45,621 bases of DNA from the sequence record SRR31156797_3992. One strand, 5' to 3'. The notes under the pieces are model-generated. The model was not told the origin of the DNA. It saw nothing but the letters and a program-made list of their open reading frames with translations, and ran no database searches. Shown piece after piece: positions 1 through 45,621 of the stretch; the stretch's first letter is position 1, and each line of letters begins with the position of its first letter. Position numbers and translations under genes: made by a program.

Positions 1-1
1 G

Positions 2-75
2 TGATCCCGGCAGGATTCGAACCTGCGACCCACAGCTTAGAAGGCTGTTGCTCTATCCAACTGAGCTACGAGACC
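2..75 (-). tRNA. tRNA-Arg (anticodon TCT)
   Basis: Reverse complement GGTCTCGTAGCTCAGTTGGATAGAGCAACAGCCTTCTAAGCTGTGGGTCGCAGGTTCGAATCCTGCCGGGATCA folds as a cloverleaf: acceptor stem GGTCTCG/CGGGATC, anticodon arm ACAGC-CTTCTAA-GCTGT, T-loop GTTCGAATC. The 3' end lies at the window edge. Confidence 0.97.
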
Positions 76-104
76 ATCCTTAAGTCCTTTTTTCAAAGGC
101 GATG

Positions 105-137
105 CAAAGATAGAAAAATATTGAATTATACAACAAA
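105..137 (-). promoter_or_regulatory. Bacteroidota sigma-70-type promoter for tRNA-Arg
   Basis: Minus strand has TATCTTTG (-7, 105-112) and TTTG (-33, 134-137) with a 21-nt spacer, 30 nt upstream of the tRNA. Confidence 0.7.
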
Positions 138-164
138 AAAAATAGATATTTTTAAAAAGTAGTT

Positions 165-1241
165 TTAATGCCTCGAATTACAACTTTGTAGTTCTTGTTT
201 TATCTCGTCCATCAAGCCATTTGAATGGATGTATCCTAAACTAGATTGAGGAAGTAAGGCATTTAATTTATCTGTTTTTTTTGTTTTAATCGCTTCTCTT
301 ACTTTACTCGCGCTAATTAAATCATTGGAAGAATTACTAATTTCTTTTCGTTGTACCTCAACTAGTTCAATACCATGACTCGGTAAAACTTTTTTCATTA
401 CTTTATTGTAAACACTTGTGGTTGAGCAGTAGCTTTCTGTTCCAACATAGCGTTTTTTAATATTTAAAACAGGAGCTAAATGTTGTGCAAAAATATTTAA
501 GTCTAATTCGGCTTGCTTTCTTGTAACAGCATTGGCCGATTCACTTTTAAGAAAATAATTAGGGAAAGTCGCACATGAAACCACATAATCACCTCCTTTA
601 ACAAGGATAATATTGTCCAGATGAGAAGTTCCCAGCTTAATCATTTCAAATCGATCCTTAAATGAAAATACGGATCGATCCGTTTCAACTACAAAAACAT
701 AAACAATTTCGTTTTCGGAAGCAGCTTTTTCTATCAAATATTGATGTCCAAGGGTAAAAGGGTTGCAATTCATTATAAGAGATGCGGCTTTATTTTCTCC
801 GTTTTTGCTTTTAATCCTTTGCAAATAGGTTTTGTAATCGTTGATGGACTTATAACCAAATTCAAGAACAGATATTAAAGGTGGAGCTGAAGCGATATGG
901 TTATATCCCAAGCCTCCAAAACGAGGAATATTATAAGGTCGCGTAAAAACAAATGCCTTTTGATAGGTTTCCATAATATGCTCCGTGAGATAAGTGACAA
1001 TATGTGCAAAAGCACCTGATTCACGATAATGAGACGCGACCGCTACATATTTTAAAATATTCCCCTGACATGATCCAACGCCAACTATATTATCGTTGAG
1101 TGTATATAATATTACAGAATATTCAACTTCTGTCTCATCAAAATCAAAACCTAGTGGTTGCATAAACTGATGTATAAGCGCAACATCAAATTTACAGCTT
1201 AAGTCAGCCTCTTCTATTCTGAAATCGGAATTCTCTATCAT
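165..1241 (-). CDS. citC: [citrate (pro-3S)-lyase] ligase
   Basis: N-terminal GNAT-like region; MNCNPFTLGHQYLIE, GGDYVVSCATFPNYF, RYVGTE and ISASKVR motifs; last gene of the citrate lyase cluster. Confidence 0.93.
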   Translation of the reverse strand: MIENSDFRIEEADLSCKFDVALIHQFMQPLGFDFDETEVEYSVILYTLNDNIVGVGSCQGNILKYVAVASHYRESGAFAHIVTYLTEHIMETYQKAFVFTRPYNIPRFGGLGYNHIASAPPLISVLEFGYKSINDYKTYLQRIKSKNGENKAASLIMNCNPFTLGHQYLIEKAASENEIVYVFVVETDRSVFSFKDRFEMIKLGTSHLDNIILVKGGDYVVSCATFPNYFLKSESANAVTRKQAELDLNIFAQHLAPVLNIKKRYVGTESYCSTTSVYNKVMKKVLPSHGIELVEVQRKEISNSSNDLISASKVREAIKTKKTDKLNALLPQSSLGYIHSNGLMDEIKQELQSCNSRH

Positions 1242-1249
1242 AATACTGT

Positions 1250-2650
1250 TTAGCTAAACGTTTGTATACATTGATGAAATAATATTGTAACTGCGAGCAA
1301 ATCAGCTGATCCTCCAGGAGAAATATTTTCTTGTGAGCACCATTCACATAACTCTTTGTATGGTATCTTATTACCTTTTAACCAATTGTCTAATGCCAAT
1401 TGAGCTTTTTGTTTGAGTGTTTCTAAGGCATGTAAATCTTTTCTGAATAAAACATTCGTGTCGTTATTTTTCGAGATAATGCTGAGTAATACAGGTATGA
1501 GTATGTCGTTTAATTCTTTATCATTGTAATGGTTTAATTCTTTATCAGCAAGACAATTTAATATTGGAATTCCATGATTCATTACTGTGGGCATTCCAAA
1601 TTCAGCTTCACCTCTTGCTCCGGAAGCCATCATCCCATATTTAATAAAGCATTGTTGACCATGAGTCAATGTTGAATTTTTTTTGATATCAGCGAGTTCC
1701 TTTTCAACAATATCTTTAGTTATATTCTGAACATAAGTCGAAAATGTTGATGCGGAAACTTTTGAACCAGATTTAATTACACGAACAAATGCAAATATGC
1801 TAAGCCCTAATAGAAATATGGCACCTTTGTGTGTATTGATATGTCCGGTTGTTTGTAGCATGGCCTTCTCCATTCTTAACCCAATTTCCCTGATTTTAGG
1901 CAAGGCAGAGGATACCTCATTGTCGTTAAATCGGCTTGCAAGCTGGCCTATCTGCAAAAAGTATGGCGATAATACTGCAGTAGATTGAAGGAATGTCGCA
2001 AAATCCATATCGGTATGTGCCCCGTTCGAGTTTCTGCAAACTAAGCCTGGTTTGGGACTCAAAGACACTTCTAGTAAAAGTGCATAGGTGGCAAATCCAG
2101 ATATTTGATTAATGATGCTTTCGTCGTTTTTTTTGTCAAGAAACGTTTGGATAGCATCCAACATGCTTTGGCGTACTTCCAAAATGTTATGTCGTTTGGT
2201 TTTTCGGCATTCCTCAGCCGGTGATCCGCAAACAAAACAAGCTTTGGCTTTGCCTGAAGAAACAGGAAAACCATCACTATCCAGAACATCCAAATCTACA
2301 ATCCTACCAAGTTCAAATGATTGTTCAAATTCTTCGGTTATTTCCTTTAAGGTAGACGCTTCTATGCTTCTACTCTTAAAAAGGAATATAGCCCAATCTC
2401 CTGAATAATCAGTTCGTACGACTTTGGTTTGCCATCTTTGCAGATGTCCTTTGCTAAGATAAAATTCCTGAAAACGTTCATCTACAAAGCTGAAAAAGGC
2501 TTTTAGTAAGTCGTTGGTTTTAGGTAAGCCAGGGATATTTAACTGCAATGACACAAGGTGATACCCACCTTGTGTCAATTGTAGTTTTTGTATCATCCTG
2601 GTTTCCCGGGCGTGTAATAAATTTGTTATATGAGTGTCAATAACCTGCAT
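1250..2650 (-). CDS. citXG: Fused holo-ACP synthase CitX / triphosphoribosyl-dephospho-CoA synthase CitG
   Basis: CitX half: LLHARETR, LNIPG, GRIVDLDV, CFVC..CRK..RH. CitG half: LLLEVSLSPKPGLV, GAHTDMD, NTHKGAIF, GARGEA, DTNV, ISPGGSADLLA. Confidence 0.9.
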   Translation of the reverse strand: MQVIDTHITNLLHARETRMIQKLQLTQGGYHLVSLQLNIPGLPKTNDLLKAFFSFVDERFQEFYLSKGHLQRWQTKVVRTDYSGDWAIFLFKSRSIEASTLKEITEEFEQSFELGRIVDLDVLDSDGFPVSSGKAKACFVCGSPAEECRKTKRHNILEVRQSMLDAIQTFLDKKNDESIINQISGFATYALLLEVSLSPKPGLVCRNSNGAHTDMDFATFLQSTAVLSPYFLQIGQLASRFNDNEVSSALPKIREIGLRMEKAMLQTTGHINTHKGAIFLLGLSIFAFVRVIKSGSKVSASTFSTYVQNITKDIVEKELADIKKNSTLTHGQQCFIKYGMMASGARGEAEFGMPTVMNHGIPILNCLADKELNHYNDKELNDILIPVLLSIISKNNDTNVLFRKDLHALETLKQKAQLALDNWLKGNKIPYKELCEWCSQENISPGGSADLLAVTILFHQCIQTFS

Positions 2651-2655
2651 GCAAA

Positions 2656-4209
2656 TTAATCTATAACCTGACGAATAACATCGATAACTGTTCCATCGCG
2701 GTATTCAACAATACCAACAATTCTGTCGGCTGTTTCAATAGGTTTCGCTTTTCCAGTAATTCCTTCTACTTCTTTAGCCAGATCATGAATATCCTTTATG
2801 GCAATTCCTCCATCTATCAGACTTTGTTTTAACTCAGGTCTGTTAGGATTAACACAAATTCCTCTTTCTGTAACTAATACATCAACACTCTCTCCCGGAG
2901 TAACAATAGTGTGTACCTTTTCTTTTACAATAGGAATTCTTCCTCTGAATGAAGGACAAACCACTACAGTTAAGTTAGCTCCAGAGGCTGTATCGCTATG
3001 TCCACCGGAAGCTCCACGTACATAACCTTCTGATCCGGTAATAACATTCACATTAAAATCGGTGTCAATTTCAAGAGCTCCAAGCACAACAATATCCAAC
3101 TTATTGGTCATACATCCACAGTTGAAAGGGTTTGCGTAAAGACCAGCCGATATTTCAATATGATATGGATTATTCATTAAGGAAGAACTGACCTCAGCAT
3201 CGAATGATTGTACATCGAAAATAGAACGAAATAAACCTTCATTAAGCATATCAACACCAACAGAAGTAACACCTCCAAGGATAAAGCTTCCTTTTATTTG
3301 TTGTTCAATCATCGTTTTACGGATGTACTTGGCTACGGCTAATGAAGCTCCTCCGGCTCCAACCTGAAAGCTGAATCCTTCTTTTAGTTCACCTGACTTT
3401 TCAATAACCTGAGCCGCAAGTCGAGCTATTTGTAAATCCATTGGCGCTTTGGTAATACGGGTAGTATCTCCCGCTATTTTTGATGGGTCACCAATAGAAT
3501 CAACTTTTACTACATAATCAATAAAGTTTTGCGTTACCGTTTGAGGTACACAAGGGTAGTCAACCAAATTATCGGTAACAACAATTACCTGCTTTGCATA
3601 ACGAGAATCTATAGGTGCGTAACCCATAGAACCAAAAGCTGATTTTCCATGAGTTCCAGTTGCATTTCCTTCTTCATCGGCTGCAGAAGCTGCAATAATG
3701 GTCAGGTCAATTTTTATTTTTCCTGTGTGCACACTACGTACACGACCTCCATGAGAGTGTATAACAAATGGTTTTGGTAAAACACCTTGAGCAATAGCCT
3801 TACCAAGTTCACCTCGAATTCCACTTGAGTAAATCTGAGTAATGGTTCCGTCTTTTAAGTAAGGCAAAATAGCTTCGTGAGCAGAGGTTAAACTACTCGA
3901 TGCCAGGGTAATATCTTTGATGCCTAATTCGGCTAAAATTTGCATGGAAGGAACCAAAATGTTGTCGCCTCCTCTCAAGTGGTGATGGAATGAAATGGTC
4001 ATCCCATCTTTAGGATTGGTTTTTATGATTGCTTCTTTAAGCGTAGGGCAAATTTTACTGGCATGTGGCATTTTTGCTTTGTTAGGTGGAGGAACTGTTA
4101 TTTCTTCCATCCATCCTTTTTTTAATTTAGTAAAAGTTCCTTCATAAGGCTCTATTTTACCAATACCTTCCAGTGTTTCAGGTATATCTATATTTAATTT
4201 GTTTTTCAT
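2656..4209 (-). CDS. citF: Citrate lyase alpha subunit (citrate:acetyl-ACP transferase)
   Basis: DGMTISFHHHLRGGD, HSHGGR, GASGGHSDTA, TPGESVDVLVTERGI and EYRDGTVIDV motifs. Start ATG 4209 chosen; alternative 4227. Confidence 0.95.
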   Translation of the reverse strand: MKNKLNIDIPETLEGIGKIEPYEGTFTKLKKGWMEEITVPPPNKAKMPHASKICPTLKEAIIKTNPKDGMTISFHHHLRGGDNILVPSMQILAELGIKDITLASSSLTSAHEAILPYLKDGTITQIYSSGIRGELGKAIAQGVLPKPFVIHSHGGRVRSVHTGKIKIDLTIIAASAADEEGNATGTHGKSAFGSMGYAPIDSRYAKQVIVVTDNLVDYPCVPQTVTQNFIDYVVKVDSIGDPSKIAGDTTRITKAPMDLQIARLAAQVIEKSGELKEGFSFQVGAGGASLAVAKYIRKTMIEQQIKGSFILGGVTSVGVDMLNEGLFRSIFDVQSFDAEVSSSLMNNPYHIEISAGLYANPFNCGCMTNKLDIVVLGALEIDTDFNVNVITGSEGYVRGASGGHSDTASGANLTVVVCPSFRGRIPIVKEKVHTIVTPGESVDVLVTERGICVNPNRPELKQSLIDGGIAIKDIHDLAKEVEGITGKAKPIETADRIVGIVEYRDGTVIDVIRQVID

Positions 4210-4290
4210 TTTGAGAGAATTAATCATTACTCAATAGTTTGAGTTTGTTGATATAAAAGTGCTTCAGCTCCTGAGGTATGAATAATCTTT

Positions 4291-5184
4291 TTATATAGAA
4301 CCGGAGTCTATATCCGCCATCTCTAATACTCTTAAAGCACGTTGTACAACAGGAGCGTCAACCATTTTGCCATCAACAGCGAAAACACCGATGCCTTCTG
4401 CCTTATTTCGTTCAAATGCTTTTACAATTTTAGCCGCTTTTCTGATTTCCTGCTCGGTAGGAGTAAAAACCTCGTTTACAATCTCAATCTGTCTTGGATT
4501 GATAATCGCTTTTCCGGTAAAACCAAGTTTTTTTATGTATTCAGCCTCATCTCTTAAACCTTCTTCATCCTCTGTATCAACATAAACCGTATCAAAAACA
4601 TCAATTTTACATGCTTTGGCTGCCATTACAATTTGCTTACGGGCATAATCGATTCCAATGCCATCGTTAGATTTTACTAATTGCATATCGGCTGCTAAAT
4701 CTTGTCCACCAATAGATATGGCATCAATTCTATCAGAATACTGAGCAATTTCATAAACATTCTGAACACCAAGAGCAGTTTCGATCATTACATGAACTTT
4801 CATTTGATCATGAGGTAAACCATGCTCGTCTTCAATTTCTTCAATAACCTGAATAATTCTACTTATCTCTTCTAAAGTTTCCACTTTAGGTAATCTAAGA
4901 GCATCGGGTTGAAGAGGTACGATTTGCTTCAAATCCTCCAATCCAAAAGGTGTGTCAATATGGTTAACTCTTACTGTAACTTCGCATCCTTCGTACGAAA
5001 TGTATTTAAGCATGTGGGATACCAATATTCTGGCAGCATCTTTTTGGTTAAGGGCAACAGCATCTTCCAGATCGAGTAACACCCCATCAGCACCATACAC
5101 GCTTCCTTGCTGTAGCATAGCCGGATTGTTTCCGGGAATATACAGCATAGTACGTCTTTTAAAGTTTTGTTTATTTTTTGTCAT
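4291..5184 (-). CDS. citE: Citrate lyase beta subunit (citryl-ACP lyase)
   Basis: RRTMLYIPGNNPAML, LDLEDAV, LPKVET, IETALG, INPRQI and DGKMVDAPV motifs. Confidence 0.95.
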   Translation of the reverse strand: MTKNKQNFKRRTMLYIPGNNPAMLQQGSVYGADGVLLDLEDAVALNQKDAARILVSHMLKYISYEGCEVTVRVNHIDTPFGLEDLKQIVPLQPDALRLPKVETLEEISRIIQVIEEIEDEHGLPHDQMKVHVMIETALGVQNVYEIAQYSDRIDAISIGGQDLAADMQLVKSNDGIGIDYARKQIVMAAKACKIDVFDTVYVDTEDEEGLRDEAEYIKKLGFTGKAIINPRQIEIVNEVFTPTEQEIRKAAKIVKAFERNKAEGIGVFAVDGKMVDAPVVQRALRVLEMADIDSGSI

Positions 5185-5186
5185 GA

Positions 5187-5480
5187 TTAATTGTTTAGGG
5201 TGCCATTTTGAATTAAAGCAGATCGCTTTATGGCTGTTTCCAACCTGGCAGAAATTGTTGGAGGAAGTGCTCCTTTGTCATTTACAATGATTCTGATATC
5301 ATCAATTTGAAAAGCATCCAAATCGCGATGGATTTGTTGTAGTAAGTCATCGCCAAATTGCTGCATTACAATAGATTTTAGTTCGATGACGCGACCGGAA
5401 CCTTTCTCAACAGGTTCTACTAAAATCAGTATATCACTGGACTCAAAGCTACCTGCCTGAGCTTTTGTTTTTATTACCAT
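5187..5480 (-). CDS. citD: Citrate lyase acyl carrier protein (gamma subunit)
   Basis: AGSFESSD (prosthetic-group Ser), QFG and DKGAL..TISARLETA motifs. ATG 5480 preferred over the TTG at 5510. Confidence 0.93.
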   Translation of the reverse strand: MVIKTKAQAGSFESSDILILVEPVEKGSGRVIELKSIVMQQFGDDLLQQIHRDLDAFQIDDIRIIVNDKGALPPTISARLETAIKRSALIQNGTLNN

Positions 5481-5613
5481 TTCCTGAGGCTTAAAATAAA
5501 TTTTTATCAAATTTTAAACTTCTCAAAAAGAAATCCTAGCAAATAAAGTTGTTATAGAACTACCTGTGATTTTTGTTGTTGTAAGTAATAGATATACAGT
5601 GATATATGGACAC

Positions 5614-5627
5614 TTGATTTTTGTCAA
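5614..5627. promoter_or_regulatory. Putative CRP/FNR-family operator upstream of the cit operon
   Basis: TTGATTTTTGTCAA is a 9/10 match to TTGAT-N4-ATCAA, about 135 nt upstream of citD. Confidence 0.4.
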
Positions 5628-5781
5628 GGTTTATGTAATTGATTTATATATAGAAGGTGATCGTCAGCTTGTTAGAGGTAATAAGTGAGCTTGATCTGAA
5701 ATATAGAAAAGTGTATATACTAAATTAGAAAACTGATTTAAATAATTATGGAGATAGGTTATCTGATATTGTATCTAAAAT

Positions 5782-5816
5782 AAAAAAGCCGACAAGCAAT
5801 TTTGTGCTGTCGGCTT
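5782..5816 (-). terminator. Rho-independent terminator of the 2-oxoacid oxidoreductase operon
   Basis: Minus strand stem AAGCCGACA...TGTCGGCTT followed by a T tract, about 27 nt after the gamma-subunit stop. Confidence 0.8.
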
Positions 5817-5842
5817 CTTGTATTTTATCAATTTAAATCTAT

Positions 5843-6391
5843 TCAAACTTCTACAGGCTGAATGATTTCCATTCCTCGGTTAATCGCTTTTTCGTTTAAT
5901 GGTATCAAATGATGGTGTCTTTCAGGGAGAGAACTTTTTAATCCCTTGAGTACATTCTCCATTTTAACCACTTCCTTTATTTTAAGATATCCACCTAAAA
6001 CAATCATGTTGAAAGTTTTAGTTGAGTGCATCCTCGCAGCTTCTTCGGTGGCATCAATGCGGTAAATAGTGATGTCTTTTCGAGTTGGATGATGTGTAAT
6101 ACCATTTCCATCATAAATCAACAGACCACCAGGTTTTACTTCATGTTCGAATTTATCCAATGATTGCTGATTTAAAATGATTGCGGTATCGTATTCATGT
6201 AATATGGGGGAACTAATTCTTTGGTCAGAAAGAATTACTGTAACATTAGCAGTTCCACCTCTCATTTCAGGACCGTAAGATGGCATCCAGGAAACTTCCA
6301 TGTCTTGCATTACTCCAGAATAAGCAAGAATCTTTCCCATAGAAAGGACTCCTTGTCCACCAAAACCGGCTATGATAATTTCTTCTGTCAT
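5843..6391 (-). CDS. 2-oxoacid:ferredoxin oxidoreductase gamma subunit
   Basis: AGFGGQGVL, PSYGPEMRGGTA and NMIVLG motifs. Confidence 0.93.
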   Translation of the reverse strand: MTEEIIIAGFGGQGVLSMGKILAYSGVMQDMEVSWMPSYGPEMRGGTANVTVILSDQRISSPILHEYDTAIILNQQSLDKFEHEVKPGGLLIYDGNGITHHPTRKDITIYRIDATEEAARMHSTKTFNMIVLGGYLKIKEVVKMENVLKGLKSSLPERHHHLIPLNEKAINRGMEIIQPVEV

Positions 6392-6452
6392 TTCTTTAAT
6401 TTTTTATCCTGCATTTGCAGGAATTAATAGAATGAAATCTACTTTTAAAATA

Positions 6453-7214
6453 CTATTCGTCTTTTAAATCACCTAAAGGATAAAATGGAAACATATTTTC
6501 AACCATCCAGTCATTAGCTTTGGCTGGTGTCATTTTCCACCCTGAACTACATGTTGAAACCACTTCAACTAAAGATGTTCCTTTATTATTTTGTTGATTT
6601 TCAAAAGCTTTTCGTAATGCTTTTTTAGTTTTGCGAACAGAGGCAGGTGTATGACAAGCCTGACGAGTTACATATGATGTTCCTGGTAACTGCGCAAGTA
6701 ATTCAGTGATTTTTAATGGATATCCATCATTAGAAGGCTCACGACCAAAAGGACAGGTTGATGCTTTCATACCTTCCAGAGTGGTTGGAGCCATCTGTCC
6801 TCCCGTCATACCATAAATTCCATTATTGATAAATACCATAACAATGTTTTCACCACGGTTACAAGTATGGATGGTTTCAGCAGTTCCAATGGCAGCTAGG
6901 TCGCCATCTCCCTGATATGAAAAAACCATTTTGTCAGGCATTAATCTTTTAACAGCAGTTGCTAAAGCCGGAGCGCGTCCGTGAGCCGCTTCTTGCCAGT
7001 CAATCTCCAGATAATCATAAGCAAAAACAGAACATCCAACAGGAGCAATTCCTATAGTTGTTTCCTGAATACCCATTTCTTCAATAACTTCGGCTATTAA
7101 TTTATGAACAACACCATGAGTACACCCAGGGCAATAATGCATGTCTTTATCCGTAAGGACAGCACTTTTCTTATATATAAGATTTTCCTCTTTTATAATT
7201 TCTTTGATTTCCAT
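6453..7214 (-). CDS. 2-oxoacid:ferredoxin oxidoreductase beta (TPP-binding) subunit
   Basis: YCPGCTHG, PVGCS, HGRAPA, TPP motif GDGD...NN, and YGMTGGQ. Confidence 0.93.
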   Translation of the reverse strand: MEIKEIIKEENLIYKKSAVLTDKDMHYCPGCTHGVVHKLIAEVIEEMGIQETTIGIAPVGCSVFAYDYLEIDWQEAAHGRAPALATAVKRLMPDKMVFSYQGDGDLAAIGTAETIHTCNRGENIVMVFINNGIYGMTGGQMAPTTLEGMKASTCPFGREPSNDGYPLKITELLAQLPGTSYVTRQACHTPASVRKTKKALRKAFENQQNNKGTSLVEVVSTCSSGWKMTPAKANDWMVENMFPFYPLGDLKDE

Positions 7215-7217
7215 GGC

Positions 7218-8300
7218 TTATTCTCCTATAAAATTTTGCTCAAGTGCGTTAACAACTTCACCAGGTGAAGGAATAATTCCTCCAAATCTTCCATAATGTT
7301 CAACTTTTACAGCGCCGTTTACAGCTAACTTAACATCCTCTACCATCTGGCCAGCACTCATCTCAACACTTAAAATTCCTTTTACATGTTTGGCTATTTC
7401 CTGAATAGGCTTAGTTGGAAATGGGAATAAGGTAATTGGACGAAGTAGTCCGGCCTTAATTCCTTTTTGGCGCGCTATCTCAACTGACTTCTGGCAGATA
7501 CGTGCACTGGAGCCATATGCTACTAAAAGGTATTCAGCATCTTCGCACATAAAAGATTCAAAAAGAACTTCTTCCTCTTCCATTTTGCGATATTTAGCTT
7601 GCAGTTTGCGGTTGAAGTTTTCCATGTCGTTGGAATCCAACTCAACAGAAGTAATGATGTTTCTCGAACGACCTTTCTTACCTGTTGTAGCCCAATCACC
7701 ATATTTTTCAATGATTTCCTCTTCCGTCATTCGTGGTTTTTGTGGTTTTAATTCCACTTTTTCCATCATTTGTCCTATCACACCATCGGATAGAATCATT
7801 GCCGGATTGCGATATTTAAAAGCTAAATCAAATGCTAACTCAACAAAGTCAGCCATTTCCTGAACCGAAGCAGGAGCCAGAGTAATTAATTTATAATCGC
7901 CATGACCGCCACCTTTTACCGATTGAAAATAATCAGACTGTGCAGGTTGAATAGTTCCTAAACCCGGACCGCCTCTTACAACATTCACAACTACACATGG
8001 AAGTTCAGAACCGGCCATGTAAGTTAATCCTTCCTGCATTAAACTAACACCAGGACTTGAAGAACTGGTCATTACCCGTTTCCCACATCCGGCACCTCCA
8101 TAAACCATATTGATAGATGCAATTTCACTCTCGGCCTGAAGCACAACCATTCCGGTTGTTTTCCAAGGTTGTTCAGCCATTAATGTTTCCATTATTTCAC
8201 TTTGTGGCGTAATCGGATAACCAAAATACCCGTCTGTCCCACAACGTATGGCTGCTTCGGCAATGGCCTCATTGCCTTTCATTAGCTTTAGTTCTTTCAT
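7218..8300 (-). CDS. vorB: 2-oxoacid:ferredoxin oxidoreductase alpha subunit, VorB-like (3-methyl-2-oxobutanoate dehydrogenase family)
   Basis: KGNEAIAEAA, GYPITPQSE, QAESE, SSSPG, RGGPGLG and EMSAGQM motifs. Confidence 0.9.
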   Translation of the reverse strand: MKELKLMKGNEAIAEAAIRCGTDGYFGYPITPQSEIMETLMAEQPWKTTGMVVLQAESEIASINMVYGGAGCGKRVMTSSSSPGVSLMQEGLTYMAGSELPCVVVNVVRGGPGLGTIQPAQSDYFQSVKGGGHGDYKLITLAPASVQEMADFVELAFDLAFKYRNPAMILSDGVIGQMMEKVELKPQKPRMTEEEIIEKYGDWATTGKKGRSRNIITSVELDSNDMENFNRKLQAKYRKMEEEEVLFESFMCEDAEYLLVAYGSSARICQKSVEIARQKGIKAGLLRPITLFPFPTKPIQEIAKHVKGILSVEMSAGQMVEDVKLAVNGAVKVEHYGRFGGIIPSPGEVVNALEQNFIGE

Positions 8301-8361
8301 TGTTTACTAATTTCTTAATGCGATTGAAAAAGATGTCAACCGTAGTTGAGCAAAATGTTAA

Positions 8362-8586
8362 TTACGCCTTGGCTCTGTATACAGTAATACAGCTATCCGG
8401 GCAAACCACTGCGCAATTAGCGCATCCGATACAGGCATCGGGATTAGCCGCGGTAGAAAAGTGGTAACCTTTACCATTTACCTCTTTTGCCATTTCAATA
8501 ACATGGGTTGGACAAGCTACCATACAAAGCTCACATCCTTTGCACTTAGCCGTATCAACCACAATTGCTCCTTTAGCTTTAGCCAT
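8362..8586 (-). CDS. 2[4Fe-4S] ferredoxin (delta subunit)
   Basis: Two CxxCxxCxxxCP motifs (CKGCELCMVACP; CIGCANCAVVCP). ATG 8586 preferred. Confidence 0.93.
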   Translation of the reverse strand: MAKAKGAIVVDTAKCKGCELCMVACPTHVIEMAKEVNGKGYHFSTAANPDACIGCANCAVVCPDSCITVYRAKA

Positions 8587-8642
8587 AATTTGATCAGTTT
8601 TTTGTTGCAAACGCAATTTATATAAATTAACCGTTTAGACGA

Positions 8643-8679
8643 ATGATGGGCATCATACTTATTTGCTGATTTATCGCAT
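8643..8679. promoter_or_regulatory. Two putative CRP/FNR-like boxes upstream of the oxidoreductase operon
   Basis: Perfect ATGAT-GGGC-ATCAT (8643-8656) and imperfect CTGAT-TTAT-CGCAT (8666-8679). Confidence 0.4.
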
Positions 8680-8700
8680 AAGCACAAAAACCCCGGTGTA

Positions 8701-8708
8701 CAAAAATA
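8701..8708 (-). promoter_or_regulatory. Putative -7 promoter element for the oxidoreductase operon
   Basis: Minus strand TATTTTTG matches TAnnTTTG, about 115 nt upstream of the ferredoxin ATG. Confidence 0.4.
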
Positions 8709-8771
8709 CACAATACCCGCAAAACGGATTTTATCTAATAAAACTACTATTTTTTTCCCTCTGAAGTGCAG

Positions 8772-10094
8772 TTATAAACTGGCAGCAAATTTTGCCAATC
8801 GTTTTTCCAACTCTGGAAACCTTTTTTGCTCTGTTTGCGAAACGCAAGCCCTAAGACCTTCGAGTTCGCTACCGGTATTTCCTAATGCAATAGCACTAAT
8901 TCCAAAATACAAAAGGTGTCTTAATAATTCACCCCCTGATAATCCCGGATATGCTATTGTAAAATAAAAACCGTCGGCAATAGGTTCATCAACGTCGGTA
9001 CTGTATAAAATGGAAAATCCATATTTTATAAACAGCTCCTTCATTAATTTAGCCCTTAAGCCATATTCTTTTACCCTTTCTATAAAATTGTACTCTCCGT
9101 CACATGCTGCCTTGTAAATTGCAGCAACAGCATGTTGTGCTGAGTGACTGGTGCCCGAAGATAATGAATATAAAATTCTTCCTGCAATTACAGGCCCAAA
9201 TTTTCCTATTCCAAACCTTAATTTTAACGATTCAAAATAACGGTCGAAAAGTTGATTGGATATGCACATGGTTGCAATGCGCTGACCTGCATAACTAAAG
9301 ATCTTTGAACTTGATATCAATAGGATGTAGTTGTTGGTATATCGAGCAACGGTTGGTTGATATGGCGCTTGAAACGGAACTGATAAATCTGTTCTGAAAT
9401 CCATTCCAAAATAGGCCAGATCTTCAACCACTACGACGTCATATTCTTCAGCTAATTCGCCGATTATTTTCAATTCATCTTCGTGGTAACTAATCCAGGT
9501 TGGATTGTTTGGGTTTGAATAGATAATGGCACATATATTATGTGTCCATAAATAACTTTCCAGTTTTTCGCGTAAAGCTTTACCGCGATAATGAAAAACA
9601 TCAAATGTTTCGTATTTGTAGCCTAAAACCTGTAGTTGTTGTTTTTGTACAGGAAAACCAGGATCGATAAACAAAAATGTATCTTTATCCTGATCCATGT
9701 GTTCAATGCCCATAAATGCAGCAAAGGCACCTTGCATGGAACCAACCGTAGGAACACATCCTTCCGGTTTTACATCAATATTCATAAAGGCTTTAACAAA
9801 ACGACTGGCTTGTTCTTTGAAAGGTTTAATTCCTTCAAGCATGGGGTATTTGGAAGCGACTCCTTTTTTCAGCGCATCAATTTCAGCTTGAACACCTATC
9901 GGGGAAGGAGGTAAGCCGGGAACACCCATTTCCATTCGGATAAATGAGATCTTTGTTTTTTCTTCAATTTTATTCACAACGCCAACCATTTCACGAATAG
10001 TAGCTTTGCCAATATCATCAATACCTTGTTCCCGAATCGCTTCTTCTACAATGGAAGCGTCTACAAGAGGGGATATGTTTTCCTGTACTGCCAT
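8772..10094 (-). CDS. PLP-dependent aminotransferase class I/II
   Basis: YSNPNNPT, EDLAY, SSSKIFSYAGQR (PLP lysine) and C-terminal GLRAC motifs. Confidence 0.9.
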   Translation of the reverse strand: MAVQENISPLVDASIVEEAIREQGIDDIGKATIREMVGVVNKIEEKTKISFIRMEMGVPGLPPSPIGVQAEIDALKKGVASKYPMLEGIKPFKEQASRFVKAFMNIDVKPEGCVPTVGSMQGAFAAFMGIEHMDQDKDTFLFIDPGFPVQKQQLQVLGYKYETFDVFHYRGKALREKLESYLWTHNICAIIYSNPNNPTWISYHEDELKIIGELAEEYDVVVVEDLAYFGMDFRTDLSVPFQAPYQPTVARYTNNYILLISSSKIFSYAGQRIATMCISNQLFDRYFESLKLRFGIGKFGPVIAGRILYSLSSGTSHSAQHAVAAIYKAACDGEYNFIERVKEYGLRAKLMKELFIKYGFSILYSTDVDEPIADGFYFTIAYPGLSGGELLRHLLYFGISAIALGNTGSELEGLRACVSQTEQKRFPELEKRLAKFAASL

Positions 10095-10138
10095 CACTTC
10101 CTAATTTAATATGTAATCCCCTTAAGGGGAAAAGCAGG

Positions 10139-10654
10139 TTAAAAACCATGCTTTTTAATATCTGATAACCATTTTTTTACTCTAGGTAAAGTTAATTCCG
10201 GTTCATTATCTTCATCTAAGGGTAACCCGGCAAACTGGCCATTTAATAGACCTTCAGAATCATTAAATTGGTATCCTTCATTGTCAACCAAACCTACAAC
10301 AGTAACCTTAAGGTCTTTTAGTTTTTCGTATAACCAACCTATGGCATCTACAAAGTGATCGGGATAATTAATTTGGTCGCCTAATCCATAAATAGCCACT
10401 TTCTTGTTGCTCCAATCTACTTTAGATAATTGAGTAAAGAATACATCCCAATCGTCATCTTCATGTTCAGAATCCCAATTTGTTCGTCCTAAGGTAGATA
10501 TCCCAAAAATAAGTTTGTCGTATTTTTCTAAGGCTGTAACCTCACATTTTTTTATGGGCACCAGATCTGCATTTTTTAATTCATCCGCAATGATTTGTGC
10601 TACTTTACCAACACTGCCTTTTTCAGGACCAAAGAAAATTCCAGTTGTATTCAT
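10139..10654 (-). CDS. Long-chain flavodoxin
   Basis: KVAIYGLGDQINYPDHFVDAIG, FAGLPLDEDNE and LT..RV..W motifs. Start is 10654 or 10681. Confidence 0.9.
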   Translation of the reverse strand: MNTTGIFFGPEKGSVGKVAQIIADELKNADLVPIKKCEVTALEKYDKLIFGISTLGRTNWDSEHEDDDWDVFFTQLSKVDWSNKKVAIYGLGDQINYPDHFVDAIGWLYEKLKDLKVTVVGLVDNEGYQFNDSEGLLNGQFAGLPLDEDNEPELTLPRVKKWLSDIKKHGF

Positions 10655-10909
10655 AAGTTCGTTTTTTCTTTCATTTGTCATTTGGAACTAGCCTATTTAG
10701 TCATTGTTGTATGAGACAAAATAAGATGGCTTGTTCCGCTTGAGTAATTTTATTTGTTTTTTATTCCACTTCTATCAAAATTCTCATTTTAATGGCAGAA
10801 AAACAATAAGATTTATCATTAAAACATGGATAAGGATATGATATTTTACATCTTTTCGGAGGTGATAACAATTTGGTGTATAATAGAAATTCTAAATCAA
10901 TATTTTGGG

Positions 10910-10917
10910 TAAATTTG
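10910..10917 (+). promoter_or_regulatory. Putative -7 promoter element for the RluA-family gene
   Basis: TAAATTTG lies 20 nt upstream of ATG 10937. Confidence 0.5.
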
Positions 10918-10936
10918 AAGTCTGATTACATTCATT

Positions 10937-11830
10937 ATGGCTGATATAAGTTCGTTGGTTAAAGAAGAGGTGCATTGTGTTAGCGGAGTTCAAGGTAGTG
11001 CCCGGCTGCAGGATTATGCATTGGGTAAGTTTGTTTCCTGTACATCAAATAATGCTGTAAAAAAAGCAATCAAAAAAGGACTTGTTTTTATAAATGATAA
11101 AAGAGGTTATACTGCCGATTGGGTAAAGGATGGAGATGAATTGGTTTTATACAAGGAACCTATAAAGCATCAGAAGAAAACGGTTGATTTGGATTTTCAG
11201 GTGCTTTACGAAGATGATTATTTAGCTGTTGTAAATAAGCCTGCGGGTGTTTTAGTAAGCGGGAATAAACATAGAACTTTAGAAAATGCTTTACCTAAAA
11301 AGCTAAAAAAGAGTAAGAAGTCGGATGTAGTTTCTCCGGAACCGATTCATCGATTGGATTATCCTACCAGTGGGATTGTTCTCATTGGTAAAACCCGACA
11401 GGCTCTTGTAAAACTCAATCAATTATTTGAGAATAGGGATATTCAGAAAAAGTATCTGGCTATTACGATTGGGCATCAAAACAAAACAGGAATTATAGAA
11501 GAGGATATAGATGGAAAGTTGGCTAAATCAGCCTACTCTGTTTTATCGATCGTTGAATCAGAGCGTTTTTTGTTTTTGAATCTGGTAGAATTGGATCTTT
11601 TTACTGGAAGAAGACATCAGCTGAGAAAGCATCTGAGTGGAATTGGCAATCCAATATTGGGAGATGCTGAATACGGGATAGAAGGATTAATACTAAAGGG
11701 TAAAGGACTTTATCTGCATGCTTGCCAGATATCGTTTGTACATCCGTTTACGAATGAATCATTGACAATTTATTCAGAACCACCGAGAAAATTCAAACAA
11801 ATATTTCCGGAAATTTCATTCGTAAAATAA
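10937..11830 (+). CDS. RluA/RluD-family RNA pseudouridine synthase
   Basis: S4-like N-terminus; VNKPAG, catalytic HRLD, TGRRHQLRKH, PILGD.EYG, LHA and HP motifs. Confidence 0.93.
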   Translation: MADISSLVKEEVHCVSGVQGSARLQDYALGKFVSCTSNNAVKKAIKKGLVFINDKRGYTADWVKDGDELVLYKEPIKHQKKTVDLDFQVLYEDDYLAVVNKPAGVLVSGNKHRTLENALPKKLKKSKKSDVVSPEPIHRLDYPTSGIVLIGKTRQALVKLNQLFENRDIQKKYLAITIGHQNKTGIIEEDIDGKLAKSAYSVLSIVESERFLFLNLVELDLFTGRRHQLRKHLSGIGNPILGDAEYGIEGLILKGKGLYLHACQISFVHPFTNESLTIYSEPPRKFKQIFPEISFVK

Positions 11831-11860
11831 GAGCTATTGTTTGGTCTGTAATCTGACTCT

Positions 11861-13918
11861 CTATTTTTCAATCCTAACTCTTGCATCTACAGCAATAATC
11901 TGATCGTTAATACCCATTAGCGGATTGATGTCCAGTTCTTTTATTTCAGTAGAAAACCTTAGCATGGTGGAAAGCCGAACTAATATTCCAGCCAATGTTT
12001 CTATATCTACTTTTCCCTGTCCGCGTAAGCCGTTTAATACTTCTTTTCCTTTTAAATTGTCGATCATATTTAGAGCTTCTTCACAGGTCAGAGGAGCCAA
12101 TCCCGATGATATATCTTTGATTACTTCCACAAAAATACCTCCTAATCCGCAGAGCATAACATGTCCAAAGGCAGGCTCATATTTTGCACCAATAAACAAT
12201 TCTACACCTTGATGCATGGGTTGTACCAGAACACTTTGTGCTCCTTGTATCTGCATCATTCTGTTATATTCTGAAATAAGAAATTCAGGATCATTTATAT
12301 TTAAACTTACACCGCCAACGTCCGTTTTATGAATGGGGCCAACCACTTTCATGGCAACTGGAAATTCAATATGTTTTAATTCTTCATTTAAATCAGATTC
12401 TGAGCGAATAATAGTTTCTGTTGCCATAGGAATATTGGCAGCGGCAAATAAGGATTGAATTTGAACAGGGTTTAGATATCCATTGTCAAAGCTATTGATG
12501 AGGTTTCGAATCTTTGGTACATCTACTCCTTTCATTTGAATAGATTCTTTAGCCGGTTTAATGGCATTGTGCACTTTTGACAAAGCGTGACCCAACATGA
12601 CTTCGTCTGGGAAGTTTACATTTCCCTTACTAATAAAGTATTGAATATCATCCTCTGCATTCACAACAGATGGTAATATGGGATATATAGGTTTTTTGCA
12701 TGATCGCATTTTTTGATGCAGCACTTCATATACTTCTCTTACCGGAAATAAACCGGGACTTCCAAATATGACTGCCATGGCATCTATATGATTAAAATCT
12801 TTTTCACATGCATCAATAATTGATTCCAGATGTTCAGCATTTCCTGTTGCTAAAAAATCAATAGGATTAGCAACGCTTGAACCAGGATTAAGTTTTGATT
12901 TAAGAAGTTCGGCTTTTGCTCCTTCAATGGCTGGTATTTGTATGCCTCCTTGCGATAATGAATCAGTAAGCATTACAGCCGGACCTCCGGCATGCGTGAT
13001 GACAGCAATATTATCTCCTTTTAAAGGTTTAGCCATAAAAACAGCAGCAACAGTAGCTAATTCCAGGCGACTATGACAACGGATGATTCCGGCTTTTTTG
13101 AACAAGGCGTCTACAGCCATGTCAGATGAGGCTATAGCTCCGGTATGACTTGATGCTGCTCTCATACCAGCTTCAGAGGTTCCTGATTTTATAGCCGCAA
13201 TCTGGCACCCTTTACTTACCAAAGAGTTGGCATGATGTAATAACTTGTCCGGGTCTTTAATGCTTTCTATATAAAGTAGTTTTATTCTCGAGCTTTTATC
13301 CGGATCAAATGATTCATCCAAATAGGCTAACACATCTTCAACTCCAATTTGAGCACTGTTTCCAACAGAATAAATACTATTGAACTTTAAGCCCAATGCT
13401 GCGCCGGTTTCTAAAATATACACAGCAGTAGCACCTGAACCGGAAATGAAATCTGCACCATTAGGATCTAGTTTAGGAATGGGTTCTGTAAATATACTGT
13501 GGTGGTTGATGTTGATCATTCCAATGCAATTTGGACCTATCAAACACCCATCAACTTCTTTAATTATTTTTACAATTTCGGCTTCAAGTTTTGCTCCTTC
13601 TTCGTTTTCTTCGCTAAAACCTGCCGAAATAATCACAAAGGCTCTGGTTTTTTTAGTATGAGCCAGCTCTTTTACAGTTTGTGGGCATTGATCTGCAGGA
13701 ATGGCTATTATGGCCAAATCAACATCTTCCGGTAGTTCTGAAATTTGACCATATGATTTAACTCCTTGAACTAGGTCTTGTTTGGGGTTGGAAACGAATA
13801 TTTTCCCACGATAGCATTCTAAAATATTATACAGAATTTTACCACCGGGTTTTTGAAGATCATTCGATCCTCCAACAACAACAATACTTTGCGGATTAAT
13901 TAATTGTTCGTTAATCAT
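11861..13918 (-). CDS. Acetate/acyl-CoA ligase (ADP-forming), fused alpha-beta
   Basis: CoA-binding N-terminus; ISAGFSE, GPNCIG, SHTG (phospho-His), NPID, HKTDVGGV, ELDINPL and VDARV motifs. Confidence 0.92.
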   Translation of the reverse strand: MINEQLINPQSIVVVGGSNDLQKPGGKILYNILECYRGKIFVSNPKQDLVQGVKSYGQISELPEDVDLAIIAIPADQCPQTVKELAHTKKTRAFVIISAGFSEENEEGAKLEAEIVKIIKEVDGCLIGPNCIGMININHHSIFTEPIPKLDPNGADFISGSGATAVYILETGAALGLKFNSIYSVGNSAQIGVEDVLAYLDESFDPDKSSRIKLLYIESIKDPDKLLHHANSLVSKGCQIAAIKSGTSEAGMRAASSHTGAIASSDMAVDALFKKAGIIRCHSRLELATVAAVFMAKPLKGDNIAVITHAGGPAVMLTDSLSQGGIQIPAIEGAKAELLKSKLNPGSSVANPIDFLATGNAEHLESIIDACEKDFNHIDAMAVIFGSPGLFPVREVYEVLHQKMRSCKKPIYPILPSVVNAEDDIQYFISKGNVNFPDEVMLGHALSKVHNAIKPAKESIQMKGVDVPKIRNLINSFDNGYLNPVQIQSLFAAANIPMATETIIRSESDLNEELKHIEFPVAMKVVGPIHKTDVGGVSLNINDPEFLISEYNRMMQIQGAQSVLVQPMHQGVELFIGAKYEPAFGHVMLCGLGGIFVEVIKDISSGLAPLTCEEALNMIDNLKGKEVLNGLRGQGKVDIETLAGILVRLSTMLRFSTEIKELDINPLMGINDQIIAVDARVRIEK

Positions 13919-14018
13919 AATGCAATGAATAAGGAGTTTTGTAAGACCTTAAAAATCCATATTTTTTTCTCGTATAACAATGAAATAAATCAGTTGACGG
14001 AATTCAGGGGTATTTTCT

Positions 14019-14026
14019 TAATTTTG
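14019..14026 (+). promoter_or_regulatory. Putative -7 promoter element for hydE
   Basis: TAATTTTG lies about 34 nt upstream of ATG 14060, with TTG at 13994-13996. Confidence 0.5.
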
Positions 14027-14059
14027 CATTCTATTACTTAATATGCATATTTCGTTTGA

Positions 14060-15142
14060 ATGGAAGAGATTAAGAAAATACTGCAAAAAGAAGAGTTTAC
14101 TTTTGATGACTTAGTAAAGCTGTTACCGCTTGAGGGAGAAGAACAAAAGCTTTTGTTTGCCAAAGCACAAGAAGTACAGTTGAAGTTTGTTGGAAAAAAA
14201 GTTTTTTACAGAGGCTTGGTCGAGTTTTCAAATGTATGTTCTAAAAATTGTTTTTACTGTGGTATTCGAAAAGACAATAAGGAAGTAGAAAGATATAATC
14301 TCGAAGATGAGCATGTGCTGGAAGCGGCTCGTTTTGCTTATGAGAATAAATATGCATCCATGGTTTTGCAAGCAGGGGAACGAAGTGATGATTTTTTTAT
14401 TGAGCGTGTAGATAAATTGTTGCAGCAAATCAAAAGCATAACTAACGGAGAGTTGGGAATTACTATCTCTTTGGGGGAACAAAGCGAAGAAACTTATCGA
14501 AAATGGTTTGAAAGTGGAGCGCACAGGTATTTGCTGCGAATAGAGTCATCTACAAAATCGCTTTATAACCAGATTCATCCTCAAAACAGGGAGCATGATT
14601 TTGATAATAGGATGAACTGCTTAAAAACACTTAAGAAAGTTGGTTATCAAACCGGAACAGGAGTAATGGTCGGGCTTCCCAATCAAAGCTTTGAAGATTT
14701 GGCCAATGACTTGTTGTTTATGAAAGGTTTTGATATTGATATGTGCGGAATGGGTCCATATATTGAGCATGAGCAAACACCTTTGTATGAGCAAAAAGAA
14801 TTGCTGTGGCCTATTAAAAAACGCTTTTCGGTTACCTTAAATATGATTGCTCTTTTGCGAATTATCATGAAGGATATAAATATTGCGGCAGCAACGGCAT
14901 TGCAGGCTATCGATCCAATGGGTAGAGAAAAAGCCTTAAGAATAGGGGCAAATGTAATTATGCCTAATATTACACCTACACTGCATAGAAAAGATTATCA
15001 ATTGTATCAGAATAAACCTTGTACAGATGAGGGAGCCGAAGATTGTGGTAATTGTTTAAGTATGAGGATAGAATTAGCTGACAGAGAAGTTGGCCTAGGA
15101 GAATGGGGCGATTCTAAACACTTTATCAATCGAAAAGCCTAG
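14060..15142 (+). CDS. hydE: [FeFe]-hydrogenase maturation radical SAM protein HydE
   Basis: RGLVEFSNVCSKNCFYCGIR (CxxxCxxC), RYLLRIE, GMGPYI, GANVIMPN, YQLY.NK and a C-terminal Cx7Cx2C. Confidence 0.88.
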   Translation: MEEIKKILQKEEFTFDDLVKLLPLEGEEQKLLFAKAQEVQLKFVGKKVFYRGLVEFSNVCSKNCFYCGIRKDNKEVERYNLEDEHVLEAARFAYENKYASMVLQAGERSDDFFIERVDKLLQQIKSITNGELGITISLGEQSEETYRKWFESGAHRYLLRIESSTKSLYNQIHPQNREHDFDNRMNCLKTLKKVGYQTGTGVMVGLPNQSFEDLANDLLFMKGFDIDMCGMGPYIEHEQTPLYEQKELLWPIKKRFSVTLNMIALLRIIMKDINIAAATALQAIDPMGREKALRIGANVIMPNITPTLHRKDYQLYQNKPCTDEGAEDCGNCLSMRIELADREVGLGEWGDSKHFINRKA

Positions 15143-15266
15143 AGAAATTGTCGCTTATATAGGAAAATAATCTCAACCTTTATCTAATTTTATTGTTAGG
15201 TATTGAAGTTTTGCAGTTCTGTAAAATGAAAATACTTTGATAATAAATCTCGACACTATAAATAAA

Positions 15267-16802
15267 ATGAAAAAACCTAAAAATCATATACTCGTTATTT
15301 TCGGAGCTTCAGGAGATCTAACCTATCGTAAACTGGTACCTGCAGTTTTTGATTTGTACGATCAGAATTTACTGCCTGATAATTTTGCTATTTTAGGATT
15401 AGGAAGGACGGCACTGTCTGATGATGACTTTCGTAAAAAAATGGAGGAAGGAATTGAACAGTTTGCCCTTAATAAAAAGGATGCATTGCTTAAGGAAAAA
15501 GTAGATGGCTTTTTGAAGCAATTGTATTATCATGCTTTTAATACAAAAGAGGAAGCTGAATATGCAGGCCTAAAGGAAAAGCTTTACGATTTGGATGGTC
15601 AATTGGGAACCGAACGTAATTTTATATTTTACCTGGCCACACCGCCAAGTATGTATACCGTTATTCCATGTCATTTGGCCAAACATAGTTTAAGTAATGA
15701 GGATGATGGCTTTAAAAGGTTAATTGTAGAAAAGCCATTTGGTTATGATTTAGAAACAGCTTTAGAGTTAAATACAAGCTTGTTAAAGAATTTTCAGGAG
15801 GATCAAATTTATCGAATCGATCATTATTTAGGTAAGGAAACAGTTCAAAATTTATTGGTGACCCGTTTTTCAAATGCTATCTACGAACCTTTGTGGAACA
15901 GAAATTACGTAAGTCATGTTGAAATTACTTCTTCAGAGAATATTGGAGTTGGTAATCGAGGTGGATATTACGAAGGCTCAGGAGCATTAAGAGATATGGT
16001 TCAAAACCATTTATTACTTTTAGCTGGTTTAGTAGGAATGGAGCCTCCAGCTTTGATTGATTCCAATAGTATTCGTAACGAAATCGTTAAAGTGCTTCAA
16101 TCTTTACGTCCTATAAAAGAACAAGAGGTTGAAAAATATGTGATTAGAGGGCAATATGTTGGTTCAACAGTAAAAGGGCAAACAGTAAAAGGTTATCGGG
16201 AAGAAAATGGTGTGGATAAGGAATCACGCACAGAAACCTATGTGGCCATGAAGTTTTTTATTGATAACATGCGCTGGGCAGGTGTACCGTTTTATATTCG
16301 AACAGGAAAAATGCTTCCAACCAGAGTTACTGAAGTTGTCATTCATTTTAAGCCGACTCCACATCACTTATTTGCCAGCAATTCAGCCATTGCGCAACAG
16401 CAAAATCAGTTGGTTATTCGTATTCAACCAGATGAAGGTTTGCTGTTAAAATTTGGAATGAAATTGCCCGGAGCAGGATTTAATGTGCAAAATGTGAATA
16501 TGGATTTTCATTATTCTGATTTGGCAGATGCATATCTACCTAGTGCTTACGAGCGCTTATTACATGATTGTATGCTGGGAGATTCTACGCTTTATTCCAG
16601 AGGAGATGCGGTGGAAGCAGCCTGGAAGTTTGTTAAACCAATTCAGGAAGCCTGGAAGAAAAACGATAAGATTCCGGTTCATGGTTATCCAGCTGGAACA
16701 TGGGGGCCTGATATTGCAGATGATTTAATTGAAGAGCCTCATCTTACCTGGCGTTATCCGTGTAAAAATCTGGCTAATGATGGTAACTATTGCGAATTAT
16801 AA
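15267..16802 (+). CDS. zwf: Glucose-6-phosphate 1-dehydrogenase
   Basis: GASGDL, EKPFG, RIDHYLGKE, RDMVQNH and GVPFYIRTGK motifs. ATG 15267 preferred. Confidence 0.97.
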   Translation: MKKPKNHILVIFGASGDLTYRKLVPAVFDLYDQNLLPDNFAILGLGRTALSDDDFRKKMEEGIEQFALNKKDALLKEKVDGFLKQLYYHAFNTKEEAEYAGLKEKLYDLDGQLGTERNFIFYLATPPSMYTVIPCHLAKHSLSNEDDGFKRLIVEKPFGYDLETALELNTSLLKNFQEDQIYRIDHYLGKETVQNLLVTRFSNAIYEPLWNRNYVSHVEITSSENIGVGNRGGYYEGSGALRDMVQNHLLLLAGLVGMEPPALIDSNSIRNEIVKVLQSLRPIKEQEVEKYVIRGQYVGSTVKGQTVKGYREENGVDKESRTETYVAMKFFIDNMRWAGVPFYIRTGKMLPTRVTEVVIHFKPTPHHLFASNSAIAQQQNQLVIRIQPDEGLLLKFGMKLPGAGFNVQNVNMDFHYSDLADAYLPSAYERLLHDCMLGDSTLYSRGDAVEAAWKFVKPIQEAWKKNDKIPVHGYPAGTWGPDIADDLIEEPHLTWRYPCKNLANDGNYCEL

Positions 16803-16822
16803 TCAATTGGGGGAAGAAAAAA

Positions 16823-17533
16823 ATGAGCACAAAAGATAAGGTTGAGATATTTGAATCTAAACAGGATTTAGCCCGGTATTTTGGAAAATTATTAAAAGAG
16901 AAAACCGAAAAGAGTAATAAAGTCACGATAGCTTTGTCTGGAGGGAGTACACCCAAAGCTATTTTCGACGAATTGGCTAAAGTTTATGCAGAGAGCATTG
17001 ACTGGACTAAGGTGTTTTTGTTTTGGGGAGATGAACGACTAGTTTCTCCAACAGATGATGAAAGTAATTACAAAATGACTGTTGACCATTTACTTTCAAA
17101 AGTATCTATTCCAAAAGAAAATATTTTTAGAGTAAAGGGAGAATTGCAACCGGATGAAGCTTGTGTGGATTATGAAGAAGTGTTGCAAAGAAATTTACCT
17201 TTGGTTAATGAAGTTCCTCAGTTTGATATAATGCTTTTAGGCATGGGAGATGATGGGCACACTGCATCAGTGTTTCCTTACCAAATAGATCTTTGGCATC
17301 AGCAAACCAACTGTGTTCTTGCAGCGCATCCGGAATCAGGTCAGAAACGAGTGTCTTTAACTGGAAAAGTAATTAATCAGGCTAAAGAAATTTACTTTTT
17401 AGTTACTGGCAGTACCAAGGCTGAAAAACTGGATGAAATTCTTCATCAAAAAGATGATTATAAGAAATATCCTGCAGCACTGGTGCAGAATCCTTTTTGG
17501 TTATTAGATAAAGACGCTGCACAATATTTGTAA
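16823..17533 (+). CDS. pgl: 6-phosphogluconolactonase
   Basis: ALSGGSTP, WGDER, SNY, LLGMGDDGHTAS and RVSLT motifs; follows zwf. Confidence 0.95.
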   Translation: MSTKDKVEIFESKQDLARYFGKLLKEKTEKSNKVTIALSGGSTPKAIFDELAKVYAESIDWTKVFLFWGDERLVSPTDDESNYKMTVDHLLSKVSIPKENIFRVKGELQPDEACVDYEEVLQRNLPLVNEVPQFDIMLLGMGDDGHTASVFPYQIDLWHQQTNCVLAAHPESGQKRVSLTGKVINQAKEIYFLVTGSTKAEKLDEILHQKDDYKKYPAALVQNPFWLLDKDAAQYL

Positions 17534-17592
17534 TTGAGCAGCGTTAGTTCGAGAAAGGTGAATGATATCTAATGGAATTTAAATATTCCTTA

Positions 17593-17600
17593 TACTTTTG
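17593..17600 (+). promoter_or_regulatory. Putative -7 promoter element
   Basis: TACTTTTG lies about 29 nt upstream of ATG 17629, which supports that start. Confidence 0.45.
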
Positions 17601-17628
17601 TCGATATCAAATTTCAATTAAAAATACT

Positions 17629-18492
17629 ATGCGATTTATATTTTTTCTAGTGTTCGGTTTATTATCAAGCGGTCTGATTTTAAATGCTCAGGTTACTGAT
17701 GTGTTTGGAAATAAGGTACCAACAAGTACTAAAAGTGCAACGAAAGGGGTGCCGGCTGGTTCAAATCAAAAAGACGAACAGGGAAGAAAACAAGGTTATT
17801 GGGAAAAACGTTATAGTAATGGAAAGCCATCTTATACGGTTACATTTAAGGATGATAAACCTGTAGGTAAAATGACACGCTATTATTCGAATGGAAATAA
17901 GCAGATAGAAATTGATTACGATGAAAATGGAGAGTACGGTAAAGCAGAACTTTTTTCAGAAGATGGAAAATTAACGGCTAAAGGAGGATATATCGGAAAG
18001 GTTAAAGATGGTCTTTGGGAGTTCTTTTCTCCTGAAGGTTTTTTATATACGCAAGAGAACTATAAAGAAGGGCTTAAGCATGGACTAACAAAGCACTTTT
18101 TTAGAAAAGGAGGTATTGCAGAGGAGTTAGAATGGAAAGAAGATGTGAAGGATGGTATTTGGAAGCAATATTATGAAAATGGACAGCTAAAGATGACTTC
18201 TTCTCATGTAAATGGAGACATAGACGGGGAGTATGTTGTATTCTTTTCTAATGGAAAAATAGAAATTCAAGGCAAGTTTGTAAATGGTGTAGAGGATGGA
18301 ACTTGGATCGTTTTTACACCCGATGGTAGTGTTGCCTATAAGATTGAATATGACAAGGGGAAAGTACTCAATGAGGAATTTTTTGATGAAAAACAGCAGA
18401 AGTTGTTTGAAGAGTTTCAAAAGAATAAAGGAAAGTTGAAAGATCCGGAAGAATTTAAACATGACCCTGATGGTTATATAAGAGGTATGTAG
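17629..18492 (+). CDS. Exported MORN-variant repeat (YwqK-like) protein
   Basis: Signal peptide (MRFIFFLVFGLL...LNAQ) and tandem ~24-aa repeats of the type G.W..YY.NG......Y..G..DG. Confidence 0.8.
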   Translation: MRFIFFLVFGLLSSGLILNAQVTDVFGNKVPTSTKSATKGVPAGSNQKDEQGRKQGYWEKRYSNGKPSYTVTFKDDKPVGKMTRYYSNGNKQIEIDYDENGEYGKAELFSEDGKLTAKGGYIGKVKDGLWEFFSPEGFLYTQENYKEGLKHGLTKHFFRKGGIAEELEWKEDVKDGIWKQYYENGQLKMTSSHVNGDIDGEYVVFFSNGKIEIQGKFVNGVEDGTWIVFTPDGSVAYKIEYDKGKVLNEEFFDEKQQKLFEEFQKNKGKLKDPEEFKHDPDGYIRGM

Positions 18493-18535
18493 AGGTATAA
18501 CTAGAGCTAAGCTTTAGGAATAAAATAAATTTGTG

Positions 18536-20149
18536 ATGAAGTATGTAGTAATTTTATTATTGACAATGGGAGGATTGATCAATTCTCAGCTTTATGCACA
18601 AAAGTATTTTATTTCATTTACCGATAAAGGGCATAATTCTTACACAATTGGTTCTCCAAACGATTTCTTATCAGAAAGATCAATTCAAAGAAGAGAAAAA
18701 CAAGGCATCCTGGTTACAGAACAGGATTTGCCAGTCTCTGATTTTTATGTAGACAGTCTTCGTCATTTGGGACTTAAAACAAGTTGGACGTCTAAATGGT
18801 TAAATGGCGTTATTGTTGAAACAAATAATCAAACACTTCTTGATACGATTACAAATATTTCCTTTGTTTTCGGAGTTCGGCATATAAAACCTAACCTTAT
18901 AACAGCTACTTTCAATAAGTTTATTTCAGAAACTTCCGGTGCTAATGGTAATTTAAAAAGTAGTACAGATTATGGTTTTACATGGGATCAGACTCAAACT
19001 GTAAATGGCCAGCATCTGCATCAGAATAATTATGAAGGTCAGGGGATGGTGATTGCCATTTTAGATGCCGGTTTTAACAATGTGAATACTATATCCTGTT
19101 TTCAGAATATTAGAGATGATGGTAGGTTGTTGAGCTATCGAGATATTGTTAATCCTGACAAAGAGCAATACATTGGGGATTCTCATGGAACCCATGTTTT
19201 TTCTATAATTGGAGGGTTTCAACAGGCAACTTTCAAAGGAAGTGCACCGGAAGCGTCGTTTCATTTGGTTGTTACAGAAGATGTAGATTCGGAATATCCA
19301 ATAGAGGAATATAATTGGGTAATTGGAGCGGAATACGCCGATAGTATTGGTGCAGATGTAATAAACTCCTCTTTAGGTTATTATTTGTTTGATGGCGTTT
19401 TTTCTGATTATAGTTATGCAGATATGGATGGAATTTCTACTGTCGTGGTCTTTGGCGCAGAGACGGCTGTAGAAAAAGGTATGATTGTGGTGAATAGTGC
19501 CGGTAATGAAGGTAATAAATCATGGAATAAAATCATTTCTCCAGCGGATGGAGAGCAGGTGCTTGCAGTAGCGGCTATGTCAGCAGATAGTTTAAGAGCT
19601 TCTTTTAGTAGTTTTGGTCCATCCTATGATGGTCGTGTGAAGCCGGATGTGAGTGGGGTTGGATCACTTACTGCATACCAAACGATTAGCGGAATATATG
19701 AAAGGGGCTATGGTACCAGTTACTCAGCTCCCGTTATTACAGGTTTTGTTTCTTGTTTATGGCAGGCAAATCCAACCTTAAAAAATACTGAAATATTGGA
19801 TTTGGTAAAGGAAAGTTGTAATCAGAATGAGAATCCGGATTACTCTTTTGGGTATGGAATTCCTGATTTTAAAAAGGCATTAAGCAGCAGTACACAAATT
19901 AATGCTGAACAGGTAGAAAGAATAAAGGTATTTCCGAATCCATTTTATAATTCTATTCATGTAAAATCGCATGAAATAATTCAGGAATGTAACCTTATTG
20001 GTCTAAATGGTTATTCTTATTATTCAGCAGATATAAAAAATGAGAGTGAAGTGACACTTGAAAACTTGAGCGATCTGCCAGCAGGTGTTTATTTGCTTAG
20101 GTTAAAAACTTCTCATTCTATATCCGTTCAAAAACTAGTGAAAAAATAG
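18536..20149 (+). CDS. S8 (subtilisin-like) serine peptidase with T9SS C-terminal sorting domain
   Basis: Signal peptide; catalytic triad ILDAGF / SHGT / GTSYSAP; oxyanion SAGN; C-terminal VFPNP...GVYLLRL...KLVKK. Confidence 0.92.
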   Translation: MKYVVILLLTMGGLINSQLYAQKYFISFTDKGHNSYTIGSPNDFLSERSIQRREKQGILVTEQDLPVSDFYVDSLRHLGLKTSWTSKWLNGVIVETNNQTLLDTITNISFVFGVRHIKPNLITATFNKFISETSGANGNLKSSTDYGFTWDQTQTVNGQHLHQNNYEGQGMVIAILDAGFNNVNTISCFQNIRDDGRLLSYRDIVNPDKEQYIGDSHGTHVFSIIGGFQQATFKGSAPEASFHLVVTEDVDSEYPIEEYNWVIGAEYADSIGADVINSSLGYYLFDGVFSDYSYADMDGISTVVVFGAETAVEKGMIVVNSAGNEGNKSWNKIISPADGEQVLAVAAMSADSLRASFSSFGPSYDGRVKPDVSGVGSLTAYQTISGIYERGYGTSYSAPVITGFVSCLWQANPTLKNTEILDLVKESCNQNENPDYSFGYGIPDFKKALSSSTQINAEQVERIKVFPNPFYNSIHVKSHEIIQECNLIGLNGYSYYSADIKNESEVTLENLSDLPAGVYLLRLKTSHSISVQKLVKK

Positions 20150-20155
20150 TCGTGT

Positions 20156-20186
20156 AAAAAAAAATGGAGCCCCATAGGAACTCCAT
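20156..20186 (-). terminator. Rho-independent terminator of the CotH/VTC operon
   Basis: Minus strand ATGGAGTTCC-TAT-GGGGCTCCAT followed by a long T run, about 25 nt after the DUF4956-like stop. Confidence 0.85.
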
Positions 20187-20211
20187 CTATATTTAGCTTC
20201 TTGCTTTAATT

Positions 20212-20877
20212 CTAATCATCATCATCCATTAAATCCTTACTGGTAACATTTGAAACTTCAGAATTATAATAATATATAATTACCTGAGCGGTGTCTCTTA
20301 AAAAATTAATTTTACCAACTTCAGCTCTATGTATTGGTAAACCGGTACGTTCACATAAATCAGCCAAAAGTTCATTGTTTTTTTCAGGTTTAATCAGGTC
20401 GATGTTTTCGTAAATAATTAGCTTGCTCGATTCGTGCTTTAATAAGAAGACGCGTTCCAAACCATAAGTAACAGCAATTACAATAAGGTTGGTTAATACT
20501 ATAACGGCCAAACTAACCTGAGTGCTACTTAAGGCATTGATAGCAGAGGTTCCGATGGTGATAAACAGATAAGTCATCTCTTTAATCGGAATTTGCAAAG
20601 TTCGGTATCTGATAATACCAAAGATGGCAAATAGTCCTAATGCGAAACCTAATTGCAGTTTAACACTTCCTAAAAGAAAGCATAGTAAAAATACGATAGT
20701 ACTTATCAGTAAAAAAGTAAATAAGTAGTCTTTTCTTTTTGCGGTTTGATAGTATAAAACCCGCACTAAAACAAGAGATACAAGTAAGTTAAAAGTAAAG
20801 CGTATTAGTAAGTCAAAAAAGTTGTTCCATTCAACAATGCTGACGTCAAATATTTTCATTCCCAGTAATAATTCCAT
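20212..20877 (-). CDS. DUF4956-like inner-membrane protein
   Basis: About 4-5 hydrophobic segments; LGFALGLFAIFGIIRYRT...IKEMTYLF motif; soluble C-terminal domain (DLCERTGL...GKINFLRD). Confidence 0.85.
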   Translation of the reverse strand: MELLLGMKIFDVSIVEWNNFFDLLIRFTFNLLVSLVLVRVLYYQTAKRKDYLFTFLLISTIVFLLCFLLGSVKLQLGFALGLFAIFGIIRYRTLQIPIKEMTYLFITIGTSAINALSSTQVSLAVIVLTNLIVIAVTYGLERVFLLKHESSKLIIYENIDLIKPEKNNELLADLCERTGLPIHRAEVGKINFLRDTAQVIIYYYNSEVSNVTSKDLMDDDD

Positions 20878-20884
20878 AGATAGT

Positions 20885-21646
20885 TTAATTTTCGAATTCT
20901 GCTTTTATTTTTTTTATAAGGTTAAACTTTTGTTTTAACATGTTTGATTTCACTTCTTTATTGATGGATGCTGTACCCATGCAATACTTACTGAATGATT
21001 GAGAGCGAATCTTATTTTCTTTAAGTACTTTTTGAACGGTTGATCCCAATGTAAATTTCTCCTGCTTAAGTTCCAGAATGAAAATCTCTGGAAACGAAAT
21101 TGAAATATCATCTTCCGGATCTTTAAATGCTAAGTCAAAATCAATAGTAACCCTTTCCGTTTTACCCACCAGAGTTATTCTTTTAAAGTGATTAAATAGT
21201 TTTGATTCCAGATCTTGCCCTTCGAAAGGGGAGTGGTTTTGCAGGAAATCGTGTTCGTGATCTGTAAAAGAGAATTCTTCATTGTCTCTTTTTATCCTGT
21301 TTTTAATGGTTCTTCCTTTGTTGGTTTTGAATTTAACTTCTAGGTATTGCTGTTTCACATGAACATACTCGCGTTTACGAACTTTGTACCTGTTTAACTT
21401 CCCATTTTGATGATCTTCATACATTCTGAACTCTTTGGTATCGAAGTATTCTGTTTTGTAGGGAAAAACTCTGCAATTATCGATTTCAAGAATTTTGTAT
21501 TCATCAACTAATTCATTTAATACCAATGAAAGATTATCCGATGAACCAATGAATTTGGTGTCAATTCTGTTCATTAGACTAACATGCTCCATATCGATGA
21601 GCGAGATAGCTTGAAATTTTTCTACAGTATTGTGTACATCCAACAT
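20885..21646 (-). CDS. VTC-domain (polyphosphate polymerase-like, triphosphate tunnel metalloenzyme) protein
   Basis: LMNRIDTKF, Y.T.YFDT, NGKLNRYKVRKREY, YLEVKFK, RITL...ERVTIDFDL, ILELK and FSKYCMG motifs; no signal peptide or TM segment. Confidence 0.88.
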   Translation of the reverse strand: MLDVHNTVEKFQAISLIDMEHVSLMNRIDTKFIGSSDNLSLVLNELVDEYKILEIDNCRVFPYKTEYFDTKEFRMYEDHQNGKLNRYKVRKREYVHVKQQYLEVKFKTNKGRTIKNRIKRDNEEFSFTDHEHDFLQNHSPFEGQDLESKLFNHFKRITLVGKTERVTIDFDLAFKDPEDDISISFPEIFILELKQEKFTLGSTVQKVLKENKIRSQSFSKYCMGTASINKEVKSNMLKQKFNLIKKIKAEFEN

Positions 21647-21674
21647 AATATCATGGTTTTACGATAAAAGTGTA

Positions 21675-22385
21675 TTAAGATTTTTTCTTAGCTCTAAACT
21701 TTAACAGTTTGGGTTCCCATTCAATATTAAAATACAGAATATTTACCTTGTCAGGCTTAGCTACATTAAATTCATCTTGTCTTTTAAAGGACAAAGAGGC
21801 ATTTACTCTTTTTGATACTTTCTTTTCCAGTGATATAAAATATCGGTTTTTATACTCACCAACATCTTCAGCCGGAGCTAAGCAAAAGAAGTATTCAATT
21901 CCCATAGATGGTTCAACAAACCATTTTTTGTTTTTGTATTTAAGGCTAACCTTGTGTCTGTGTTCCCAGTATTGAATATGTCCATCCGCTGAAGAATGAA
22001 TGTTTGCTTGTTCTTTCTGAATTTGCGAACGATAGCTCCATCTAAGTCGATTGGTTTTAAAACCAAATTTGGTATATAAAGCCAGCCTATGAACGCGTTC
22101 GTTCATTCGAGGATCGTCGTATTCAACCTGGTATCGATAAGCTCCACCTACATCAAGCCATTTGCTAATGGGAGCAGAGATGTTCAGTTCTGTCTGCCAG
22201 CTGCTCAACTGTCGTGAGTTATCGAATAACCTTATTTGAGGTTCAATCGAAAAATCAACTTTTTTATAAAGATTCCCCTTAAAAGATACGTTGTACCAGG
22301 TGTTGAAATCTTCTTGTTGAGCAATTGCAATAGTTGAACAAACCGCTAGTATGATTAGTGCTAAAGAGCGTTTATTCATTTTCAT
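21675..22385 (-). CDS. DUF2490-like outer-membrane beta-barrel protein
   Basis: Signal peptide (…IAIAQ); alternating amphipathic strands rich in W/Y/F/R; typical companion of DUF4956/VTC. Confidence 0.7.
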   Translation of the reverse strand: MKMNKRSLALIILAVCSTIAIAQQEDFNTWYNVSFKGNLYKKVDFSIEPQIRLFDNSRQLSSWQTELNISAPISKWLDVGGAYRYQVEYDDPRMNERVHRLALYTKFGFKTNRLRWSYRSQIQKEQANIHSSADGHIQYWEHRHKVSLKYKNKKWFVEPSMGIEYFFCLAPAEDVGEYKNRYFISLEKKVSKRVNASLSFKRQDEFNVAKPDKVNILYFNIEWEPKLLKFRAKKKS

Positions 22386-22790
22386 CTATTTTACAACAAA
22401 TAATGTATCTACAGTTATTGTTTGTTTGCGTGATTTAATAGCAACCTTTCGCATAACTGTATCAAGTTCAGAAGTTATGTTGTAGTCATATTCTTTATTT
22501 TTAGAATAGGCATAAATGGTGTAATCTCCTTCTTGTAAATAATTAAATTCGAAATAACCATTGTATCCGGTTTCTATTTTATCGCTATGATATTCATCAT
22601 CGCCATAAATAATGAAAACATCATAATCCTGCGCAGGATAGTCACCTCGATGAATAGTAAAATCGAAGTTGTAATCCTGAATAATTACTGTGCCGCGAAT
22701 AGTGCCCATTCCTCCTTCACCAGCTTCTTTTTCGCAAGCTCCCAATACAATGGTTAGGGCTATAATAATTAGAAATGCAATTTTCTTCAT
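22386..22790 (-). CDS. Hypothetical lipoprotein (small beta-sandwich, carboxypeptidase-regulatory-like)
   Basis: Lipobox LGAC (Cys19) after a hydrophobic stretch; GTIRGTV and G.FEF..L..G.Y.IYAYS patterns. Confidence 0.75.
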   Translation of the reverse strand: MKKIAFLIIIALTIVLGACEKEAGEGGMGTIRGTVIIQDYNFDFTIHRGDYPAQDYDVFIIYGDDEYHSDKIETGYNGYFEFNYLQEGDYTIYAYSKNKEYDYNITSELDTVMRKVAIKSRKQTITVDTLFVVK

Positions 22791-22813
22791 GTGTATTTTA
22801 TATAATATTTTTC

Positions 22814-25800
22814 TTATTTAAAAAGCACTTTTGTGGTTTTAATTCCTTGAGTGTTCATTAATCTTATCATGTAAATACCTTTAAGGTCTTGATGAACTTC
22901 GCTTTTGTTAAATGTAACACGATGCTCTCCACTAAAGAAATAATCATCTGCAATCGTTTTTACTATTGCTCCATTAATGCCAATTAAGTCAATCCTGTAA
23001 TTGTCCGAATTTTCTACATTAAAGGTAATGTTTAGCGTATTTTCAACCGGATTAGGATAACATTGTAGACTTGTATTAAAGCTTTCACCAATTGGTGTAA
23101 TGCTGTTTGGTATTTGTTCCGCATTTTCTTCTCCAGGAGTACCGCCCCTAAATGAGGCAAACCAATTATTCCCGTTTTCGTTGGCAGTATATTGATCCGT
23201 TAAAGAGCATGAGGCACCTAAACCGTTTGCCTCAGCTGGCCAACTACCTGAAGGGTAATAATCAACAGCATCAACAATGGAATTGTCGCTATTAAATAAT
23301 CTTAAAGCATCTCCCGAACTGCTTAGTCCGAAGATAAAATCACCCATTACATTTTTAACCCAAGGGTAAGTAGTTTTAAATTTTTTGATGTCTTTACAGA
23401 TTACAACATATTCGTCCGGACCTAACAAGTACGAAGAAGGTATTACATACGCAGAATCTTTATTAGAATCTCTGAAAACCCAATCTTTAAGATCAATGGT
23501 TGTTTCTCCATAATTATATAATTCAACCCAATCGCCAGGTTTTATATTGTCTGAGCTTTTATAAAAAATTTCATTAATGGCAACCTTATTTTCTTCTCCA
23601 GCAATTGCTTCAAAAACTGCCGTATGCGACATATTTTGACTAATGTCATAGCTTATGTTTTTATTGGTCGAAGTGGAACTACCTGACCATCTTACGAAAC
23701 GATATCCTGGTTTTGGGATCGCGGTAAGTTCCATCGGAACCTGATTAAAATAAGTGCCGGTTGATGGATAATCTTCAGGATGAAGGGTGTTCATTTTTAT
23801 AGTTCCACTGTTTGCCGGCGATACGTTTAATGTAACTGTTCTACTGCCGCTAAATCCCATTTCTGAACCAAGGAAAGAGCGATAATAAGTTGGACGGTTA
23901 TTAGCAAAAGTCTTCATTCTGGCTGGCTGATTACTCCAATTCGTGTAATCTAAATCCCATCTATCGCAATGTGCAACCATCTCAGTTGTATACAAGGCTG
24001 TAAAATCATCAATAATAGTATTGATTGAATCGGGCTGCCAATGCGTATTCAGATAATCACATCCTCTTTGAACAAACTTCTTTTTAAATTCCGTATTTTC
24101 CATTAGGCTTCGGAATAATAAGGTTGCCCATTCTTCATTATGCAATCCTGTCAATGTTTCAGAAGATGCATAAGCAATGGTGTTGTTGGTATAGTTTTGA
24201 TTTCCATATAAATTAAAACCAAAATCAGTGTCAAAAAGCACCCATCGATATTTACTGGCATCGTTAGTTGTATTCCAGAATTTGTTATTATTTCCAGGCC
24301 AATCTGTGTTATCAACGTAAGTTTGAATCAGATAGTAGTCGATAAAATTTTCTATGTCGATAACACTACATACATATTCATAATTGTCGTCGGACTGTAA
24401 GGAATTAGTTTGGACAAAATTAAGCATCTCAACATACTTGGTACCTTCTCCATTTTCAATGACACCATTGGTTTCGTAGGTTGATTCCAACATGCGTACC
24501 TCGTCAGCGTCTATGTGCGTATTGTCTGATACGAAATGCTCATTTATTTTTTCGCGCATATTTAAGATACCCCAATATTGGCCGTTGATATAAACAGCAG
24601 TCGGCTGAATTCCTTGGTATTCAACCCCTATTTCACTCATTGCTGTTGTCATCATACCATCTCTAAAGTGAGCGTAGTAGAAATCATTACCTGCATTTCG
24701 AAGTACTATTGCTTCAAACTTATCATTGTCTTTGCTATCAAAGAATTTATAGCTAAAGGATCCGTCACCATATTCTTTTCTGGCAAACAGAGCTAAGGAT
24801 TTTTGAGGATGAGCACGCGACCATGCACCGTAAATTTTAACTCCGGCTCCCTGATCAATTTGTTTTACACCATTCTCATCATAATATTCAAAATGAACCG
24901 GTTTTTCCCAATCCTGCCAAAAGTTGGCTCCGTAATATGGATTAGATGACGAAGCATTTGGCCCTAACTCGTAAATTCCCGTATAATAATCAAATAAGTT
25001 TTCCGGATTTGTAGAAAGACTTACTATTGGAAATGAATGGTTAAGAGATAATACGTATGTTTCTGTACCTACTGGGCCAGGTAACTGTCCGTCATTAATT
25101 ACTCTGGCACGAATAACTATATCTGAGGTAAATGCAATTGCTCCTGTATAAAGGGTGCTGCTTGTAGTTGGAACAGAACCATCTGTTGTATAGTAAATAC
25201 TTCCTTCGGTATTGTTTTTTGTGGATAATTGAACCGACATACTACTGGTTCTAAGATTACCTCCAGGAACTGAAAAAACAACAGTATCTGTTAATCCTGA
25301 TGTAATGCCATTGTTACCATTAGATAAGAATGGCGTTGGTGTTTCAAAGTAATACCAATCGTCGCCGCCATCCGGCTGACGTCCGTATGAAACATCTGCA
25401 GGAACATTGGTAGCGCCCACTGAATCAACAAACACTTTATTATTAAATAAGTAAAGAGCTTCTCCCTCTGCTTTTATTTTAAAATTGGTATGAAGGTATG
25501 ATTCTGGGACTGTAATGTGTTCGGAAATAGAGTTTGTTCCGCTGGATTTTAACCCAAGAGTTAAAATAGGGATGCAGGATAAATCCGATGATGTAGTTGA
25601 ATGATTATGAACCTCAACAGCAAAAACATTAGTTCCTTGCACTAAAATATCTTCCCAACCATATACTTTAAATTCATCAGGTGTGAGACCTTGGTATATT
25701 TTTGCTTCATGATCATAAGCATCAGCTGCAGCATCAAAAGCAATTGCTGTACCTGGCGTTCCAAGACGGTCTCTGGCAATTTCAACGCCATTGATGTAAG

Positions 25801-26374
25801 CAGCAAATCCATCGTCGTAATCCATATGAAATATGAGTTGCGTTACGTCACTGATATTTGCTATGTTGAATTCTTTTCTGGCATAAACACTCATAACAGT
25901 ACCTGTTTCTGTCGCATCGTCGCTATCGCCAAAACCAAATCCGGAAGCACCACTGGACCAACTTGAAGCATCAAAACCAGTGTTTTTCCATGTATCTCCA
26001 ATATCGCTTCCCGGAACTAAATAATTCATTGTTGTACCTTGATCTATAATAGAGTTCCAGGTGTTTGTGATAGAGGTTTTGTCTTTCCCGGAAGCAAATA
26101 CAACTTGATATTCTCCGGGAGCTATTTGTAGGGCAGGAAATGCCCATTTAGTAGTGTCGTCAATATTGTCTGTTAATGTATATTGACCCAGGCTGATAGT
26201 TTGGTCAGAGGTATTTAATATCTCAATCCAATCAGGAAATTCTCCATCTTCATCTGATAATTGAGTAATATTGGAAGAAACAAATTCGTTAATTTTGATT
26301 TGAGCTCTAACTGGCAAAAATCCAAGAATAAGGATTCCTACAAGCAGATACCGAAGGTGTTTAATAGATTTCAT
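22814..26374 (-). CDS. CotH kinase family protein with lamin-tail domains and T9SS sorting domain
   Basis: Signal peptide; two LTD-like segments (IKINEF...DWIEILN; VAINEI...DWVELYN); IYYTTDGSVPT module; CotH core (KIYGAWSR, QKSLAL, YINGQYWGIL..REK, DWPGNN, W...DTDFGF); CTD CYPNP...GIYMIRL...KVLFK. Confidence 0.9.
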   Translation of the reverse strand: MKSIKHLRYLLVGILILGFLPVRAQIKINEFVSSNITQLSDEDGEFPDWIEILNTSDQTISLGQYTLTDNIDDTTKWAFPALQIAPGEYQVVFASGKDKTSITNTWNSIIDQGTTMNYLVPGSDIGDTWKNTGFDASSWSSGASGFGFGDSDDATETGTVMSVYARKEFNIANISDVTQLIFHMDYDDGFAAYINGVEIARDRLGTPGTAIAFDAAADAYDHEAKIYQGLTPDEFKVYGWEDILVQGTNVFAVEVHNHSTTSSDLSCIPILTLGLKSSGTNSISEHITVPESYLHTNFKIKAEGEALYLFNNKVFVDSVGATNVPADVSYGRQPDGGDDWYYFETPTPFLSNGNNGITSGLTDTVVFSVPGGNLRTSSMSVQLSTKNNTEGSIYYTTDGSVPTTSSTLYTGAIAFTSDIVIRARVINDGQLPGPVGTETYVLSLNHSFPIVSLSTNPENLFDYYTGIYELGPNASSSNPYYGANFWQDWEKPVHFEYYDENGVKQIDQGAGVKIYGAWSRAHPQKSLALFARKEYGDGSFSYKFFDSKDNDKFEAIVLRNAGNDFYYAHFRDGMMTTAMSEIGVEYQGIQPTAVYINGQYWGILNMREKINEHFVSDNTHIDADEVRMLESTYETNGVIENGEGTKYVEMLNFVQTNSLQSDDNYEYVCSVIDIENFIDYYLIQTYVDNTDWPGNNNKFWNTTNDASKYRWVLFDTDFGFNLYGNQNYTNNTIAYASSETLTGLHNEEWATLLFRSLMENTEFKKKFVQRGCDYLNTHWQPDSINTIIDDFTALYTTEMVAHCDRWDLDYTNWSNQPARMKTFANNRPTYYRSFLGSEMGFSGSRTVTLNVSPANSGTIKMNTLHPEDYPSTGTYFNQVPMELTAIPKPGYRFVRWSGSSTSTNKNISYDISQNMSHTAVFEAIAGEENKVAINEIFYKSSDNIKPGDWVELYNYGETTIDLKDWVFRDSNKDSAYVIPSSYLLGPDEYVVICKDIKKFKTTYPWVKNVMGDFIFGLSSSGDALRLFNSDNSIVDAVDYYPSGSWPAEANGLGASCSLTDQYTANENGNNWFASFRGGTPGEENAEQIPNSITPIGESFNTSLQCYPNPVENTLNITFNVENSDNYRIDLIGINGAIVKTIADDYFFSGEHRVTFNKSEVHQDLKGIYMIRLMNTQGIKTTKVLFK

Positions 26375-26470
26375 AAAGCAAATTTTCCTGATAATTCAAA
26401 TAACAAAGTCCCCGTGTAATATCTCAATTCAACTAAATTTGAGTCTATTGAGATGTAAAAAAACATCCTG

Positions 26471-26478
26471 CAAAATTA
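26471..26478 (-). promoter_or_regulatory. Putative -7 promoter element for the CotH/VTC operon
   Basis: Minus strand TAATTTTG lies about 97 nt upstream of the cotH ATG. Confidence 0.4.
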
Positions 26479-26875
26479 TAAAATATAAATACAAATTCAC
26501 ATCATTTAACAAGGTAAAGCATATGTTTTCATGCAAAAGTTTATGTCATTTTGAGCGTTTTTGCGCATTTTGCCAACCCAATTATGTGTGTGATTATTTA
26601 ATAAGATTACTAAAATATAGTCTCTTAGTTAAGGAGAGTTGGTTGTAGGTTTTCTTAACGCGTTTAAATACACACTTAATTTTAAGCCATATTTGTTGCT
26701 ATTTAGTTATGATGTGTTTTTATATATTTTAACAAATAGCATTTTTACAAAAGAACCAAATATTAAAGTTCTTTTGCATCACAAATTCGTTAAAAGTTAT
26801 CAATAAATCGTCGGGAAGATTAAAAAAATCAAACTCATATTGAATGATTTGACGTCATGTTTAATGTAAAAGACT

Positions 26876-27754
26876 TTAATTAGTAATATTTCCAGCGTAC
26901 TTTATACGATATTGATTTGGAGTTAGTTTTTTTATGTTTTTGAACTGGCGATTAAAATAGGAAAGACTATTATAACCACAATCCATAGCGATACTTCCAA
27001 AAGCTTCATTTGAATTAGCTATCATATGACAGGCGTATTCAATCCGCAAGTTATTTAAAAAATGACTAAAAGACTTTCCGGTTCTTTTCTTAAAATATCT
27101 ACAAAAAGAATTTGTAGTCATGTTGGCCATTTGTGCCACTTCTTCTAATGTAATCTCATTGGCAAAATTCAGAGATAAATGCTGAAAAATAACATTTATT
27201 CTTTCATGGTCTGTTTCTTTTGATGGCTGAATAAATGGGGTTGTACTAAGGAGTTGAATGTTTTCGATGCAGGATAAATAGTGGAATAAGTTTATAATAT
27301 GCAAAAAGCGTTCGAAATCTTTTATTTTAAAAGCTCGCAATATTTGATTACTTATTTTCTCACTTTCTTTTTGAGGAAAGAAGATTCCATACTGGGATGA
27401 TTCTAAAAGACGGTGAATAGAAACCAATTCAGGTAAATCCAGAAATTGCTTTCCCAGTGTTTCGTCATTTAAAAATATAGATACGCAGTGACTTTCCAGT
27501 TTTGCCCCTTCATTATAGTATTCCTGATCAGAGCGAAAGACATGAGGAACATTTTTTCCGATTAAAAAAACATCTCCAGGTTTATACCTCTCAACTGAAT
27601 TACCTATAAAACAGGTGCCTTCACCTTTTAATACTAAGGTAAGTTGGTATTCCGGGTGATAATGTATGGAATCATAAAAATAAACAGAATGGTCTTCTTG
27701 AAGCCTAAATGTAGCTTCTGAAGTTTTAGGGATAATGAATCTAACGGCCTTCAT
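26876..27754 (-). CDS. AraC-family transcriptional regulator (probable regulator of the hydroxyproline cluster)
   Basis: N-terminal cupin (HYHPEYQL...PHVF) and C-terminal double HTH (FCRYFKKRTGKSF...CGYNSLSYFNRQFK...TP..YR); divergent from the cluster. ATG 27754 preferred. Confidence 0.92.
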   Translation of the reverse strand: MKAVRFIIPKTSEATFRLQEDHSVYFYDSIHYHPEYQLTLVLKGEGTCFIGNSVERYKPGDVFLIGKNVPHVFRSDQEYYNEGAKLESHCVSIFLNDETLGKQFLDLPELVSIHRLLESSQYGIFFPQKESEKISNQILRAFKIKDFERFLHIINLFHYLSCIENIQLLSTTPFIQPSKETDHERINVIFQHLSLNFANEITLEEVAQMANMTTNSFCRYFKKRTGKSFSHFLNNLRIEYACHMIANSNEAFGSIAMDCGYNSLSYFNRQFKNIKKLTPNQYRIKYAGNITN

Positions 27755-27854
27755 ATTGTCTAAATTAACTCTTTTTAACTGCATAAACATTATAAAGGGT
27801 AATATAGTTCAAACGTTGGTTAAATTAGCACTAAAAAGAGAATAAAAGGTCTTT

Positions 27855-27862
27855 TATGTTTG
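27855..27862 (+). promoter_or_regulatory. Putative -7 promoter element for the hydroxyproline cluster
   Basis: TATGTTTG lies about 31 nt upstream of ATG 27893. Confidence 0.5.
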
Positions 27863-27892
27863 TAATATCAATAATCATTAAAACGAAAGCAT

Positions 27893-28786
27893 ATGAAACC
27901 AACATGGACAGGAGTTTATCCGGCAATTACAACAAAATTTACAAAGACAGGCGAATTAGATATTCCATTATTTCTTAAAAACATCGATTTTCAAATTGAG
28001 TGTGGTGTATCCGGTATTATTGTAGGGGGGTCTTTGGGTGAATCAAGTACCTTAAGTAAAGAAGAGAAACTAAAGCTAATTGAGGTACTGCAGCCATATC
28101 GTGATAAGATACCTGTAATCATGAATATTGCAGAATCCAGCACAGCCAGGGCTATTGAAGCGGCTAAAGAAGCTGAAGCTAATGGGGCAGACGGTTTAAT
28201 GTTGTTGCCACCATTATTGTATAAGCCAGATGAAGCAGAAACTGTGGCATACTTTACAGAGGTTGCGAATAGTACTAAATTACCCATTTTACTTTATAAC
28301 AACCCTGTAGATTACAAAGTAGAAATAACTTTATCTATGTTTGAAGATTTAAAAGAAGTGCCAAATATTGAAGCGGTTAAGGAATCAACTCGAGATGTTA
28401 CCAATGTAATTAGGATGCGAAATGCATTTGGTGGTCGATTTAAAATTATGGGAGGTGTTGATACCTTATGTTTAGAGGAGTTAATGTTAGGAGCTGATGG
28501 TTTAGTAGCCGGATTAGTGGCTGCTTTCCCTAAAGAAACGGTTGTATTACATGATTTGGCTAAAGAAGGAAAGTTTGACGAGGCTGTAGAGTTGTACAAA
28601 TGGTTTATGCCATTATTGGAAATGGATATTAAACCAAAGTTAGTTCAATACATCAAGTTAGCAGAAGTGTACACAGGTATTGGTTCTGAATATGTACGTG
28701 CTCCAAGAAAAGCTTTAGTTGGAGAGGAAAGAGAACAGACCATTGCTACTATTGAAACAGCTTTAGCTTCTCGACCTAAATTTTAA
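27893..28786 (+). CDS. DapA/NAL-family protein, probable 1-pyrroline-4-hydroxy-2-carboxylate deaminase (LhpC-like)
   Basis: WTGVYPAITTKF, GSLGE, LYNNP, Schiff-base VKES and LVQYIKL motifs; operon context. Confidence 0.85.
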   Translation: MKPTWTGVYPAITTKFTKTGELDIPLFLKNIDFQIECGVSGIIVGGSLGESSTLSKEEKLKLIEVLQPYRDKIPVIMNIAESSTARAIEAAKEAEANGADGLMLLPPLLYKPDEAETVAYFTEVANSTKLPILLYNNPVDYKVEITLSMFEDLKEVPNIEAVKESTRDVTNVIRMRNAFGGRFKIMGGVDTLCLEELMLGADGLVAGLVAAFPKETVVLHDLAKEGKFDEAVELYKWFMPLLEMDIKPKLVQYIKLAEVYTGIGSEYVRAPRKALVGEEREQTIATIETALASRPKF

Positions 28787-28802
28787 TTTAAAGAAACAGC
28801 TT

Positions 28803-30275
28803 ATGTCATCTTTAGAAATAAAAATAGACGAGGTTATGAATTTGGCATCTTTGGCTTTTACCGAATACCGAAAGCTTTCGGGAGCCATAAAAGCCAAATT
28901 CATTAAACAAATTACAGAGGAGATAGAACAGATTGGAGATGAGCTTATTCATACGGTAATGGAAGAAACTGCATTGCCTGAGGCTAGGGTTAGAGGTGAA
29001 AGAGGGCGAACTGTGAATCAGCTCCTTCAATTTGCAGAAATGATCGAAGAAGGGTCCTGGGTAAATGCCATCATAGAAGAGGGTAACCCTGATAGAGAGC
29101 CATTGCCTAAACCTGATTTAAGAAGAATGCTGATACCAATGGGGCCGGTGGTTGTATTTGGTGCGGGGAATTTTCCTTTGGCATTTTCAGTGGCAGGAGG
29201 AGATACAGCATCAGCCTTGGCTGGTGGAAATCCGGTAGTGGTAAAGGGGCATCCAGCTCACCCTAAGACAGGTAAGCTGGTGGCAGATGCCATTCTTAAA
29301 GCAGTCGAAAAATGCAATTTACCAAAGGGAACCTTCTCTTATATAGAGGATAGTAGTTATGATGCGGGGCAGTTGTTGGTTAAACACCCCCAAACAAAAG
29401 CGGTAGCATTTACAGGTTCAGAAAAAGGTGGACGTGCTTTATTTGATATTGCCAATCAGAGAGAAGAACCTATTCCGGTATTTGCAGAAATGGGAAGTAT
29501 TAATCCGGTTGTTGTTCTACCTAAAGCTCAGGAAAAGAAGTATAAGGAAATAGCAAAAAATCTGGTGGCTTCTGTCAATATGGGAGCAGGACAGTTTTGT
29601 ACTAATCCCGGACTGATTATTACGCAAAAGGAAGGAACTCTTGACTTGTTTCTTCAGGCATTAGGAGAGGAAGTGATGGCTGCTTCGCCAACCACCATGT
29701 ATAGTGAAGGTATTTTAAAGAACTATCAAACAGGGTTAAGTACTATACTGGCACAAGATGGAATTGCTACACTAAATCTTGAAAAGGTTGATATAAGTGG
29801 AGAGAAGGCTGTCCCGGTATTAGGAACAGTGGAGGCTTGTCATTTTATCAGTAACCCGGAAATGCACAAAGAAATTTTTGGTCCTTTTAGCTTAGTGGTT
29901 GTTTGCGATTCAGCAGATCAAATGGAAGAAGTAGCAAAGGTTTTAAAGGGTCAGCTAACTTGTACAGTTCATGCGCTTGAAGAAGAAATGGAAGATTACA
30001 AAGTGGTCATTGATGAACTGATGATGAGATGTGGACGAGTATTGTTTAATGGTGTTCCTACTGGGGTAGAAGTTTGTGCAGCGATGCAACATGGAGGACC
30101 TTACCCAGCTTCAACTGATGTTCGATTTACTTCTGTTGGAACCGAAGCAATTAAGCGTTTTGTTCGCCCTGTGAGTTATCAGGATTGGCCGGATAGTTTA
30201 TTGCCTTTGGAGTTACAAAGAGAGAATGTGTTAGGTATTTGGCGAAAGGTAAATGGTCGATTAACGAAAGATTAA
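28803..30275 (+). CDS. Aldehyde dehydrogenase, probable alpha-ketoglutaric semialdehyde dehydrogenase (LhpG-like)
   Basis: NFPLAFSVAGGDTASALA, KGHPAHP, FTGS, EMGSINP, GQFCTNPG, EIFGP and HGGPYPA motifs. Confidence 0.9.
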   Translation: MSSLEIKIDEVMNLASLAFTEYRKLSGAIKAKFIKQITEEIEQIGDELIHTVMEETALPEARVRGERGRTVNQLLQFAEMIEEGSWVNAIIEEGNPDREPLPKPDLRRMLIPMGPVVVFGAGNFPLAFSVAGGDTASALAGGNPVVVKGHPAHPKTGKLVADAILKAVEKCNLPKGTFSYIEDSSYDAGQLLVKHPQTKAVAFTGSEKGGRALFDIANQREEPIPVFAEMGSINPVVVLPKAQEKKYKEIAKNLVASVNMGAGQFCTNPGLIITQKEGTLDLFLQALGEEVMAASPTTMYSEGILKNYQTGLSTILAQDGIATLNLEKVDISGEKAVPVLGTVEACHFISNPEMHKEIFGPFSLVVVCDSADQMEEVAKVLKGQLTCTVHALEEEMEDYKVVIDELMMRCGRVLFNGVPTGVEVCAAMQHGGPYPASTDVRFTSVGTEAIKRFVRPVSYQDWPDSLLPLELQRENVLGIWRKVNGRLTKD

Positions 30276-30295
30276 ACAAAGAAACTTGATCAACT

Positions 30296-31312
30296 ATGGC
30301 GAAAAAAACTTTTTTCTGTATAGATGGGCACACATGTGGAAATCCGGTGAGAGTTGTTGCCGGAGGTGTGCCCCCATTAAAAGGGAAGTCAATTTCTGAA
30401 AAGCGCGAGCACTTCCTCAAGGAATTTGACTGGATTAGAACCGGACTCATGTTTGAACCGAGAGGTCATGAGCAAATGTCTGGAAGCTTATTGTTTCCTC
30501 CGGAAAATCCGCAAAACGACGCAGGTATTCTATTTATCGAAACCAGTGGCTGTTTGCCAATGTGTGGACATGGGACAATTGGAACGGTTACTATTGCTAT
30601 TGAAGAAGGATTGATCCTTCCGCAAACGCCAGGTAAACTAAGATTGGAAACGCCAGCAGGATTGGTTGTGGCCAACTATAAACAAAACGATAAAGGAAAA
30701 GTAACTTCAGTTAAGATTATTAATATTCCATCTTTTCTTTATGCGCGAGGATTGGATGTAAAGAGTTCAATTCTGGGAAATTTAAAGGTTGATGTAGCCT
30801 ATGGAGGTAATTTCTATGCCATTGTTGATGAGCAGGAAAACTATAGTGGGATGCATAAATTTACTGCAGATGAACTAATTTCTTATAGTGGAGAAATAAG
30901 GCAGTATTTAAATGATCATTACCAGTTTATTCATCCGGAGAATCCTAAAATTAATGGATTGAGTCATGTGTTGTGGACAGGAAATCCAATAAATGCAAAT
31001 GCAGATGCACGTAATGCAGTTTTTTATGGAGAAAAGGCTATTGATCGTTGTCCGTGTGGAACAGGTACTTCAGCAAGAATGGCACAGTGGTTTTCCAATG
31101 ACAAATTAAAAGTAGGAAGCTCATTTGTTCACGAAAGTGTTATTGGTAGCCAGTTTATTGGAACCGTAGAAGAATCACTAAAAGTAGGTGAGTATGATGC
31201 CATAATTCCGGGAATTGAAGGTTGGGCCAAAGTTACAGGCTATAATCATATTATTATAGACCCGGAAGATGATATTTATGCACATGGCTTTAGAGTGGTT
31301 GGTATGTTATAA
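30296..31312 (+). CDS. 4-hydroxyproline 2-epimerase (proline racemase family, LhpA-like)
   Basis: IDGHTCGNPVR, EPRGH, catalytic MCGHG and DRxPCGTGTSA, YGGNFY; operon context. Confidence 0.88.
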   Translation: MAKKTFFCIDGHTCGNPVRVVAGGVPPLKGKSISEKREHFLKEFDWIRTGLMFEPRGHEQMSGSLLFPPENPQNDAGILFIETSGCLPMCGHGTIGTVTIAIEEGLILPQTPGKLRLETPAGLVVANYKQNDKGKVTSVKIINIPSFLYARGLDVKSSILGNLKVDVAYGGNFYAIVDEQENYSGMHKFTADELISYSGEIRQYLNDHYQFIHPENPKINGLSHVLWTGNPINANADARNAVFYGEKAIDRCPCGTGTSARMAQWFSNDKLKVGSSFVHESVIGSQFIGTVEESLKVGEYDAIIPGIEGWAKVTGYNHIIIDPEDDIYAHGFRVVGML

Positions 31313-31351
31313 CTTTAAATAGAAGTTATTTCACTTTTTAAAAAATATTGA

Positions 31352-31430
31352 AGAAACTAGCTTTGGGCACTTCTCTCATAAGTTATCTTGGTTTTTTTAG
31401 GTTTTGATAAGAGAGAGTGAGCTGGTTTCT
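31352..31430 (+). other. Extended imperfect RNA hairpin in the intergenic region
   Basis: Pairings AGAAACTAGCT/AGCTGGTTTCT, CAC/GTG, TCTCTC/GAGAGA and TTATC/GATAA close a G/T-rich loop. Confidence 0.55.
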
Positions 31431-31535
31431 GAATAGACAATAAAACAAATTGAAACAAACCATGAGTAAAAAGTCCTGATGATAAAGGATAATTAAAATG
31501 GTGAGTTCCATGTGACAATTAAATATTTCAGACAC

Positions 31536-32777
31536 ATGAAAAAAGTACTCATTATAGGTGCCGGAGCAATTGGATTACATTGTGCTTATTATCTAAAAGA
31601 AATGGGGCACGAGGTTGAGATATTGGATGCCCGGGAAGAAAACGATTATTCAGCTTGCTCTTATGGTAATTGCGGCTTTATGGTTCCAAGCCATTTTTTA
31701 ACAATGGCATCACCAGCTATATTGAAAAGTGGTGTTCATATGCTATTTCAACCTAATGGACCAATTGCTTTTAATTTACTAAATAACCTCCAGCGAATGG
31801 GTTGGTTTATGAAGTTTACAGCAGCATCGTTAAAAAAAAATAAAGTAAAAAGAGCTATTCCTCTGTTATATGATCTGAATTATAAAAGCAATTTACTTTA
31901 CAAGCAATTTAATTGGGATAATGATTACCAAAGCAAAGGGTTATTGATGGTGTCAACTTCACACAAGGGGATGATTGAAGAATTGGAAGTTTCTAAGTTA
32001 GGGAATGAATTAGGTATTAAAACTGATGTACTAAATAATGAGGACTTAAATAAATTAGAACCAGATGTAGAGTTTAATGCATTAGGAGCGGTACTTTACC
32101 ATTCAGACGCTCATTTAAATCCCGCTAAGCATATGGAAGCGCTGGAATCTTGGTTGAAAGAAAATGGTGTGGTATTTCATTATGGACAATCTGTGAGTAA
32201 AATAGAGGTGCAAAAGGGTAAAATAAATGCGGTATTTTGTGGAGAAGATCAGTTTAAAGCTGATGAATACATACTAACGGCCGGCGTTGCATCTTATCAT
32301 TTAGCTAAAGATTTAGCTATTAATTTGCCAATCATTTCAGGTAAGGGGTATAGTATGGATTTTAACCAAGATTTACTAAACTTAAAAACACCTGTTATAT
32401 TAACGGATGAAAAAGTAGCCATATCTCCTTATGAAAATACAGTTCGTATAGGAAGTGGAATGGAGTTTAATGGATCGATAGGAAAAGTTAATTACAAAAG
32501 GGTTCAGGGAATATTGGATGCTACGCATAAAGTCATTCCTACATTTAAAAAACAAAATGCACAAGAGTTAGACTTGTGGGAAGGTCAGCGACCGCTTTCT
32601 GCAGATGGAGTACCTTTTATTGGACGAACAAAAAAGTATAGTAATTTAACCATTGGAGCTGGACATGCTATGATGGGGATGAGTCTGGCACCAATTACAG
32701 GTCAGATGATTGCCCGGATTATTCAAGGAGAAAAACAAGAAATTTCATCTCCGTTATTGTCCCCGGATCGATACTAG
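31536..32777 (+). CDS. FAD-dependent D-amino acid dehydrogenase, probable D-hydroxyproline dehydrogenase (LhpB-like)
   Basis: IIGAGAIG, SYGNCG, GKGYS, W.G.RP...DG.P.IG and GHAMMGMSLAPITG motifs. ATG 31536 preferred. Confidence 0.88.
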   Translation: MKKVLIIGAGAIGLHCAYYLKEMGHEVEILDAREENDYSACSYGNCGFMVPSHFLTMASPAILKSGVHMLFQPNGPIAFNLLNNLQRMGWFMKFTAASLKKNKVKRAIPLLYDLNYKSNLLYKQFNWDNDYQSKGLLMVSTSHKGMIEELEVSKLGNELGIKTDVLNNEDLNKLEPDVEFNALGAVLYHSDAHLNPAKHMEALESWLKENGVVFHYGQSVSKIEVQKGKINAVFCGEDQFKADEYILTAGVASYHLAKDLAINLPIISGKGYSMDFNQDLLNLKTPVILTDEKVAISPYENTVRIGSGMEFNGSIGKVNYKRVQGILDATHKVIPTFKKQNAQELDLWEGQRPLSADGVPFIGRTKKYSNLTIGAGHAMMGMSLAPITGQMIARIIQGEKQEISSPLLSPDRY

Positions 32778-32786
32778 TGTATTTAT

Positions 32787-32818
32787 TTTGTTCCGATAGT
32801 TTTTGCAGACTATCTTTG
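32787..32818 (+). promoter_or_regulatory. Bacteroidota promoter for xseA
   Basis: TTTG (32787-32790), a 20-nt spacer, then TATCTTTG (32811-32818). Confidence 0.65.
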
Positions 32819-32861
32819 TTGGCACTGTTTTGTTTTAAAATTCAACTCATAAAATTTATTC

Positions 32862-34232
32862 ATGTCCGATTCTGCATTATCACTGTTTGAGCTTAATCAA
32901 AAAATTAAAAATACAATACATTCTTCCTTTGCGGAAACGTATTGGGTAGTTGGAGAGATTAGCGAAATAAGGGAAGTAAGAAACGGACATTGCTATTTAG
33001 AACTGATAGGGAAAGATGAAAAAACAGAACAAATTGTAGCTAAATCAAGAGCGAATATTTGGGCCTATACCTACCGAATGATTAAACCTTACTTTTTATC
33101 GGCTACCGGACAAAATCTGGAATCTGGTATGAAAGTAATGGTCAGAGTTAGTGTTGATTTTCAGGAGGTATATGGCTTTAGTTTAAATGTTAGAGATGTA
33201 GATCCTACCTACACTTTGGGCGATATGGCTCAAAAAAAGCAGGCCATTCTGAATAAACTGAGCGAAGAAGGTGTGTTAAACATGAATAAGGAGTTGGATA
33301 TTCCTGTTGTTCCACAAAAAATTGCCGTTATATCTTCTCCAACCGCTGCCGGGTATGAAGACTTTTGTAATCAGTTAAATAATAATCCTAACGGGTATCA
33401 TTTTTACATTAAACTTTTTCCGGCTATTATGCAAGGTGATCAGACAGAAGAATCCGTCACTTCGGCTTTGGATCGTATTTATGAATATGAAGACTTGTTT
33501 GATCTTGTAGTTATCATTCGAGGAGGAGGATCGACCTCCGATTTAATGTGTTTCGATAATTACTGGATTGCCTATAATATTGCGCAGTTTCCTTTGCCTG
33601 TTTTTTCAGGGATTGGTCACGAAAGAGATGAAACAGTCGTAGATTTTGTTGCACACACAAGGTTAAAAACCCCAACAGCTGTCGCTGAGCATATATTAGA
33701 ATTGGTGGCAGATTTTGATGGTCGACTGGAATATTTGAAAGATGCAGTAATCAATACTACACGAGATATCATTTCAGAACATAAATCTACTTTTCAACAT
33801 GCTTCGGCCAGATTTAAGCCAATTGTGAATAGTGCCATCGCGGTTGAAAAAAATAAAATGGATAAGCTAATCCGACAGCTTAGTCATTCATCTATTCGAT
33901 TTATTGAACATCAAAAAAATAAATTACATCATTCTTGTCAGGATTTAAAGTTGGTTTCGCAAAAGTCTATCAACGATCAGAAAAGGTGGATAAATCAGTT
34001 ACCTGAGCGATTGGCAGGTCGTGTTAAGTACTTTGTAAGTCATCAACAAAGTCAATTGGATTTATGGACCAAAACCACACAATTACTCGATCCGGAGAAT
34101 ATCTTAAAAAAAGGATATTCCATCACATACCTAAATGGTAAAGCTGTAAAAAATGTAGAAGAAGTGAAAGCCGGTGATGTTATATCAACGAAGCTCGCAG
34201 ACGGAAGCATAGAAAGTAAGGTGATGGATTAA
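32862..34232 (+). CDS. xseA: Exodeoxyribonuclease VII large subunit
   Basis: WVVGEIS, GHCYLEL, MQG, RGGGS..DL, GIGHERD, TPTAVAE and L.KGYS motifs. Confidence 0.95.
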   Translation: MSDSALSLFELNQKIKNTIHSSFAETYWVVGEISEIREVRNGHCYLELIGKDEKTEQIVAKSRANIWAYTYRMIKPYFLSATGQNLESGMKVMVRVSVDFQEVYGFSLNVRDVDPTYTLGDMAQKKQAILNKLSEEGVLNMNKELDIPVVPQKIAVISSPTAAGYEDFCNQLNNNPNGYHFYIKLFPAIMQGDQTEESVTSALDRIYEYEDLFDLVVIIRGGGSTSDLMCFDNYWIAYNIAQFPLPVFSGIGHERDETVVDFVAHTRLKTPTAVAEHILELVADFDGRLEYLKDAVINTTRDIISEHKSTFQHASARFKPIVNSAIAVEKNKMDKLIRQLSHSSIRFIEHQKNKLHHSCQDLKLVSQKSINDQKRWINQLPERLAGRVKYFVSHQQSQLDLWTKTTQLLDPENILKKGYSITYLNGKAVKNVEEVKAGDVISTKLADGSIESKVMD

Positions 34233-34840
34233 TGCCAAAATTTGTCAATACCGGGATTTCTATCAGGAATGTTTTGAATGGCATTTTCCTGAAGATTCAA
34301 TTCAGCCAGTTGTTGCTCTTCAATCAATTCAAAAGGGAATGTATTCAGTTTGTTGTTTTTAAGATAAATGTTACAAATGGTTTCTGATTTTAGCAGGTGT
34401 TCACAACCTTCGCTTATCATGTTGTTGGTAAAATCGATGCTCATTAGGCCAGGACACGAGCTTAAAATAGAAGGAATTATTTTAAATTGATTGTCGCCTA
34501 AATAGAGCTTTTCTAACTGAGGTAAATCTTGAATAGAATCTGGTAATTCAGATATCTGATTAATACGAATGTCAAGACATTTTAAATGCTTTAATTGTGC
34601 GATTTCTTCAGGAATAGATTCTAGCTGGTTTTCTTGTATGTTAATATACTCAAGATGTTGTAACTGGAAGATAGCTTGGGGCCATTGGCCTTTTAATTGA
34701 AGTTTCGGGATACTCAAATGTGTTACCTGACCAAATTGGTTGGTTTGATAGCTTTTTAAAAACCATACTACTTTTTCAACATGTTTGAGTTTTCTGCCAA
34801 TCTGTTCTTCCAGTTGTTCTATAATCTGTGAGTCACCCAT
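34229..34840 (-). CDS. Leucine-rich repeat protein
   Basis: About six LxxLxLxxNxL repeats (LEYINIQENQL, LKCLDIRINQI, LEKLYLGDNQF, LAELNLQENAI). ATG 34840 preferred. Confidence 0.88.
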   Translation of the reverse strand: MGDSQIIEQLEEQIGRKLKHVEKVVWFLKSYQTNQFGQVTHLSIPKLQLKGQWPQAIFQLQHLEYINIQENQLESIPEEIAQLKHLKCLDIRINQISELPDSIQDLPQLEKLYLGDNQFKIIPSILSSCPGLMSIDFTNNMISEGCEHLLKSETICNIYLKNNKLNTFPFELIEEQQLAELNLQENAIQNIPDRNPGIDKFWH

Positions 34841-34951
34841 TTTGAATGTTTGAACATAAACAGTGTTCAATATTGAAAAAAAAACAGGATTTTACAAGGC
34901 TTCTATATGCTTACTTAAGTTTAAATAGAATATTATCGTCATATTCTTTGT

Positions 34952-34992
34952 AAAAAAAAGCTATTCCACTCAATAAACCGAGTGAAATAGCT
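34952..34992 (-). terminator. Rho-independent terminator of the TonB-dependent receptor gene
   Basis: Minus strand AGCTATTTCACTCGG-TTTA-TTGAGTGGAATAGCT followed by a T tract. Confidence 0.85.
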
Positions 34993-35019
34993 ACGATAGA
35001 TTATGCAGGGGTTAAATTA

Positions 35020-37071
35020 TTAGTCAGGTATAGTAAATCGGGTTTTAACGTAAAATCTCATACCTTCTGGTTGAACTGTACCGTATGTATTGCCGGCGTG
35101 TTCTCCATATGCAGGAACTCCATCTGTGTTATCCAAAAGATTAAGCGCACTAAGAGATACTTCCAGTTTGTCCCAGAATTTTTTTGATCTGATCGTTAAA
35201 TCCACAAAGCTTGTGCTGGCCTCTTTGTAGGTTGGGTTGTCATATGGTGTTGTACTGTATGGAATTCCGCTAATGGTGCGCAATGCCATATTTACTTTAA
35301 ATTTATTAAGTACATTATATTCAGCTCCAATGAAAGAATTAAACTTAGGAACAAATAAAGGTTCATTCGCATCATTATGTTTCTCTGAATCACTAGAACC
35401 TATCATTACTTCCGTATCTAAAGCGGAACCATTCCAATATAATAACAAGTCGTTTGTTAATTTACCATTTAATCCCCATTCAACGCCTTGAACTTTTAAA
35501 CCTCCCGTATTGGAAAAATAATTTAAACCTACTCCTTCAACTCTGGTAATTTGATTTTTAAGTTCTTGACGATATAGCGTAACATTATAACTTAATTTAC
35601 CAGATAAATTTCCCACAAGGGCAATTTCATGTGCTGATAAAGCTTCAGAATCAGGAAGTGGATTTGAACGCTCATTCGCTTGTGGACGACGAGGTGCCTC
35701 ATTAAAGAAATATTTAATTACATTGTTTTCATTCAAATTATAAATAGCTCCACCTCTGTAAAACACGATTACATCAGAGTTAACTCCGTCATCCTGATAA
35801 TCAAGTCTCGCCCCACCAATTAGTTTTAACTTATCGGTCAAACTGTAAGTGGCTTGAGCAAATATGTTATGGTAGGTAACATCACTTTCGTGATAAGTGG
35901 TACCAAACCAGTCAATACCATTATCAAGTGCAAACTTATGGTTGTTTGAGTACATGTTATTGCGGAACTGACCGAAAAAATCACCACCCATTGAAAGATT
36001 CAATTTATCTTTTAGTAAAAGAAAATTGGCATTAAAGCCCACATCTCTTTTCTGATCTCCTAAAGAAGCAATAGATTCAAAGTACCAAATTCGATTATAA
36101 AAATTGTGATACAATGAGATGTTCACTTTATCATTATTGATAGGTAAGTGATATTCCATTCTATAACATAGTACATTCAATTGATCATGTGGCTCAACAC
36201 CTGTAACATCTTGAAGTTCCTGGTAGAATTGATTTTTATCTTCATTAGTCCAACCATCTGCACCAAACCATAACTGAGGAGCAGAATGGTCATTATGATC
36301 TGCATACACCAAGGCTTTAAAATTTTTATATTTTACCTTACTCACAAATGAGTATGATGGTCTTACGCCATTTATTTTCCAGTCACTTCCTGTTCCAAAT
36401 GGATCTTTTTGAAGCTCATAATCCTGACCTTTTTGGTTAAAACCTATAAATAATTCACCCTCATTATCTTTAAAGGTGTGACCATACATGGCACTAATGG
36501 AATGTTGATTATAATTACCATATTGGGCCACTAATTCTGCCCCTTCTAAATCTGTTCTTAAATTAGTATTTATAAGACCAGCATTAGCGCTGCTACCCCA
36601 GGCTAAACCGGCAGGACCTCTAACTGCTTCCATATTCCCAAAAAATTCGGTTGGAAACGTAGAATGTCCAAAGTCAACAATAGGCATCAGTTCTATACTG
36701 TAACCATATCGCCAAACAGATTGCCAACCACGCGCCATTATGCCATATTGCCCATAGTAATCAGTATTATAAAACGTGTAGCCAGGAACACGGCCTAGGG
36801 TTTCTCCTAAATAACGCACGCCCCATCGATTAATTTCTTCTTTTGATATTTGGTATACAGACATGGGGGCTTCCGAAAGTTTTTCTTCTTGCTTTGATAT
36901 CCCGTAAATCGGCTGGTTCATTAATTCGACTAATTCTTCTAATGAAAGAAACTCTATATCTTCATCTTTCTCCTTACTTTGATTATTCTTCTCTTGTGCA
37001 TTTAAGCTTGTTGCAATAGAAGATACCGCGATCAGAATGCAAAGTGTAATCGTACCAAATTTTCTATTCAT
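35020..37071 (-). CDS. TonB-dependent outer-membrane receptor
   Basis: Signal peptide; plug domain (EAPMSV..IS..EI...L..VPG, EAVRGP....WGS.A.AG.IN); barrel strands; C-terminal NLLD and GMRFY box. Confidence 0.88.
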   Translation of the reverse strand: MNRKFGTITLCILIAVSSIATSLNAQEKNNQSKEKDEDIEFLSLEELVELMNQPIYGISKQEEKLSEAPMSVYQISKEEINRWGVRYLGETLGRVPGYTFYNTDYYGQYGIMARGWQSVWRYGYSIELMPIVDFGHSTFPTEFFGNMEAVRGPAGLAWGSSANAGLINTNLRTDLEGAELVAQYGNYNQHSISAMYGHTFKDNEGELFIGFNQKGQDYELQKDPFGTGSDWKINGVRPSYSFVSKVKYKNFKALVYADHNDHSAPQLWFGADGWTNEDKNQFYQELQDVTGVEPHDQLNVLCYRMEYHLPINNDKVNISLYHNFYNRIWYFESIASLGDQKRDVGFNANFLLLKDKLNLSMGGDFFGQFRNNMYSNNHKFALDNGIDWFGTTYHESDVTYHNIFAQATYSLTDKLKLIGGARLDYQDDGVNSDVIVFYRGGAIYNLNENNVIKYFFNEAPRRPQANERSNPLPDSEALSAHEIALVGNLSGKLSYNVTLYRQELKNQITRVEGVGLNYFSNTGGLKVQGVEWGLNGKLTNDLLLYWNGSALDTEVMIGSSDSEKHNDANEPLFVPKFNSFIGAEYNVLNKFKVNMALRTISGIPYSTTPYDNPTYKEASTSFVDLTIRSKKFWDKLEVSLSALNLLDNTDGVPAYGEHAGNTYGTVQPEGMRFYVKTRFTIPD

Positions 37072-37615
37072 ATTCTTTCTTTAATAGGTTGAGATGTTAA
37101 AATACGTAAATAAAACTTAAAAAGATGCGCAGGTGTATCTAAAATGACTAAAAATTGAATAATGAATATAATTAGTCGAAATGAGAATGGAAGGTATGAT
37201 GTTATAAATGATACAGAAAAGAATTATAATCTTAACAAGTCTATCTGCCATATATTATAAGATGATACTTTCGGGAACTTTTTGTAAAGTCAAAAGTGCT
37301 ACAGCCCTCGAAAGGACAGGTCTTCTTCTGAAAGATCGCCTCTCGAATGAAAGATTGACTTAACCTTTGATAAGAAAATCAAATAACTTGATAGATTAAA
37401 CTGCAGCGCTTAAAGATTAGTATAAAAAGCTGAAAGATTACGATGCTGAATTGCAAGAACTGGCGGAGTCGAAGGAAGCACATTAACACCTGTAAAAGCT
37501 TTGGCTTAACACCAGGTATAGAAAGCAAATTTTAACGTGTTTGTCTATGTTATTCAGTTTTCAATGAAGGATAGCTTAATATTTTTTATGACCTTTGTGA
37601 AAATTTAATCAGGAT

Positions 37616-38410
37616 ATGAAAGAGAGGAAGCAAAGGCCAATTCAATCAAATATTAACAAAAGAAATCTACAGAAACAACCTTCGGAGGGAGTGAATGAAG
37701 AAATCAGGCTAAATAAGTTTATTGCAAATGCTGGTGTATGCAGCAGACGTGAGGCGGATAAACTTATAGCAGAAGGACTGATTAAAGTCAATGGCCATAT
37801 TGAAACTGCGGTCGGAACAAAAGTTAAAAAAACGGATGAGGTTGAATATAATGGTCAATCATTAAATCCTGAAAAATTAGTATATCTATTACTAAACAAA
37901 CCCAAAAATTGTGTGACTACCCTTAAAGATCCTCATGCAAAGTATACCGTTATTGATATTGTTAAAAATGCATGTGAGGAGCGTATCTTTCCTGTAGGGA
38001 GATTGGATAAAATGACGACAGGTGTGTTGCTTTTAACTAATGATGGCGATTTGGCAAAAAAACTGACACATCCCAGTCATGAGCATCGGAAAATTTATCA
38101 TGCTTTTCTGGATAAGCCTATTTCACAGGAAGATTTGGATAAGATAGATAAAGGTTTTGAGTTGGAGGATGGTTTTATTAAATCTGATAAAATTAGTTTG
38201 GTTAAAGAAAATCCCAGAGAGGTAGGGATTGAGATTCATTCTGGAAAAAACAGAATTGTCAGACGAATTTTTAAGCATTTGGGGTATGAAGTGGTGAAAC
38301 TGGATCGCGTATATTTTTCCGGACTCACAAAAAAGGATGTGCCAAGAGGAAAATGGCGTTTTTTAACAAACAAGGAAGTTACTTTTCTAAAAGCTGGAAT
38401 AATGAAGTAA
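37616..38410 (+). CDS. RsuA/RluB/RluF-family rRNA pseudouridine synthase
   Basis: S4 domain RLNKFIANAGVCSRREAD; LNKP, catalytic GRLD, LLLTNDG and GKNRIVRR motifs. Confidence 0.93.
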   Translation: MKERKQRPIQSNINKRNLQKQPSEGVNEEIRLNKFIANAGVCSRREADKLIAEGLIKVNGHIETAVGTKVKKTDEVEYNGQSLNPEKLVYLLLNKPKNCVTTLKDPHAKYTVIDIVKNACEERIFPVGRLDKMTTGVLLLTNDGDLAKKLTHPSHEHRKIYHAFLDKPISQEDLDKIDKGFELEDGFIKSDKISLVKENPREVGIEIHSGKNRIVRRIFKHLGYEVVKLDRVYFSGLTKKDVPRGKWRFLTNKEVTFLKAGIMK

Positions 38411-38511
38411 GGTTCGTGTTATTGAAATGTTAAACAGGTAGTATTAAGTAAGATTTCTAAAGAATAATTTTACATCTTTACGTTTTATAAAAAAAATTCA
38501 AATCAAAAGCT

Positions 38512-39906
38512 ATGACCTTAATTAAATCCATTTCAGGAATCAGAGGTACAATTGGAGGTAAGCCAGGTGAAGGCTTAAGTCCTTTAGATGTGGTAAAATT
38601 TACAGCTGCCTATGCGGTTTGGGCAAAAAAAGCAGCAGCTAAGAATAAAATAAAAGTTGTGGTTGGTAGAGATGCGCGCATTTCCGGACCAATGGTAGAT
38701 AAATTAGTGGTTGGAACATTGATGGGTTCCGGTGTTGATGTTATTAATCTGGGATTATCAACAACACCTACTACAGAATTGGCAGTAGCCATGGAAGGTG
38801 CAGATGGTGGTATAATTTTAACGGCTAGTCATAATCCTAAGCAGTGGAATGCTTTAAAACTTTTAAACAGTAAAGGTGAATTTTTAAGCGGTGCTGATGG
38901 ACAGGAAATCCTAAGTATTGCGGAAAAAGATGATTTTTTATTTGCAGAGGTTGATGACTTAGGGGTAGTGACCGAAGATGAAAGTTATTTAGATAAACAT
39001 GTTAAGCATGTTTGTGAGCTTGAGTTAGTAGATGTAGATATAATAAAGTCTGCTAATTTAACAGTAGCTGTGGATTGTGTTAATTCAGTGGGTGGTACAT
39101 ATTTACCGCCGTTGTTAAAGGCACTGGGTGTAAAAGAAGTAATCGAATTGTATTGCGAACCTAATGGTCAGTTTCCTCATAATCCGGAACCATTACCTGA
39201 GAATCTGACTGAAATTTCGGCTTTAATTAAAGAAAAGAAAGCAGATGTTGGTTTTGTTGTTGATCCGGATGTAGATAGACTAGCCATTGTGAATGAGGAT
39301 GGAACTATGTTTGGTGAGGAATATACCTTGGTTGCTGTTTCCGATTTTGTTTTAAAAAATCAAAAAGGAAATACCGTTTCAAATTTGTCATCAACGAGGG
39401 CTTTGCGCGATGTTACGGAGCTGAATGGTGGTAGTTATTCTGCAGCTGCAGTAGGTGAGGTAAATGTGGTGAGCAAAATGAAGGAGACAGATGCTGTAAT
39501 TGGTGGAGAAGGAAATGGAGGAGTTATCTATCCGGCTTCGCATTATGGTAGAGATGCATTAGTTGGAATCGGCTTATTTTTAACGCATTTGGCTAAGTCG
39601 GGTAAAACATGTTCAGCTTTAAGAGCGACATACCCTGAATATTTTATATCAAAAAATAAAATTGAATTAACACCAGAACTGGATGTGGATAAAATTTTAT
39701 TGGATATGAAAGAAAAATATAGTCACGAAAACGTGAATGATATTGATGGAGTAAAAATTGATTTTCCAGATAGGTGGGTTCATTTACGTAAATCAAATAC
39801 AGAACCGATAATTCGCATTTATTCAGAAGCTCCTACTGCACAAGAAGCTGACGAACTAGCACAGAAAATTATTGTAGATATTAAAAATATAGCAGGACTC
39901 AATTGA
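38512..39906 (+). CDS. glmM: Phosphoglucosamine mutase / phosphohexomutase
   Basis: ISGIRG, TASHNP (phospho-Ser), DPDVDR, GEGNGG and R.SNTEP motifs. Confidence 0.85.
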   Translation: MTLIKSISGIRGTIGGKPGEGLSPLDVVKFTAAYAVWAKKAAAKNKIKVVVGRDARISGPMVDKLVVGTLMGSGVDVINLGLSTTPTTELAVAMEGADGGIILTASHNPKQWNALKLLNSKGEFLSGADGQEILSIAEKDDFLFAEVDDLGVVTEDESYLDKHVKHVCELELVDVDIIKSANLTVAVDCVNSVGGTYLPPLLKALGVKEVIELYCEPNGQFPHNPEPLPENLTEISALIKEKKADVGFVVDPDVDRLAIVNEDGTMFGEEYTLVAVSDFVLKNQKGNTVSNLSSTRALRDVTELNGGSYSAAAVGEVNVVSKMKETDAVIGGEGNGGVIYPASHYGRDALVGIGLFLTHLAKSGKTCSALRATYPEYFISKNKIELTPELDVDKILLDMKEKYSHENVNDIDGVKIDFPDRWVHLRKSNTEPIIRIYSEAPTAQEADELAQKIIVDIKNIAGLN

Positions 39907-39927
39907 TTCATGCCTTAATCGAAATGC

Positions 39928-39970
39928 AATGAGCTCCTTATTCTGTGTTAGATTAAGGAGTTTATTTTTT
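39928..39970 (+). terminator. Rho-independent terminator after glmM
   Basis: AATGAGCTCCTTA ... TAAGGAGTTTATT stem followed by TTTT. Confidence 0.7.
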
Positions 39971-40056
39971 CTTTAGTTGAACACAATAATAAGGCATAAT
40001 TATTGTTATAAAATTATACTTTATTAACCCAAAACAATCTAAAATCTATCGCTAAA

Positions 40057-41406
40057 ATGTTGCGTAATAAAACAGTAAGATGGTTAGGTGTAATCATTGC
40101 AGTATTAATAGTAGGAATTATATTAAATTACTTCTTCTCGTCGTCTTCCGTTTCCGAGATGTCTGTGACAACTAAAGTGCAGAAAGGAAGTTTTCAATCT
40201 CTGGTTTATAGTACTGGTCAGTTACAGGCTGAAAATTCAGTATCTATTAATGTGCCGATGGAGTTATCTGCGAGAAATATTAGTATTTACGAAATTCAGG
40301 TAACTAAATTAATTGAAGAAGGAACCGTGGTTGATTCTGGTGATTATGTGGCTTCACTCGACCACAGTGCAGTGGAAGAAAAACTGGCAGAAGCGGCGAC
40401 TCAGTTAAGCGAAAGGTTAGAGGCCTATGAAGATGCCAGAATTGATACCAATATCAACTTAAGTAACCTAAGAGATAACTTAGTTACTGCCAGAATTGAT
40501 TTGGAAGAAAAAGAATTGGTGCTAAAACAATCGGTTTATGAATCACCAGCTGTTATCCGTCAGGCCAAATTGGATGTAGAAAAAGCACAACGAAAGTTGG
40601 ATCAGGATGAGCGTAATTATGATTTAAAGAAACAGCAAGATAAAATAAAGGTGAACCGCGAGCAGGTTTCGGTGCAAAGAGTAAGAGAAAGAATTGACCA
40701 AATTGAAGAGTTGTTTGAGGCTATTGATATAAAAGCACCGGCTCCGGGAATGTTGATTTATGGTTTCGATCGTACCGGAAACAAAATCAAGGTAGGAAGT
40801 ACAGTTAGTCGCTGGGAACCTAAGATTGCTGAACTTCCGGATTTAACATCAATGATTTCAAAAACCTTTATTAATGAGGTAGATATTAGTAAAATTCAGA
40901 AAGGTCAAAAAGTAAAAGTAGGCGTTGATGCTTTTCCTGAAAAGGAATTTGATGGAGAAGTAATTGAGGTAGCCAATATTGGTCAGGTTGTACCAGGTGG
41001 CGATTCAAAGGTTTTTGAGGTCTCCATTCGTGTATTTGGTTCGGATGAGGACTTAAGGCCGGCAATGACAACGGCGAATGTGATTACTACAAATATATTG
41101 GAGGATGTGTTGTATATCCCCTTGGAAGCCGTATTCCAAAACGATTCATTGGCGTATGTGTATACCGCAAAAGATCCTGAAAAACGACAAATTGTTGAGT
41201 TGGGAGCGGAAAATGAAAACTATGTTGTAGTTAATCAGGGTGTTGATAGTGGTGAAGTGTTGTATTTGCATACACCACCTGTTGAAGAAATAGAAGAGGT
41301 AGAATATTTAGGCCTTGAGATTTACGATTCAATCGTAAAGAAGCGAGAAGAGGTTAAGCCAGAAGGTACTACAGGTAATGTACCGGTAACTCAAAACGGT
41401 TTGTAG
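40057..41406 (+). CDS. Efflux periplasmic adaptor (MacA/HlyD-like membrane fusion protein) 1
   Basis: N-terminal TM anchor; lipoyl halves (EGTVVDSGD; IKAPAPG); long coiled coil; E.DI.KI..GQ, DAFP and LRPAMT motifs. Confidence 0.9.
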   Translation: MLRNKTVRWLGVIIAVLIVGIILNYFFSSSSVSEMSVTTKVQKGSFQSLVYSTGQLQAENSVSINVPMELSARNISIYEIQVTKLIEEGTVVDSGDYVASLDHSAVEEKLAEAATQLSERLEAYEDARIDTNINLSNLRDNLVTARIDLEEKELVLKQSVYESPAVIRQAKLDVEKAQRKLDQDERNYDLKKQQDKIKVNREQVSVQRVRERIDQIEELFEAIDIKAPAPGMLIYGFDRTGNKIKVGSTVSRWEPKIAELPDLTSMISKTFINEVDISKIQKGQKVKVGVDAFPEKEFDGEVIEVANIGQVVPGGDSKVFEVSIRVFGSDEDLRPAMTTANVITTNILEDVLYIPLEAVFQNDSLAYVYTAKDPEKRQIVELGAENENYVVVNQGVDSGEVLYLHTPPVEEIEEVEYLGLEIYDSIVKKREEVKPEGTTGNVPVTQNGL

Positions 41407-41407
41407 T

Positions 41408-42769
41408 ATGAGGGATATTAAAAGACTTTATACACGGTATATTCATAATGTTATTATTGCTATTGAAGCAATTATGGCAAATACCGTAAAATCACTTCTT
41501 ACGGCTTTGGGTATTATGTTTGGTGTGGCAGCCGTAATTAGTATGCTGGCCATCGGGAAAGGTGCTCAACAAGAAGTATTGGAACAAATTAAACTGGTTG
41601 GGGTAAATAATATAATTATAACCCCGGTAAAAGAAAACGTGGTTGAAGGAGCAGAGTCTGAGGCTGATGATGAGGCTGATGATAAAGGAAAAAGAAAATC
41701 GCGTGGACTTACATTGAATGATGCCAGATCTATTATAGAAACGATTCCTTCAGTGAGTAAAGTGAGTCCGGTTGTTTCTATGAATTATTATTCTATCAAA
41801 GATGGTAAGAGTTATCCTATCGTACTGGAAGGAGTGTCTTCTGATTATTTCGAATTACTAAATGTAGGGGTAGAACTTGGAAGTGACTTTAATCAGGCTC
41901 AGGGAGAAAAAGGACTACCTGTATGTGTGATAGGTAGTAATGTTCGTGATAAGTTTTTTAATCAGGCCAATCCGGTTGGTGAATATATAAAGGTGGGAAC
42001 TAATTGGTTACAGGTTGTTGGTGTAGCCGAAAGAAGAGATTTTACAGCCTCAGCTTCCGATGAGATGGGTATTAGTTCTTCAGATAATAAGGTGTTTATT
42101 CCAACGAAAACATTTTTAATGCGCTATAAAGATAGATCTCGTATTAATCCGGAAACCATGGAAAGAATGAGTCGAGGCAGAGGAAGAGGGCGTAATGAAG
42201 AAACTACAAGTGCTAAGCTGCAAAACCAACTTGATAAAATTGTTGTTCAGGTAAAGGAAACTGAGCAATTAAGTGTTACGGCTGAAATTATCAAACGAAT
42301 GTTGTTGCGCCGTCATTTTGATATGTACGATTTTGAAGTCACAGTTCCGGAGCTTTTACTAAAGCAGCAGCAAAAAACAAACGATATATTTAATATTGTT
42401 TTAGGGGCGATTGCAGGTATTTCCTTATTGGTAGGAGGTATTGGAATTATGAATATTATGCTTGCCTCAGTTTGGGAACGAATCAGAGAAATTGGAACCA
42501 GACAAGCTATTGGTGCTTCTCGTAAGGATATTATCGTTCAGTTTTTATCTGAATCTACTTTAATTAGTGTGGTAGGTGGAATCATTGGAATTATAGTCGG
42601 TATTTCCCTTGCCTATATTATTGAACTTTCGGCAGGTATAAAAACAATTGTATCCTTTATTTCAGTGTTTATTGCTTTTGGCGTTTCTGCAACTGTTGGA
42701 GTTGTATTTGGATATATTCCGGCCAAAAGAGCAGCCAATCAAGATCCGGTAGAATCATTAAGACATTAA
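41408..42769 (+). CDS. MacB/FtsX-family ABC transporter permease (no ATPase domain)
   Basis: SLLTALGIMFGVAAVISMLAIG, a periplasmic domain, ISLLVGGIGIMNIMLASV.ER.REIG.R.AIGA and PA.RAA..DPVESLR motifs. Confidence 0.93.
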   Translation: MRDIKRLYTRYIHNVIIAIEAIMANTVKSLLTALGIMFGVAAVISMLAIGKGAQQEVLEQIKLVGVNNIIITPVKENVVEGAESEADDEADDKGKRKSRGLTLNDARSIIETIPSVSKVSPVVSMNYYSIKDGKSYPIVLEGVSSDYFELLNVGVELGSDFNQAQGEKGLPVCVIGSNVRDKFFNQANPVGEYIKVGTNWLQVVGVAERRDFTASASDEMGISSSDNKVFIPTKTFLMRYKDRSRINPETMERMSRGRGRGRNEETTSAKLQNQLDKIVVQVKETEQLSVTAEIIKRMLLRRHFDMYDFEVTVPELLLKQQQKTNDIFNIVLGAIAGISLLVGGIGIMNIMLASVWERIREIGTRQAIGASRKDIIVQFLSESTLISVVGGIIGIIVGISLAYIIELSAGIKTIVSFISVFIAFGVSATVGVVFGYIPAKRAANQDPVESLRH

Positions 42770-42793
42770 CCAAACAAAACAGAATAAATCATT

Positions 42794-44287
42794 ATGAATA
42801 GAATTATAGTTTGTCTAATCATACTAAGCAGCTTTGTGCAGCTCCATGCGCAAAAAGATACAGTAACATTAAACTTAACCTTAGATCAAGCCATCGAAAT
42901 TGCAAAAAAGCAATCTATATTTAGCTTTAGACAAAAGAATATGTATCTGTCAAGATATTGGGATTTTAGATCATATAAGGCATCTAAGTTGCCCTCTTTA
43001 TCATTAAGCTCGGATCCTATTCAATATTCCAATGGTGTGAGGCAGTGGTTTAATGGAAGTGTAGATACATTGGTGTATAGAGAGTCTCTTACATCAAGTG
43101 TAGGAGTGGATGTTTCGCAGAATGTCACCTTGACAGGAGGAAAGATAAGTGCGGGAAGTGATTTTGTTAGAATAGAAAATTATAAAGTTAGTGAGGAAGC
43201 TTTTCCGATATCTTATAATCCTCAACCTTTTTCAATACGAATATCTCAACCTCTTAATGGGTATAATTCATTTCGTTGGGATGCAAAAATTGAACCCTTA
43301 AAATTTGAACAGGCTAAGCGGGAGTATTTGCAAAGCTTGCAAGAACTTGCGCGAAGAACAACAAATGTGTTCTTTAATTTAATTAAAGCTGAAATTAACC
43401 TTTCTATAGCAAAAACAAATTTGTCAAATGCTGATACATTGTATAGAATAGGGAAAGGTCGATTTGAGATAGGAACCGTTACTCAGGATGAATTATTGGA
43501 TTTGGAATTAGGTTCTTTAAATGCCAATATGGAATTAAATAGGACTAAGTTAAATCTTCAACAAGCAAAGTCTGAAATCAATTCGTTTTTAGGTTTTGAT
43601 GACAATGTAAATCTTGAGTGTGTTGTTCCTGCAGATATACCTACATTTAAGGTGATGGTAGACGATGCTATGGCAATGGCATTTGAGAATAACCCTCAGA
43701 TGTTAAATTTCAAAGAGCAACTTTTAAATGCAGAACGACAGATAGCTCAAGCGAGAGCTGAGAATGGGTTTAATGCGGATGTTACAGCAGATATTGGAAT
43801 TAGCAAATCAACCTATTTTTTAGAAGATGTATATAAGTCTCCTTTTGGTAATAATCAAAATTTAAGTGTTTCTTTAGGAGTACCTATCATTGATTGGGGG
43901 TTAAGAAAAGGAAAAGTGCAAATGGCACGTTCTAATCAACAGGTAACAGAAGCAACTGTTAAACAAGCAGAAATAGATTTTGAGCAGAATATTTTTATCC
44001 AGGTAATGGAATTTAATATGCAGGAAGAGCAGGTTAAAATTGCTGCAAAAGCGGATACAATTGCTCAACTTGGATATGATGTAACAAAGCAACGTTTCTT
44101 AATCGATAAAGTGGATGTAATCAAATTAAATGCAGCAAGAACTTCGCTTGAGTCTGCTAAAAGAGGTTATATACAAAGTATTCAGGATTTTTGGGTTAAC
44201 TATTACAATATTCGAGAATTAACGCTTTATGATTTTGAGAAACAGACTACTTTAATTGAAGAGTTAGATCATTTATTACAACGATAA
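42794..44287 (+). CDS. TolC-family outer-membrane channel
   Basis: Signal peptide; LTLDQAI..A, LPSLSL and RFEIG motifs; second repeat PIIDWG; located within the efflux cluster. Confidence 0.9.
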   Translation: MNRIIVCLIILSSFVQLHAQKDTVTLNLTLDQAIEIAKKQSIFSFRQKNMYLSRYWDFRSYKASKLPSLSLSSDPIQYSNGVRQWFNGSVDTLVYRESLTSSVGVDVSQNVTLTGGKISAGSDFVRIENYKVSEEAFPISYNPQPFSIRISQPLNGYNSFRWDAKIEPLKFEQAKREYLQSLQELARRTTNVFFNLIKAEINLSIAKTNLSNADTLYRIGKGRFEIGTVTQDELLDLELGSLNANMELNRTKLNLQQAKSEINSFLGFDDNVNLECVVPADIPTFKVMVDDAMAMAFENNPQMLNFKEQLLNAERQIAQARAENGFNADVTADIGISKSTYFLEDVYKSPFGNNQNLSVSLGVPIIDWGLRKGKVQMARSNQQVTEATVKQAEIDFEQNIFIQVMEFNMQEEQVKIAAKADTIAQLGYDVTKQRFLIDKVDVIKLNAARTSLESAKRGYIQSIQDFWVNYYNIRELTLYDFEKQTTLIEELDHLLQR

Positions 44288-44288
44288 T

Positions 44289-45533
44289 ATGATGCAGTTT
44301 TTAAAGAATATTCCAACTAAGTTTAAAATAATTATAGGTGTTGTAACACTTGCTATTATTGTATTTGTTTTTTTTAAGTCAGGGATAACTGGTCAAGAGG
44401 ATGTTTATAAAGTAGTCAAACAACCTTTCCAGGTTCAAGTTACTGCCGAAGGTGAGGTAATGGCACTGAAATATGAAAACATTGAAGTGCCGGGATTATT
44501 AAATCGAAGAGACCTGAGAATTTGGCATTTGAAAATTACAGATTTGGTAACAGAAGGGAAGCAGGTAAAAAAAGGTGATTTTATTGCCAAACTGGATCCT
44601 TCAGATGTAGAAGATCGTTTGAAACAAAGACTGGAGCGTATTGATGAGCGTAGCAATGAGCTGGAGGCTGCTATATTGGATAGTACCATTACCTTAGTTG
44701 AAAAAAGAGATGCCATTGTAAATAATCGGGATGATCTGGAAGAAGCTAAAATACAACTTGAACAATCAGTTTATGAATCAAAGGCAACTCAGCGTAAAGC
44801 TCAAATTAATTACGATAAGGTTCGTTTGAATTTAAACAAAGAGATTCGTAATTACGAAAAGGAAGTTCAAAGGCAGAAAAGCAGAATTGCTTGGCGAAGA
44901 AAACGGCTAGATGAGGATGTGAAAATAAAAGATATGCTGGAGGAATTAAAGGTGCAGTTAAATGTCACTTCCCCTTCAGATGGCATGGTAGTTTACGGAC
45001 GAAACTGGAGAGGTAGAAAAATAAAAGTGAATGATGAAGTTGGGCCATGGAGTCCGGTAATTGCAACTATTCCGGATTTAAGTTCATTGATCTCAGAGGC
45101 TATTGTAAAAGAAATTGATATTGCTAAAATTAAAATAGGACAAACAGTACAACTTACCATTGATGCCTTTCCCAACGAAGTATTTAACGGAAAAGTAATG
45201 AAGATTGCTAATGTTGGTCAGCCAATTAAAGGAACCGGGATGAATGGTTTTAAAGTTGTGATTGAAATGAATAAATCAGACAAAAAAGTATTGCCTGGTA
45301 TGACAACCTATAACTTAATAACAGTAGGTAGCTACCCTGAAGATATAGCAATTCCTCGCGAGGCTGTTTTTGGTAGTGATACATCAAAATATGTGTATTT
45401 AAAGAAGTTTGGAAAACCTGAAAAAAAGAAGGTTCAAACGGGAGAGGAGAATGACACGCATATTAGAATATTATCAGGTTTAGAAGAAGGAGATGAATTA
45501 CTTTTGTCAAATCCACTTGCCTCTAATAATTAA
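44289..45533 (+). CDS. Efflux periplasmic adaptor (MacA/HlyD-like) 2
   Basis: TM anchor; EGKQVKKGD; coiled coil; SPSDG, EIDIAKIKIGQ, DAFP, LPGMT and SGLEEGD motifs. Confidence 0.9.
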   Translation: MMQFLKNIPTKFKIIIGVVTLAIIVFVFFKSGITGQEDVYKVVKQPFQVQVTAEGEVMALKYENIEVPGLLNRRDLRIWHLKITDLVTEGKQVKKGDFIAKLDPSDVEDRLKQRLERIDERSNELEAAILDSTITLVEKRDAIVNNRDDLEEAKIQLEQSVYESKATQRKAQINYDKVRLNLNKEIRNYEKEVQRQKSRIAWRRKRLDEDVKIKDMLEELKVQLNVTSPSDGMVVYGRNWRGRKIKVNDEVGPWSPVIATIPDLSSLISEAIVKEIDIAKIKIGQTVQLTIDAFPNEVFNGKVMKIANVGQPIKGTGMNGFKVVIEMNKSDKKVLPGMTTYNLITVGSYPEDIAIPREAVFGSDTSKYVYLKKFGKPEKKKVQTGEENDTHIRILSGLEEGDELLLSNPLASNN

Positions 45534-45621
45534 TTTAAAATATCCAATTTAGCAACAACAATTTTTGTTAGATTCTGTTTGATTAAAGATGTTCACTAGC
45601 CTCCGGAAGTCGTAATTTTTA

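Follow-up and report, generated by a model that had tools for sequence, protein, structure and literature searches.

What would bring a cytoplasmic relative of the yeast polyphosphate (polyP) polymerase together in one operon with an inner-membrane protein, an outer-membrane barrel, a lipoprotein and a secreted kinase-like protein? The question is raised by five genes on the minus strand (26374..20212) of the window, by which we mean the whole 45,621-nt stretch of record SRR31156797_3992 that was analysed. By layout these genes are one operon. The original prediction of five co-oriented genes was borne out by the ORF coordinates, with intergenic gaps of 23, 0, 28 and 7 nt and products of 1186, 134, 236, 253 and 221 aa in gene order, and the family and the targeting assigned to each product held in view of Pfam matches and signal sequences. 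The surroundings are housekeeping genes, and no pel locus adjoins the operon. We read the operon tentatively as a bacterial version of the yeast polyP-making enzyme with a constant membrane partner, to which pore, lipoprotein and secreted kinase are joined, a candidate machine for polyP synthesis and export.

One upstream element and one strong terminator had also been predicted, and the terminator was upheld. This intrinsic terminator (20162..20188, minus strand) has a 12-pair stem and a loop of 3 followed by a T run; it folds at -17.1 kcal/mol (z = -3.0), and an equally good fold occurred in 2/200 shuffles. The Bacteroidota-type -7 promoter-like element TAATTTTG (26471..26478, minus strand) lies 97 nt upstream of the CotH ATG. 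The window showed no enrichment of the TANNTTTG motif over shuffled sequence (55 matches versus 63.5 +/- 7.5), and two further minus-strand matches fall within the CotH gene, so TAATTTTG stands as a mere consensus match, correctly placed.

Gene 4 (20885..21646, minus strand) encodes a cytoplasmic VTC-domain protein of 253 aa, a Vtc4-like triphosphate tunnel enzyme (Pfam VTC, E 1.5e-23) with no signal peptide. Profile A5, made of 150 sequences, matched yeast Vtc4 (3g3q, E 1.7e-4; chain index + 185 gives Vtc4 numbering) and Vtc2 (3g3o). The active-site portion of a cryo-EM preprint (10.1101/2023.01.27.525886) describes nine Vtc4 residues that bind triphosphate or Mn and are required for polyP. 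Eight of them are identical in the VTC protein and invariant among the 150 relatives: K200 (K31 here), R264 (R90), R266 (R92), K281 (K105), R361 (R156), E426 (E192), S457 (S219) and K458 (K220), the last three lying in a third aligned stretch that scores -1.2 bits alone and is placed by order and motif. According to the same portion of the preprint, Vtc2 and Vtc3, which are inactive, have Ile or Leu in place of K458; by this alignment, the VTC protein retains the lysine by which the active subunit is told apart. The ninth residue, Tyr359, is Phe154, which speaks against a synthase, as Y359F is described there as lowering polyP in yeast. In the part of a study of triphosphate tunnel (TTM) enzymes that compares active sites (PMC4641920), the hydrolases carry an acidic patch at the basic positions of Vtc4. 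The VTC protein has R27 and K194 at two positions of this patch, but Asp29, where the hydrolases have a patch glutamate and Vtc4 has Thr198, again argues against a synthase. On balance, residue conservation supports a Vtc4-like active site. PPK1 was found in 5/5 genus genomes tested, three of them without VTC, so the role of VTC would be separate from storage polyP.

The neighbour of VTC, gene 5 (20212..20877, minus strand), encodes a 221-aa DUF4956 inner-membrane protein (Pfam DUF4956, E 1.4e-49). Its structural model (pLDDT 75) has five predicted helices and a C-terminal beta-alpha-beta-beta domain, and alignment A3 revealed an invariant loop, R90-Y-R92-T ... K99-E-M-T-Y. DUF4956 showed no detectable resemblance to solved channels or to DUF202, the domain by which eukaryotic VTC sits in the membrane, the best structural match (Z 9.1) being within the non-specific range for helical bundles. 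The profile searches and neighbourhood comparison proposed as a check coupled VTC and DUF4956 closely. DUF4956 lay directly downstream of VTC in 32/34 VTC matches among 41 relatives and directly 3' of it in 77/79 related loci of the species-wide collection, with a median of -7.5 nt between VTC stop and DUF4956 start (15 nt or less in 70/74 loci). VTC and DUF4956 were matched in the same three of 14 control genomes, and a singleton protein (P0001) fuses them. These results support a near-obligate, tightly coupled pair.

The DUF2490 outer-membrane beta-barrel of gene 3 (21675..22385, minus strand; 236 aa; Pfam DUF2490, E 6.7e-18) has a signal peptide ending AQ/Q. Its AlphaFold2 model (pLDDT 81) is a 12-strand barrel nearest to NanC (Z 16.5, rmsd 3.1 over 177 residues) and KdgM (Z 16.4, rmsd 2.3 over 157 residues), although top scores were almost tied among 12-strand barrels, with autotransporter barrels at Z 15.4-14.9. 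Conserved positions facing the lumen comprise nine basic and four acidic residues. Gene 2 (22386..22790, minus strand) encodes a 134-aa lipoprotein of an unnamed Bacteroidota family, with the lipobox LGAC followed by CEKEAGEGG. Its Pfam matches (fn3_3, Y_Y_Y and SdrD_B) were all sub-threshold, and the fold is probably a beta-sandwich. Among its Atlas matches, 29/30 were clusters without a common Pfam family, and Bacteroidota was the commonest phylum. The predicted tie of barrel and lipoprotein to the VTC-DUF4956 pair was supported: DUF2490 adjoined VTC in 29/34 VTC matches among relatives and was present in 35/43 full-flank loci, and the lipoprotein, with homologues in L013, L018, L022 and L032, was present in 29/79 wider loci, 20 of those 29 having no CotH. 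The lipoprotein thus accompanies the VTC-DUF4956 core even at loci without CotH. VTC and DUF4956 make up the conserved unit; a DUF2490 barrel usually goes with them, and the small lipoprotein often does.

Gene 1 (22814..26374, minus strand) encodes a secreted, multidomain CotH kinase-like protein of 1186 aa. Its order is signal peptide, LTD, CHB_HEX_C, CotH kinase domain (residues 512-830; 23885..24841, minus strand; Pfam CotH, E 1.4e-44), InlB B-repeat-like stretch, second LTD and type IX secretion (T9SS) C-terminal sorting domain (residues 1106-1183; 22826..23059, minus strand; Por_Secre_tail, 32.2 bits, cut-off 27), and its Pfam matches also included the two LTD stretches, CHB_HEX_C and Flg_new_2. 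The CotH-domain profile matched B. cereus CotH (5jd9, E 1.1e-28). In alignment A4, which holds 11 long and short CotH proteins and was also aligned to 5jd9, D691-x4-N696, D715 (in DTDFG) and E608 were invariant. Long CotH forms have both a signal peptide and the sorting domain of the T9SS; short CotH forms, and the Cthe_2159 surface lipoprotein that replaces CotH at some loci, are lipoproteins with an acidic run after the cysteine. In a singleton VTC-TM-CotH fusion (P0003), VTC and CotH fall on opposite sides of the membrane segment. These signals support targeting of all optional partners to the cell surface.

At slightly less than even chances, we favour a polyP synthase-exporter that reaches across both membranes and has CotH as its lineage-specific surface client. 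Given its active-site conservation, the VTC tunnel enzyme would polymerise polyP from ATP in the cytoplasm as yeast Vtc4 does. DUF4956, whose conserved basic loop is predicted to face the cytoplasm together with the C-terminal domain, may carry the growing chain over the inner membrane, a role suggested by gene coupling and topology only. The fold, lumen residues and gene linkage of DUF2490 suggest that its 12-strand barrel, with a basic lining, would give the polymer a route across the outer membrane, the lipoprotein perhaps taking part. The T9SS-secreted CotH protein, its catalytic site intact, would be co-expressed as the client in the source genome and would bind, modify or consume the exported polymer.

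In the full original model, exported polyP would be the phosphoryl donor of surface CotH and the operon would serve ecto-phosphorylation of proteins or glycans, which we consider unlikely. ATP is scarce at the cell surface, where every CotH form is targeted, and the D-x4-N motif and DFG-like Asp are invariant in both long and short forms. CotH shares the operon with the core in the window, adjoins 13/34 VTC matches among relatives, occurs in 16/43 full-flank loci and is matched jointly with VTC and DUF4956 in B. thetaiotaomicron, C. glutamicum and M. acetivorans. Deletion of the CotH or DUF4956 homologue of S. intermedius lowers Pel-dependent aggregation, according to the mutant results of a 2025 paper (PMC12345266). 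However, CotH is absent from most loci, and the co-conservation expected of all five genes does not extend to it. Because CotH is missing from 27/43 full-flank loci, and 9/27 VTC-bearing relatives have no CotH anywhere in the genome, CotH is optional and the VTC-DUF4956 core does not exist for it. Cthe_2159, which takes its place at some loci, is not a kinase, and CotH occurs without VTC in G013, G026, G038 and G041. The CotH characterised by Nguyen in 2016 reportedly uses ATP and is, to our knowledge, the only one characterised so far; we know of no polyP-dependent protein kinase of the CotH fold.

It is unlikely, in our judgement, that the VTC-DUF4956 pair makes polyP or a short oligophosphate that stays in the periplasm or in or at the inner membrane, for example to buffer cations or to regulate, with barrel, lipoprotein and CotH as co-regulated envelope proteins that form no conduit. 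The pair occurs with neither barrel nor lipoprotein nearby in 16/79 loci, which counts against an envelope-spanning system, and without DUF2490 in Gram-positive and archaeal controls. DUF2490 also occurs away from VTC, in 12 paralogue loci of unrelated contexts, in the VTC-less relative G017 and in Caulobacter without VTC, which argues against a conduit, and the model survey in one preprint (10.64898/2026.07.29.741452) gives buried salt-bridge networks for 238/2,789 DUF2490 models, whose lumen could then be closed. Against retention stand the frequent adjacency of DUF2490 to the pair, its conserved basic lumen residues and the surface location of the optional partners. An inward system, in which polyP or another polyanion is captured at the surface, enters through a KdgM-like barrel and is cleaved by VTC, then a tunnel phosphohydrolase, so that its phosphate can be scavenged, seems very unlikely. 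The nearest solved barrels (NanC, KdgM, VhGalP) are uptake porins, Cthe_2159 bears the Pfam name of an acidic-polysaccharide binder, Asp29 and Phe154 differ from Vtc4, and characterised TTM enzymes are mostly hydrolases in the overview given in PMC4641920. Yet the Lys458 equivalent and the basic residues replacing the acidic patch suggest the polymerase type, DUF4956 comes without an energising module, and no phosphate-starvation or transporter genes were found in the operon, its flanks or the partner-less loci.

The synthase-exporter that we favour resembles the VTC complex of eukaryotes (in yeast Vtc4, Vtc1 and either Vtc3 or Vtc2; PDB 3g3q and related entries), a polyP polymerase coupled to a membrane channel, in its Pfam VTC tunnel domain, in the 8/9 active-site residues including the Lys458 equivalent, and in a cytoplasmic catalytic domain encoded with a membrane protein. 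Unlike that complex, its VTC protein has no SPX or DUF202 membrane domain and carries the Tyr359 to Phe and Thr198 to Asp29 changes, the membrane protein paired with VTC, DUF4956, is unrelated and a polypeptide of its own, and the module adds outer-membrane and surface components that eukaryotic VTC lacks. The kinase domain of gene 1 is homologous to CotH, the kinase of spore-coat proteins in Bacillus (PDB 5jd9, 5jda), and keeps its catalytic Asp and Asn and metal-binding Asp, but the 1186-aa product is T9SS-secreted, has LTD and carbohydrate-binding-like domains and belongs to a non-sporulating lineage. In structure the DUF2490 model comes closest to the KdgM/NanC 12-strand acidic-oligosaccharide porins (Z 16.5, 16.4 and 15.4), and like them it is small, monomeric-sized and rich in basic lumen residues; however, those porins serve uptake, other 12-strand barrels match nearly as well, and the DUF2490 protein is outside their sequence family, Pfam giving DUF2490 only.

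Three of the families are neighbours elsewhere. Accessory cotH, polyphosphate-polymerase-like and DUF4956 genes stand beside Gram-positive pel operons, no mechanism being given in the passages of Whitfield 2020 (PMC7112168) that describe them. SIR_1592-1594 of S. intermedius are this trio beside pel, and the 2025 paper says that it found no such trio outside pel loci (PMC12345266). NELoc-2 of C. perfringens holds VTC, membrane protein and CotH genes, as its gene description indicates (PMC2879425). In the portions of these sources that treat the genes, CotH is predicted secreted and the function is unexplained; the view that the module lacks functional characterisation agrees with the literature searched, except for the S. 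intermedius deletion phenotypes (PMC12345266). The anatomy, families, targeting signals, residue conservation and gene linkage of the operon are established here, and the VTC active-site match, the VTC-DUF4956 pairing, the porin-like barrel, the lipoprotein linkage and the optional CotH are new. The operon is the diderm counterpart of the pel-side trio: it also has the DUF2490 barrel, the lipoprotein and targeting by the T9SS, and it stands among housekeeping genes rather than beside pel.

In synthase-dependent exopolymer secretion (alginate, cellulose, Pel, PNAG), one operon provides a cytoplasmic polymerase, inner-membrane passage and a dedicated outer-membrane barrel. Although it has no glycosyltransferase, c-di-GMP receptor or TPR scaffold, its barrel has 12 strands instead of 16-18 and its polymer would be inorganic, the operon in the window, set against what is generally known of those systems, appears to follow the same logic.

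The five genes of the predicted operon follow one another in the same direction on the minus strand and encode, from first to last, a CotH protein of 1186 aa (26374..22814; ORF and Pfam match), a lipoprotein of 134 aa (22790..22386; ORF with the lipobox LGAC), a DUF2490 protein of 236 aa (22385..21675; Pfam E 6.7e-18), a VTC protein of 253 aa (21646..20885; Pfam E 1.5e-23) and a DUF4956 protein of 221 aa (20877..20212; Pfam E 1.4e-49). The five-gene cluster of the original prediction is real: the ORFs, Pfam families, upstream element and terminator were all recovered, and the ORF coordinates reproduced its gaps of 23, 0, 28 and 7 nt. The upstream element, TAATTTTG, lies 97 nt from the ATG of gene 1. 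Its motif class was no commoner in the window than in shuffled sequences (55 matches versus 63.5 ± 7.5), and the element is a match at the right position and no more. At the end of the cluster stands a hairpin of 12 pairs with a run of T behind it (20188..20162; -17.1 kcal/mol, z = -3.0).

The flanking genes are ordinary chromosomal ones. They encode citrate lyase, 2-oxoacid:ferredoxin oxidoreductase and G6PD, and there is also a hydroxyproline-type cluster that includes an AraC regulator. A full citrate lyase set (citC-like ligase, citXG fusion, citF, citE and acyl-carrier subunit) occupies 165-5510 on the minus strand. Genes for a MORN-repeat protein and a subtilase (17572-20149) converge on the operon terminator, and the T9SS sorting domain of the subtilase was borderline (27.0 bits, cut-off 27). 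At 26876-32777, an AraC-family regulator gene is divergent from genes for DHDPS-like, aldehyde dehydrogenase, proline racemase-like and FAD oxidase proteins, a region that looks like a hydroxyproline catabolic cluster. The more likely target of this AraC gene (26876-27790), which lies upstream of the operon, is the divergent hydroxyproline-type cluster.

Conservation of the module was examined in 41 relative genomes (23 from the nearest genus, 2 from the family and 16 from the order). VTC and DUF4956 were each found in 27 of these, CotH in 23 and DUF2490 in 29. There were 34 VTC matches, for which adjacency was read by hand from coordinates. A wider sample of 80 loci came from a one-genome-per-species collection and was scanned with our own HMMs; it was mostly from Bacteroidota, with one Neomarinimicrobiota and one Calditrichota record, and VTC was recovered in 79 loci. 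The HMM and neighbourhood check proposed with the original prediction confirmed the families and the pairing of VTC with DUF4956, which was directly downstream in 32 of the 34 matches among relatives (exceptions: G016, and G030, whose match lies at the edge of a contig) and in 77 of the 79 wider loci (exceptions: L064, a real absence, and L102, at a contig end). In the wider loci, the median stop-to-start distance of the two genes was -7.5 nt, and 70 of the 74 pairs measured had a distance of at most 15 nt. DUF2490 adjoined VTC in 29/34 matches among the relatives. CotH was near VTC on the same contig in 13/34, or 14 when the G030 locus split over two contigs is counted, and nine of the 27 VTC-bearing relatives had no CotH match anywhere in the genome.

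Among the 43 wider loci with full flanks (at least 5 kb upstream and at least 4 kb downstream), DUF4956 was present in 42, DUF2490 in 35, CotH in 16, the lipoprotein in 14 and Cthe_2159 (PF14262), a surface lipoprotein, in 2. The most frequent architectures among the 79 loci were VTC-DUF4956 (16), lipoprotein-VTC-DUF4956-DUF2490 (16), VTC-DUF4956-DUF2490 (13), VTC-DUF4956-DUF2490-short CotH (10), long CotH-lipoprotein-VTC-DUF4956-DUF2490 (6) and the window's own order, lipoprotein-DUF2490-VTC-DUF4956 (4). The neighbours of partner-less VTC-DUF4956 loci were unrelated housekeeping genes. In 14 control genomes, VTC and DUF4956 matched in the same three (B. thetaiotaomicron, C. glutamicum and M. 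acetivorans), CotH matched in these and in B. subtilis, and DUF2490 matched in B. thetaiotaomicron and Caulobacter. The relatives, the wider loci and the controls together therefore define VTC-DUF4956 as the core of the module. The core is usually accompanied by the barrel in these diderm lineages, and often by the lipoprotein; CotH is an optional addition.

The locus of the window is also present in the nearest genome, G001, with 97-100% protein identity. That genome carries a second VTC module in the order Cthe_2159-VTC-DUF4956-DUF2490 (G001:C1:2729381-2732961, locus L023), and several genomes of the genus carry two or three. In G016, a long CotH gene is followed directly by VTC and then a phage-type integrase gene (contig C166, locus L028, 2757-8636); no lipoprotein, barrel or DUF4956 was found at this locus, nor DUF4956 anywhere in that genome, and the locus looks rearranged or decaying. 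Two further loci have CotH-lipoprotein-DUF2490 (L032, G006:C99, 3253-7908) and CotH-DUF2490 (L031, G032:C1, 4159-7055) with VTC-DUF4956 elsewhere in the respective genome, so the barrel shows linkage to both CotH and VTC. Three single records join module domains in one protein: VTC-DUF4956 (P0001, 526 aa), DedA-VTC (P0002, 530 aa) and VTC-hydrophobic membrane segment-CotH (P0003, 678 aa). Each could be a genuine fusion or an artefact of gene calling, and the support they lend is weak.

The VTC protein scored 84.1 bits with Pfam VTC (PF09359; cut-off 23), its residues 26-228 aligning to profile positions 1-234. The family is large: in a set of 1.84 billion proteins it has 6,935 representative clusters at E <= 0.001 and 2,274 at E <= 1e-30. 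Searches of PDB sequences with the single protein (phmmer) and with an 18-sequence VTC profile gave no match; yeast Vtc4 (3g3q, E 1.7e-4) and Vtc2 (3g3o, E 5.7e-4) were matched when the profile was built from 150 representatives. Residues were transferred through the profile alignment to 3g3q, Vtc4 numbering being the chain index plus 185. A cryo-EM preprint describes K200, R264, R266, K281, R361, K458, S457 and Y359 of Vtc4 as triphosphate ligands required for polyphosphate (polyP) in vivo, and E426 as a Mn ligand (10.1101/2023.01.27.525886). Eight of these positions are identical in the window protein (K200 as K31, R264 as R90, R266 as R92, K281 as K105, R361 as R156, E426 as E192, S457 as S219 and K458 as K220), and all eight are invariant across 150/150 VTC relatives, K220 sitting within an invariant S-K-Y motif. 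The match to K458 weighs most because, according to the same preprint's account, the inactive Vtc2 and Vtc3 have Ile or Leu at this position; the stretch of the alignment bearing E426, S457 and K458 is weak alone (-1.2 bits). The one differing position is Y359, which is F154 in the window protein, and the preprint reports that Y359F in yeast Vtc4 gives less polyP. Triphosphate tunnel (TTM) hydrolases are described as having a four-glutamate acidic patch at a site that is basic in Vtc4p and leads the chain out (Martinez et al. 2015, PMC4641920). At the corresponding places the window protein has R27 and K194, basic as in Vtc4, and Asp29, acidic where Vtc4 has Thr198; the fourth place was unmapped. 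Judged by these residues, the VTC protein looks like a polymerase, beyond a mere tunnel fold. PPK1 was found in 5/5 genomes of the genus tested, three of them lacking VTC, and therefore the VTC module is not the cell's sole route to polyP.

The DUF4956 model (pLDDT 75) has five helices and a C-terminal beta-alpha-beta-beta domain, and the loop R90-Y-R92-T...K99-E-M-T-Y is invariant in the alignment. By the positive-inside rule, the KRK loop, the R90-Y-R92-T loop and the C-terminal domain would face the cytoplasm, on the side of VTC. The structures retrieved by a search with the model were not informative (best Z 9.1, to helical bundles), a result that does not establish a new fold, and an Atlas search excluding its own family gave no usable match. 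A DUF4956 protein of S. intermedius has been proposed to be MgtC-like; here the MgtC HMM did not match the DUF4956 genes, and hhalign of 17 DUF4956 against 8 MgtC sequences, both small alignments, gave a probability of 0.3%. Complex prediction of VTC with DUF4956, in a run that did not use alignments, gave a score of 0.02 and a mark of 0.34, values that speak neither for nor against a contact of the two proteins.

The DUF2490 model (pLDDT 81, pTM 0.74) superposed best, in a wide VIA structure search, on NanC (Z 16.5, rmsd 3.1, 177 residues), followed by KdgM (Z 16.4, rmsd 2.3, 157 residues) and then VhGalP (Z 15.4). Each of these porins is a channel for acidic oligosaccharides. Autotransporter barrels came within about 1 Z unit of these. 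Assignment of the predicted structure to the 12-strand barrel fold class is firm, but specific kinship to the NanC/KdgM porins is not. Foldseek with the model returned unspecific porin matches with low TM scores, and Pfam at E <= 0.01 matched DUF2490 alone, with no KdgM/NanC membership by sequence. With the lumen defined as the less hydrophobic face of each strand, nine lumen positions were conserved as basic (R52, R84, R100, R119, R143, K145, K179, R181 and K189) and four as acidic. Buried salt-bridge networks are reported by a preprint in 238 of 2,789 DUF2490 models, and the family has been listed merely as a putative porin (PMC4827864). Twelve DUF2490 paralogue loci unlinked to VTC had unrelated neighbours (e.g. 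PASTA, RluD and Ddl genes) and gave no clue to a substrate. In six genomes of the genus (L125-L130), a paralogue unrelated to VTC occupies a conserved site behind PASTA-domain, RluD-like and D-Ala-D-Ala ligase genes.

The CotH domain of gene 1 spans residues 512-830 (153.4 bits, E 1.4e-44), and Pfam also gave two lamin-tail domains, a CHB_HEX_C/Fn3_assoc module and an InlB B-repeat-like domain. Gene 1 has both features of type IX cargo, a signal peptide read from the sequence at the N-terminus and a C-terminal sorting domain (Por_Secre_tail 32.2 bits, cut-off 27). The whole protein had no phmmer match among PDB sequences; a profile of the domain matched B. cereus CotH (5jd9, E 1.1e-28). E608, D691-x4-N696 and D715 (within DTDFG) were invariant in 11 long and short CotH forms, and the protein looks active, D691, N696 and D715 being given catalytic and metal-binding roles by analogy to protein kinases and to those reportedly described by Nguyen 2016.

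Long CotH proteins carry a signal peptide and a T9SS sorting domain, and short CotH proteins (about 465-490 aa) are lipoproteins, as are the Cthe_2159 proteins of 570-595 aa at CotH-less loci. The latter two have an acidic run after the Cys, C-R-D-D-D or C-E-R-D-I-D-S-D, which resembles the surface-export signal of Bacteroidota lipoproteins. The optional partners are therefore all predicted to go to the cell surface. Cthe_2159 stands beside VTC-DUF4956-DUF2490 at six loci (L015, 7041-8828; L017, 1560-3275; L020, 5666-7399; L021, 5935-7716; L023, 2112-3896; L026, 4903-6639), where it carries a long acidic, Ser-rich linker and in most cases replaces CotH. It was above cut-off in VTC-bearing G001 and G002, beside their VTC loci, in none of three VTC-less genomes, and also in the control B. 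thetaiotaomicron. The core thus has a further type of surface partner besides CotH. The beta-sandwich Pfam matches of the 134-aa gene 2 product were all sub-threshold. Four loci had suggested this lipoprotein as a component of long CotH systems, an idea overturned in the wider sample by the 20 of 29 lipoprotein-bearing loci without CotH.

PPK1 and PPK2 are credited with making bacterial polyP, and the VTC polymerase is regarded as eukaryotic; the reviews consulted map it across eukaryotes only. Our literature search found no paper on the Bacteroidota form of the module, nor one that addresses the activity of a bacterial VTC protein. In Gram-positive pel loci, cotH, a polyphosphate-polymerase gene and DUF4956 are described as accessory genes (Whitfield 2020, PMC7112168), the same neighbour genes are reported for C. 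perfringens NELoc-2 (PMC2879425), and deletion of the DUF4956 or CotH homologue in S. intermedius reduced Pel and aggregation, a finding for which the paper gave no mechanism (2025, PMC12345266).

The reading with the best support, which we hold at slightly under even chances, is that the module is a polyP synthase-exporter spanning both membranes, with CotH as its surface client in some lineages and Cthe_2159 in others. Residue conservation suggests VTC activity, gene coupling points to DUF4956 as a candidate channel, and the modelled barrel fold is consistent with passage of polyP through DUF2490. That polyP fuels CotH is an attractive idea, its sole evidence being the facultative linkage. 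A more inclusive reading, which we consider improbable, joins all of these into a second, eukaryotic-type polyP pathway in Bacteroidota and relatives, run as synthase-dependent secretion: VTC would polymerise polyP, DUF4956 would thread the polymer through the inner membrane, a dedicated KdgM-like barrel and the lipoprotein would release it at the surface, and secreted CotH kinases would take it, not ATP, as phosphoryl donor. This would explain how extracellular kinases get their fuel.

What was found is that a VTC-type enzyme whose active site is intact is widespread, and that its gene comes with a constant membrane partner and with outer-membrane and surface proteins. The synthase-exporter reading, if true, would give bacteria a second, compartment-directed polyP route and a source of extracellular polyP, and would make testable the long-standing puzzle of the donor and targets of secreted CotH kinases; the accessory genes at pel biofilm loci of Gram-positive bacteria, so far without explanation, are part of this puzzle. 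Because VTC, DUF4956, DUF2490, CotH and Cthe_2159 all match in B. thetaiotaomicron, genetics is within reach; expression of BT3498-99 in that species changed -7.6-fold under iron depletion, which was not significant (P = 0.175).

The eukaryotic VTC complex has SPX and a DUF202-type membrane domain, whereas in Pfam the 253-aa window protein is the VTC domain alone and the window's membrane protein gives DUF4956 only. With the KdgM/NanC porins, the DUF2490 barrel shares the predicted 12-strand fold but a sequence identity of just 8-12%. At the inner membrane, the proposed analogue of the module is the eukaryotic VTC complex, and for the module overall it is the synthase-dependent exopolymer systems.
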